This document shows, piece by piece, positions 1 through 64,000 of a stretch of 64,000 nucleotides of DNA. The stretch is from the human T2T-CHM13v2.0 reference genome, Homo sapiens. The number at the start of each line of letters is the position of its first letter. The stretch's first letter is position 1. The DNA lies in assembly GCF_009914755.1 (NCBI RefSeq), contig NC_060932.1; one strand, given 5' to 3'. The notes beneath the pieces are model-generated. The model ran no database searches. It was not told where the DNA came from and saw only the letters and a list, made by a program, of their open reading frames with translations. Position numbers and translations under genes: made by a program.

Positions 1-2780
1 AGGTACTCTTACCAGTGAGTTTTGTACCTTCAGATGATTTATTATCACTCGTTAACATCCTTTTTCTTTCTGATTAAATAATTCCCTTGTACATTTCTTG
101 CAGGACAGGTCTGGTGTTGATGAAATCCCTCAGCTTTTGTTTCTCTGGGAAAGTCTTTATTTCTCCATTATGTTTAAAGAATATATATATATATTTTTTT
201 TACCAGATATGCTATCCTAAGGCAAAAGTTTTCTTTTTCCAGCACTTTTAAATATGTCATGCCACTCTCTCCTGACCTGTAAGGTTTCTGCTGAAAAGTC
301 TGCTGCCAGACATATTGAATCTCCATTGTATATTATTTGTTCCTTTTCTCTTGCTGCTTTTAGGATCCTTTATCTTCGACCTTTAGGAGTTTGATTATTA
401 AATGCTTTGAGGTAGTTTTCTTTGGGTTAAATCTGCTTGGTGTTCTATAACCTTCTTGTACTTGGATATTGATATCTTTCTCTAGGTTTGGGTAGTTATG
501 TTATTATATTTTTGAAAAAAGCTTTCTACCCCCATCTCTTTATCTACCTCCTCTTTAAGGCCAATAACTCCTAGATTGGTCCCTTTGAGGCTATTTTGTA
601 GATCTTGTAGATATGCTTTATTCTTTTTTATTCTTTTTTTATTTGTCTCCTCTGTGGATTTTCAAATAGCCTTTCTTCAAGCTCACTAATTCTTTCTTCT
701 GCGTGGTCAGTTCTGCTATTAAGAGACTCTGATGCATTCTTCAGTAGGTCAATTGTGTCTTTCAACTGCAGAATTTCTGCTTGATTTTTTAAATAATTTC
801 AATTTACTTTTAAAATTTATCTGATAGAATTTTGAATTCCTTCTCTGTGTTGTCTTGAATGTCTTTGAGTTTCCTCAAAATAGCTATGTTGAATTCTCTG
901 TCTGAAAGGTCACATATCTCTGTTTCTCCAGGATTGGTCCTTGATGTCTTATTTAGTTCATTTGGTGAAGTCAGATTTTCCTGGATGGTCTTGATGCTTG
1001 TGGATGTTCTTTGGTTTCTGGGCATTGAAGAGTTAGGTATTTATTATAGTCTTTGCCATCTAGGCTTATTTGTAGCCATCCTCCTTGGGAAGGTTTTCCA
1101 GAGTATTTGAAAGGACTTAAGTGCTGTGATTTAAGCCATATTTGCATTAGGGGTCACCCCAACCTCAGTAATGGTGTGGTTTTTTGCAGACTCTTAGAGG
1201 TACTGTCTTGGTGGTCTTGGATAATATCCAGAAGAATTCTCTGGATTACCAGGCAGAGACACTTATTTTCTTTCCTTACTTTCTCTCAAACAAATGGAAT
1301 TTCTCTTTCTTTCTGTGCTGACTTTCTGGAGCTGGGGTTGGAGAGACACATTCCTGTGGCCACCACCACTTAGATTGTGCTGGATCAGACCTGAAGTCAG
1401 CATGGCACTGGGTCTCACGCAAGGCTTGCTGAAACCACTACCTGACTACTGACTATGTTCACTCAAGGCCCTGGAGCTCCACGATCAGCAGGTGGCAAAG
1501 CCAACCAGGCTTGTCTCCTCCCCTTTAGGGAGCAAGTTCTCACAGCCCCTGGGCAGGTGCAGAGATGCCATCCTGGAGCCAGGGATTGGAGTCAGAAACC
1601 TTAGAAATACACCTGGTGTTCTGTTCTACTGTGGCTGATCTGGCATTCCAACCACTTGACACAGTCCTTCCTACTCTTACTTTTTTTCCCATAGGCTAAG
1701 GACCCTCACCCTATGGCCTCTGCCACCACAGGCCCACAGGGAGTAATGCCAGGCCACCACTGATGTTGAGTTTAGGCCCAGTGATTCCTTAGTCAGCTTG
1801 TTGTGGGTGTGCAAGGCCTGGGACTCACTCTTCAGGGCAGTGGGCTCCCCTCTGTCCCAGGACAGGTCCAGAAGTGCTATCTAAGAGAAAAGTCCTGGAA
1901 TAAGGGAACCCAAGAGCCCTCTTGGTGCTCTACCCCACTGTGGTAGAGCATGTACCTGAAGTCAGCATGACTAAGTTCTACTCCAGGCCTACAGCATACT
2001 ACCTGGGTATCACTGTTCATTCTTTAGGGCCCAAGGGCTGTTTAGTGAGTAGGTGATTGATCCTTCCCGGATGGGGTCCTTCCATTCAAGGCAGCAGGTT
2101 CCCTTCTGGCCAGGGTGTGTTTAGAAATATCTAGGAACTAGGACCTGGAATGGGGACTTCACCACCCTGATCAGTGCCCTATCTTATTGTGGCTGATCTG
2201 GTATTCAAGATGCAAGACAAAGTCTTCTTTACTCTTCCCTTTTCTCTCAACCAGAAGGACGGGGTCTTTTTGGCGCTGTGCACTCTGCTGCCTGAGGCTG
2301 GGGGAAGGATGGCACAAGTGTTCTCTTAGCTTCCCTGGCTGGTGTCTCTACAGGTCACTTGCCCCTGCAGTCTGGCTTAGAGCCCAGCTCACCACTAGGA
2401 CTTGCCTAGTCATTGCAGTCCTTGTGTCATAGATTGCCCCTCAAGTTCACTTAGGGCCCCAGAGTACTCCAGCCCATGGTGGTGAGGCTTGCTGGAACTC
2501 AAGCTCTGACTGATCAGAAGGATGATTCCCCTCTGGCTAGGGCTGGTTTATATGCCCCCTCTATGGATGGGTGTCAGCTGAGTATAGCCTGATTCTGCTT
2601 TACACTGTGTCAGGGCAACATTGAATTCAATGCAAAGCCTCATAGACACTGTGCTCTCCTCCCTGAGTCACACAGATTCTCCGCACCATGAAGCTGCTGC
2701 TGGGGGATAAGGGATGGTTGCTGTTGACAATTCAAGACATTCTTTCCCACCCTCTTTGGTGCCTCTTTCAGCAACATGAA
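1..2780 (-). mobile_element. Old LINE-1: ORF1 and long 5'UTR, degenerate
   Basis: Minus ORF 810-1025 (..EICDLSDREFNIAILRKLKDIQDNTEKEF) resembles the L1 ORF1p N-terminus; GC-richer 5'UTR-like sequence at ~1100-2780. Confidence 0.8.
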
Positions 2781-4460
2781 GTCATTCAAGAGCAAGTTGT
2801 TTAATTTCCATGTAATTGTGTGGTTTTTGAGATATCTTCTTGGTATTGATTTCTATTTTTATTTCACTGTGGCTTGAGTGTATGGTTGGTATAATTTCAA
2901 TTTTTAAAAGATTTATTTAGACTTGGTTTATGGTTGAGCATGTGGTTGATCTTAGAGTATGTTCTGTGCACGGCTAAGAAAAATGTATATGCTATTGTTG
3001 AAATGTGGAGTACTTTGTAAGTGTGTATTAGTATTAGGTCCAATTGGTCAAGTGTTAAATTACATTCAGAATTTCTTTTTTAGTTTTCTGTCTTGGTGAT
3101 CTGTCTAACACTGTCAGTGGGGTATTAAAGTTCTCCACTATTATTGTGTGACTAAGTGTTTTTGTAGGTTTAGAAGTAGTTAGAATCTAGGTTCTACAGT
3201 GTTCAGTGCATATATATTTGGTACCATTAAGTCTTCTTGTTGAATTGAACTCTTTATCATTATGTGATGTCATTATTTATCTTTTATTACTGTTTTTGGT
3301 CCAAAGTTTGTGTTATCTACTATAAAAATATTGACTTCTGCTCTTTTTTGTTTTCCATTTGCATGATAGATCTTTCTGCAGCCCTTTACTATTAGCCTAC
3401 TGGCTTTGTTACATATAAGATGGATCTCTTGAAGACAGCAGATGGATGGGTTTTGTTTTTTTATTCAACTTGCACTTAGAGTCTCTTACTTATTTCTGCT
3501 TGGATCTATATTATTTCTTTTGTTCCACTAATTTTAGGTTTAGTTTCTTCTTGCCTTTCTAGTTCCTTGAGGTGCATCATTAGGTTGCTAATTTGAAAAT
3601 TTTCTCCTTTTTTGATGTAGGCATTTATTCTTATAAACTACCATCTTAGTATTGCTTTTGCTGTATCTCATAGGTTTTGTTATGCTGTGTTTCTATTTCA
3701 TTTGTTTCAAACAATTTTTTATTTTTATTCTTTATTTCTTCATTGACTATTGATCATTCAGGAGCATGTTGTTTAATTTCTGTGTGCTTGTGTAGTTTTC
3801 TAAGTTCTTGTTATTGATTTCTAGTTTTATTCCCTTATGATCAGAAAAGATACTTCATATGATTTTAATTGTTTTTTGAATTTGTTGAGATCTGTTTTTT
3901 AGCTTAGCATATGGTCTATTCTGAAGAATGTTTCACTTGCTAATGAAAATAATATGTATTCTATAGCTGTTTGAAGAAATGTTGTGTTAGGTCCATTTGG
4001 TCTAGAGTGTGGTTTAACTCTGATGTCTGTGTTGATTTTTTTTTTTTTGGTCTGGGTGATCTTTCCATTACTGAGTGAGGTGTTGAATTGTCCAGGTATT
4101 ATTGTAATTTATTCTTTCTTTCTCTTTATGTCTATTAATGTTTGCTTTATATATTTGGGTTCACCAGTGTTGGGTGCACTGTATTTAGAATTATTATATT
4201 CTCTTGCTAAATGGACTACTTTAGTAGTATATGGGGACCACCTTTGTTTCTTTTTACAGTCTTTGACTTGAAGTCTATTTTATCTAATATAAATATAGCT
4301 ATTCCTGCTCTTTTGTGTTTCCATGTGCATGTAATATATTTTTCCATGCCTTTATTTTCAGTCTATGTGTCTTCATACATGATGTATTTTTATAGGTAGC
4401 ATATAGTGAGGTCTCGCTTTTTATCCATTCTGACATTCTCCATGTCTTTTAAGTAGAGAA
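2781..4460 (-). mobile_element. Two adjacent antisense L1 ORF2 (endonuclease region) fragments
   Basis: The L1 motif tcattca(a/g)gagca..ttgtttaatttc occurs at both ~2782 and ~3753, indicating two separate fragments covering the same part of ORF2. Confidence 0.75.
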
Positions 4461-4686
4461 TATAGTCCAGAGGAAGGTAAGTAGGTTACTAGTTACTCTC
4501 TTGTGACTGGTAGTAAAAGTCCTACATTAGTGTTTTAAATATTTAAAGATGTTAAAACCTGTAACTATCAGCAGCATTCATATCCTTTTCCAAATTCAAA
4601 CAGTAAGCCCATCAAAATATAACTCCTAGTAAAGATTTTACTATTGTCATGATGTATTTTTACTTGTACATTTCACTAATTCATAG

Positions 4687-4779
4687 CAATGTGGACCTGC
4701 AAGCTGTTGTGATTTTCGAACTTGTGTACTGAAAGACGGAGCAAAATGTTATAAAGGACTGTGCTGCAAAGACTGTCAA
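4687..4779 (+). CDS. ADAM32: ADAM32 coding exon, disintegrin domain (QCGPASCCDFRTCVLKDGAKCYKGLCCKDCQ)
   Basis: Acceptor tcatag at 4681-4686, donor gtaaga at 4780; 93 nt, phase 0-0; ADAM disintegrin Cys spacing (CC..C..C..CC..C); in frame with the next exon. Confidence 0.95.
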
Positions 4780-6116
4780 GTAAGATTTAAGCTTATGAAC
4801 ATCTTTCAAATATATAACAAATCATGTGCAGGGTACTTTACAACACAGACCTACAGCTGTAATTACATCAATTAAATTACTTTTCAGATAAAGAGAAAGA
4901 TAATAAATTCAGAATCAGATTTCTGATTTTTATTAACTTTTCTTAGGTGTTCTATATGCCAATATTTTCACTAAGTTGATGCTGTTTTTTTAAGCCTTGA
5001 TTTAGAGATATTATTGGATTCTTCAATACGGAAGACCTCTATTGAATGGAACAATTATTTATTTGCATGATACAATATTTATATTATTGTAAATAAAAAC
5101 GTTTTTATGGGTTGTGAATAAGTATCTATTTATGTGTAATTGAAAGATATAGCAGATTTCCTTAAATGTATAAGGAAGGAAACTCACTAGAAGTAACATT
5201 TTCCACATGGTACATGTAGCATAACATTTAAACTTTGAACTTATTATTCAAAGATCATTTGACTTAAAGATTATGTTTTAGTTTATACAGTGAAGACATT
5301 GGCTCCTGTTTTCTGTTTTTCTTTTCAGCTCTTCTAAAATATTATTAACAGGTTTCTCATAAGAGAATACCTCTGTTGAATTATCCATAATGCAGTCTAC
5401 CTTCATGACTGTCCTGGACTGATGCAGTTTTATGTATTCTTTCCTTAGGATGTTATTATCTGATTGCATTCTTACTTCTGTAATCTTTTTAGTGTCAGCT
5501 GGAAGTCATCAATTAAGAATTATGAGATAGATGTTTTATTTGAGATTCTTTTTGTAAATTTCCACAATTCTATGTATGAAAGAGTCTACGTATTTCCATG
5601 ATTTGAGAGAAAGATTCTAGTTGTGTTCCTTCCTCTCCAAAGACTCTCATAGTTGAACTGCATTTTTAATAACACTTCTGTTTCCCTCTGCAGTTTTTTA
5701 TGTTTCACAGTTGTCATAGAATTTTAAAGTATTCCACACTTAAAAACCATGGCTTGAAAAAGTATATTTCATTTAGAAATGGACTAAATTACATTATTTT
5801 CACCCAAAAGAAATAAATTTCCTAAGCTTAAAGTGAACATTCTTCTCTTACATTGAGACTACAAATAAAACTTTGGCTTTCATCACATCAGATTTTTGTT
5901 TTGCATTTTCTTGTACATATGTCTTATCTCCTATTTTAGTCAATAACATTCCATTTATATTTTTATATTATTAGCATAGTAATTTGTACAAAAAAGTATT
6001 AATATACATTAATGGATAGACTAAAGCGAAAATGATTAACACAATTTTGAAGTAAATATTAACAAACAGTAATCCTATTTGTAATGCTTTATTTTTTATG
6101 TTCTAACTTCTCTTAG

Positions 6117-6315
6117 ATTTTACAATCAGGCGTTGAATGTAGGCCGAAAGCACATCCTGAATGTGACATCGCTGAAAATTGTAATGGAAGCTCACCAGAA
6201 TGTGGTCCTGACATAACTTTAATCAATGGACTTTCATGCAAAAATAATAAGTTTATTTGTTATGACGGAGACTGCCATGATCTCGATGCACGTTGTGAGA
6301 GTGTATTTGGAAAAG
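6117..6315 (+). CDS. ADAM32: ADAM32 coding exon, disintegrin loop and start of Cys-rich domain (ILQSGVECRPKAHPECDIAENCNGSSPECGPDITLINGLSCKNNKFICYDGDCHDLDARCESVFGK)
   Basis: Branch-like ctaac and tcttag acceptor; donor gtaata at 6316; 199 nt, phase 0-1; CR..ECD..E.C.G.S..C disintegrin signature. Confidence 0.95.
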
Positions 6316-6394
6316 GTAATATCTTTTTGTTACATCTCAATAGCCCTTAACATTGTTATTAACATTACCAGGATAATGGGGAATATTTTCATAT

Positions 6395-6530
6395 ATATAA
6401 AATGTGGAATGTTTTATATAGTATAAAATGTGGAATATTGTTTATATATATTTTATTATATATATAAGCAGAATGTTTTATATAGTATAAAATGTGGAAT
6501 ATATATATTTTATTATATGTATAAGCAAAC
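6395..6530. repeat. AT-rich short tandem repeat (tataaaatgtggaat units)
   Basis: tataaaatgtggaat appears three times, with degenerate TA-rich spacers. Confidence 0.75.
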
Positions 6531-6554
6531 ATATACGCGCTAATTCTTCTTGTT

Positions 6555-7832
6555 AATGTTTATATTTTTTCCATCTTTGCTGACGTATAATTGACAAAAA
6601 TTGTATGTATGTTTTTAGGTGTATGATTTTGTTTTGATATATGTATACATTGTGAAATATTTGCCACAGTTAAGTTGATTAACATGTCCATCATCTCATA
6701 TAGTTACCATTTTCTTTTTTATCCTTTAAAAGAATTTTTGTATCTATCCTTTTTGCAGATTTCAAATATATAATAGAATGTCGTTTACTAAAGTCACATT
6801 GTTGTACATTACATCTCTTGAACTTATTTATTTTGCATAACTGAAATTTTGTACCCCTTGACTAGCATTTTGCCATTTCTCCCCTTACCTCAGCCTCTTG
6901 CAACCATCATTCTACTCTCTGCATTTTTGAGTTTGACAATTTTAGATTGTATATATAAGTGAGATCATGCGTTATTTACCTCTCTGTATCTAGCTTATTT
7001 CACTTAGCATAATGGCCTCCAGGTTCATCTGTGTTACTGCAAATGGCAGGATTTTCCTCCTTACTCTGACTGAATAATATTGCATTTTGTGTGTTTGTGT
7101 ATATGTATATATCTATATAAACACAGACATATATATATCATATTTTTAATACATTTATCTGTTTACCTAAGCTAAAAGTGAACTTTCTTCTCTTATACTC
7201 AGAACACAAATAAAACTCTGACTTTCATTCCATCAGATTGTGCTATACTTTTTCAATCAAATAGACACTGGTTGTTTCCAAATCTTGGTTATTATGAATA
7301 ATGTAGCAATAAACATGGGTGTGCACATATCTCTTTTGCAATATTGATTCATTTCCTTTGAATCTATACTCAGTTGGGATTGGTGAATCATAAGGTAGTT
7401 CTACTTTTGATTTCTAAGGATGTTCCATATTGTTTTCCTTAGCAGCTGTACCAACTTATATTCCCACCGATAGTGTATGAGGGTTTCTTTTCTCCACATC
7501 TTCACCAACATTTGTTATCTTTTATCTTTTTGACAATAATCATTCTAACAGATGTGAAGTGGTATCTCATTGTGGTTCTGTGATTAGTGATGAGCATCTT
7601 TTCATATATGTCTTGATGAGTTGTATGTATTCTCTGGAGAAATGTTTATTCAATCTTTTCTCCATTTTTGATTGGGCTTTTTTTTTGCTACTGAGTTTTA
7701 TGAGTTACTGATATATTTTGGAAATGAATTCCTTATTATATATATGATCTGCAAATACTTTATCTTATTTTATAAAAGTTGGCTTTTCACTATGTTGATT
7801 TTTTCCTTTGTTGTGCAAAAGATTTTTAGGAT
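6555..7832 (-). mobile_element. L1M (L1MA/MB-type) 3' end, antisense
   Basis: Characteristic antisense 3'UTR motifs: gcttatttcacttagcataat, gctgtaccaacttatattcccacc, gtggtatctcattgtgg. Confidence 0.8.
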
Positions 7833-7835
7833 GCT

Positions 7836-10065
7836 GGTCTTCATCCCCTCACAAAAAACAAAAAATAGAAAACTATTTATGAAGGATAATAGTCTTGTGA
7901 AGGCTCCAAGGTCCATCTAAGAACCCTCTGGCAGCACGGCAGAGAAAAAAATGGGAAAAACTGTAAAGAAGGATTGCTGATTACAGCAGCATATCTGAGA
8001 TATATGGAGGTGGTTATGAACAAAGAAGGGAGGAAGCTATCAGTATTAGCCACTCAGCATGTGCCATTGTCATCTCCAGTGGCCTCTGCAGAGGACAGAG
8101 GCGTCTTTTATCACTGAGGTAACCAACAGTCATCCCTGCCTCTGGCTCCATGGAAAATGAGATCCAAATGTGCCTTTCCTCCAAGAATCAGCTACTATTT
8201 TATAGCTCTGGGACTTGAGTGACTACCCCTCCCAACCCTGTGCACACCCCTGACCCTGGAGCTGTGGCTCTTGTCTGCACTGTGTGCACTCATACGTCAG
8301 TCTCAGAGACAGTGCAGCTATGTGTGAGTCTTCACACTGAACCTAGGAACTTTTGTTGCTCTACACCCACATGTGCTTGAGACGCTGACTCTCCATCTGC
8401 TCCACAAACACCCACTCTACTTCATACATCATTACTTATGTGGAAGCAGGGCTGTCTTCACCCTAGGCACCAGTGTGACTGCTGCCCTGTACCCTTTGGT
8501 CTCTTCATGTGTGTTTGTGATTCAGACCCTGGCTCTGTGGCTACTGCATGGTCACTGTGCATCAGACATCAGTGAGGGAATGCCCTCAAACCAGACCTTG
8601 TGCCAAATGAAATTGCCCGGGGCCATGACCTCCCTGGTGGGAGAAAAAGAGATTGAGGGCCCCAGGATCTTTCACCATTGAAAACCCAACAGTCTCACTG
8701 CCCCTGCAGATACCACAGCTTTAGCTGCTCAGGACCCCCTGGAATCTTTGTTAATGTTGACCTCAGCTGACAGAAATGCATGGAGGGTACACTGCTCTGT
8801 CTTCACCAAAGCTGGAACCATCCAACTCTACCCTTCTAACAGCCTTTTTCCCACCCATGGAGTAAGATTTTTTTTTTTAAATCAGTGAAAGCATTCTGTA
8901 AAGTTTCAAAATGGTGACTGCTCCATCGAATTTGAAGGTATCAATGCAATACAATAAGAAACATGAAAAACTGGGGAAACTTATCACCATTAAATGACAC
9001 AATAATTTTCTAATAACTGATCCCAGAGAAATAAAGATCTTCAAATTGCCTGAACAAGATTCAAAATAATTGTTCTAAGGATACTCAGCAAACTTCAAAA
9101 GAACACAGAGAAACAACATACATTTTTATAAAAAAAAATCAAATTATTGGGCTGAAGAACACAATGAATAACATTAAAATGCAATAGATAATATCAACAA
9201 CAGAATTCACAAAGCAAAAGAAAGATCTGTGAACTTGCAAACAGATTACTTGTATATATACAACTAGAGGAGAAATAAGAAAAAAGAATGAAAAGGAATG
9301 AAGAAACAAACACTATGGGATTTTGAAACAGCATCAAGAAAGCTAACATTCTCATTATAAGAGGTAAAAAAGGAGAAGAGAGACAAGGACAGAAAGCTTA
9401 TTTAAAATAATAATAACTGAAAACTTCCAAAATCTTAGGAAAGATATAAGTGTGCAGGTACAGGAAGCTCAAAATCCTTCAGTCAGGTTTAATCCAAAGA
9501 AGGTTATACCAAGCTCAAAATTCTTCAGTCAGGTTTAATTTGAACAAGACTACACCAAGACATATTATAATAAAACCGTCAATAAATATAATGACATTTT
9601 GAAAGAAGCAAGAGAAAAAAAAAGATTAAGTAACATAATCCAACATGTAAGTTGGATTTTCTCAGCAGATACTTTGTCAGTGAGGAGAGTGGAATGATAT
9701 CGTGCTGAAAGAAAAAAAAAAAGTCAATCAAGAATACTTTATCTGGCAAAGCTCTTCTTCGGAAATAAAGGAAAGATAAAACTTTCTAAGACAAACAAAA
9801 GCTCAAGGAGTTCATTGCCACTCAATCTATCTTACAACAAATGTCAATAGGAGTTCTTCCATGTAAACAAAAAGACTAATATGTAGTATGGAAATATATA
9901 AAAATATAACGTTCACTGGTAAAAGTAAGTATATAGTCAAATTCAGAATACCAAATACCGAAATGGCGATGTGTCTCTAGTATAAAGGTTAAAAGACAAA
10001 ACTACTGAAATAATTATTACTATAATAATTTGTTAAGGAACATGCAACATAAAAACTTATAAATT
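7836..10065 (+). mobile_element. Old L1 5'UTR and ORF1 remnant, sense
   Basis: A-rich ORF1-like sequence at ~8950-9870 (gatttctcagcaga, caagaatactttatctggcaaagct); contains a 46-bp tandem duplication at 9465-9556. Confidence 0.7.
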
Positions 10066-13000
10066 GAGATGGATCATCATGGCGGATGGGAGGCAGGACT
10101 AGATTACAGCTCCGGAAGGGACAGGGTGTGGTGGCTCACATTGTGAATTTTAGCTCCAAATCAACTGCAAGAACAAACCAACAATCCTGAGAGGACCCAC
10201 AGACCCTCTAAAGGAAGTGGACTGCTCCTGCAGGACCTGGGAGATACCCCAAATACCATGAGTGCCCCAACTGTGGAAGTGGGAAAGGGGGACCCTCCCT
10301 TCCTCCTCTCCTGAACACACACCCCCACTGGAGAAACTGAAGGTCTGTTTGAGGGAGAAGTTTCCGACCTTACCTGGAGCTGAGTCAATTTAGAGAGCTG
10401 GGCAAAATACAGGGGTAGATGAAGCAGGAGAAAGACCGTGGGAGTTCTCTGGGTCCCCAGGCAGACCATTCCTGCCTGGCACCACAGGGATCTATCTGGA
10501 GGACGGCCAGAGGAGCATGGGGTAAAACTTCACAGGGAGAAGGAAACAGACTCGGGGCTGTTAAATTGGGGCACGGTGGGAGTGAGACAGGCCCTTCAGT
10601 TTGCATGGGAGCTGACTGAGGCCTGTGATTGCCAGCTTTCCCCCACTTCCGTGACAACCTGCATGACTCAGCAGAGGCAGCCATAATCCTCCTAGGTACA
10701 CAACTCCAGTGACCTGGGAATCTCACCCCCACCCCACACAGCAGCCACAGCAGGACCCGACTAAGGAGAGTCTGAGCTCAGACATGCCTAGTCCTGCCCC
10801 CACCTGATGGTCTTCCTTACCCATTCTGGTCACTGAAGACAAAGGGCATATGCTCTTGGGAGTTCTAGGGCCCCACCCACCACTGGTCCCTCTCCATACT
10901 ACCACAGCTGATGCTCTCTGGAAAGGACCACCTCCTGGCAGGAGGCCAACCAGCACAAAAATAGGGCATTAAGCCACCAAAGCTAAGAACCCTCATGGAG
11001 TCCATTACGCCCTCCGCTGCCTCCACCAGAACAGTCGCTGGTATCCATGGCTGAGAGACCCCTAGACAGTTCACATTAGAAGACTCTGTGCAGACACCCA
11101 CCAGTACCAGCCTGGAGCTGGGTAGACTCGCTGGATGGCTAGACCCAGAAGAGAGACAACAATCACTGCAGTTCGGCTCATAGGAAGCCACATCCATAGG
11201 AAAAGGGGGAGAGTACTACATCAAGGGAACACCCCATGGGACAAAAGAATCTGAACAAAAGCCTTCAGCCCTAGACCTTCCCTCTGACAGAGGCTACTCA
11301 AATGAGAAGGAACCAGAAAACCAATCCTGGTAATATGACAAAACAAGGCTCTTTAACATCCCCCCAAAATCACACTAGTTCACGAGCAATGGATTAAAAC
11401 CAAGAAGAAACCCTTGATTTACCTGAAAAAGAAATCAGGAGGTTAGCTATTAAGCTAATCAGGGAGGCAATGGAGAAAGGAGAAGCCGAATGCAAGGAAA
11501 TCCAAAAAATGATACAAGAAGTGAAGGGAGAATTATTCAAGGAAATAGGTAGCTTAAAGAAAAAACATAAAAAATTCTGGGAATTTTGGACACACTGTTA
11601 GAAATGCAAAATCCTCTGGAAAGTCTTAGCAATAGAACTGAACAAGTAGAAGAAAGAAATTCAGAGCTCAAAGATATGGTCTTTGAAATAACCTAATCCA
11701 ACAAAGACAAGGGAAAAAGAATAAGAAAATATGAACAAAGCCTCCAAGAAGTCTGGGATTTTGTTAAATGATCAAGCCTAAGAATAATTGGGGCTCCTGA
11801 GTAAGAAGAGAATTCTAAAAGCTTGGAAAACATATTTGGGGGAATAATGGAGGAAAACTTCCCTGGCCTTGCTAGAGACCTAGACATCCAAATACAAGAA
11901 GCACAAGGAACACCTGGGAAATTCATTACAAAAAGATCATTGCCTAGGCACATTGTCATCAGGTTTTCCAAAGTTAAGATGAAGGAAAGAATCTTAAGAG
12001 CTGTGAGACAGAAGTACCAGGTAACCTAAAAAGGAAGACCTATCAGATTATCAGCAGATTTCTCAGCAGAAACCCTACAAGCTAGAAGGGACTGGGGCCC
12101 TATCTTCAGCTTCCTCAGACAAAACAATTATCAGCCAAGAATTTTGTATCCAGTGAAACTAAGCATCATATGTGAAGGAAAGATACAGTCTTTTCAGACA
12201 CACAAATGCTGAGAGAATTCGCCATTACCAAGCCACCACTACAAGAACTGCTAAAAGGAGCTCTAAATCTTGAAGCAGATCCTGGAAACATATCAAAACA
12301 AAAACTCTTTAAAGAATAAATCACACAGGACCTATAAAACAAAAATATAAGTTAAAAAGCAAAAACAAAAAACCCAAAGCACAGAGGCAACAAAGAGGAT
12401 GATGAATTCAATGGTACCTCACATTTCAATACTAACAGTGAATGTAAATGGCCTAAATGCTCCACTTAAAAGATACAGAACTGCAGAATGTATAAAAACT
12501 CATCAATCAACTATTTGCTGCCTTTAGGAGACTCACCTAACACATAAGAACTCATATACACTTAAAGTAAAGGGGTGGAAAAAGGCATTTCATGCAAATG
12601 GACACCAAAAGTGAGCAGGGGTAGCTATTCTTATATCAGACAAAACAAACTTTAAAGCAACAGCATTTAAAAGAGACAAAGAGGGACATTATATAATGGT
12701 AAAAGGCCTTGTCCAAGAGGAAAATATCACAATCCTAAACATATATGCACCTATCACTGGAGTTCCCAAATTTATAAAACAATTACTAATAGATCTAAGA
12801 AATGAGATAGACAACAACATAATAATAGTGGGGGACTTCAAGACTCCACTCACAGCACCAGACAGTCATCGAGACAGAAAGTCAACAAGCAATGGATTTA
12901 AACTATACCTTGGAACAAATGGACTTAACAGATATATACAGAACATTTCATCCAACAGCTGCAGAATATACATTCTATTTAACAATGCATGGAACTCACT

Positions 13001-13090
13001 CCAGGATAGACCCAAAGATAAGCCATAAAACGAGCCTCAATAAATTTAATAAAATTGAAATTATGTCAAGCACTCTCTCAGACCACATTT
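10066..13090 (+). mobile_element. L1PB-like LINE-1: 5'UTR, ORF1 and ORF2 endonuclease, 3'-truncated
   Basis: ORF1p fragment (ENFPGLARDLDIQIQEAQ..PRHIVIR) and ORF2p EN fragments (ITILNIYAP, IIVGDF, DLTDIYRTFHP); ends abruptly at ctctcagaccaca. Confidence 0.9.
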
Positions 13091-13164
13091 ATCTCAGACA
13101 CCCACATTTATTGCCCTGGTGCCATCCATGCACACCTATCTATGACATGCATCCACTATTTTAA

Positions 13165-13224
13165 TGCACGTCAAAGCATTTGATAATAGGCTACTGCACA
13201 TCAAAGCATTCGATAATAGGGTAC
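13165..13224. repeat. 30-bp tandem duplication
   Basis: tgcacgtcaaagcatttgataataggctac / tgcacatcaaagcattcgataatagggtac (27/30). Confidence 0.9.
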
Positions 13225-14027
13225 TGGGGATCTAATTACACCATTTGGACTGTGGAAGAGCAAATTCTATTGCTTACTAAACTTAGTCAATATACTGGAT
13301 TATAGGGAATATTTAACATATGACTTCACATTTGCAAAGTGCTGCCCTTTTTATTAGTATTTTCATTTCACTTTTGAAAACCAAGACAAGTCTGAGAGAA
13401 AGTGATCATCTAATACTAATGGGAGAGAGCGTTTAAGGGAGAAATTAATGAGAGGGGGTTATTGGTAACTTTAGATGCCACACGTAGACTAATAAAATTG
13501 AGTTGGTTGGCGACTATACTTTCAGCAGAATTCATCTGACTGCTTTGTGACCAAACATATTCTTTACATTATCTTTCTAAACTAAACTGAATTTTCAAAT
13601 TCCTTTCTCCGGATAATCTCTCAGTGTTTAACAAGCCCTGCATTGGCATTCCTAACCTGGTATCTCACATTCACTATTGAACTGGTTAAACATTGTGAAT
13701 ACTCTGAACTAGCATTGCCTATCCTCATGGAATCTATACAATCTCCTGTGATGGGCCAATATCAAAGATGGTGGAAAGGGATAAGATGAGGGGAAAGCAA
13801 AAAACCAAAAAAGAACAGCAGAAAGAAAAAAATGTGTATCATAGAAGGTGCAGGTAAACAGGAGAAACTTTCTTGATCTTGAAAGAGAATGGAGAGGGAT
13901 TAGATGGGAATTAAGAGTGACTAAATAGCCATAATATTAATTCTCATAACAATTCATTGACATATATATTATTATCTACTTTTGTCAATAAAGCAGATTT
14001 AGAGAGGTTCATTTTGGAGAAGGTAAC

Positions 14028-14642
14028 TGTGGTAGGTAGAATCCTAAAGTGACTCCCAAAATTTTTCTGGTGTAGACAAACCTTGGATAATTCCCTCCCT
14101 TTGAGTTGGGGTAGAACCAGTGAATATATGATTGAATATCAATCCTGTGATTAGCTTATATAGTAAAGGTCAAGGAATTTTGAAGATGTAGTTAAGGTCT
14201 ACAATCAGTCAGTTTTGAGTTAATCAAAAGGGAGGTCGCTCTGAGTGCACCTGAACTAATCATGTGAGCCCTTAAAAGACAGGAAATGTCAGCAAGATTC
14301 TCCTGTGGGTTTAGAGGAAGAAAGCTGCTGTGTTCTGAGGTGCCATGTGACTAGGACCTGTAAGGAACTTCTAAGAGCCAAGAGCAATCCCTAGCAGACA
14401 GCTAGTAAACCTACAACTGCAAAAAACTGAACTACTAACAACCAGTGACCTCTGAAGGGGATTTAAACCTCAGATGACACTGCAGCCCCAGCCAGTATTT
14501 TGATCTCAGCATAGAGAAAATATGCAGAGAAAACCTGTATGCCTTGCTGAACTAACTACTGAGTCCATGACAATAAATGGGTGTTGTTTTAAGCTGCCGA
14601 ATCTTTTCTAATTTTTTACAGAGAAATAAAAAATCCAATATA
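14028..14642 (+). mobile_element. MLT1-family (ERVL-MaLR) solo LTR
   Basis: Starts tgtggtagg; typical 3' motifs ataaatgggtgttgttttaagc and aaatccaatata. Confidence 0.7.
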
Positions 14643-15110
14643 ATGAAGGAAAAAATAGATAAATACATAGGTTGCTAATTTTGGTCCCTTAAATTTAGAC
14701 TACCTGAAGATACAACGAAGTTTCTTCTCATTGAAGAAATTTTCTTGATTTTGTTATAGACTTGGTTTTTTATGAGTTCACACTCAGAATCTAGAAGAAT
14801 GGTATAGTTTTCTTGGTTTATATCTCTATTGCTTTCTTTCACAGAGCCCTCTTCTAGTTGACACTTCTATACCATCTCCCTTCCACCTATATTATCTTTT
14901 ATGATGGAAATTGATGAAAATGAAGCAAAAGGAGCAATAACAGTGGGCATTGCCTTTCACTTTACTTTTTATTCTTTCCTTACAACCTCACTAGGAAAAA
15001 TGTTTCAATTAGATATTAATGGAGAGATAAAGGGAATATTATATGAAGAAATGGAGGAAGATGAAAAACCAATAAACATTTTAATCCAAATGTATTTCTA
15101 ACTTTAACAG

Positions 15111-15219
15111 GTTCAAGAAATGCTCCATTTGCCTGCTATGAAGAAATACAATCTCAATCAGACAGATTTGGGAACTGTGGTAGGGATAGAAATAACAAAT
15201 ATGTGTTCTGTGGATGGAG
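15111..15219 (+). CDS. ADAM32: ADAM32 coding exon, Cys-rich domain (GSRNAPFACYEEIQSQSDRFGNCGRDRNNKYVFCGWR)
   Basis: ttaacag acceptor, gtatgc donor at 15220; 109 nt, phase 1-2; DRFGNCG motif typical of ADAM Cys-rich domains. Confidence 0.95.
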
Positions 15220-15619
15220 GTATGCTCTACAAATATAAATGATACTTTTCTTATATTCTATTAGATTTTTAAAAACTTTGCCCCCTTCTGTGTCATTCAT
15301 TCCAGTGGTTTAAAGTATTACATGTGCATAGGAGTGAACCTCAAATCAAAATCCCCAGCCCTGACACCTCTTTTGTGCTGCAGGCTAAAATTTCATCTTA
15401 TTTCTAAACATTTATACGTGAATGGCCATTATGTTTCTAAATCCAATCCAAAGTTGAAATTCATAATACCCACTGTACCTTTCCCGCTCATTTTTCCTTT
15501 CCATCCCACTTGGTTACTTGCCTAAGAGGAAGACTGCTCAGTGTCTATAAAATGCAGTTCAATTCCTCCTGAATCTGAAGAGCCAGGTTTTTGATATTTT
15601 GATCATGAGTTTATTTTTA

Positions 15620-16110
15620 CAAAACATCTCTTAGGACCCTACTATATGCCAGACACTGGGCTAAATCCTAGTTAGCAAATCATACTCATACACTCATGGA
15701 ATTTGTAGACTCATAAACATACCATAAAGTTGTATGCTTCCTTGACTTGCTTATGCTGTTACTTTTGTTTAGAAATACTTCACTGTTTCTGTTGAAAGCT
15801 TACTAATTTGTGAGCTTTGACTCAGATGGTGTCTCCTCTATGAAGTTTTTCTTAACTGTGAAGTTAGAATGTGTCCTCTAACCTCACAGTTAAGGAAAAC
15901 TTCACAGAGCTTTTAAGAGAATCTTAAACCTCTGTAATGATTTATTTCACTTGTAACATTTTTAATGGAATTTGAATCATATTAATATCATAAACCATAG
16001 TAAGAGTATTAGACTGTAAAGTCCTTAGAGTGTAGGGGTTACAACTTTTTCATCTTTCTTTCCTTCTATGGGGTGATATAAAATGCTGTAGTGAATTGAT
16101 TATTTGACAG
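15620..16110. mobile_element. Degenerate L2 fragments
   Basis: L2 3'-end motifs: ctactatatgccagacactgggcta, ctcatggaatttgtagact, tattagactgtaaagtccttagag. Confidence 0.55.
15836..15909. repeat. Inverted repeat, 33-bp arms with an 8-nt loop
   Basis: 15836-15868 versus the reverse complement of 15877-15909: 30/33 identical. Confidence 0.95.
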
Positions 16111-16151
16111 TAAATATATAATCTGCCCAGTAAGTAACAGATCTCTAGTAT

Positions 16152-16781
16152 TGTTACCAGAAAGGGGTCTGAATACGGACCCCAAGAGAGGGTTCTTGGA
16201 TCTTGTGGAAGAGAGAATTTGAGGCAAATCCATACAGTAAAGTGAAAGCAAATTTATTAAGAAAGTAAAGGAATAAAAGAATGACTGCTCAACAGGCAAA
16301 GCAGCAGCATGGACTGCTCAGCTGCTTACACTTATTGTTACTTCTTTATTATATGCCAAGCAAGAGGTGTCTTATTCATGAGTTTTCCAGGAAAGGAGTG
16401 GGCAATTCCCAGAACTGAGGGTTCTTCTCCTTTGTAGACCATATCGGGTAACTTCTTGATGTTGCTGTGGCATTTGTAAACTGTCATGGTGCTGGTGGGA
16501 GTATCTTTTAGCATGCTAATGCATTATAATTAGAGTATAATGAGCAATGAGGATGACCAGAGGTCACTTTCATCGCCATCTTGGTTTTGGTAAAATTTGA
16601 CTGGCCTCTTTATCTTAATGCTGTTTTATCAGCTTATGACCTGTATCTTATGCCGATCTCCTGTCTCATCCTGTGACTAAGAATGCCGTAACCTCCTGGG
16701 AATGCAGCCCAGTAGGTCTTAGCTTTGTTTTACCTAGCCTCTATTCAAGATAGAGTCATTCTTGTTCAAATGCCTCTGATA
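16152..16781 (-). mobile_element. MER41B-like ERV1 solo LTR
   Basis: Minus strand matches the recalled MER41B consensus (t.tcagaggcatttgaac...gctgcattcccag...accaagatggcga...aagaaccctctcttgggg...tggtaaca); 4-bp TSD gtat/gtac. Confidence 0.85.
16385..16414. promoter_or_regulatory. Tandem GAS (STAT1) motifs inside MER41B
   Basis: TTCCAGGAA at 16385-16393 and TTCCCAGAA at 16406-16414, both fitting TTCN3GAA; activity not shown by sequence. Confidence 0.6.
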
Positions 16782-16982
16782 GTACCTTTGAAAGTTAAGC
16801 TAGGATCAATGGATTTATACTTTTTTTACTTTTTACTTTGTTACCGTGAAAACATTAACGTTTTCTGTAAGTACATTGCCGTAAGTGGAAAACCATTCTT
16901 TTTGCATCACAGAAAGCAAATCCAAAGCATTCCTAATAAATTCCTAATGTATAATAATCATATATATTTTTTATGTTTTCAG

Positions 16983-17166
16983 GAATCTTATATGTGGAAG
17001 ATTAGTTTGTACCTACCCTACTCGAAAGCCTTTCCATCAAGAAAATGGTGATGTGATTTATGCTTTCGTACGAGATTCTGTATGCATAACCGTAGACTAC
17101 AAATTGCCTCGAACAGTTCCAGATCCACTGGCTGTCAAAAATGGCTCTCAGTGTGATATTGGGAGG
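16983..17166 (+). CDS. ADAM32: ADAM32 coding exon, Cys-rich domain (NLICGRLVCTYPTRKPFHQENGDVIYAFVRDSVCITVDYKLPRTVPDPLAVKNGSQCDIGR)
   Basis: ttttcag acceptor, gtaaat donor at 17167; 184 nt, phase 2-0; CG.L.C and V..G..C..G motifs. Confidence 0.95.
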
Positions 17167-17589
17167 GTAAATAATTTAAAATCTATTTAAAAAATATAGT
17201 TTTATTTATTGTTTTCATCTTTTTATTTAAGTATCAAATTTTAATTTAGTGCTAGTATTAGGTAATCTTAAATGTTTGGAGGCAAAATGAATGATCTTAA
17301 ATTAGTCTCCAAATAGTAAGAGGGAAATGGGAACATCGCACCCCACCCCCTCCCACCCCCCATTAGAATTTCAGTGTTCTGAGCAAGGAAACTCCAAATA
17401 TTTGGAGCTTTCCTTGGGAGAGAGTCTTGGGAATATATTGTAGTTAAGAACCTCATAGCATGGGAACTTGCTTTTCTTCTGGGAGAAGAAAGAAGAAATC
17501 TCACTTAGTAACATAAATCTCTTTGTGGCCCCATGAATAACAGCACAACTTAGATCAGGCTGCTTAGATAGAATCAAATATTGTTTAAC

Positions 17590-17760
17590 ATTTTGCAAGT
17601 TATCTAGCTAGTCTGAGATATCTCAACTGTACATAAAGTAGGGATAATAATAGCATTTACTCTACAGGGTATTGTGAAGATTAAATGAGATAATATTATA
17701 AGTGCTTAGCACAATGCCCAGAACATAGTAATAACTAAATACAGTTTGGCTATTATTGCC
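17590..17760 (+). mobile_element. MIR SINE fragment
   Basis: MIR core and 3' motifs: gggataataatagcatttac..gtgaagattaaatgagataat..gtgcttagcacaatgcc. Confidence 0.75.
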
Positions 17761-17844
17761 GATTGTTATCATTATAATTTGTCATCTTTGAAACCAACCC
17801 AAATCTGGAGAAGATAGAGCAAATAAATTTAACATCTCATTTAG

Positions 17845-18200
17845 AGGGAATAACACAGCAAAGGTTCCTGCTTAGGCATTGGAAGTAGAACACAACATCC
17901 AAATAGCTCAAGCCAGCCAGAGATAAGAACTTAAAGGCATTTCTCCTTCCTGGGGGACTGGGCTCTCAACTTTCCCCATGCTTTTCTTAAGTGGACCATT
18001 CAGGAGTTTGTCTGCAAACCTAAAGCAATCCATACCCTATTCTTCCATATATGTGTATACTGTTACTTCTTTCTCTCCTTCCCCCCGCCCCTCTCTGTCT
18101 GACTCTTCATTCCTGTGTCCTGTGACCTGGGGATGGAGGACTGCCCTCCTGGTACAATGTGCTCTCCCTGCCCAGGATCTGTAAATAATAAATCTTTGGA
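17845..18200 (+). mobile_element. Probable old LTR (family uncertain)
   Basis: LTR-like composition, ending in ggatctgtaaataataaatctttg (polyA-signal region). Confidence 0.4.
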
Positions 18201-18289
18201 TATATGAAATAAATAAATAAATATTTAGAAATTAAAATAAAATCTTATTTAATTCCTGACCAGATCTTTGCTCATAGGGAAATATAAAA

Positions 18290-18500
18290 AGTGTAAAGTG
18301 TAGGCTTTAAAGATAGATGTTCATAGATTTGAATTCTGACTCTGCCACTTACTTGATAGATGATCTTTAAGAAATAATTTAATATTATTAAGCCTTGGTA
18401 TCCTTAGATATGAAATGTATATTTCAATAGCCACTTTTAGTGGTTTTATAGTATAAATAAAGCTTACTGTAGGTAAAGTATATAGACTCATTAATATTGA
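18290..18500 (+). mobile_element. MIR SINE fragment
   Basis: tttgaattctgactctgccacttact 5' MIR motif followed by a degenerate core. Confidence 0.6.
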
Positions 18501-19569
18501 TTTATTTTTATGCATTCGAGTCATAAGTGCCATCTTGATGGAGGTTTGGGCCAGGGAGCTCAGTGGATATATTTAGGTCATGGAGCAGAAAAGAAAAAGC
18601 CTAAAAAATGCAACACAACCAATAAAGTCTTTGAGATGATTTGATAAGTAATTTAATAAGAATATAATCTTTTTAATAACCCAGACAATTCTTCTCAGAA
18701 ATAATGTGTAAAAACAAATTTTACTGGGTAGTTTTTAATGATAGTATAAATTATATATGATGAAACATTCTTAGTATTGTTTCTGTAAGTTAGTGTCCTT
18801 ATTCAGTGGGGAATCTATCTCAATTTCAACTGAGCCAGGCAGACAGTAGATACTATATTCCAAAAAGACTTGTTAGACACATCATCATGGTCAAGGACCA
18901 GCGAGAAGACTCAACATATTAAAAGTTTAAAAGGGTTAGATTGTTTGTATTTAGAAGAGGTTTATGATGCCATTTATCTGAAGAAGGTTATGCTGTGCTT
19001 TAATGTTTAACAGGAAATGATTTTCACATATGTCATCTCATTTTAAACTAAAAACAAGCTCTAATGTTACTTGCTTTTTCTAAAATAACATTTTTTAAAA
19101 AAGTATTATTGTACTCGTGTAAAAACTGCAACTTAAGGAAATTGAGATTGCCATAAATAATGGAGTTGGGAATATATCTTCAGCCCTCTGATTATTATAC
19201 TTTAAAGTTAGAAGAATTATGTCAGAATTTTTTATACGTTCCATAATATAATGATAGACAACTCTGGTACATTTTAACAAAAATTTCTATTATCTTCATT
19301 AAATACTTATGAGACTCTAATGATAGTTCATATTTTATGAAAACAATATATGCCATTATTATATGGAGTTAATTTTTTACTATGTAAAACTTTTGTATGT
19401 GCAATTAATACAAGATATTCTTTGAACTGTGTACTCAGGGATAGTCTTGTTAGATTTCATGGTGTTATAATGAAAAGTGGTTCTTTGATAATAATTATTT
19501 ATTTAATAGCCAATCTTATTTTATTGATATCCTCCACTTTTCTGCCCTGAATCATTAAAAAAATTATTT

Positions 19570-19909
19570 TAAAAAATATACTTTACATTTTAGTGCCATT
19601 TTAGGTTCACAGCAAAAATTGAGTGAAAAATACAAAAAAGTATTCATATACTCTTTATCCCCTACTCCCCCACAAAACCTGTACCACTGTGCATAACCTA
19701 CATCAGCGTGGTACATTTGTAATAATTGATGAGCTTATATTGACACATCATTATCACCCAAAATTCATAGTTTACATTATGGTTACCTGGAAAATCCCCA
19801 TACTCTTTGAGGCTAAATAACACATGGGTCAAAGAAAAATTCTCAAGAAAAAAATTAAAATATTTTGAACTAAGTGAAAATGAAAATATAACTTATCAAA
19901 ACTTGTGGA
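19570..19909. mobile_element. Old L1 pieces: antisense 3' end (19570-19785) and sense ORF2 fragment (19786-19909) that resumes at 29028-29076
   Basis: taggttcacagcaaaa..cacatcattatcacccaaa 3' motif; LNNTWVKE..YFELSENENITYQNLW ORF2p translation. Confidence 0.7.
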
Positions 19910-22900
19910 GGACACAGGGAGAAAAATGGCAGATAGGAGGCAGGACTTACTTGCAGCTCCCACTTGGATGGACAGCGTGTGGAGACTCACATTATGAACT
20001 TTTGCTGCAAGAACCACTGCAGGAACATAACAAGAAAACTTAAAGAATTCACAGACCCTTCAAAAGAAGCAGCTTGCCACTACAAACTTCGTGAAACACC
20101 CATAAAACTGTAAATGCCCAATATGTGAGTGGGGGAAAGTCTGGCTCTGGACACACATCCTTACTGGAGAACCTGAAAATCCAGATCACAGGAGAATAAT
20201 TTAACCTTACCTAGAGCTGAAATGAATTTAGAGAGCCGAGCAAACCATAAAAGTAGAAGAAGCAGCGGGAAGAGCCTTGTAGGCACTCCCAGTTCTCAGG
20301 GAAGCCCTGGGAAGCGATTTCTGATTTAATCTGACAGCAGTGCCTGGGGAGGACAGCCAGTGGAATTGGGGAAGGGCCACAAGGATAAGGAGACTTCCAG
20401 CTCAACCTTGTAAAAATTTTGACTTAGTGTGAATTTTCCTGGGCAGATGTGGTGGGGTGAACAAGAAGTGCAAATATGAGCACAGAAGCCATGGCAGGCA
20501 GGTAGAAGCAAGGCCTGAGAGCTCTGCTTGCTTTCTCAGTGGGGAGGCTTGTATCCTGGAGCAAGATCTCAGCCCTGTGCACCAGAGGCCTGGATATACA
20601 CTGGGCTGTGTTGGCTGCTTGGGGAGCATGGTGGGAGTGACACTGGCCTTACTGGCTGCATAGGAGCTGGGTGAGACCTGTCACTGCCGGCTTTCCCCCA
20701 CTTCCCTGGTGACCTGTATGAAGCAGCAGAGGCAGCCATGATCCCCCTTGGAAGGTAACTCCATTGACCTGAGAACCACCTCCCCCAATCCACCACAACG
20801 GCCATAGCAAGCCCTACCCAAGGAGAGTTTGAGCTCAGACATGCCCAACTCTGCCCTCATCTGATGGTCTTTCTCTACCTGCCCTGGTAGCTGAAGACAA
20901 AAATGACAGTAACTCATGGGAGCTCTAGGGCCCACCCATCACCTGAAAAACTTGAATACTTACCTGGGTGACCTTAGGGCAAGCTTGTATTCCCCCTATA
21001 CTACTACAGCTGATGCTCTCTTGAAAGTGCTGTCTCTTGGCTGGAGGCCAGCCAACTCAAGCCATTACAGCAGTTCATAACAGAACAACCCTGCTCCAAG
21101 GAAGGAAAAAACAACAGCTAATTCCACTGCCTACAACATTCTGGCTAACCAGAGGTCCTGAATCTGTCCACATAACAACTTCATTGCTAGCATAACCAGT
21201 CTTGAAGGAAACCAGTGCACTAAACAAGACTATAACCAAGGACTCTCACAGAATCTACTTCACTCCCCTGCTACTTCCACCAGAGCAGGTGCTAGTATCA
21301 ATGGCTGAGAGACCTAAAGATGGACCACATCACAGGATTCTTTGCAAACATTCCCAAGTACCAACTGAAAGTCCAGTAGCTCCACTGCGTGGCTAGACCC
21401 AGAAGAGCAGTAATGATCACTGTGGTCTGGCTCTCAGGAAGCCCTATCCCTAAGGGAAGGGATAGAGCACAACATCAAGGGATTACCCTGTGGGACAAAA
21501 GAGTCTGAACAGCAGCACTTGATTCCCAGATCTTTCCTCTAACATAGTCTACCCAAATGAGAAGGAACCAGAAAAACAATTCTGGTAATATGACAAAAAC
21601 ATGGTTCTATAACACTCCCAAAAGATCACACTAGCTTACCAGCAGTGGATCCAAACGAAGGAGAAATTTCTGAACTGTCAGAAAAAGAATTCAGAAATTT
21701 GATTATTAAGCTACTCAAGGAGGCACCAGAGAAAGGTGAAAAACTACCTAAAGAAATTTTTTAAAGTACAGAATATGGACAAAAAATCTCCAGAGAAATA
21801 GAGATCAGAAATAAAAGAAATCATAACTTATGGAAATAAAAGACTTAGAGAAATGCAAAATACACTGGAAAGTTTCAACAATAGAATTGAACAAGTAGAA
21901 GAATTTAAGAGCTTTAACACAAGGCTTTGGAATGAACCCAATCTGACACAGACAAAAAAAATAAAAAATAAAAAAATGAACAAAGCCTCCATGAAGTTTG
22001 GGATTATGTTAAATAACCAAACTAAGAATAATTTGTATTCCTGAGGAAGAATAGAAATCCTAAAGTTTGGAAAACTTATTTGAGGGAATAATCAAGGAGA
22101 ACTTCCCTGGCCTTGCTAGAGATCTCGACTTCCAAATACAAGAACCTTGAAGAATACCTGGAAAATTTATCACAAGAAGATCATCATCTAGGCACATGGT
22201 CATCAGGTTATTTAAAGTAAAGATGAAGGAAAGAAGCTTAAGAGCTGGGGGCAAAAGCACCAGGTAATGTATAAAGGAAAACCTATCAGATTAACAGCAG
22301 ATTTCTCAGCAGAAACTCTACGAGCTAGAAGGGATGGGGATCCTATCTTTAGTCTCTTTAAACAAAACAATTATCAGCTAGGAATTTTGTGTGCAGTGAA
22401 ACTAAGCTTCATAAATGAGGGAAAGATAAAGTCTTTTTCAGACTAACAAAAGCTGAGAAAATTTGCTACTACCAAACCAGCACTACAAAAACTGCTAAAA
22501 AGAGTTCTAAATCTTGAAACAAAACCTTGAAATACACCAAAATAGAACCTCTTTAAAGCATAAATTTCACAGGGTCTCTAAAAACAACAACACAATGAAA
22601 AAATAATCAAGATATTCAGGAAACAACCAGCATGATAAATAGAATAGTACCTCACATCTCAATACTAACATTGAAAATAAATGGCCTAAATTCTTCACTT
22701 AAAAGATTCAGAATGGCAGAATGTATAATAATTCACCAAACAGGTATCTGCTGTCTTTAAAAGACTCACCTAACACATAAGGATTCACATAAACTTAAGG
22801 TAAAGGGGTGGAAAAAGATATTACATGCAAATGGACATGTAAAGTGAGCAGGAGTAGCTATTCTTATATTAGACAAAACAGATTTTAAAGCAAAAACACT

Positions 22901-23594
22901 TAAAAAAGACAAAGAGGGGCATTATATAATGATAAAGGGACTAGTCCAATAGGAAAAAAATCACAATTGTAAATACATATACACCTAACACTAGAGCTCC
23001 CAAATTTATAAAACAATTCTTGATAGACGTAAGAAATGAGATAGATGGCAACACAATAATAGTGGGGATTTCAATACTTCGTGACAGCACCGGACAGGTC
23101 ATCAAGACAGAAGGTCAACAAAGAAACACAGTACTTAAATTATACCCTAGAACAAATAGACTTAACAGGTATTTACAGAACATTCTGCCCCAAAATGCAG
23201 AATATGTATTTCTATTCATCAGCACATGGAACATATTCCAAGACTGATCATATGATAGACCACAAAATAAGCCTCAATAAACTTAAGAAAATTGAAATCA
23301 TGTCAAGTACTCTCTCAGACCACAGCGGAATAAAATTGGAAATAACTCCAAAAGAAACCCTCAAAACCATCCAAATACATGGAAATTAAGTAGTCTGCTC
23401 CTGAATGATCTTTTAGTAAACAGTGAAATCAATAGAAACTAAAAACTTCTTTGAACTGAATGATAATAGTGACACAACCCATCCAATCCTCTGAGATACA
23501 GCAAAAGCCGTGCTAAAAGGAAAGTTTATAGCATTAAATGCCTACATCGAAAAGTCTGAAAGAGAAAAAATAGACAACCTAAGGTCATTGTCAT

Positions 23595-25798
23595 TGTATT
23601 AGTCTGCTTTCATGTTGCTCATAGACATACCTGAGACTGGGCAATTTACAAAAGAAAGAGGTTTAATGAACTTAAAATTCCATGTGGTTGGGGAGGCCTC
23701 ACAATCATGGCAGAAGGTGAAAGGCATGTCTCACATGGAGGCAGACAGGAGAAGAGAGCTTGTGCAGGGAAACTCCCCTTTTTAAAACCATCAGATCTTG
23801 TGAGACTTATTCACTGTCATGAGAACAGCACAGGAAAGATCTGCCCTCATGGTTCAATTACCTTCCAACACATGGGAATTCAAGATGAGATTTGGGTGGG
23901 GACAGAGCCTAACCATATCATTCAGCCCAAATCTCATGTCCTCACATTTCAAAACCAATCATGCCTTCCTAACAGTCCCCCAAAGTCTTAACTCATTTCA
24001 ACATAAACTCAAAAGTCTATAATCCAAAATCTTATCCAAGACAAGGCAAGTCCCTTCCACCTATAAAATCAGAAGCAAGTTAGTTACTTCCTAGATACAA
24101 TAGGGGTATAGGTATTGATAAATACAGCCATTCCAAATGGGAGAAATTGGCCAAAACAAAGGGGCTACAGGTCCCATGCAAGTCCAAAATCCAGCAGGGC
24201 AGTGAAATCTTAAAGCTCCAAAATGATCTCCTTTGACTCCATGTCTCACATCCAGGTCATGCTGATGCAAGAGGTGGGCTCCCACAGCCTTGAGCAGCTC
24301 TGCACCTGTGACTTTGCAGGGTATAGCCTCCTGGCTGCTTTCACAGGCTGGCACTGAATGTCTGCAGCTTTTCCAGGCAAACAGTGCAAGCTGTAGGTGG
24401 ATCTACCATTCTGGGGTCTGGAGGATGGTGGCCCTCTTCTCATGACTACACTAGGCAGTGCCCCAGTAGGGACTCTGTGTGGGGGCTCCAACCTCACATT
24501 TCCCTTCCACACTGCTCTAGCAGAGGTTCTCCATGAGGGCTCCGCTCCTGCAGCAAACTTCTGCCTGGACACTCATACATCCTTTGAAATCTAGGCAGAG
24601 GTTCCCAAATCTTGACTCTTGGCTTCTGTGCATCCACAGCCTCAACAACACATGGAAGCTGCCAAGGCTTGGGCTTCCACCCTCTGAAGCCACAGCCTGA
24701 GCTGTACCTTGGTCCCTTTCAGTCACAGCTTGAGTGGCTGGATGCAGGGCACCAAGTCCCTAAACTGCACACAGCAGAGGGACCGTGGGCCTGGCCCACA
24801 AAGTCATTTTTTCCCTCCTAAACCTCCAGGCCTCTGACTGGAGAGGCTGCCACCAAGGCCTCTGACATGCCCTGGAGACAATTTCCCCATTGTCTTGGTG
24901 ATTAACATTTGGGTCCCCATTACTCATGTAAGTTTCTGTAGCTGGCTTGAATTTCTTTTCAGCAAGTGGGATTTTCTTTTCTATTGTGCTATCAGGCTGC
25001 AAGTTTTCCAAACTTTTGTGATCTGTTTCCCTTTTAAAACTGAATGCCTTTAATAGCACCCAAGTCACCTCTTGAATGCTTTGCTGCTTAGAAATTTCTT
25101 CCACCAGATACTCTAAATCATCTCTCTCAAGTTCAAAATTCCACAAATCTCTAGGGCATGGACAAAATGCTGCCAGTCTCTGCTAAAACATAGTAAGAGC
25201 CACATTTGCTCCAGTTCCCAACAAGTTCCTGATCTCCATCTGAGACCACCTCAGCCTGGATTGTGTTGTTCATATCGTTATCAGCATTTTGGTCCAAACC
25301 ATTTGACAAGCCTCTAGGATGTTCCAAACTTTCCCACATGTTTCTATTTTCTTCTGAGCCCTCCAAACTGTTCCAACCTCTGCCTGTTACCCAGTTCCAA
25401 AGTCACTTTCACATTTTTGGGTTTCTTTTCAGCAGCACCCCACTCTACTGGTACCAATTTACTGTATTAGTTTTTTTCATGCTGCTGATAAAGACATACC
25501 TGAGACTGGGCAATTTGCAAAAGAAAGAAGTTTAATGGACTTACAGTTCCACATGGCTGGGAAAGCCTCACAATCATGGTGGAAGGTGAAAGATACATAT
25601 TAGCAGACAAGAGAAGAGAGCTTGTGCAGTGAATCTCCCTTTTAGAAAACCATCAGATCTCATGAGATTTATTCCCTATCACAGGAAGAGCACAGGAAAG
25701 ACCTGCCTCCATGATTCAATTACCTCCCACTGGTTACCTCTCACAATATGTGGGAATTCAGAATGAAATTTGGCTGGGAACACAGCCAAACCATAACA
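23595..25798 (-). mobile_element. Complete THE1A-like MaLR element (LTR 23595-23920, internal region, LTR 25463-25798) nested in the L1
   Basis: Two direct LTRs (tgtattag...ccatatca / ccataaca), ~1.54-kb internal region, 5-bp TSD gtcat (23590-23594 / 25799-25803). Confidence 0.9.
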
Positions 25799-27749
25799 GT
25801 CATACCTCAAGGAACTAGAGAAACAGGAACAAACTAAACCCAAATCCAGCAGAAGAAAATAAGTAACAAAGATCAGAGCAGAAGTAAATAAAATGGATAC
25901 AATCAAAGGAAAAATAGATGAAACAAAAGCTGGTTCTTTGAAAAGATAAACAAAACGGATAGACCATTAGTGATATTAACCAAGAAAAGAAGAGAAAGTT
26001 CTAAATAAGCTCAATTAGAAATGAAATGGGAGATATTACAACCTATAGCATAGAAACACAAAAGATCATTGAAGGCTACTATGAACACCTTTATGAACAC
26101 AAAATAGATAAACTAGGGGAGATAAATAAATTCCTGGAAATATACAACCCTCCTAAATAAAATCAGGAAGAAATAGAAACTCTGAACAGACTAATAACAA
26201 GCAGTGAGATTGAAATGGTAATAAAAACCATTACCAATGAAAAAAAGTCCAGAATTGGATGGATTCATACCTGAATTCTGTCAGAGATTAATAAAAGAAC
26301 TGGTACCAATCCTACTGAAAATATTTCAAAAGATAGAGAAAGAGGGAATTTTTCCTAAATTGTTCTATGAAACCAATATCACCCTAATATCAAAACCAGG
26401 AAACGAAAGAACAAAAAAGGAAAACTACAGACCAATATCTCTGGTAAACAAAAATGCAAATTTTCTCAACTAAATACTAGCTAACTGAATGCAACAGCAT
26501 ATCAAAAAGATATTCCACCATGATCAAGTTGGTATCATACCAGAGATGCAAGTTTAGCATATACAACTAAATAAATGTAATACAACACATAAGCAGAATT
26601 TAAAACAAAAATCAGATGATCATTTCAATAGACACAGAAAAAGCATTTGACAAAATCCAACATCGCTTTATGATTAAAACCCTCAGAAAAATTGGCATAG
26701 AAGGGACATACCTTAAGGTAATAAAGGCTGTATATGCCAAAGCCGCAGACAACATTGTACTGAATAGGGAAAAGTTGAAAGCATTTTCCCTGAGAACAGG
26801 AAGAAGATAAGGATGCCCATTTTCATCACTTCTATTCAACATAGTACTGGAGGTCCTAGCCAGAGCAATCAAACAAGAGAAAGAAAGAAAGAAAGAGTAT
26901 TCAAATTGATGATGAGGAAGTCAAACTGTCACTGCTTGCCAATGATATGATCATATACCTTGGAAACCCTAAAGACTCATCAAAAAAGCTCCGAGATTAG
27001 ATAAATGAATTCAGTAAAGTTTCAGGATACAAAAGTAATGTACACAAATCAGTAGCATTGCTATACACCAACAGTGGCCAAGCTGAGAATCAAATCAAGA
27101 ATTCAACCCCTTTTATGGTAGGTGCAACAAAACCCCCCAATATACTTAGGAATATACCTAACAAAGGAAAACTGTGAAACATTGCTGAAAGAAATTATAG
27201 ATGACACAAACAAATGAAAACACATACCATGCTCATGGATGGGTAGAATCAATATTGTGGAAATGACAATACTGTCAAAAGCAATATATAAATTCAATAT
27301 AATTCCCATCAAAATACCATCATCATTCTTCACAGAACTGGAAAAAACGATCCTAAAATTCATATGGAACCAAAAAAGAGCTGCATGGGCAAAGAAAGGC
27401 TAAGCAAAAAAACAAAAACAAAACAAAATAAGAAAACCCAAAAAACAAATCTGGAAGCATCACATTACCTGACTTCAAACTATGCTACCAGGCTATAATC
27501 ACCAGAACAGCATGGTACCACTATAAAAATAGACACATAGACCAATGGAACAGAATAGAGCTCCCAGAAATAAAGCCAAGTATTTACAGTCAACTGATCT
27601 TTGACAAAGCAAACAAAAACATAAAGTGGGGAAAGGACACCCTATTCGACAAATGGTGGTGGGATAACTGGCAAGCCACATGTAGAAAAATGAAACTGGA
27701 TCCTCATCTCTCACCTTATACAAATATCAACTCAAGATGTGTCAAAGAC

Positions 27750-27940
27750 CAGGAAGGGGAACATCACACACCGGGGCCTGTTGTGGGGTGTGGGGAGTGG
27801 GGAGGGATAGCATTAGGATATATACCTAGTGTTAAATGACGAGTTAATGGGTGTAGCACACCAACATGGCACATGTATACATATGTAACAAACCTGCACG
27901 TTGTGCACATGTATCCTAAAACTTAAAGTATAATAAAAAA
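27750..27940 (+). mobile_element. 5'-truncated young L1PA 3' end nested in the L1PB
   Basis: L1PA 3'UTR (ggggaacatcacacaccggggcctg...acttaaagtataat + A-tail); 16-bp TSD aagatgtgtc(a/g)aagac at 27734-27749 / 27941-27956. Confidence 0.92.
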
Positions 27941-28556
27941 AAGATGTGTCGAAGACTTAAATATAACACCTGAAGCCATAAAAATCCTAGAAGATAACAT
28001 CAGAAAAACTCTTCTAGATATTGTCTTAGGTAAAGAGTTCATGAACAAGAACCCAAAAGCAAATGCAATAAAAACAAAGATAAATAGATGGGACTTAATT
28101 AAACTAAAAAGCTTCTGCATAGCAAAAATATAATCAGCAGAGTAAACAGACAACCCACAGTGGCTAAGAAAATGTGGTATATAAATACCATGGAATCCTA
28201 CTCAGCCTTAAAAAGGAACAAAATAATGACATTTTACAGCAACCTGGATGGAGTTGGAGCCATTATTCTAAGTGAAGTAACTCAGGAATGGAAAACGTAA
28301 CATCATATGTTCTCACTCACAAGTGGGAGCTAATCTCTGAAGATGCAAAGGCATGAGAATGATACAATAGACTTTGGGGACTTGGGGGGAAGGGTGGGAG
28401 GCAGTAAGGAATGAAAGGCTACATATTGGGTACAGTGTGCACTGCTAGGATGATGGCTGCACCAACATCTCAGAAATCACTACTAAAAATCTTATTCGTG
28501 TAACCAAACACCACCTGTTCCCCAAAATCTATTGAAATAAAAATTAAAAAAAGAAG

Positions 28557-28845
28557 AAGTAGTTAAGGTTAAATGAAACTGCAGCCTTGTTCCAATCTGA
28601 CTTGCATCCTTATAAAAAATAGATTTGGATACACAACGAGACACCAGGGGCTTGTGCATGTAGAGGAAAGGCCATGTGAGGACATAGGGAGAAGGCAAGT
28701 CTAGAAGAGAGGCCTCAGGAGAAACCAACCCTGCAGACACCTTGATCTTGGACTTCCAGCCTCTAGAACTGTTAGAAAATAAGTCACTGTTGTTGAGGCC
28801 ACTTAAGCTATAGTACTTTGTGGTGTCAGCCTAAGTAGACAATAT
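28557..28845 (+). mobile_element. 5'-truncated MLT1A-like LTR
   Basis: ggccatgtgaggacata..gaggcctcaggagaaaccaaccctg..gatcttggacttccagcctctagaactg motifs; starts mid-element, directly after the L1 A-tail. Confidence 0.8.
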
Positions 28846-29166
28846 AATATCCTTATTTAGATGTTTGCTAAAACTCTCTTATTATTTAAACACTGGGCTT
28901 TTTGTTATTGTTTTAATTATTCTGCTTTAGAACTACATGAAGAAACATAGTAATAATAATATCAATTTAAAATGCAAATAAATCACAAATGTCTTTTCTT
29001 GCAAAAAAAATAAAACACCCTTCTGGAATGCAGCAAAAGCAGTACTTAGAGGAAAATTTGTATCATTGAATGGCTATGCTTTTATATCATATAATTATTT
29101 ACTGTAATGTTATGATGACTGTACCCCTCTGACATGGGAACTTTTTTTGTATGTGTTTTTCTTTAG

Positions 29167-29250
29167 GTTTGTGTAAATCGTGAATGTGTAGAATCAAGGA
29201 TAATTAAGGCTTCAGCACATGTTTGTTCACAACAGTGTTCTGGACATGGA
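29167..29250 (+). CDS. ADAM32: ADAM32 coding exon, end of Cys-rich and start of EGF-like domain (VCVNRECVESRIIKASAHVCSQQCSGHG)
   Basis: tttctttag acceptor, gtaagt donor at 29251; 84 nt, phase 0-0; C.N..C and CSGHG motifs. Confidence 0.95.
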
Positions 29251-29614
29251 GTAAGTAACCACATGTTTCCCTGAATCACATTTCTTGGACACTTTTTTGC
29301 ATCACTCATTAATTTACTGACATTTTTTGGGTCACTACCATGTGACAGACTCTGTTGCATCTAGCTTCAATTGAGAGCTGAATTAAGTCATTAAATTCAG
29401 CAGCCATAATTAGTTACAGAAGATATATTGAGCAGAATTAAATTGCTAATGACCTAAATATATATTGTTATAATTGGGTACTTTTCAGAGGGTGTTAAAT
29501 TTTCTGATAAATACATTAACCTGGTTCTCAAAGGAAAGATAATTATGCTGTAATTCCTGTGTCTGTGAATACACAGGGATCATGAAAAACTATTGTTTTA
29601 TTTATCTACTTTTA

Positions 29615-33610
<3,996 letters not shown>

Positions 33611-33614
33611 TTGT

Positions 33615-35268
33615 TTTATTTATTTATTTTAGTTTTATTTTTTATTGGCAATAGTTGTACCTGTTGTGGGGGTATAAATGATAATACATTCATATAATTC
33701 ATAAAAATCAAATCAGTATAATTAAGATATCCATCACTTTACATATTTGTCTTTATGCTAAAACATTTGAATTTATTTTTCTAGCTATTTTTGAAATATA
33801 CAATAGGTTATTTTAAACTCTGGTCATCCTACTGATCTGTCAAACACTTGGTCTTACTTCTTCTTTCAAACTGGATATTTGTACCTATTAATCAACCTCT
33901 CTTCATCCTTTCCTCCCATTACACATTCTGGCCTCTGGTAACCACCCACCTACTCTGCATCTTCATGAATCCACTTTTTTAGCTTCCACATAAGAGTGAG
34001 AACATGTGATATTTATCTTTCTGTGCTTATCCTATTTCATTTAACATAATAACTTCCAGTTCCATCCGTGTTGCTATGAGTGATGGGATTTCATTATTTT
34101 TATAGCCTATGTTTTACATTGTGTATGTATCTCACATTTTCTTTATTTATTCATCTATTCATGGACGCTTACATTGATTCTATATTTTGGCTATTGTGAA
34201 TAGTGCTACAATAAACATGGGAATGCAGATAGCATTTTGAAGTATTGATTTCCATTCTTTTGGTTATTTACTCAGTAGTAGAATTGCTGGGTCATATAGT
34301 AGTTCTATTTTTAGTTTTTTTGAGGAATCTCCACACAATTTTTTATAGTGGCTGTACTAATTTACATTCCCACCTATAGTGTGTGAGTCTTTCCTTTTCT
34401 CCACAGCCTCGCCAGCATTGGCTGTTACATCTTTTTTTATCAAAAAGATGGTCTTTCTGTTACAAAAAAAAATGGCTTTTATAAGCCATTTTAACTGGAT
34501 TGAGATTATATCTCATAATTCTGATTTGCATCTCTCTCATAATTAGTGATGTTGAACATTTTTTCATATACCTGTTGGCCATTTGTTTGTTTTATTTTGA
34601 GAAATGTCTATTCAGATCTTTTGCCCATTTTTTTAATCATATACTTTGTGGAGTTTTTTCCTATTGAGTTATTTGAGCTCCTTATATATTATGATTGTCA
34701 GTCCCTTGTCAGATGGATAGTTTGGAAATATTTTCTTTTATTCTGTGGGTTGTCTCTTCACTTTGTTGATTGCTTCTTTTGCTCTGTAGAAGCTTTTTAG
34801 CTTGGTGTAATCCCATTTGTTTATTTTTGCTTATGTTTCCTGTGCTTTTGAGGTTATATCCAAAAAATAATTACATAATCAGTGTCTTAGAACTATTTTC
34901 CTACATTTTCTCCTGGTAATTTTATAGTTTTGGTTCTTAGATTTAAGTCTTGAATACATTTTGATTTTATTTTTGTACACAGTGAAAGATAATGATCAAG
35001 TTTTATTCTTCTGCATATGGTTATCGAATTTTTCCAGCACCATCTATTGAAGAGACTGTTCTTTCTCTGTTGTACATTCTTGGTGCCTTTGTTGAAAATG
35101 AATTGGTGTAAATGCATGTATTTGTAGCCGGATTCTTTATTCTGTTCCATTGGTCTATGTGTTTGATTTTATGCCAGTACCATGGTGATTTGGTTACTAT
35201 AGCTCTGTAGTATAACTTGAAGTCAGATAATGTTATGCATTTGGCTTTGTTCTTTTTGCTCAGAATTG
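33615..35268 (-). mobile_element. L1MA-like 3' portion, antisense
   Basis: Minus ORF2p peptides ([24 protein letters not shown]; [10 protein letters not shown]). Confidence 0.85.
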
Positions 35269-35269
35269 C

Positions 35270-37165
35270 TGACCACATATTAAGTCACGAGACAAGTCTT
35301 AACAAATTTAAGAAGACTGACATCACTCCAAGTGTATTTTCTGACCACACTAGATTGAAGCTAGAAGTTAATATTAAAAGAAAGTGGGAAAACTTAAAAA
35401 ATACATGAAAATTAAATAACACATGAGTGAACAACCATTGGGCTAAACAACAAATCAAAACGGAAATTAGAAAATATCTCAAGACAAACAAAAAATGAAA
35501 AAAAAAAGGGATGTGGCAAAAACAGTACTAAAGGGAAATTTATAGTGATAAATTCTTACATTAAAAAGAATAAAGATTTCAAATAAACATTCTAACTTTA
35601 CACCTCAAGAAACTAGAAAAAAATTGAACAAACTCCAAGTTTGCAGTAGGAAGTTATGAAGATTAGAGCACAAATAAGATAGAGAATAGAAAAATAATAG
35701 ACAAAATCAAGGAAATTAAGAGTTGAGTTTTTGAAAAGATTAAAAAAAGGACAAACTCTTAGGTAAAATAGCAAGAAAAAAAGAAATAAGACTCAAAATC
35801 AGAAATGAAGGAGCAGATATTACAACTGATGTCACAGAAATTTTTTAAGAAGATACTGTGGTGTATATTTATACACCAACAAGTTGGATAACCTAGAAGA
35901 AATTTATAAATTCCTAGGATGATACAACCTGCCAAGACTGAATCAAGAATAAATAGCCTGAACAGAACAATAACAAATAAAGAGATTAAATCAGTAAACA
36001 AAACTTTCTAGCGAAGAAAATCTCAGGACTAGGGGGCTTCACAAATGAATTCTGTTAAACATTTACAGAAGAATTAAACAAGAAAATAAAATTGCAGGCT
36101 AATATATCTACAAACATGCATGCAAAAATTTACAGCAAGACATTAACAAACTATATTTGCCGCACGTTAAAAGAATCATACACTATGACCAGATGGGATT
36201 TATTCCTGGGATGCAAGGATGGTTCAAAATGCACAGATCAATTAATGAGATATGCCACATTAAGAAGATGAAAGATCAATTTACTTTATGACATTAAGAT
36301 GCAGAAAAAGCATTTGACAAAATCCAACACCCTTTCATTATAAAAACTCAATACGTTAGGAATAGCAGAAAGCCTACATGTAAAAATCCATAGCTAAAAT
36401 TATACTCAATGGTGAAATAATGAACGCCTTTACTTTAAGATCTATAACAATGCAAGGATACTCAGTCTCTGCACTTCTCTTCAACTTGGTACTGGAATTC
36501 CTAGATGAAGCAATGAGGCAAGGAAAAGAAATAAATAGCATCCAAATGGGAAAGTAGAAATAAAGTAGCTTCTGTTTGCAAATGCCATGATTGTATACAC
36601 AGGAAACCATAAAGGTTCCATAAAACTAGTAGAAGAAATAATGAATTCAGTAAAGTTGCAGGACACAAAAACAACACTCAAAAATCAGTTCATTTTTATA
36701 CGTCAAAAACAGACGGTCAGGAAAGGAGATTAGTTAAACAATCCCATTTACAACAGCATCAAAAAGAATAAAATACTTAGGTTTAAAACAAACCAAGGAG
36801 GTGAACGACTTGTACACTGAAAACTATGAAACATGAAAAAAAGTAAAAGAGACACAAAAAATTGAAAGATATTCCACGGATTGAAGAAACTAATATTGTT
36901 AAACTATCCCTAATAGTCAAAATTATCTACAGATTCCATGCAATCCTTATCAGAATCTCCATGTTATTTTTCAAAGAAATAGAAAATAAAAAAATTATAT
37001 AAGATGAAAAAAATCCAGATAATTAGAAGCAATTTTTAAAAAGAAGAACAAAGCTTTTCAAAATACAGTACAAAGGTACAGTAACCAGAACAGGATGTTA
37101 CTGTCATAAAATAGAGACATATAAAGCGATGGATGAAAATAGCTCAAAGATAGACTCATATATGC
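35270..37165 (+). mobile_element. Old L1 ORF2 fragment, sense
   Basis: [19 protein letters not shown] peptide; gatgcagaaaaagcatttgacaaaatccaacac RT motif. Confidence 0.85.
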
Positions 37166-37496
37166 TGGCTCCAGCATGTCACTGGAGGGGTCACATTTTC
37201 ATTATAATTTAAGTATGCATTTTTGAAATTGCATCGTAAATTTGTAGGTAAACATTTCAAGGTGTCAAATTTTCTTGATGCAAATATTGAGAGCCTCACT
37301 TTATAGTTCTTTTTTTTTTTTTTTGCTTTGTGTGTGTGTCTGTGTTGTAGTCTAAGAAACCAAACATTTGATATGTGAGACTGTCGCTCTAAATAAACAA
37401 AATTACACTAGATTATGGTACAAAAGTAAGCTTGATGCTCACCTTCTCTGAGAAAATATTTTAAAACAATCATTTAATTTTTCAAAATGATCCTAG

Positions 37497-37599
37497 GTGT
37501 GTGATTCCAGAAACAAGTGCCATTGTTCGCCAGGCTATAAGCCTCCAAACTGCCAAATACGTTCCAAAGGATTTTCCATATTTCCTGAGGAAGATATGG
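37497..37599 (+). CDS. ADAM32: ADAM32 coding exon, EGF-like domain (VCDSRNKCHCSPGYKPPNCQIRSKGFSIFPEEDM), GC donor
   Basis: tcctag acceptor; C....CHC..GY.PP.C EGF-like motif; only the gcaagt donor at 37600 gives phase 1, matching the next exon. Confidence 0.93.
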
Positions 37600-37776
37600 G
37601 CAAGTATTTGTCTCTTTAAATACCCATTTAATAAAATTCTCAAATTGCTTATCTTCACTAAAACAAAGTTCGATTTTTCCACTTACAAGGCAACTGATAT
37701 TTGTAATAAAAAGGTAATCAGAATTCTCTCAAGGAATGGAAACCAAACATGCCATCTTAATCTTGCTCTCTTTTCT

Positions 37777-39218
37777 TTATAATTAACTAATCAATTAATT
37801 TTTTTTATTTCAATAGGTTTTTGAGGAATAGGTGGATTTTGGTAACATGGATAAGTTCTTTAGTGGTGATTTCTGAGATTTTGGTGCAGCCATCACCCAA
37901 GCAGTGTATACTGTACCCAATGTGTAGTCTTTTATACCTCACCTACTCCTATCCTTCCCCTCAATACCCCAAAGTCCATTGTATCATTCTTATGCCTTTG
38001 TGTCCTCATAGCTTAGCTCCCACTTATGAGTGAGAACATATGATATTTGGTTTTCCATTCTTCAAGTGAAGAGTTACTTCACTTAGAATAATGGTCTCAA
38101 ACTCCATCCAGGTTGCTGCGAATGCTATTATTTTGTTCCTTTTAATGGCTGAGTAGTATTCCATGGTGTATATATACATCACACTTTCTTTATTCACTCA
38201 CTGATTGATGGGCATTTGGGCTGGTTCCATATTTTTGCAGTTGCAAATTGTGCTGCTATAAACATTTGTGTTAGCGTCTTTTTATGTAATGACTTTTATA
38301 TAATGACTTCCTCTGGGTAGATTTCCAATAGTGGGATTGCTGGATCAAATGGTAGATCTACTTTTGGTTCTTCAAGAAATTGCCATACTGTTTTTCGTAG
38401 TGGCTGTGCTAGTTTACATTCCCACCAACAACGTAAAAGTGCTCCCCTTTAAGCACATCCATGCCAACATCTATTATTTTTTGATTTTTAAATTATGACC
38501 ATTCTTGCAGGAGTAAGGTGGTATTGCATTGTGGTTTTGATTTACATTTCCCTGATCATTAGTGATGTTGAGCATTTTTTCATATGTTTGTTGGCCATTT
38601 GTATATCTTCTTTTGAGAGTTACCTATTCATGTCCTTAGCCCATGTTTTGATGGAATTCCTTTTTTTCTTGCTGATTTGTTTGGGTTCCTTATAGATTCT
38701 GGATATTAGTTCTTTGTCAGATGCATAGTTTGTGAAGATTTCCTCCCACTCTGTGGGTTATCTGTTTACTCTGCTGATTATATCTTTTGCTTCGCAGAAG
38801 CTTTTAAATTTAATTAAGTCCCTTCTATTTATCTTTGTTTTTATTGCATTTGTTTTTGGGTTCTTGCTCATGAACGCTTTGCCTAAGCCAATGTCTAGAA
38901 TAGTTTCCTGATGTTATATTCTAGAATTTTTATGGTTTCAGGTCTTAAATTTAAGTCTTTGATCCCTCTTGAGTTGATGTTTGTATAAGGTGAGAGATGA
39001 GGATCTGGTTTAATTCTTCTACATATGGCTTGCCAGTTATCCCAGTGCCATTTGTTGAATAGGGTGTCCTTTCCCCATGTTATGTTTTTGTTTGCTTTGT
39101 TGAAGATCAGTTGGCTGTACGTACTTGGCTTTATTTCTGGATTCCCTATTCCATTCCATTGGTCTCTGTGTCTATTTTTATATCAGTACCATGCTGTTTT
39201 GGTGACTTTAGCCTTATT
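37777..39218 (-). mobile_element. 5'-truncated L1PB-like element, antisense
   Basis: T-rich tail at left, then 3'UTR and the end of ORF2; enclosed together with the 5S fragment by a 16-bp TSD at 37761-37776 / 39256-39271. Confidence 0.9.
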
Positions 39219-39258
39219 GTCTATGGCCATACCAGCCTGAATGTGCCCGATCTTGTCT
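39219..39258 (+). pseudogene. 5S rRNA pseudogene fragment (nt 1-40)
   Basis: gtctatggccataccagcctgaatgtgcccgatcttgtct versus human 5S GTCTACGGCCATACCACCCTGAACGCGCCCGATCTCGTCT: 35/40, with four of five mismatches being CpG>TpG. Confidence 0.9.
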
Positions 39259-39594
39259 TGCTCTTTTTTCTAACATTAAAATATCATAATTCACGCTGAA
39301 TACCTTTTAAAATTTCTCTTTACTGATATCATTGACTTTATCTTTTAGAATATTTTCAACCTCTCTTCCTCAGCTTTATGACTGATCCTGTGACCTCAGC
39401 TCTAAACAAATGACATTTTCTCTGTGTCTAGTACTGTTACTGTGTTTCTGTTACAGAAGAAATGAAATAGAAGACAAGATTTTACTCTGAAGGAGTTTAT
39501 CATTTAAATCAGAAAAATCCATCAATTTCTGCTTAGGAGATGACAGAAGTGATGCTGGCATATTATTCTGTTTGTGCCCCACAGCTTCCATTTC

Positions 39595-39730
39595 TGTCAT
39601 TAATTCATTTATTGAGTTAGCAAATGTTTACTGAACTCTTAATATATGCCAGGTCCAGGTGCTGGTCTACACACTGGGGATGTACGGTGAGCAAAATGAA
39701 GTTCTTCTCCTCATGGAGTTTAGAGAATAT
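39595..39730 (-). mobile_element. L2 3' end
   Basis: attcatttatt..caaatgtttactga..tatgccagg..ctggggat..ctcatggagttta. Confidence 0.65.
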
Positions 39731-40268
39731 GTTTAGGTCTATGTATCCAGTGATAGCAAGGGACAGAATTAGGATTAGGAATCAATTCTTCTAATTTTTA
39801 TGCCAGTGCCCTTTTAGTAGTATTGCAATGACCCCATTTACAACATGATCCCCAAGGCCAAAAGCCAACAATCTACCAAAGAAAAATAAGATATACACAA
39901 ATACACTGAATTCCTTTGATAATGCACCTTGTAAGAGTGCATTTTTGGATAACCATGCAATTACACAATCCCACGTTGTATATCATTGAATTTTTTTGTC
40001 CCTACTTAGAGGGTTATAGTGAGATTTTGCTGTAGCTGCTGTGAGACTTGAATACTTTTGAACTTTCCAAAACTTGGTTTCCATGCTTTTAGAATGAAAC
40101 GTTGTACAGGTAGCCCCAAGGATTATGATTACAATTCTATAATGATTTTTTCCATGTTCCTTGAATAACAATACAAATTCAGAAGATTTTAATGAATGTG
40201 TTGCAACTTGAAAGTAAAAGTAGATAGTTTAATTTTTTTGTTTTTTTTTTTTGTATTTCTGTTTTTAG

Positions 40269-40425
40269 GTTCAATCATGGAAAGAGCATCTGGGAAGACT
40301 GAAAACACCTGGCTTCTAGGTTTCCTCATTGCTCTTCCTATTCTCATTGTAACAACCGCAATAGTTTTGGCAAGGAAACAGTTGAAAAAGTGGTTCGCCA
40401 AGGAAGAGGAATTCCCAAGTAGCGA
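40269..40425 (+). CDS. ADAM32: ADAM32 transmembrane exon (GSIMERASGKTENTWLLGFLIALPILIVTTAIVLARKQLKKWFAKEEEFPSSE)
   Basis: Long poly-T tract and tttag acceptor, gtaaat donor at 40426; 157 nt, phase 1-2; hydrophobic helix followed by a basic stop-transfer segment (RKQLKK). Confidence 0.95.
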
Positions 40426-42284
40426 GTAAATTGCATTTGTGTTCTGAAGTTAAACATTAGTACCATTTGAATCTAGTTATATGTAAGACAATATCACGAG
40501 CAGTAGCAATATTTTACATATCACTGGGATTTTGAGTATTACATCAATATGTCATTTAATTTTATGAGGTAGCTGTGAATACCCATTTTTAAGACACAAA
40601 GATTTGGAAGTGTAATTTACATAGTTTGCCAAAGTCATTGAACTGCTAGTTGAGAGAGGAAGAAGTCAAATGTGTAATATCTGTTCTTTTCTTATCAAAG
40701 GGGATGATCTGTATCATCTACAACAGAAGTATTTATTAAAAATGCAGATTTCAGGGCCTTACTACAGACTAAATATTTTAATTCACATTGCTGGCTCATA
40801 TAAGAAGTAATTTTAAAAATATTCTTTGGGTTAAATTTTCAGAAGGGAAATTTGTAATTTAGATTATTACATTTTTATTTTTCAAGAAATAATTCAAACA
40901 CTAAGACAGAGAACAACATGACAAACATCCTCTTGCCCACCATGGGAAATAAACAGATATTAATATTTTTCTTGTTTCTCTTATAAAATAAGCCATTGTA
41001 TTTGCAGCTGCAATTCCTTCTGGTATGATCCCCTTCCCTCCCTGTAGAGGATGTCTACACTGAATGTTTGTGTATCTTACATGTTTTTAATACACGTGGC
41101 ATTATCCATATCCCATAACCTACCTAGTATTGTTTTATGTATAATTTTAAATAGCTATACTTTCTCTGCAGATGCATTTCTTTTTCAATTTTGGTTTGTT
41201 CGTTTTGTCTTTTTTTTTTCTTTTTCATGAGCAGTCCGCTCAGAGGTGTTTTTATTTTGTTAGTAGTTTGAAACATGTAACTTTTGGTTTCATTGTGGTC
41301 TCTATTTCTATTGTTTTTTATATCAAGTTTTGCTCTTTTTCCTCCTTTCTGGTCTTTTTACCTTTGCTCTGTTGTAACTCTAGATTTCTTGATTTTAATG
41401 CTTTCTTTATTAATTTTCAACCCTTCTTATTTTCTAAAATAAGAAATACTTTAATAGCAAAAACCTTCTCCTTACATATATCATTTTCTTTATACTCTCC
41501 AGTTTTTAAATGATAGTCGACATTCAGTTAAAAAAATTTGAAAAATCTAGCAGGATTTCTTGTTTAAATAATGAATCAATTGTAATCTTTAGTTTTCAAT
41601 TATATGATTTATTTTCATTGTTTTAAAAATAATTTTCTAATTTTATTAGCTTATTTTGAGAAACTTGTCTATGTGGTTCTCTTAAATGTTGGAACAAAAA
41701 ATGAAGTAAATTTTTATAAATGTGTAAGCTTGATATGTGTCCTCCAATGTTTTTAGGACCAACTTTTTAATTGTGTTGTTTCAAATCATTTTTATACATA
41801 CTGGGTTTTTTTCCTGTCCGTTTGATACTTTGTCTTCTGTGAGAGGCAAAGTAAAATTTTCAGTGGGTTGTAGCTTTCCCTCTGATTGTTGAAATTTTCG
41901 CTTCAGATATTCTGAGGCAGTGACTAAATGCATAATGTTTATTTTAGTTAAATTTTCTTGATGTATTTTCCTTTAATCATTACTAATAATATCTTAAATA
42001 CAATTTTCACTGTTTTAGATTGCTATATCAACTTTCTCTTTAAAAATGACGTTTACCTGGTACAACTTTTTTCGTTTTTTTCTCAATCTGTCTTTGCATT
42101 TAGCTGGTGTCTTATAAACAGCCTTTATATGAAATGCACTAATGGAGTTCATTATGCTCATATGCTTAATCCATGATGACATATGTTTAGGCTGAAATTT
42201 GCCATCCTACTTTTTTCCTATTTACCATGTTTTTTGTTTTTTTTTTCCTTTTTCTATCATCTATTTTCTTGGTTTCATTTTTCT

Positions 42285-42565
<281 letters not shown>

Positions 42566-45500
42566 TAGTGATTTTCTTTAAATTTTAGTATTTGTAGTTA
42601 ATGTTATATAATGTCTAAATTTAATCATTACATATAGTCTTCTTGGAAATAACCCAAGGACTTCAGTCATTTAACTCCTTCCATTTTCAATGTTTGTCAT
42701 TTGACTTTCAAATTTCTCCCAAATAAGTCAGTGTTATTTTTGTTATTATCATCTTTATGTTTAGTCAGTGAATACTAGGATTTTCCAGTATATTTCCCAG
42801 TCTTACTCACCATTCCTTTTCTAAAAATTGTTTTGTTTTGAAATAATTTAAAGACAAAAAGTTGCAAAAATTGCACAGGGCTGTCATGTACACTTTGCCT
42901 AGCTTTTTCCATTGATAACATCTTACATGAACACTGCATTTCCACAGCCAGTATAATGGTATCGGTACAATACTTTTAATACAACTAAAGATCTTATTCA
43001 GATTTGATAGTGTTGTATGCATTCATTTATGTGTGTGTATAGTATTACCACATTTTATCATGTGATTCGTACCAACACCACAATCATAATTCCTGTTGGA
43101 ATCCTACTTTTTCATTCTAGGTTCAATTATCTTTTTTCCCTTAGATTTACTGTGGTATGATTGACAAATAAAAATTGATGATTTGCCTGATATATGTATA
43201 TGCTGTAAAATGATTATCACAATTCCTGTAATTAACACATCCATCACCTCATATAATTACCTCTTTTTGTGTATGTATTGAGAACACTTAAGATCTACTC
43301 CCTTAGCAAATGTCAAGTTTTTTACGTATAAGGTCATGTCATCTGAAAACAGAGACAACTTCTTCCTATTCAATTTGGATGCCCTTTTTTTCTTATTTCT
43401 TGTCTAATTCCTGTGGCTAGGCCTTCTAGTACTATGTTGAATAGAAATGGTGAGAGGGGCTTCTTGTTTTATTCTTGATCTTAGGCCAAAACTTTTATTG
43501 ATAGCTTTTCACTGTTAAGTTTAATGTAGCTGTGGGCTTATAATACATGGCTTTTGTTATGTTGAGGTATATTTCTTCTATGACAAACTGTTGCTAGTTT
43601 TAATTAAATATGTTGAATTTTGTTTCCTGTATCTGTTGAGTGTATTTTCAACCATCCTTGCATCACAAATATAAATCCCACTTGATCATGGTGTATCATC
43701 CTTATAATGTTCTGTTAAAGTCAGTTCACTAGTATTTTGTTGAGGATTTTTACATCTATATTAATCAAGGATATTGGCCTATTATTTTCTTTTGTAATGT
43801 CCTTGTCTAACTTTGGTATCAGAGTAATTCTGGCCTTATAAAATGTGTTTGAAAGTGTTCCCTACTCTTCAGTTTTTTGGAGGAGTCTGAGAAGGATTAG
43901 TATTAATTCTATTATAAAAGTTTGGTAGAATTTACCAGTGAAACCATCTGGTTCTGTTTTTTTCTTTGTTGGGAGATTTTTTTTTAATTGCAAGTTTTAT
44001 TTTTTCATATATTTTTAAATTTTCCAAATAACAATTGTACATATCCATGGGGCACACAGGGATGTTTCAGTATATGTAATGTATAGTGATCAGATCAAGG
44101 TAATTAGCAGATATATCATCTCAAATATTTATCATTTCTTTGTATTGGGAGGAGTCAGTATCCTCCTTCTAGCTATTTGAAACTATATATTATTGTTAAC
44201 TATAGTCATCCTACAGTGATATAAAGAATTAGAACTTTTTTCGCATATCTCGCTGTAACTTTGTAGACTTTAGCAAATCTTTCCTTATCCCTCCCTTCCC
44301 CTTAAACTTCACAGCCTCTAGTATCTTCTATTCTACATTTTACTTCTGAGATCAACTTTTTTTTAGCTTCCACATATAAATGAGAACATGCAGTGTTTAA
44401 GTTTCTGTTCCTGGCTTATTTCACTCAACAACATACTTCAGTTGCATCTGTGTTGTGGTGAATGACAGGATTTTATTTTCGTGGCTAAATGATATTCCAT
44501 TGTGTATCTACACCACATTTTCTTTATCCATTTGTTGTTGGAAACAGGTTGATTCCGTATCTTGACTATTATAAATAGTGCTGCAGTAGACATGGCAGTG
44601 CAAATGTCTCTTCGATACAATGGTTTCCTTTCCTTTGGATAAATACCCAGTGGTGTGATTGCTGGTTCATATGGTAGTTGCATTTGTTGTTTTTTGAGGA
44701 GCTGCCCTGCTGTTCTCCATAGTGGCTATCCTAGTTTATATTCCCATCAACAGTGTCCCTTTTCTCTGCATTCTTGCCAGCATTTGTTATTTTTTTTTGT
44801 CTTTTTGATAAAAGCCATACTAACTGGGGTGCGAGATTACCTCATTGTGGTTTTGATTTGCATTTCTATGATTATTAGTGATGTTGAACATTTTTTCTCA
44901 TATTTGTTGGCCATTTGTGTGTCTTCTTTTGAGAAATGTCTGTTGAGTTTATCTGCCCATTTTTAAATCTAATTGTTTGCTTTTTTCCTGTTGAGATAGT
45001 TGAAATCATTGTATATTCTTGGTATTAATCCAGCAGTTTTCAAATATATTCTCATATTCTGTAGGTTGTCTTTTCACTATGCTGATAGTTTCTTTTGCTG
45101 TGCAGACACTTTTTAATTTGATATAATCCCATTTGTTTATTTTTGCTTTTGTCACCTGTGCTTTTGAAGTCTTATTTATAAAATCTTTTCCCAGGCCAAT
45201 GTCCTGATCATTTCTCCTATGTTTTCTTCTGTGAGTTTCATTATTTTGAATTTTATATGTAGGACTTTGATCCGTTATGAGTTTTTTTTTTTTTCTGGTA
45301 TAGATTGAGAGGTAGGGGTCCAGTTTCATTCCTATGCATGTGGATATCCAGTTTTCCCCAGGGCTATTTAATGAAGAGACTGCCCTTTCTCCAATGAATA
45401 TTCTTGGCACCTTGTCAAAATTCAATTGGCTGTAGATATGTGGATTAATTTCTGTGTACTCTATTCTGTTCCATTAGTGTAAGTGTCTGTTTTCATGCCA

Positions 45501-45675
45501 GTATCATGCTGTTTTGGTTTCTCAGCTTTGTAGTATATTTTGAGTCTGGTAGTACAATTCTTCCAGCTTTACTCTTTTTTCTCAGGATTGTTTGGCTCTT
45601 CAGGGCCTTTTGTAGTTGGGAGTTTTTGATTATTCCTGCAATCTTCTACCTCTTATTTGATATGTTCAGATGTTC

Positions 45676-45810
45676 CCCTCCCTTCCTACCTTCCTCCTTC
45701 CCTCCATCCCTCCCTCCCTTCCCCTCTTTCTCTCTTCCCCTCTTTCTCCCTCTCTCTCTTTCACTCCCTCTCTCTCCTTCTCTCTTTCTTTCCTTCCATC
45801 CTTTCTTTTT
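45676..45810. repeat. CT-rich simple repeat (CCTT/CCCT/CT)
   Basis: Almost pure pyrimidine tract adjoining an Alu tail. Confidence 0.9.
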
Positions 45811-46080
45811 CTCTTGCTCTGTCGCCCAGGCTGGAGTGCAGTAGTGTTTTAGGCTCACTGCAATTTCCCCCTCCCATGTTCAAGTGATTCTTGGGCCTCA
45901 GCCTCCAGAGTAGCTGGGACAACAGGTGCGTGCCACCATGCCTGTCTATTTTTTTTTAATTTTTAATACAGATGGAGTTTCACCATGTTGGCCAGGCTGG
46001 TCTCAAACTCCTGGCCTCAAGTGATCTGCCCACCTTGGCTTTGCAAAGTGCTGGGATTATGTGTGAGGCACCAGGCTTGG
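45811..46080 (-). mobile_element. Old Alu (AluJ/S-like)
   Basis: Diverged Alu dimer (gctctgtcgcccaggctggagtgcagt...ctcctggcctcaagtgatc). Confidence 0.85.
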
Positions 46081-47185
46081 TGAGGTGTTCTGTTTACGAT
46101 TCAGTCCTGATATGTTGTATCTTTCTTGGAATTTACCCATTTCTTCTATTTATTCAGTTTGCATATATTTGCTGTAGGTTCCATTTTATTCTGGAGGAAG
46201 TACATTACAGTGATGTTCTACGTGTAATAATCTGTTTGATGGTTATTACTGAATTTTTTTGCTTTATGTTCAATATTAATTATAGGTTATATGGGTATGG
46301 AACTTTAGGTGAACAGTTATTTTTGTAAGGCTTTTAAGGATATGCCTTTGAATTTTAGCATGCACTGTTTATGGGATGTCTGCTATCAGTCTAATCAATT
46401 CATTTTTTATCTTTATACTTAAACTTTATTTTTCTATAAGTTATGAAAATTTTCAGCCCTTATCTCTGCAATAATTGACTTCTCCATTCTGCCTCTTTTT
46501 CTCCTTCTGAACTTCCTGTACTTTAGTGTCCCCATTCTAGCCTCCATGGTTGTGGTGGTGGTTGTTCTCTATTTCCTCCTTTTTCTTCATCTTCTTTTCT
46601 TCCTTTTCATTGTTTTTCTTTTGCGATTGGAATAGGGCTTTTAAAAACTGGGATATAATTTACATATCCTGAAATTCATTATTTTTTAGTGTGTGCAGTG
46701 TTATGAGTTTAGCAAATATATACACATACCACTAGCTCAATAAAATGTAGAGCAGTTCTGTCATCCAGAAAATTTTGTCTCACCCCACTCGAGCTCTGGG
46801 CACTGGTGGATCTGTTTTCTGTGCCTACAGTTTTGCCCATCAGAACTTTGTATAAATGGATTAATACATTATGCAGTCTTTCCAGTCTGGTTTCTATACC
46901 GTAGCTAATATATTTGAAATCCATCCATGTTATTATGTGTATCAATAGTTTGCTCTCTTTTAAATCTATTGTTTTATTGATATATAGTTGATATACAATA
47001 ATTTACACATATTTTCAGTGTATAATTTGATGTTTTGATAATTTGAAAAGTAACACCCATTAAACCATCGACATAATCAAGATGATAAAGGTATCTGTAA
47101 CCCTCAAGAAATTTCTTATTTCCCTTTGTAATTCCCTTCCTTAGCCTTTCCCTCCCATTTCCTGTCTATCCCCAGATTACCACTT

Positions 47186-50100
47186 TGTTTTTCTTTTTCA
47201 AATTTTAATTTAGGTTCAGGGGGTACATGTTCATGTTTGTTACAGGGTTAAATTGTGTGTCACTGGGGTTTGGTATATAAATGATTTCATCCCCCAGGTA
47301 GTGAGCATAATACTTGTAACTGATCTGTGTAAGGTTTCAGTTTCTTCATGGTTCAATCATGGTAGGTTGTGTGTTTCTAGGTATTCATCTATTTCTTCTA
47401 GGTTTTCTAGTTTGTGTGTATAGAGGTGTTTGTAATAGTTTCTGAAGATTTTTAAAAATTTCTGTGGGGTCAGAGGTAATGTCACTTTGGTCATTTCTTA
47501 GTGTGGTTATTTGGATCATCTCTTTTTAAATTAATCTAGCTAGTGGTCTATCAATCTTATTTGTTCCTTAAAAAAGAAACTTTCGGTTTTATTGATCTTT
47601 TTCCTGGATTATTGTGTCTCAATTTCATTCAGTTCAGTTTGGATTTTGCTATTTATTTTCTTCTAGCTTTGGGGTTGGTTTGCTCTTGTTTTTCTAGGTC
47701 TTCTAGGTGCGATGTTAGGTTGTTAACCTGAGATCTTTCTAACTTTTTGATGTATGCATTTAGCACTATAAACTTTCCTCTTAACACTACTTTAGCTGTG
47801 TCCCAGAGTTTCTGTTATGTTATATGTTTGTTTATATTAGTTTCAAATAATTTTTTTATTTCTGCCTTAATTTCATTATTTACCAAAAAGTCATTCAGGA
47901 GCAGGTTGTTTAATTTCTACGTGATTGTATGGTTTTGAAATTTCTTGGCATTGATTTCTGTTTTTATTGCACTGTGGTCTGAGAGTGTGATTGGTATGAT
48001 TGGTATGTGCTGATGTGAAGAATTTACATTGTGGTGTTGTTGGGTGGAGTATTTTGTAGATGTCTGTTAGGTCTACTTGGTCAAGTGCCGCGTTAAGTCC
48101 CAAATACCTTTGTTAGTTTTCTGCCTCAATGATCTGCATAACACTTTCAGGGGGTGTTGAAGTCTCCCACTGAAATAGTCTCCCACACTATTATTGTGTG
48201 GTTCTCAACATCTCTTCGTAGGTCTCTAGGAACTTGTTTTATGAATCCAGGTGTTACACTGTTGGGCCCATATATATTTAGGATCATTAAGTCTTCTTGT
48301 TGAATTGAACCCTTTATCATTATGTAATGCTCTTCTTTGTCCTTTTTTATTGTTTTTGGTTTAAAGTTTGTTTTATCTTAAATAAGAAAGCAACTTCTGC
48401 TCTTTTTTATACTTTGTTTGCTTGATGGATCTTTCTCCTTCCCTTTACTTTGAGCTTATGGGTGTCATTGCAGGTGAGATGGTCTTTTGAAGACAGCATG
48501 TAGTTGGATCTTGCTTCTTTATACACTTTGCCACTCTGTGTCTTTAAGTGGGGCATTTATCCCATTTACATTCAACGTTAATATTGTTATGTGCAGATTT
48601 GATCCTGTCATCATGTGTTAGCTGGTTGTTATGTAGATTTGATTATATATTTGCTTTATAGTGTCAGGGGGCTATGCGTGTAAGTATAATTTGTGGTGGC
48701 AGGTAGCTGGTTATTAAGTAGATTTGATTATATATTTGCTTTATAGTGTCAGGGCTAAGCATGTAAGTATGATTTTGTGGTGGCAGGTAGCTGGTTGTTA
48801 TATAGATTTGATTAGATATTTGCTTAATAGTGTTGGGGGGCTACGCATGTAAGTATGATTTTGTGGTGGCAGGTAATGATCTTCCCTTTCCATGTTTTGC
48901 TTTCCCTTAAGGACCTGTTATAAGGTAGGTGTGGTGGTAGCAAATTCCCTTAGCATTGACTTGTTTGAAAAATATTTTATTTTTCCTCTGCTTATGAAGC
49001 TTAGTTTGGCTGGATATACAGTTTTTGGTTGAAATTTCCTTTCTTTAAGGATGCTGAATATAGGTCCCCAATCTCTTCAGACTTGTAAGGTTTCTGCAGA
49101 AAATTCTGCTGCTAGCCTGTTGGGGTTCCCTTTGTAGGTGACTTGCCCCTTCTCCCAAGCTGCCTTTAAGATTTATTCTTTCACATTGCCTTTGGAGAAT
49201 CTGATGACTATGTGTCTTGGGGATGGTCATCTTGTATGGTATCTCACAGAGGTTCCCTGAATATCCTGAATTTGCATGTCAACATCTCTAGTGAGGTTGG
49301 GAAAATTTTTGTGGAAGTATTCTCCAATATGTTTTCCAATTTGCTTGCTTTCTCTTCATCTGTTTCAGGAATGCCAGCGAGTCCCAGGTTTGGTCTCTAC
49401 GTAATCACATATTGCTCTGATATTTTGTTCATTTAAAAAATTATTTTTTCTTTTTTCTAGTCTGCCTGTGTTGTTTCAAAGAAATGGTCTTCAAGCTCTG
49501 AGATTCTTTCCTCAGCATGGTCTATTCTGTTATAATGCTTTCAGTTGCTTTATGAAATTCCTGTAGTGAATTTCTCATTCCCAGAAGTTCAGTTTATTTT
49601 TCTCTTAAAATGGCTATGCCATCTTTTAACTCTTCGACCATGTTGCTGTGTTCCTTGGCTTGAGTTTCGACCTTCTGTATGTCGATGAGCTTCCTTGCTA
49701 TCCAGAATTAGTATTATATGTCTGTCATTATAGCCATTTCAGTCTGGTTAAGAACAATAGCTGGAGAGCTATTGTGGTTGTTTGGTGTTAAAAAGACACT
49801 GTGTCTTTTTGAGTTGTCAGAGTTCTTGCATTGGTTCTTTCTCATTTGTGTGGGCTGATGTTCCCTTAATCTTTGAAATTGCTGTCTTTTGTATGGAGCT
49901 TTCTGCTTTTACATTCTCTGATACCTTAAGGGTTTCACTGTGGTATAAGTTAGGCTTAGGCAATTGGCTTCATTTCTGGATGCTTTCAGGGGGCCAAGGC
50001 TCAAATTAGCATTCCTGGGGTACGTGCTCTATCCCTGGGGGGTTGGGACCTGGCCTGTTTCTTTGTTCTCTGTCCCCTTAAGGTTAAACCCCTGTTGCAC

Positions 50101-50331
50101 TGGAGAGGCCAAGGTATTCCCAGTCTGCTGGCAACAACCCTCCAATGGGGGCTGCCAGCAAAAGCACTGGGGTGGGCCAGTGGTGGGTCCATGTATATGT
50201 GCGTGCAGGCAGGGTAGGTGGGGGTTCCCCCATTTGTGCATGCTGGCAGGGTGGTGAGGGTTCTGTGTGCCCATGCGTACTGGTGAGGGGGTGGAGAGAG
50301 GCTGTGCTGGTGGGGAAAGGCTGCAGGCTGG
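47186..50331 (-). mobile_element. L1P element with a large internal deletion (3' end fused to early ORF2), ORF1 and part of the 5'UTR
   Basis: 3' end at 47186-47315 joins ORF2 at ~47316; EN peptide LDQVDLTDIYKILHP; degenerate TSD tatcc(c)caga.tac.act at ~47167 and ~50332. Confidence 0.8.
48619..48873. repeat. Minisatellite, 3 x ~85 bp
   Basis: Units starting tagctggtt and ending gtggtggcagg at 48619-48703, 48704-48787 and 48788-48873. Confidence 0.92.
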
Positions 50332-51915
50332 TATCCCAGACTACTACTAATCTGCTTCTGTCACTACAGTTTACAGTTCCTTTTCTAGAATTTTATATAA
50401 ATGAGATCATATGATTGTATGTACTTTGTCTGGATTATTTACATCACCATAATTATTTTGATATTTATACATGCTTTTGTGTGTGTCAATAGTTTGTTCC
50501 TTTTTATTGCTGAGAACTACTCAGCTGTATGAATATACCTTAATTTTTTTAAATCTATTTATCTGTTGATGAATATTTGGGTTATTTCCAGTTTATAGGT
50601 GTTATAAATGAAGCTGTTGTGAACCGCTGGAAACAAATGCTCAGTGCCGCAAAGAAGAACCAGCACTGAGACAAAGGATCTCTCAGCAAGGCAAATTTAC
50701 TTCTGCAGAAGGGTGCTTCTCATAGTTCTGGTTGCCATGAGAGCACCCCAAACAGAGGAAAGCAGGGGTTTTTATTTCTAACACAGCTTGTCCCTGCTAC
50801 TGTGTCATGCCTCCATTGGCTGGAGTTGGACTGCACAATCTAAGCTGAACCCGGTTGGCTAACTTGAAAAGTGCAGGAATGCGGTTACACTGGTGGGAAG
50901 GTGGGAAGATCAGTTTTGGCAGGAGTAGCCATTGCAATGGGAAAGGTAATTTACAGAGTGGGTAGCAGATGTGGAATGTGGGCTCTATAGATAAAGACTG
51001 GCAGGAAGGTTGTTTACCAGGGCAGGCGGACACAGTGAGTAAAGAAGTCTGGCCTTGAAAGCAGGGTACAAAGGACAAGCAAACTTAAGCAAACTAAATC
51101 TTTGAAGAAGAATTTCTTACTGTATTTAACATGAACATTCAGGTACAAGTCTCTATGTGAATATATGCTTTCCTTCTCTTGGTTAATACCCAGGAATAGA
51201 ATAATTGGGTAATAAAGTAAGTGTATGTTTAAATTCTAAAGAAAGAGCTATGTTTTCCAAAGTGGTTTTGTCATCTTGTATTCCAGCCACTAGTGTATGA
51301 GAGTTGTAGTTTCTCCACATTCTTGTCAATATGTGGTCTCATTTTTTTTAACTTTACCAATTCTGATATTGTGTAGTGGTATCTCATTATAATTTGAATT
51401 TCTCTAATGGTTAATCATGTTGACAATTGTTTCATATGGTTATTTGCCATCTGTATACCTTCTCTGGAGAAATGTCTATTCAAATTATGGGTTATTTTCC
51501 TTTTTATCATATTTTTCAAATCTTTTGATCATTTTTGAAATGGGTTTGTTGTATTTCGAGTGTTCTGAATATAAGTCCATCATTATATATGTAATTTGCA
51601 AACATGTTATCTCAGTCTAAGGCTTGTCTTCTAATACTTTTAGCAATCTTTAGAGCAAATGTTTTAAATGTTTAATAAAACCAGTGTATCAATTTCTTTT
51701 TTTATAGATCATAATTTTGGTGCTGTAGCTAAGAAATAATTGCCTAACCCAAGTTCACAGATTTTCTCCTATGATTTCTTCTAAAAGTTTCAAAGTTTTA
51801 GGTTTTGCCTTTAGATCTATATCTAATTTGAATTTTTGTATATGTTAAGAAGTATGGAAATAGTATATTTTGTACAAAAATTTTTAATTATTCTTACACC
51901 ATTGATTTTAAACTT
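50332..51915 (-). mobile_element. Old L1M 3' region, antisense, interrupted by an LTR
   Basis: Motifs ttttattgctgag, gttttccaaagtggtt, gtagtggtatctcatt, tgcctaacccaag. Confidence 0.7.
50625..51131 (-). mobile_element. LTR10-family (HERV-I) solo LTR
   Basis: Minus strand tgttaaatacag...cccttctgcagaagtaaatttgccttgctgaga...gcggcactgagcatttg; 5-bp TSD tgaac (50620-50624 / 51132-51136). Confidence 0.75.
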
Positions 51916-52881
51916 TGTTAAGTAGGATCAGAATAGTCACCCATAAAAAGACAGTACCATTCTGAGTAACTCTATCCATCTTACTCTGAATTACCATATA
52001 TTCAACTCAGGTGGAACTCAAACTATTCCTGTCCTTCTGTGAGCACAAGAAATTATTCCCTTTGTTCATTTTGGATAAATGGTTAAATGGTTTTACTCTG
52101 GCTCAGGCAGTTCCCTCACTGGCAAGCATTTATCAGTACTCTGCAGAAGATGCAAGAGGCGAGGGAGGGGGTCTTCCCCCAATCTCAGGATTCCTTCTAA
52201 GCATTTTCTTTTTTTCTGTGGTGTTCTGCCCTGTGAACCCTAGCTGCCTTGCCCTTCCTAGGCCCCCAATTCTATCACCTCAACTCAGAGAGACTACTGG
52301 GATTTGCCTCAGTTTCCCTCATTGCATTACAGCCTGAAAACTCTCTCTAGGCAGTAAGAAGAGTCAATCATAGAGCTCACCTTGTTTCCTTCTCTCAAAG
52401 TTCGCTGTACTGCACTGTCTAGTAGCCAATGTGTGAAATCAATTGTTTTATACATTTTGTCTGTATTTTTAGACATTCTGGCAGGAGGGTAAATTTAGTC
52501 TTACCCCATCTTGGCCAGAATTAGAAGTATGCTTTTAGTATTTGCAACTTTCACATATTTTTAATCTCTGCATCTCACATTCTGATTAATTTTCTTAGTT
52601 TACTCTTTCATTTCTCTAATTTTTCTTTCCTCTCTGTCCTGTTTTAGACTTATGGATTCTATTCCTGCAAAGATCTCTATGAGGAGTCTAAATATTCTCA
52701 GATTAAAGCGTTTTTAAAGCAAATCATTTGTAGCTCTTGCTGCGTGAATTCATGTTTTAGTGTAGTGTTGACATTAACTCTTAGTGATTTGTAATGGTAG
52801 ACTCTTTTATCTTCAGTGTCTTTGATGTTTCCCATGAGAATTCTGTGTGTGCTGTGTTATAGAGACATATATGTAAGTTGT

Positions 52882-53249
52882 TGTATTAGTCCATTTTCAT
52901 AGTGCTATACAGAACTGCCCAAGACTGGGTAATTTATAAAGGAAAGAGGTTTAATTGACTCACAGCATGGCTGGGAAGGCCTCAGGAAATCTGCAATCAT
53001 GGCAGAAGGCGAAGGGGAAGCAAGGCACCTTCTTCACAAGGCAGCAGGAGGGAGAAGTGCTGAGCGGAGGGGCAAGAACCTCTTATAAAACCGTCAGATC
53101 TCATGAGAACTCATTCACGAGAAAGGCATGGGGGAAACCACTACCGTGATTCAATTACTTCCACCTGGTCTTTCTCTTGACACATGGGGATTATGGGGAT
53201 TACAATTTAAGATGAGATTTGGGTGGGGACACGAAGCCTAACCATACCA
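52882..53249 (-). mobile_element. THE1C/D-like solo LTR
   Basis: tgtattagtcc...gatgagatttgggtggggacac...ccatacca; TSD gttgt (52877-52881 / 53250-53254). Confidence 0.88.
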
Positions 53250-53954
53250 GTTGTTTAATTTTTCCTTTCTTAAAGAAAAAATATTTTTAAAAATTTGCCA
53301 TGCATGGTGTTCAAGAATTTGTGGGAGTGTGAACTGGGGTCCTGAAACTGCACTTTTATGACACTTGGGAGTCCTACTTCTCTTCTTGATGCATTTTTCT
53401 CTCTATTTATGCATATTTCCCTCTTGCATTCCAAAAGCCACTGGTCAGAAATTTTATTATTCCTGTTTCATGGGTGAGATGGCTCCTTCTGGCTCCTGGT
53501 TTAGTTAAAGAGTTCACTTATAGCATCTCTGCATCCGAAGGCCTGAGGCTTCAGCTCCTTCTAAGGCAGTGCTACTAAATCTCTGGCCTCAGAGTTAGTC
53601 TTTTCTTTAAAAATGAATAAAAAACCAGAAGTTGGATTATGAAGGTCAGAATCAGACATTCAAGGTCAAATCTAGATTCTGTGTTTAGAAGGGATCAGAA
53701 AAAGCAAATTTGGGTGTTTTTGATACTCTCCTCATTGCAGGATTTGAAATGTGCCCTTCTTATGGATGAGGTATATGGGTAAATAAAAATGTTATTTATT
53801 TGCATCTGTGTTCATTGACCTTTGGACAATATTTTATTTTTTAATAATTAGTCTTATAAGGAGATAATACTGATTATAAAATGGACTGATTTTAATTCAT
53901 GAAGTTGGCAAGTTTTCTAAGTACTAACATGAGACATTTTCAATTTTTTTTTAG

Positions 53955-53993
53955 ATCTAAATCGGAAGGTAGCACACAGACATATGCCAGCCA
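53955..53993 (+). CDS. ADAM32: ADAM32 cytoplasmic repeat exon 1 (SKSEGSTQTYASQ)
   Basis: tactaac branch point, poly-T tract, ag acceptor; gtaagt donor; 39 nt, phase 2-2. Confidence 0.92.
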
Positions 53994-54301
53994 GTAAGTA
54001 GTTTAGAAGGTGTTTTTAAGATACATGTTGAAAATTAAGAGTTAATTGATAATTCACAATTTATTTCCAATTTTTTTTGAACATCAATTGGTAAAGCAAT
54101 GCACTGAAATCCAGACTGCTAATATATAGTCTAATTTAGTTTCTAATAAATTAGTCCTTTCTTCATTTAATAAATGTTTACTGGAAGTCTCTTCTGAGGA
54201 AACAAGGAATAAAATAGCTGATTCTAAAATGAGATAGGACATGTATAATTAGTAAAGAAAAAGAATGTATAGGGCCTAGAAGTTACCCAGCTTGTGTTAT
54301 A

Positions 54302-54487
54302 GAGGCACGTGCTGTATAATAATGTTTTGGTAAATGATAAACCACATGTATGATGGTGGTTCCATAAGATTATAATGAAGGTGAAAAATTCCTGTAGCCT
54401 AGTGATGTTGTAGCCATCACAACATCAGAGAGCAATGCATTACTCACTGGTTTGTGGTGATGCTGGTGTAAGCAAACCTACTGCACA
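54302..54487. mobile_element. Tigger3 terminal fragment (~185 bp), also copied at ~57750-57936
   Basis: ggtggttccataagattataatg..cctagtgatgttgtagccatc..tttgtggtgatgctggtgtaa.caaacctactg. Confidence 0.8.
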
Positions 54488-54974
54488 AAGCAAAATATGC
54501 AGAATTCTCATGAGACAATCAATGCTACTTAACCTTACAAAAAAAAAAAAAAAAGCCACTAAAGGTGGTGATGCCAACAGCCAAAGCAATCTAAAGAAAT
54601 ACAGGTAATTGAAAAACCTCAAAAAAAAAAAATGCTTAGGATCCGCATAGAAGTTAAAAAACAAATATAATCCATTAAACAAGAAATAAAGGAGCTGAAA
54701 AAAGATTTTATTTTTAAATTGTTTAGGGAAATCACTGAGAATACAACATAAACAGAATAATAACATATAAAAGACCAGTTAAGAAACAAAAGAATTCAGA
54801 GACAGAAAATTTAGAGTGGGGAAGAGTCAATATTTGAAGAAATAAGGTCTTGGACTTTTACAAAATTGAAAATGGGTAGTTAAGTGTCTTGACACTGAAA
54901 GAGAATATGGAGTCCACTTCACAGACTGTTAGAAAATAGTGAGAACTGAAGTTATGGTTAAAAAATATGAATAG

Positions 54975-55205
54975 GGGCTGTGTGTGTTGGGTCATGCCTG
55001 TAATCCCAGCACTTTAGGAGGCTGAGGTGTGAGGAGCACCTGAAAAATTAAAAATTAAAAAAATAGCCAGGCATGGTGGCATGAGCCTGTGGTCTCAGCT
55101 ACTTGGGAGGCTGAGGTGGGAGGATTCATTTAGCTTAGGAGTTCAAGACTGCAGTGAGCCATGATCGCCAGTGAGCTCCAGAAAAAAAAAAAAAAAAAAA
55201 GAAAG
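54975..55205 (+). mobile_element. Old internally deleted Alu (AluJ-like)
   Basis: ggctg..cctgtaatcccagcacttt, partial arms, long A-tail. Confidence 0.8.
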
Positions 55206-55419
55206 AAAGAAAGCAAAAGAAGTAAAAGAAACATAAGTAGGATGAATAGGGACAAAATGCAATTTATTGATGATTAAAAGAACAGAACAATTAGGTCAAT
55301 GTAATTAGCTCTCCTCAACCCATAATTATTGTAGAAATTTATACATCTAGATTCATGACTTCTGTCACAATCTATAAAATTCCATCCATTTGTTTGTTTA
55401 CCCAAGCAGTACACTAATT

Positions 55420-56757
<1,338 letters not shown>

Positions 56758-57002
56758 AGATGCTTCTGAAGTTATTCAGCCTCAGCTCCTGTTTAACCTG
56801 TGAGCTCTCAGTTTTATCGTTTTTATTGGCAATAGGAGAAGTCTTTCCTTGCTGTGAGCTTCAGTTGTGTATCAAATGTTTGTGTGTGTGATTTTTTTTT
56901 TCAGCACTCCTCTATGCGAGGAATGGAAAGGGAAAATTGTTTTGCCAGCTCACTCTGCTAGATTGCTTAGGAGGCAGTATAGGTTTTAATTTACAAAATA
57001 CT

Positions 57003-57936
57003 GTCTTTTTTTAAACAATAAATAAAAAGCCAAAAGTTGGGGTATGAAGGTGAGAATCATGCAAAGTCAAACCTATGTTCTATGTTTAGAAATAGCTAAT
57101 CTGTGTTTTTTCTGAACGGATCTATATTCTATGTTCAGAAAAAGCAAATCTGTGTTTTTTGGATACTCTCCTCATTGCAGGATTTGAAATGTGCCCTTCT
57201 TGTGGATGAGGTATATGGGTAGATGAAAATGTTATTTATTTGCATCTATGTTCAGTGACCTTTGGACATCATTTTATTTATTAGTAATTAGTCTTTTAAA
57301 GAGATAATACTAATTATAAAATGGCCTGATTTTCATTCATGAAGTTGGCAAGTTTTCTTAGTACTAACTTGAGACATTGCTTTCAATTTTTTTTTAGATC
57401 CAGCTCAGAAGGCAGCACTCAGACATATGCCAGCCAGTAAGTAGGTTAGAAGAGGTTTTTAAGATACATGTTGAAAATTAAGAATTTATTGATAATTCAC
57501 AATTTATTTCTAAATATTTTTGAACAATGTCAATTGGTAAAGCAATGCACTAAAATCCAGACTGCTAATATACAGTTGAATTTAGTTTCTAATAAATTAG
57601 TCATTTCTTTATTTAATAAATGTTTACTGGAGGTCTCTTTTGAGGAAACAAGGAATAAAATAGCTGATTCTAAAATGAGATAGGACATGTATAATTAGTA
57701 AAGAAAAAGAATGTATAGGGCCTAGAAGTTACCCAGCTGGTGTTACAGAGAGAGCCATGTGCTTCATAACAATGTTTTGGTAAATGAGAAACCACATGTA
57801 TGATGGTGGTTCCATAAGATTATAATGAAGGTGAAAATTCCTACAGCCTAGTGATGTTGTAGCCATCACAACATCAGAGAGCAATGCATTACTCACTTGT
57901 TTGTGGTGATGCTGGTGTAAACAAACCTACTGTGCT
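57003..57936 (+). repeat. Local duplication copy 2 (contains repeat exon 2)
   Basis: Aligns to 53598-54487 and ends at the same Tigger3 position (aaacctactg). Confidence 0.95.
57398..57436 (+). CDS. ADAM32: ADAM32 cytoplasmic repeat exon 2 (SSSEGSTQTYASQ)
   Basis: tactaac branch point, poly-T tract, ag acceptor; gtaagt donor; 39 nt, phase 2-2; 33/39 identical to 53955-53993. Confidence 0.92.
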
Positions 57937-58913
57937 TTGCAGAAGACTCCTTGTGGAGGTCATGTTTTACCCTCCTGTGTGATAAATTTTTACATTAACT
58001 GTTACACTGGAGTTCATGGGAAGCATGGAGTGGTGTCCTTATCCTATACGTGTAAAGAATTAAGGCTCCTGTTTCTCTGTGTGATGATTTTTCCATCCAA
58101 ATTCCTAAGCCAATTTAAGTGCTCCGGGTTCCCGTGCCTCCTGGTGTTCATTTTTCATCTCTACTTCTGAAGCAGTTTCCCTGATGCATCTCTGTGTCTA
58201 GTGGCCACAGCTTTTACTATCCCCATTTCATGGGTGGTACAGCCTTTCAGGGCTTCCAGGTTTAGAGAAGGAGGTCAGCTTCATCTTTCTAGGAAGTCTC
58301 AACTCTTGATAAGCTGATGTGGCTTATGAAACTGACTTGTGTACCCCCAAAGTCATTCAGATTTAGTTTGTATTTACCTTTCGCATTTTCAATTCTCTCT
58401 CTCTCTGTTACTATCACTAGAAATGGCCTTTTCTTTCATAAAGTTTTAGTAAATAGTATGTGTTGTTTTGCACTATTTCTCTGTGTGTGGTATAGGAGGG
58501 GAAATTACCACACCTCCCCATCAGTTCAGTCTTCTTGACATTAGTGTGGATTTTGAATCACAACCTACAGCAATGTATTTATCAACGGATAGACTCTGAA
58601 GGCCAGAATCAGGCATTTAAAATAAAGCATGTATTCTGTGCTAGAAAGTGAAAGGAGAAAAACAAATCAGTTTTCTTGTTCCTCTGCTTAGTTGAATATT
58701 TGAAATTTAAACTTTTTATGGACATTGTATATGAATAAATAAAAACTTGTTTGCATATGCTAATTTAGTAGTGTTTTGAAATTATTCTTCAGTGGTGATT
58801 CTTGGTAGAGAAGAATTAACACAGGTTGTAAAATGATCCGACATTCATTCATTATGGAGGCACATTTGTGTTAAGTATTAACGTGGAAGCATTACTTTTT
58901 CGCTTTCTTTTAG

Positions 58914-58952
58914 AACCAGATCAGAAAGCAGCAGTCAAGCTGATACTAGCAA
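58914..58952 (+). CDS. ADAM32: ADAM32 cytoplasmic repeat exon 3 (TRSESSSQADTSK)
   Basis: ctttcttttag acceptor, gtaagt donor; 39 nt, phase 2-2; diverged paralog of the two previous exons. Confidence 0.9.
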
Positions 58953-59959
58953 GTAAGTGAATTAGGGGGCATTTTTTTTATATAATAAGTATATGTTAAA
59001 AATTGAGATGAACAAATTGATAATTAACAATTACTTGCTAACTATTAACTGAGTAGCCACAATTAGTAAAGTACTGTACCTTAAAACAACCTATTTGCTG
59101 ATCTAGTAACTTGCGAGTATTTGTCTAAATAAGACAATATCTTCTTTCCTGCAGTTTAGTTAATATGTGTTGGGAGTTTATTTTTGGGAAACAAAGGAAA
59201 ACATTTTTGGTGAAATGTTTAAGGAGCTAATTCATAAAAAGGATCTTTTTGTATTCTTTTTCTTGGAGTACACCAAGGGGAAGTTTACTTTTTTATTTGG
59301 AGATGGCACAACTAGAAACTAATATGTATGCTGATGAATAACTGAGTGAATGCTCGCATAGATCACCTGGGAAGAATTTGTTGAAAAAAAAAAAGCATCA
59401 CAAAGGAACAAAAATTCCACATCTTTCATTGTTCTCAGTATTACTAGGTCCCTGTCCATTTCCTGAAAGGTGGATGTCTTTTTATAATAACTCAGTAAGT
59501 ATCTAGTTCCTCACACTCAGCAATTGTGGGTTTTAGGTCCTTCTGCAGATATAAAATGCTTTGAAGTTTTTACTGCTCCCTCTCTGAGTTACAGTTTTTA
59601 TATACATTTATAGGGGGCTAGTGTTATTCTTTCTAGGTTGCTCCAAGCCCACTGCTGTTCCCAAACACATCCAAATCCACAGGACAAACTCTCTAAGCTG
59701 CACAACAAGGTTGTATGATTTCTTTTGTTCCAGAAGAAATTTACCTCTTCAATAAGAATGCCTGCGTTGCTCATTTTTAATCTGCCTCATTATTTTTTTC
59801 CTTACAGTGGCACGTTGGAGTCATGAGTTTATCTTTAAAATTTTGATTTTTATTATCATGTCTGTTCTTATTATTGTGAGCAAGGGAGTTACCATATAGG
59901 GATCAGGCCCAGCGAGCCTCAGTGACCTTTTTCTCTTATTATATTCTGTCATCTCAGAT

Positions 59960-60070
59960 AATAAAGGCTATGTCTATCTTGCTCAGCATTGTATAGCTAG
60001 CATGTAGCAGAGTGCTCGGCTCATATTATAAGTGATCAATAAATATTTGTTGAAGGAATGAATGAATGAC
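59960..60070 (+). mobile_element. L2 3' end
   Basis: caataaatatttgttgaaggaatgaatgaatga terminus. Confidence 0.7.
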
Positions 60071-60574
60071 TACCTTTGATCTTCACACAGAGGCAACCAA
60101 ACCAACAAAAACAGAAACACAAAGGTACATAGACAAATCTATATATATGTGTTCACATGCATGCATGCACACACATTCATATATCCATGATGATGTTGTC
60201 GCTTCCTCCATTTCTTCTTCGCTCAATATATCATCTCTCACCCTGAAACCCTGTTAACATAATTCATCTCTCCCAGGGTTATTTACCTCCATTCAGTGAG
60301 GGGTGATAGCATCACCCATAGGAAAATGTACATTTCAATAGACATCGTTTAATTTGCAATGTTAAACCACTGGTCTAGCCTTCTGGCTTACCGTGCACCA
60401 GGGAATCATTTTAGAATAACTATTCATTTGAATTTTAGTAACATCATTTGACATGGTGGCTGTGCTTTAGTGATATAACATCCACCATAGTTTTCATGTC
60501 ATTTATCTTTGGAGTAACCTTTAACTGGTGGGAAGTTGAAGCCAAAGAAAGCAGAGAGATGGAATGAATTCCAG

Positions 60575-61534
60575 TGAAGCAGGATATTTCCCTGACCCCT
60601 TCAGGGGACTCATGACAGGGGTGCCTCATTTACTCAGCCTCCTGACTCCTTATCGGAGGGAACGCGTGGGTGAACGAGGTGGGAACTGCTGGAGTGCAGG
60701 AGCGCTGGAACCAGCCGGCCATTTCAGCCCTGGCTGGGAGGGATCAAACTCCACTCACTGGGACCCACTGCGCTCCACCACTCGGGAGGGAGCATGCAGG
60801 TGAGCAGGTGCAGGAGCCACAGCCAGCACTTTTGGGCGCCGGCAGGGGCGAACTCTGTGCAGGCCCTGCAGCGGTATCCAGGCAGGGTGCCTGTGACTCC
60901 GAAAACCCCAGAGGGCGTGTTACAGTGCTCTTTTAGCTTGGACAGCTTAAGTATTAACAGCTCAGTAGGCCCTCTGCCTTTTCAAGTGAGGCGGCTGATC
61001 TCCACCAGTGAGGGCGAAGGGACAGTGTGACAGCCTTTTGAATCCACACTTGTGGCTCCCAAACTCTTGTCTGGCATCCAGGAAAAATGAGGTTGCATGA
61101 ATGAATTGAAAGATGATAAATGTGAGGAATTTTATTGAATAATGAAAGTGGCTTTCAGCGGGAAGGGGAGCTGAAAAGGGGATGGGCAGGAAATCTTCCC
61201 CTCAAGTCCAGCCACCTCGGGCTGGACTCTTCTCTGAAGTTATGCCATCAAGCTGTCCCTCTGAAGTCTAGCCCCTTCTCTCCGACATCCAGCCATAGTC
61301 CCTGACGTCCAGCTGCCTCTCGTCTCTGCCAACTGAGTCTGGGGTCTTTATAGGCACAGAATGGGGAGGGGCAGGGCCATGGGTGGTTTAGGAAAAGGCA
61401 ACATTTGAGCAGGAAAACAGTGATAGAAATTCTCTCTTTGGATGGTGGTTTCCGGCTTTTCGGCTTGAGGGTGGTGCTTTTGCCAGAGACCCACCCTTTT
61501 CTGCCTAGAATTTCTCTGCCACCTGTTCCCATCA
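60575..61534 (-). mobile_element. ERV1 solo LTR of the LTR1/LTR27/LTR28-like group (960 bp)
   Basis: TG...CA termini, 4-bp TSD ccag (60571-60574 / 61535-61538), minus-strand cctataaa at 61347-61354, GC-rich. Confidence 0.75.
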
Positions 61535-62380
61535 CCAGTATGGGTCACATTAGTACTACTTTAGTGTAATTATTTTAAATGTCTAAATTCTTTCAGTATT
61601 TCCAGTCTTTTCCTAAGCAACAGAAGAATCTTTGACAATTTATCAGCAAACTCTTAACATTACTCTCCCATATTATTGTCATTTGGCTTTTAGCTTCTTC
61701 CAGGTTTTTACCTACAGAACCCTACCCTCCATTATTATTATTATTATTACTATTATTATAATCATTTTTATATTAAATTAATACCTGCTAAGAGTTTAAA
61801 ACGTATCTATCAGTTGCTTTGCTCTCACTATTTATTGTTGAATCCATTGATTTTTCATTATGGGTTTAGTTTCCTTTTTACAACCCTTTTAGTTTCAGTT
61901 TAGTGATTCTGTATTATCAACATTTGTGTTAAATGCCTGAACATGCTTTTTTTATCCACACTGAATTTTGAATGATAGCTTAAATGGTTACTCCTAGCTG
62001 AGAAGGACTTTTCTGAAAGCGTTTTGTAATATTCTGTTGTTGTAATGTGCCATGTACTGTCATTGATGAGACCTTAGTTGTCAGTATCATTATTTATTCC
62101 CCCCTCAATTAATGTGCTTTTTCTAGGTGGCTTCTAAGTTTTCCTTTTTGTCTCAAATGTTTTGTTATTTTATGATTATATGTTCTGATAGAATTTGTTT
62201 TTATTTATCCAGCTCTAGATTCAATATAGTCTTTAGATATCAGGACTCAGGTCATTAAATCTAAAAAATTAATTCAGTCATTATGTCTTCAATTATTGAC
62301 TCTTTCTCATTCTTTCTCTTTTTTCCACTGGAAATGATTATATTTAGGAGGGTCTTCTCATTTTAGCCTTCATGTTTCTT

Positions 62381-62680
62381 TCGTCTTTTATTTATTTTTT
62401 TTAAGCGGAGTCTCTGTTGCCCAGGCTGGAATGCAGTGGCGCGAGCTCAGCTCACTGCAACTTCCATCTCCTGGGTTCAAGCAATTCTCTGCCTCAGCCT
62501 ACCAAGTAGCTGGGCTTACAGGCACCTGCCACCACGCCTGGCTAATTTTTGTAGTTTTAGTAGAGACGGGGTTTCACCATCTTGGCCAGGCTCTTCTTGA
62601 ACTCCTGACCTTGTGATCCACTCGCCTCGGCCTCCCAAAGTACTGTGATTGCAGGCGTGAGCCACCATGCCCGGACTAGC
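62381..62680 (-). mobile_element. AluS SINE
   Basis: Full antisense dimer; TSD t(t/c)catgtttctt at ~62369-62380 / ~62682-62693. Confidence 0.9.
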
Positions 62681-63859
62681 ATCCATGTTTCTTAACTGGG
62701 TTCTTCATGTATTACATCTTTCTACCTCTCTATCTGACATTGTTTCACTTCCTTATATCAGTTTCCAAATCCTCCGTTTTCTTAATAGCTATTTTTTTTT
62801 GCCTCAGTCCTGCCTTGATTTGTGTGGAGATCCTAAATATTTCAATTTTGAAGATTTTTATATTATCTGTTGATCTTGATGTGTGAATTTTTGTTTTGCA
62901 ATTTAGGTTGATAAGCCCACCCTCAAGGGCAGTGATTGTTCTCATGGGACTTCTGCATGCCCTGAGTTGTAGAGGCATGCATTGGGAGGATGAGAGTATT
63001 TCAGGTTTGCCTCTCCTGGGGCATGAATGTTGTAATGTTTTCCATGCTTGCTCTTTCAGATTTGCGAGTAGTGGAACTGAGCAGCTGAGGTCTGCACTGC
63101 GTGGTGCAGGCCTGTGATTTCTGCATCTCTAGATGATCCTTTTCTTTTCACTTGCCTGAGAAAATTTGCTAGTTGTGTTCTGAAGTGCAGTGGTCATAGC
63201 TTTTAATATTTCCATTAAAGACTACCAGGCTTGGGAAACTGCTCCATTGCAGCTTTCTAACACGTAAAGATCCATGCCCTCAACTCCTTCCAAGCTAGGG
63301 TTATGAAAACCACATCTTTTAGGGTATAAGTAATTCAGCTTTAGCTCTTGTTTTCCCTCTGAGCTTCTAATTTATTTTTTTTTAAATGGTAGAAGGAAAA
63401 CCCTTTGTGACTGTCAATCTTAGTTATGCATACGTTTTTTGTTTTCTTCAGCTTTTCTCTATGTATCTAATAGAAAGGATAAGTTTTACTATTTGTCCAG
63501 TCTGCCAAACTGGTCAGAAGTAAATGTAAGTTTTAATTTACAAACTGCTGCAATTTATATATTAACAAATACAAAACTAACTTGGAGGCTGAAGAACAGG
63601 TTTAGACATTTACAGTTAAATTTACATTAACTTCGAAGTAATTTGAAAAACCTCTGCTATCTTGATACTCTTGATTCTCTACTAGAGAATTTACATTTTG
63701 TACTATATGTTGCATTTGGTGTTTGAGTAAAAAAGAATGCTATTTATTTGCATGCCCCACATATTTAAATAATTAGTTTTGGTGCTATAAAATGGCCTGT
63801 TTTTCATTCTCAAAGTAGGCAAGCTCTTAGTGTTAACTTTCAGATATTGTTTTTAATTT

Positions 63860-64000
63860 ATTTTTATTTTTATTTATGTTTATTTTTATTTTTTTGAGAT
63901 GGAGTCTTGCTCTGTCTCCCAGGCTGGAGTGCAGTGGCGTGATCTTGGCTCACTGCAAGCTCTGCCTCCTGGGTTCACTCCATTCTCCTGCCTCAGTCTC
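63860..64000 (-). mobile_element. AluY-like SINE, cut by the window end
   Basis: (TTTTTA)n tail followed by gagatggagtcttgctctg..gcaagctctgcctcctgggttcactccattctcc. Confidence 0.88.

What the first reader, a model, noticed from the sequence alone, without database searches (positions are those of the whole stretch)
19898..29076. Ancient L1PB insertion with an apparent ~450-bp 3' transduction next to an ADAM32 exon
Seen: an older L1 ORF2 fragment breaks at ...atcaaaacttgtgga (19909) and resumes seamlessly at atgcagcaaaagcagtacttagaggaaaattt (29028), not at the L1PB A-tail (28556). Between 28557 and 29015 lie an MLT1A LTR that begins mid-element exactly at the L1 tail, then ~130 bp of AT-rich sequence, AATAAA (28977-28982) and, 20 nt later, a second A-run (29003-29015). 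A degenerate TSD follows (cttctgga 29020-29027 versus cttgtgga 19902-19909). Known: read-through of the weak L1 polyA signal mobilises 3' flanking DNA. Inference: the source L1PB sat inside an MLT1A elsewhere and carried its flank here, landing ~150 bp upstream of the 29167 exon.
Basis: partly seen in the sequence, partly recalled or inferred. Interest (0 to 1): 0.72.

Follow-up and report, generated by a model that had tools for sequence, protein, structure and literature searches.

The report
Ancient LINE-1 transduction with vanished parent
A dead LINE-1 jumping element in an ADAM32 intron carries about 450 extra bases that match one spot on chromosome 13 and end in an added A-tail; they were likely carried along by a parent element that is not at that spot today, an old example of a known process.

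Summary
The unique part of the tail (28840-29003) has one other match in the genome, G000:C13:26893443-26893606 (90%). The match stops at a CA 20 nt after AATAAA. Chr8 continues there with an A-run, chr13 with a U/GU-rich stretch, so the copy went chr13 to chr8 through a polyadenylated RNA.

The chr13 LTR is whole apart from an Alu that the chr8 copy lacks, with no L1 at the break or within about 19 kb upstream. The donor lies 6.5 kb behind a POLR1D coding exon (name recalled), same strand.

Lineage-specific divergence is the same for the L1PB (46/632) and the carried LTR piece (15/208), which fits a single event.

Best reading (0.75): a 'parentless' 3' transduction from an L1PB allele that never fixed or was lost, the usual state in dog genomes (17/18; 24/27). 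Rivals: a separate retrocopy landing in the L1 tail (0.13), or a template-switch chimera with a POLR1D read-through RNA (0.09).

Known mechanism, new old example, no function shown. Other primate genomes, not available here, would decide it. Interest 0.27.

The parts
19784..19909 (+). Left half of an older L1 ORF2 fragment (the target); may extend to 19917
   Evidence: Aligns to in-window L1 ORF2 copies and translates to ...YQNLW; genome relatives 77-90%
19898..19917 (+). 5' copy of the target-site duplication (12 nt to 19909, or about 20 nt to 19917), starting at TC|AAAA
19917..28555 (+). 5'-complete L1PB-type LINE-1 (name recalled), sense to ADAM32, decayed: longest stop-free stretch 135 codons in 21500-28200; about 550-nt internal deletion at 28160; own AATAAA 28536-28541 and short A-rich tail
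   Evidence: 5' end shared with 29 fetched copies; 3' end 84-87% to the best 39 copies
23595..25798 (+). THE1-type MaLR element (two LTRs and interior; name recalled) inserted later into the L1PB, 5-bp TSD at 23590-23594 and 25799-25803
   Evidence: LTR pair differs at 50 of 322 sites
27750..27940 (+). Short 3' end of a younger L1 (L1PA-type, recalled) inserted into the L1PB, about 16-bp TSD
   Evidence: sequence and repeat D9
28556..28845 (+). 3' three quarters of an MLT1-type LTR, copied from the chr13 LTR (break at G000:C13:26892830|26892831, T|AAAG); lacks the Alu found in the chr13 copy
   Evidence: chr13 is the best of 39 non-self hits (86%, next 72-81%) and reciprocal best
28846..29003 (+). 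Unique AT-rich flank copied from chr13, with AATAAA (28977-28982) and cleavage at CA (29002-29003)
   Evidence: single other match G000:C13:26893443-26893606, 90%; 12 of 154 sites differ
29003..29015 (+). Second poly(A) tail, absent from the donor
   Evidence: the donor continues with a U/GU-rich stretch
29012..29033 (+). 3' copy of the target-site duplication (to 29027, or to 29033), with a 4-nt insertion
29028..29076 (+). Right half of the older L1 ORF2 fragment
   Evidence: repeat D4; translates to AAKAVLRGKF
29167..29250 (+). ADAM32 coding exon, 139 nt behind 29027; its pyrimidine tract and AG lie outside the insertion
   Evidence: annotation supplied with the finding

Best explanation
A full-length L1PB and about 450 bases that match one locus on chromosome 13 sit together between one target-site duplication in an ADAM32 intron, and were likely inserted as one read-through RNA from a parent L1PB that would have sat in the chr13 LTR but is not there today. 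Shown: the donor, its orientation, the end of the match at a CA 20 nt after AATAAA, the A-run present only on chr8, the empty donor, and equal divergence of L1 and carried piece. Inferred: (1) a parent L1PB inserted at T|AAAG in the chr13 MLT1 LTR; (2) transcription ran past the L1's own signal and the LTR's signal and was cleaved at the next AATAAA/CA/GU-rich site; (3) ORF2p nicked TC|AAAA in an old L1 ORF2 fragment on chr8 and copied the whole RNA; (4) the parent allele never fixed (or, less likely, was precisely deleted), and an Alu later entered the chr13 LTR; (5) a THE1, a younger L1 end and a 550-nt deletion then altered the chr8 copy. The date is roughly 40-50 million years (subfamily age recalled, not measured).
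For: One donor in the genome: 2 candidates, 2 scored, self plus chr13; reciprocal best hit, ending at the same base. Canonical 3' end at the donor and an A-run only on chr8. One TSD encloses the L1, the extra piece and the second tail, and starts at an endonuclease-type site. The donor break falls at T|AAAG, where an L1 could have inserted. Equal age: chr8-specific changes 46/632 = 7.3% in the L1PB UTRs against 15/208 = 7.2% in the LTR piece, Fisher p = 1.0; the THE1 LTR pair, 15.5% in total, fits the same clock. The Alu at the donor is missing from the copy, so the copy likely predates it. Empty donors are the rule in dogs: 17 of 18 (PMC7980453, passages) and 24 of 27 (PMC13141329, passages). 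Partnered transductions occur in 466 of 5,311 (8.8%) polymorphic human L1s (PMC12350158, passages).
Against: No parent: blastn of the whole window against C13:26,874,001-26,899,000 finds no L1 upstream of the donor, only a 5'-truncated L1PB-type 3' end 400 nt downstream, which cannot be the source. No sibling with the same junction: 1 match, self; none among the 40 scored hits (3,683 and 5,158 candidates, so lower bounds); no second L1 with the same 5' junction. The donor lies 6.5 kb behind a coding exon on the same strand, so a host RNA could end there without any L1. The T|AAAG break is equally what A-rich microhomology would give. The first 57-59 nt after the L1 tail are more diverged from chr13 (13/59) than the rest (37/386), p = 0.013 post hoc, and one other LTR copy of 19 matches them as well (44/57). 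The age test is wide (95% CI 4.1-11.6% for the LTR piece). An 8-nt A-rich repeat is shared by the two tails and could be a second TSD. The dog figures concern still-polymorphic elements.
Confidence: 0.75

Rival explanations
1. Two steps: the L1PB inserted first, and soon after a 5'-truncated retrocopy of an RNA ending at the chr13 site (a POLR1D read-through transcript, or an orphan transduction) landed in its A-rich tail.
For: Needs no parent in the chr13 LTR. The donor is on the sense strand 6.5 kb behind a POLR1D-type exon. An 8-nt A-rich repeat on both sides of the piece could be its TSD. Nested insertions favour A-rich stretches (PMC2836564, passages on Alu). The 4-nt insertion in the 3' TSD copy shows some disturbance at that end.
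Against: No sign of a younger age: 7.2% against 7.3%. The 8-nt repeat begins at the L1's own poly(A) signal and resembles the tails of other L1PB copies. It needs a retrocopy to hit a target about 20 bp wide, whereas partnered transductions are common. Use of this site by POLR1D was not found in print (listing, no POLR1D hit among the 12 shown).
Confidence: 0.13
2. One-step chimera: reverse transcription began on the poly(A) of a host RNA ending at the chr13 site, copied 450 nt, then switched to (or the RNA was ligated to) the 3' end of a full-length L1PB RNA, so no L1 was ever at chr13.
For: Explains the empty donor, the single TSD and the equal age at once. The junction is A-rich on both sides. 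L1 chimeras with other RNAs by template switch or ligation are documented (PMC13174262, abstract and sections 9-10).
Against: In the sections read, the documented chimeras have the foreign RNA 5' of a usually truncated L1, the reverse of this order. A lost parent is commonplace. No evidence here that the chr13 site is a used poly(A) site of an abundant germline RNA.
Confidence: 0.09
3. DNA-level duplication (repair capture or small segmental duplication) of chr13 sequence next to the L1 tail, with chance A-runs.
For: The TSD is degenerate and needs one or two indels.
Against: The homology ends exactly at CA 20 nt after AATAAA and is followed by an A-run that the donor lacks, which is the mark of a polyadenylated RNA.
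Confidence: 0.03

Closest known systems
Partnered L1 3' transduction (Moran 1999, Goodier 2000, Pickeral 2000, seen as reference-list titles only; catalogues PMC12350158 and PMC9311842, passages read)
   Same: L1, A-rich tail, non-L1 flank, second AATAAA 10-40 nt before cleavage, second poly(A), one TSD at an endonuclease-type site; donor on another chromosome; length within the reported 8-997 nt.
   Different: No L1 next to the donor; far older than the L1HS/L1PA cases in those catalogues; the transcript would have passed two signals (L1 and LTR).
'Parentless' 3' transductions of dog LINE-1 (PMC7980453, PMC13141329; passages read)
   Same: The carried sequence maps to one locus that has no adjacent L1.
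   Different: In dogs the parent is thought still to segregate; here the element is decayed and old, so the parent would be extinct and cannot be recovered from humans.
LINE-1 chimeric insertions with other RNAs (PMC13174262; abstract, sections 9-10, supplement term search)
   Same: One insertion made of L1 and sequence from a distant locus.
   Different: Those have the foreign RNA at the 5' side of L1; here it is 3' of a 5'-complete L1.
Processed retrocopies and orphan transductions (PMC12350158, passages)
   Same: Poly(A) added at a genomic AATAAA, 5' end mid-sequence.
   Different: Here it abuts an L1 tail inside the L1's TSD and has no clear TSD of its own.

Membership tests
Partnered L1 3' transduction | Non-L1 sequence directly 3' of an L1 tail, followed by a second poly(A) | tested here: met
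Partnered L1 3' transduction | The sequence maps to another locus, same orientation, and ends 10-40 nt after a poly(A) signal with no genomic A-run | tested here: met
   C13:26893606; AATAAA, 20 nt, CA, GU-rich
Partnered L1 3' transduction | One TSD encloses L1 plus carried sequence and starts at an endonuclease-type site | tested here: met
   12-20 nt, degenerate; 9 of 15,000 and 41 of 19,982 random ends score as well
Partnered L1 3' transduction | A source L1 sits directly upstream of the donor in this assembly | tested here: not met
   intact LTR, no L1 within about 19 kb upstream; filed therefore as the parentless form, not as a traced parent-offspring pair
Parentless 3' transduction | Donor found, no adjacent L1 | tested here: met
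Parentless 3' transduction | A parent allele existed at the donor (seen in another haplotype or species, or shown by siblings) | not testable with these tools
   no other primate genomes held; sibling searches found none
Parentless 3' transduction | L1 and carried piece arrived together | tested here: inconclusive
   equal lineage-specific divergence but wide intervals; presence/absence across species not testable
L1 chimeric insertion (U6/L1 type) | Foreign RNA lies 5' of the L1 | tested here: not met
   the foreign piece is 3' of the L1 tail (definition)
Independent retrocopy or orphan transduction | Own TSD around the 450 nt | tested here: inconclusive
   only an 8-nt A-rich repeat that overlaps the L1's own signal
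L1PB1 / MLT1A-B / THE1 subfamily labels | Diagnostic positions against Dfam or Repbase models | not testable with these tools
   labels are recalled; no repeat library on hand

The most novel reading that the evidence does not exclude
No L1 ever sat at the chr13 site: the insertion is a reverse-order chimera in which ORF2p primed on a POLR1D read-through RNA and switched to a full-length L1PB RNA at its tail. Part of what is called parentless transduction would then be capture of host RNA 3' ends in trans, testable as an excess of donors on the sense strand behind germline-expressed genes.
Probability: 0.09. Interest if true: 0.55.

Novelty: new member of a known kind. Interest (0 to 1): 0.27.

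Why it matters
It is a clean fossil of L1 3' transduction from early simian times, with the donor traced. It points to an active L1PB allele on chr13 that left no other trace in this genome, which pipelines that require a source L1 would miss. It also moved a poly(A) signal, on the sense strand, to 185 nt upstream of an ADAM32 exon. Whether that shortens any transcript is untested, and the GU-rich downstream element was not carried along. The mechanism is textbook, so the value is as an example and as a test case for telling lost parents from trans capture. I did not find this locus in print: searches (15 of 161 papers listed, none about it by title or abstract start; 2 papers, unrelated), and no ADAM32 or POLR1D row in six supplements of PMC13174262 (mmc7.pdf unreadable; that catalogue covers 5' partners). 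Szak 2003, Pickeral 2000 and Xing 2006 were not held, and the T2T repeat paper's transduction tables were not looked at, so a listing there is possible.

Tried and rejected
1. Long-TSD source. The 16 nt at the 5' junction (19908-19923) match the carried LTR (28678-28693) at 15 of 16. None of 29 other L1PB 5' junctions scored as high (best 12 against 13), nor more than 34 of 20,000 shuffles or 37 of 40,000 random genomic 22-mers. A first control, 277 of 30,000, drew from the region itself and was redone. This suggested a parent with a 140-bp TSD and 5' read-in. Demoted to about 3%: the same bases are the natural continuation of the old L1 ORF2 target (TG 26, TA 17, CA 9, CG 1, other 7 of 60), so an ordinary 20-nt TSD with a CpG decayed both ways, plus the L1's own start, explains them. 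The chr13 donor itself matches at only 12 of 16.
2. Parent further upstream with splicing or deletion: no L1 in C13:26,874,001-26,893,200.
3. Downstream L1PB end at C13:26894019-26894351 as the parent: wrong side and 5'-truncated.
4. Siblings: searches found none; the one extra hit (L077) is not an L1 start.
5. A long pattern across the empty target gave 0 matches; the shorter one was informative.
6. The random control for the 20-nt TSD used an end one base off (121 of 10,000) and was redone.
7. Rows dropped before counts: L061 and L062 (apparent duplicates of L060; 17 of 19 3' copies used) and L010 (apparent duplicate of L008; 28 of 29 5' copies used); only columns with a clear majority were counted. 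The copies are the best hits, so they are biased towards similarity.
8. Literature searches (0 papers) gave nothing specific on long germline TSDs or POLR1D poly(A) sites. Precise deletion is rare: 0.003% per lineage in whales (PMC10531181, passages). PMC4862182 (passages) added nothing.
Full report
Observation. The sequence is as described. An older L1 ORF2 fragment runs 19784-19909 and resumes at 29028-29076. Both halves align in register with two other L1 ORF2 copies of the window and translate as ...ENENITYQNLW and AAKAVLRGKF. Between them lie a 5'-complete L1PB-type element (about 19917-28555), part of an MLT1-type LTR (28556-28845), 131 nt of AT-rich DNA, AATAAA (28977-28982), 20 nt, and an A-run (29003-29015). 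The L1PB carries a THE1-type element (23595-25798), a short younger L1 end (27750-27940) and a deletion of about 550 nt at 28160. Family names are recalled; no repeat library was available.

Target-site duplication. Extended with one 4-nt gap it is 12 nt (19898-19909 vs 29012-29027), reached by 9 of 15,000 random ends. It may be about 20 nt (19898-19917 vs 29012-29033; 41 of 19,982). The reason is that 19910-19917 read as the continuation of the old ORF2, and the dinucleotide that differs between the two copies (CA left, TG right) varies like a decayed CpG among 60 genomic relatives (TG 26, TA 17, CA 9, CG 1, other 7; reversed control 3). In 29 other L1PB copies the shared sequence begins a few bases before the ATGG at about 19926, which fits a start near 19917-19918. 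Either way the duplication starts at TC|AAAA, an endonuclease-type site (established L1 biology).

Donor. A search of the window's own assembly with 28840-29010 gave two candidates, both scored: self and G000:C13:26893443-26893606, 90% over query 1-164. The LTR piece also finds chr13 first (86%; the other 38 non-self hits 72-81%; 40 of 3,683 candidates scored). The chr13 stretch finds chr8 first, ending at the same base (40 of 5,158 scored). At the donor, AATAAA is followed after 20 nt by CA and then a U/GU-rich stretch, with no A-run. The chr8 copy stops at that CA and continues in A. This is the mark of a cleaved, polyadenylated RNA and fixes the direction chr13 to chr8.

The donor is empty. 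The chr13 LTR is complete (L002:796-1506) apart from an Alu that the chr8 copy lacks. The chr8 copy begins about 90 nt into it, at T|AAAG (C13:26892830|31). A blastn of the whole window, which holds the entire L1PB and other L1s, against C13:26,874,001-26,899,000 found only Alus upstream of the donor, and a 5'-truncated L1PB-type end 400 nt downstream. The LTR's own AATAAA is intact on chr13 (L002:1439) and reads AATAAG on chr8. The donor lies 49 kb behind an RNA_pol_L_2 coding exon and 6.5 kb behind an exon whose peptide I recognise from recall as the end of POLR1D isoform 2 (L003:3267-3563), all on the same strand.

Age. Donor and copy differ at 50 of 445 sites (37 of 386 without the first piece). 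Polarised against 18 other LTR copies, 15 of 208 sites changed on chr8, 7 on chr13, 1 on both, and 9 are derived in both, which ties the two copies together. Private changes in the L1PB are 24 of 351 (3' UTR, 17 copies) and 22 of 281 (5' UTR, 28 copies). So 7.2% against 7.3%, Fisher p = 1.0, with intervals of 4.1-11.6% and 5.4-9.6%. The THE1 LTR pair differs at 50 of 322 sites, about 7.8% each, which fits the same local clock. One oddity stands against a tidy picture: the first 57-59 nt behind the L1 tail differ from chr13 at 13 of 59 sites (p = 0.013 against the rest, post hoc), and one of 19 other copies matches them equally (44 of 57).

Siblings. None were found. The 3' junction pattern occurs once, self. 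The 5' junction pattern occurs at self and at one unrelated place. No close third copy appears among the scored hits.

A lead that was dropped. The 5' junction 16-mer matches the carried LTR at 15 of 16, above 29 of 29 controls and with p about 0.001-0.002. It suggested a parent with a 140-bp TSD, which would also ease precise loss. The longer ordinary TSD explains the same bases more simply, so I give that reading about 3%.

Mechanism. Best reading (0.75): one read-through RNA from a parent L1PB in the chr13 LTR, cleaved at the site 450 nt downstream and inserted by target-primed reverse transcription on chr8; the parent never fixed. The donor, cleavage site, added tail, enclosing TSD, empty donor and equal age are shown. 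The parent and its loss are inferred. Empty donors are common: 17 of 18 and 24 of 27 dog transductions map to loci without an adjacent L1, ascribed to polymorphic parents (PMC7980453; PMC13141329; passages). Of 5,311 polymorphic human L1s, 466 carry a transduction (PMC12350158, passages), with lengths of 8-997 nt and signals 10-40 nt before cleavage (PMC9311842, passages). Precise deletion of a fixed element is rare (PMC10531181, passages). Rivals: a later retrocopy of a host RNA landing in the L1 tail (0.13; an 8-nt A-rich repeat could be its TSD; A-rich nesting hotspots in PMC2836564, passages); a one-step template-switch chimera (0.09; documented chimeras have the opposite order, PMC13174262, abstract and sections 9-10); a DNA-level duplication (0.03). 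These weights are my judgement.

Comparison and novelty. It works like a partnered L1 3' transduction and meets the structural tests. It fails the test of a source L1 at the donor, so it is filed with the parentless form. I found no mention of the locus in searches (listings only) or in six supplements of PMC13174262 (a seventh was unreadable). Szak 2003, Pickeral 2000 and Xing 2006 were not held and I rely on them for nothing; other supplements that I did not open could list it. No effect on ADAM32 is shown. Verdict: real, a new and old member of a known kind, interest 0.27. Primate orthologues of both loci would decide among the readings.

Noticed in passing
window 19562-19917 and 29028-29100: The older host L1 looks 5'-inverted: an antisense L1 3' UTR-like piece (19565-19783, family recalled) abuts the sense ORF2 piece. 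An 8-nt AT-rich repeat at 19562-19569 and 29093-29100 could be its TSD; weak.
   Followed up: partly
window 53598-54483, 57003-57932, 58597-59032: Local duplication (87% over about 900 bp; 64% to the third) covering three 39-nt ADAM32 coding exons (53955, 57398, 58914): tandem exon duplication near the 3' end of the gene.
   Followed up: no
window 10079-13087: A second L1PB-like element with a 5' end, 67-79% similar to the one studied, overlapping the annotated enhancer 9992-11191.
   Followed up: no
window 28160-28161: About 550 nt of the L1PB's ORF2 end are missing relative to the in-window copy at 37790-39220.
   Followed up: partly
window 28556-28845 versus L002: The chr8 copy has about twice as many derived changes as the chr13 donor (15 against 7 of 208 sites; intervals overlap), a hint of a faster local mutation rate.
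   Followed up: partly
window about 28779-28784 versus L002:1439-1444: The LTR's own poly(A) signal is AATAAA on chr13 but AATAAG on chr8; either the source allele had lost it or it changed after landing in the ADAM32 intron.
   Followed up: no
L002 about 1980-2435 (C13:26894019-26894351 matched): 5'-truncated L1PB-type 3' end with a CA microsatellite and a TSD of about 11 bp, 400 nt downstream of the donor poly(A) site.
   Followed up: yes
window 48619-48875: Tandem repeat of about 85-nt units at about 90% identity.
   Followed up: no

What the first reader, a model, noticed from the sequence alone, without database searches (positions are those of the whole stretch)
37761..39271. Inverted 5S rRNA-L1 chimera inside a single TSD: possible two-template twin priming
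Seen: a 16-bp TSD (tcttgctctcttttct 37761-37776 / tcttgctcttttttct 39256-39271, 15/16) encloses a minus-strand, 5'-truncated L1PB and nt 1-40 of 5S rRNA on the PLUS strand, joined head-to-head at 39218/39219. The truncated 3' end of the 5S piece (TCT) overlaps the first 3 nt of the right TSD. Known: L1/small-RNA chimeras (e.g. U6-L1) are typically co-oriented, and twin priming normally inverts part of the same L1 RNA. Inference: the left target end primed on the L1 poly(A), while the right target end primed internally on a different RNA (5S) through microhomology and copied to its exact 5' end. That would mean one integration event used two RNA templates.
Basis: partly seen in the sequence, partly recalled or inferred. 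Interest (0 to 1): 0.8.

Follow-up and report, generated by a model that had tools for sequence, protein, structure and literature searches.

The report
Antisense 5S rRNA–LINE-1 chimeric insertion
An old LINE-1 copy in an ADAM32 intron carries the first 40 bases of 5S rRNA, in reverse orientation, inside one target-site duplication; this kind of chimera and its twin-priming explanation are already published, so it is a real but ordinary extra example.

Summary
A 16-bp target-site duplication (TSD; 37761-37776 / 39256-39271, 15 of 16) is beyond chance: 0 of 400 shuffles and 0 of 136 control windows reach it. It encloses a minus-strand, 5'-truncated LINE-1 with an A-rich tail (37777-39218). It also encloses 5S rRNA nt 1-40 on the plus strand (39219-39258; 35 of 40, E 1.2e-8, 4 of 5 mismatches C>T at CpG). 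Neither the 5S piece nor the L1 has a TSD of its own.

The geometry fits one L1 integration. The first nick (TT/AGAA) primed on the L1 poly(A). The second DNA end (3'-...AGA) primed on 5S RNA at UCU 38-40.

Law & Burns (Cell Genomics 2026) list 27 5S/LINE-1 chimeras. They are typically antisense, start at 5S nt 1 at the joint, often end near nt 46, are TSD-flanked, and are attributed to twin priming. This locus is not in their table.

My own survey of 73 5S-like sites found five such antisense chimeras and none in sense. One published chimera on chr15 shares the L1 breakpoint to within 1 nt.

Verdict: a new member of a known kind.

The parts
37761..37776 (.). Left copy of the target-site duplication (TCTTGCTCTCTTTTCT). 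Its right edge is where the plus-strand 3'-OH primed on the L1 poly(A).
   Evidence: (0 of 400 shuffles, 0 of 136 control windows).
37777..37806 (-). Remnant of the L1 poly(A) tail. In L1 sense it reads A8 (37799-37806) followed by 22 nt of A/T-rich patterned or decayed tail (37777-37798).
   Evidence: alignment with the 3' ends of 16 related L1 copies, which all end ...GAAAT(A/T)AAA + A-run.
37807..39217 (-). 5'-truncated LINE-1 body (about 1.41 kb: the end of ORF2 plus the 3' UTR), collinear, with no internal inversion.
   Evidence: 9 long hits with median identity 82.4%, all on the same strand. The subfamily was not determined.
39218..39218 (.). One base (t on the plus strand) at the L1/5S joint that matches neither L1 relatives (a) nor 5S. 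It may be a substitution or an untemplated nucleotide.
39219..39258 (+). 5S rRNA nt 1-40, antisense to the L1, so the minus strand carries the 5S cDNA. The first 5 nt also match L1 at 4 of 5. The last 3 nt (TCT) are shared with the TSD.
   Evidence: 35 of 40, E 1.2e-8, 4 of 5 mismatches at CpG.
39256..39271 (.). Right copy of the TSD (TCTTGCTCTTTTTTCT). On the minus strand its 3' end (...GCAAGA-3') is the inferred primer for the 5S cDNA.
   Evidence: The priming role is an inference.
39268..39275 (+). Inferred L1 endonuclease site of the empty target: plus strand ...TTCT/AACA, or TT/AGAA in L1 sense.
   Evidence: Read. It meets the '1T/3A' criterion used in Law & Burns Table S2. The other TSD edge (CAAGA/TTAAG on the minus strand) does not resemble the motif.

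Best explanation
This is a fossil of a single LINE-1 target-primed reverse transcription event that used two RNA templates. It is an antisense 5S rRNA/LINE-1 chimeric insertion.

Inferred steps:
1. L1 endonuclease nicked the plus strand at ...TTCT/AACA. The freed 3'-OH primed on the L1 poly(A) and copied about 1.4 kb of L1 RNA.
2. The minus strand was cut 16 bp away. Its 3' end (...GCAAGA-3') paired with UCU (nt 38-40) in loop C of a 5S rRNA molecule. That molecule was either intact or already cut near there. The end primed a second cDNA that ran to 5S nt 1.
3. The two cDNAs were joined at a spot where L1 resembles the 5S 5' end (GTATA versus GTCTA), and the gaps were filled, which duplicated the 16-bp target.

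Shown: the parts, their strands, the single TSD, the overlaps, and the absence of separate TSDs. Inferred: the order of events and the priming.

I found no evidence of any present function. The element sits in an ADAM32 intron, 162 bp downstream of an exon. The L1 is antisense to the gene.
For: - The 16-bp TSD encloses both parts and is beyond chance.
- There is no TSD round the 5S piece alone. The best match scores 6 and lies 18 nt off, whereas 40 of 73 surveyed 5S fragments have an abutting TSD of their own, against 1 of 400 mismatched control pairs.
- There is no TSD round the L1 alone; the best match is 5 nt.
- The A-tail abuts the TSD edge that carries the EN-like motif. The 5S piece abuts the other edge.
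- The minus strand after the right TSD is the exact complement of 5S nt 40>1, which is what priming from that DNA end would give.
- There is a 3-nt overlap (TCT) between the TSD and 5S nt 38-40. With a 1-nt bulge the target also pairs with nt 41-45.
- In the MFE fold of 5S, nt 37-40 form a hairpin-loop apex.
- The 5S piece starts at nt 1, as expected for run-off at the RNA's 5' end.
- Class evidence from Law & Burns Table S2: 23 of 27 5S/L1 chimeras are antisense, 12 of those 23 end at nt 40-50, and in 18 of 23 the 5S annotation overlaps the adjacent TSD by at least 1 nt, 13 of them by at least 3 nt.
- In my survey of 73 5S-like sites, 5 abut an antisense L1 without a TSD of their own and 0 abut a sense L1.
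- An independent chimera on chr15 has a different TSD and an L1 only 73% identical, yet has the same L1 breakpoint within 1 nt.
Against: - No orthologous empty site could be examined, and the flanks are single-copy in this genome. The single-event claim therefore rests on the TSD and on analogy.
- The TSD/5S overlap is only 3 nt, with a chance of about 1 in 64 for one junction.
- The TSD is T/C-rich.
- Base 39218 is unexplained.
- The L1/5S homeology is imperfect (4 of 5). In 3 of the 6 chimeras I looked at it is weak or absent.
- Nothing here tells whether the template was intact 5S RNA or a pre-cut fragment.
- The survey sample is biased, because it uses sites resembling this window's decayed 23-mer. 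My L1 reference covered only the last ~2.9 kb of L1.
Confidence: 0.8

Rival explanations
1. Two separate events produced the arrangement. Either a tailless 5S retropseudogene landed exactly at the 5' edge of an older L1, or an L1 landed beside an older 5S fragment. The 16-bp repeat would then belong to only one of them, or be chance.
For: Stand-alone 5S(1-~42) fragments are very common: 40 of 73 surveyed sites have their own TSD, and Noll et al. 2015 report 555 in human (passages). Several lie inside L1s by accident, for example L081, L083, L084 and L103.
Against: The 5S piece has no TSD of its own and the L1 alone has none. The one strong repeat brackets both parts exactly, from the tail edge to the 5S edge. 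Stand-alone fragments put the A-rich, EN-type end of their TSD next to the 5S 3' end. Here that position holds TCTTGC.
Confidence: 0.05
2. This was one integration event, but the 5S piece was not primed from the target end. A free 5S cDNA or fragment was captured as filler when the L1 5' junction was sealed by end joining.
For: Filler and extra nucleotides occur at L1 5' junctions, and repair by end joining is discussed in Kojima 2010 (passages). Base 39218 and the 2-nt filler in the chr15 chimera show untidy joints.
Against: Capture should give both orientations, yet 23 of 27 published cases and 5 of 5 in my survey are antisense. The truncated 5S end usually overlaps the TSD, in 18 of 23 rows, as expected for annealing of a primer. 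The 5S 5' end, not a random end, faces the L1.
Confidence: 0.1
3. The chimera arose by template switching of ORF2p from L1 RNA to 5S RNA, or by retrotransposition of a ligated 5S-L1 RNA. This is the route proposed for U6/L1 chimeras.
For: This is the accepted route for U6, U3 and 28S chimeras (Law & Burns, passages; Moldovan et al. 2019, search listing only).
Against: Both routes give the small RNA in the same orientation as the L1. Here the plus strand carries antisense L1 followed by sense 5S, so the orientation is wrong.
Confidence: 0.02

Closest known systems
5S rRNA/LINE-1 chimeric insertions (Law & Burns, Cell Genomics 2026, PMC13174262; 27 loci in Table S2)
   Same: The 5S piece sits directly at the 5' end of a 5'-truncated L1 and is antisense to it. 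5S nt 1 lies at the joint and the piece ends at nt 40 (the published range is often 40-50). The TSD is 16 bp (published 7-17) and the site is EN-like. The authors propose twin priming. Three of their rows turned up in my own survey with identical TSD sequences (L061, L074, L116).
   Different: This locus is not among their 27 rows. Their chr8 rows lie at 9.9, 13.7, 105.2 and 138.8 Mb. 'ADAM32' gives 0 hits in the 4 readable spreadsheets. Coordinate prefixes 39252-39256 give 0 hits, while a control number gives 4; the hg38 position I searched for was estimated from a recalled gene start. Their census needs a RepeatMasker 5S annotation within 50 bp, which a 40-nt, 12.5%-diverged piece may lack. 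Their main text has no occurrence of 'microhomology', 'anneal' or 'internal priming'. They lean towards processed 5S fragments.
Classical twin priming of L1 (Ostertag & Kazazian 2001, known to me only as cited; features as summarised by Kojima 2010, PMC2912911, passages)
   Same: There is one TSD and the 5' segment is inverted relative to the poly(A)-bearing segment. There is microhomology between the target end and the inverted segment, and short similarity at the inversion joint.
   Different: In the classical case both segments come from one L1 RNA. Here the inverted segment is a different RNA (5S).
Tailless retropseudogenes of 5S rRNA (Schmitz et al. 2004, as cited; Noll et al. 2015, PMC5322556, passages)
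   Same: The template is the same and so are the 3' end hot spots, near nt 40-42 and nt 90. In my survey 41 and 21 of 73 sites end there. There is no A-tail on the 5S piece. The target is complementary to the RNA at the priming point, and internal priming in single-stranded loops is proposed.
   Different: In those elements the first-strand (endonuclease) nick primes on 5S and the fragment has its own TSD. Here the 5S piece abuts the opposite, second-strand edge of a TSD that it shares with an L1.
U6/L1 chimeras (Buzdin et al. 2002/2003, as cited; Moldovan et al. 2019, search listing only)
   Same: A small Pol III RNA is fused to the 5' end of a 5'-truncated L1 inside one TSD.
   Different: U6 is full length and in sense orientation, which is explained by template switching or RNA ligation. 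Here the RNA is truncated and antisense.

Membership tests
Antisense 5S/LINE-1 chimeric insertion (Law & Burns 2026) | 5S-derived sequence within 50 bp of the 5' end of a LINE-1 | tested here: met
   The distance is 0-1 bp: L1 runs to 39217/39218 and 5S starts at 39219.
Antisense 5S/LINE-1 chimeric insertion (Law & Burns 2026) | 5S is antisense to the L1, with its 5' start at the joint and its 3' end truncated (commonly near nt 46 or 90) | tested here: met
   5S nt 1-40 is on the plus strand and the L1 is on the minus strand. With a 1-nt gap the similarity runs to about nt 46, into the TSD.
Antisense 5S/LINE-1 chimeric insertion (Law & Burns 2026) | One TSD of at least 7 bp flanks the composite, with an EN-like cleavage site | tested here: met
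   The TSD is 16 bp with 15 of 16 matching. The site is TT/AGAA in L1 sense.
Antisense 5S/LINE-1 chimeric insertion (Law & Burns 2026) | Both parts arrive at the same time in a multi-species alignment | not testable with these tools
   No other mammalian genome was available. The flanks are single-copy in this genome.
Classical L1 twin-priming inversion | A single TSD, with the 5' segment inverted relative to the 3' poly(A) segment | tested here: met
Classical L1 twin-priming inversion | Microhomology between the target end and the inverted segment | tested here: met
   TCT (39256-39258) is shared by the TSD and 5S nt 38-40. As it is only 3 nt, it is weak on its own.
Classical L1 twin-priming inversion | Microhomology at the inversion joint | tested here: inconclusive
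   GTCTA (5S) versus GTATA (L1 relatives) matches at 4 of 5, with an unexplained base at 39218.
Classical L1 twin-priming inversion | Both segments copied from the same L1 RNA | tested here: not met
   The inverted segment is 5S rRNA.
Tailless 5S retropseudogene | A TSD of its own abutting both ends of the 5S fragment | tested here: not met
   The best score is 6 and the match lies 18 nt from the 5S start. Positive cases score 9-20.
U6/L1-type template-switch or ligation chimera | Small RNA in the same orientation as the L1 | tested here: not met
   The orientation is opposite.

The most novel reading that the evidence does not exclude
Both joints of antisense 5S/L1 chimeras are guided by base pairing, not by pre-cut RNA ends.

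First joint: the second-strand DNA end anneals inside loop C (or near nt 90) of intact 5S RNA. These are the same hot spots used by first-strand priming in tailless 5S retropseudogenes.

Second joint: the finished 5S cDNA then seeks L1 cDNA sites that resemble the 5S 5' end. This would explain why two independent chimeras, this one and the chr15 one, share an L1 breakpoint to within 1 nt.

The reading would replace the 'processed 5S fragment' idea with internal priming at both DNA ends. It would also imply that 5S RNA is routinely present at L1 integration sites.
Probability: 0.35. Interest if true: 0.4.

Novelty: new member of a known kind. Interest (0 to 1): 0.25.

Why it matters
The locus is a clean natural record of an L1 integration in which the two ends of the broken target each primed reverse transcription on a different RNA. 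That supports the published view that ORF2p can use abundant cellular RNAs at the second DNA end.

It adds three small points. First, the published RepeatMasker-based catalogue is incomplete for short, decayed 5S pieces. Second, the 5S/TSD overlap seen here recurs in most published cases, although the paper's main text does not mention it. Third, two independent chimeras share an L1 breakpoint.

I found no evidence that it matters for ADAM32.

Tried and rejected
- Rfam cmscan on 4 kb and on 111 nt gave no 5S call. Direct alignment to a genomic 5S gene was used instead.
- A pattern search with the intact 5S 40-mer (up to 3 mismatches) gave 224 matches. The 100 listed were all in the chr1 tandem array, so it was useless for dispersed copies. 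It was replaced by the window's own decayed 23-mer.
Smaller stretches were fetched instead.
- A search for a paralogous empty site showed that both flanks are single-copy.
- A search for other copies of the same joint found only the chr15 chimera. Three further hits (L090-L092) proved to be stand-alone fragments, and the 'ttatt' upstream of them is coincidence.
- The TSD of the candidate chimera L100 was not found; the region is complex.
- My simple TSD search failed to recover the short published TSDs of L074 and L061, because the far copies were short or outside the fetched stretch.
- A phrase search 'chr8 392..' in the supplements does not work across the colon, as a control also gave 0 hits. 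It was redone with bare numbers.
- Buzdin et al. 2003 is not held.
- Considered and rejected: a longer 23-bp TSD including ATCTT. It needs an indel, whereas 5S origin needs only one CpG transition.

Full report
**What is there**

The plus strand reads as follows:
- unique intronic DNA;
- TCTTGCTCTCTTTTCT (37761-37776);
- a 30-nt T/A-rich stretch (37777-37806), which is the complement of an A8 run plus a patterned A/T tail;
- about 1.41 kb of antisense LINE-1 (to 39217);
- one odd base (39218);
- GTCTATGGCC...GATCTTGTCT (39219-39258);
- TCTTGCTCTTTTTTCT (39256-39271, overlapping the previous item by TCT);
- unique DNA again.

The window is chr8 of T2T-CHM13 and the site is in an ADAM32 intron (hub annotation). 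The whole assembly could be searched as G000.

**Check of the repeat**

The two 16-mers match at 15 of 16 (family D4). I compared 130 nt round each junction. The longest repeat with at most one mismatch is this one. 0 of 400 shuffles reach 16 nt (their maximum is 15). 0 of 136 other 130-nt windows from the same 64 kb reach it. The copies sit exactly at the outer edges of the tail and of the 5S piece.

**Check of the 5S piece**

Rfam cmscan reports nothing there, which is unsurprising for a 40-nt fragment. I fetched real 5S genes from the chr1 array and read one (L002). Window 39219-39258 aligns without gaps to nt 1-40:
- identity is 35 of 40, blastn E is 1.2e-8, and it is the only hit in the window;
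- the mismatches are at nt 6, 17, 24, 26 and 36, and four of them are C>T at CpG.

That is the decay pattern of an old, unconstrained copy. With one 1-nt gap the similarity continues to about nt 46 (GTC-TGATCT against GTCTTGCTCT). Those bases are also present in the left TSD copy, so they come from the target.

**Check of the L1**

The 269 nt next to the joint find thousands of candidates in the genome. 40 of 6412 were scored, and the best non-self hits are 88-91% identical.
- Against 11 trimmed relatives, the whole segment 39217/39223 to 37799/37813 is collinear on one strand. The 9 long hits have a median identity of 82.4%. The relatives among themselves have a median of 84.3% (n = 122).
- So it is an old L1 with no internal inversion.
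- The 3' end aligns with the relatives up to ...GAAATAAAAAAAA.
- I could not test the label 'L1PB'.

**The joint**

In L1 sense the relatives read ...ACTATAC-T-ATAAGGCC..., and the window reads ...GCCATAGAC-A-ATAAGGCT....
- L1 identity is certain up to 39217.
- 39218 fits neither source.
- 39219-39223 (GTCTA) equals 5S nt 1-5 and matches L1 at 4 of 5.
- 'Head-to-head at 39218/39219' is therefore right to within a few bases, and 5S does begin at or very near nt 1.

**Separate events?**

I ran the same detector on other 5S fragments as positive controls. Many have strong abutting repeats, with scores of 9-20. This locus scores 6, and that match lies 18 nt from the 5S start. An L1-only TSD is also absent; the best match is 5 nt. 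Both flanks are single-copy in the genome, so no paralogous empty site exists. No other species' genome was available, so the orthologous empty-site test remains undone.

**Geometry and mechanism (inference)**

The empty target would read ...CATCTTAA|TCTTGCTCT(C/T)TTTTCT|AACATT...
- The plus-strand cut TTCT/AACA (TT/AGAA in L1 sense) resembles the L1 endonuclease motif and adjoins the A-tail. This is therefore the first-strand priming site.
- The other TSD edge (minus strand ...GCAAGA/TTAAG) does not resemble the motif. It is the second-strand break.
- On the minus strand, that 3' end is followed directly by the complement of 5S nt 40>1. This is exactly what extension of that end on a 5S RNA template would produce.
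- Its last three bases (AGA) pair with UCU 38-40. With one bulged base, AGAGC can also pair with nt 41-45 at 4 of 5 positions.
- In the minimum-free-energy fold of the 5S gene sequence, nt 37-40 and nt 87-90 are hairpin-loop apices.
- Template switching or RNA ligation would give the opposite orientation and is excluded.

**What is already known**

Law & Burns (Cell Genomics 2026; bioRxiv 2025) is the key paper. I read its outline, passages, two short sections and Table S2.
- They catalogue 27 5S/LINE-1 chimeras.
- They state that the 5S start is commonly at the junction, that truncation is at positions 46 and 90, and that 20 of 27 have 7-17-bp TSDs.
- They propose twin priming for antisense chimeras (their Figure 7).

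My count of their sheet gives the following:
- 23 antisense and 4 sense rows;
- 12 of the 23 antisense pieces end at nt 40-50;
- in 18 of 23 the 5S annotation overlaps the adjacent TSD by at least 1 nt, and in 13 of 23 by at least 3 nt.

Their main text contains no occurrence of 'microhomology', 'anneal' or 'internal priming'. They suggest targeted processing of 5S instead.

Two other papers, read as passages, bear on the mechanism.
- Noll et al. 2015 describe 555 human tailless 5S retropseudogenes. These end at hot spots in loops, their target sites are complementary to the RNA end, and the authors favour internal priming.
- Kojima 2010 summarises microhomologies at both joints of twin-primed L1 inversions.

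The two-template twin-priming idea is already in print.

**Is this locus in the catalogue?**

- The 5S sheet has four chr8 rows, at 9.88, 13.72, 105.19 and 138.80 Mb. None is near ADAM32.
- 'ADAM32' gives 0 hits in the four readable spreadsheets.
- Numbers beginning 39252-39256 give 0 hits, while a control number gives 4. My hg38 estimate rests on a recalled gene start.
- Three PDF supplements could not be read.
- Their census requires a RepeatMasker 5S annotation, which may be missing for this short, decayed piece.

**Own survey**

The intact 5S 40-mer returned only the tandem array among the listed rows. I therefore used the window's decayed 23-mer (39236-39258) with up to 2 mismatches.
- It gave 73 sites, against 0 for the reversed pattern.
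- This sample is biased toward old copies with the same CpG decay.

Results:

| Feature | Sites (of 73) |
|---|---|
| 5S 3' end at nt 36-46 | 41 |
| 5S 3' end at nt 84-92 | 21 |
| 5S 3' end at nt 117 or beyond | 5 |
| 5S 3' end at nt 47-60 | 4 |
| 5S 3' end elsewhere | 2 |
| Own abutting TSD | 40 |
| No own TSD, antisense L1 directly abutting | 5 |
| Sense L1 abutting | 0 |
| Neither | 28 |

- The own-TSD control gave 1 of 400 mismatched flank pairs. In 37 of the 40 own-TSD sites the TSD overlaps the 5S 3' end.
- The five antisense cases are this locus, L061, L074, L116 and L100.
- L061, L074 and L116 are Law & Burns rows on chr2, chr18 and chr10, and their TSD sequences agree with the table.
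- L100 is not in their table, and I could not find its TSD.
- For the 28 'neither' sites, my L1 reference covers only the last ~2.9 kb of L1.
- In the four confirmed chimeras, the TSD overlaps 5S by 3, 3, 5-6 and 6 nt.

**A shared breakpoint**

A search with the joint itself (40 of 302 candidates scored) found one site that spans L1, 5S and beyond. It is C15:59388863-59388954, fetched as L089.
- It is the Law & Burns chr15 row (L1PA7, 5S:1-40, TSD AAAAATATGA(C/T)(C/T)).
- Its L1 is only 73% identical to ours over 1280 nt and its TSD is different, so it is an independent event.
- Yet its joint reads ...CTTAT|GTCTATGG, and ours reads ...CCTTAT|T|GTCTATGG. This is the same L1 nucleotide to within one base.
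- L1 relatives read GTATA there, against 5S GTCTA.
- The chr18 chimera (L074) also joins where L1 resembles 5S nt 1-14, at 10 of 14 positions.
- The chr2, chr10 and L100 joints show little or none.

I take this as moderate evidence that the second joint is sometimes guided by similarity. A rough chance estimate for one such coincidence among about 23 antisense cases is a few per cent. This is my own estimate, not a computed test.

**Verdict**

The kind of event and its explanation are published, and this locus is an uncatalogued further example. I found no evidence of present function. What remains open is whether intact 5S RNA is primed internally or a pre-cut fragment is used. Nothing here decides that question.

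Noticed in passing
L089 (G000:C15:59388800-59390450); 5S antisense at 80-119, L1 from 120, TSD copies at 66-77 and 1576-1587: The published chr15 5S/L1PA7 chimera has its L1 breakpoint at the same L1 nucleotide (within 1 nt) as the ADAM32 locus. This is despite a different TSD and an L1 only 73% identical. L1 reads GTATA there, against 5S GTCTA.
   Followed up: partly
L100 (G000:C5:18570339-18570831), 5S nt 9-39 at locus 312-342; also L135: A candidate further antisense 5S/L1 chimera that is not in the Law & Burns 5S sheet. Antisense L1 runs up to the 5S piece, and the piece has no TSD of its own. I could not find a composite TSD, and the L1 3' region looks interrupted.
   Followed up: partly
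L065 (G000:C11:21119972-21122994, minus orientation), oriented positions ~1399-1524: A circularly permuted 5S copy: nt ~35/38-119 are followed directly by nt 1-41, and the whole is flanked by a ~14-nt TSD (GGAATGGGGGAGTA). It looks like reverse transcription that began in loop C, reached nt 1, and continued on the 3' end of a second (or circular) 5S RNA.
   Followed up: no
L059-L134 (73 sites matching window 39236-39258 with up to 2 mismatches): Most dispersed 5S fragments are stand-alone tailless copies with their own TSD (40 of 73). They end at two hot spots, nt 36-46 (41 sites) and nt 84-92 (21 sites). These hot spots coincide with the two hairpin-loop apices in the predicted fold. This is the known class of Noll et al. 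2015.
   Followed up: yes
Law & Burns Table S2, sheet '5S' (hg38 coordinates): In 18 of 23 antisense rows the 5S annotation overlaps the adjacent TSD by 1-13 nt. The paper's main text has no occurrence of 'microhomology' or 'anneal'.
   Followed up: partly
window 38280-38307: A 14-nt tandem duplication inside the L1 body: TTTTATGTAATGAC / TTTTATATAATGAC (family D6).
   Followed up: no
window 37753-37757 and 39250-39254: ATCTT occurs just left of both TSD copies. On the right it is 5S nt 32-36 with a CpG transition; on the left it is target DNA. Reading it as a longer TSD needs an indel, so I treat it as coincidence.
   Followed up: partly
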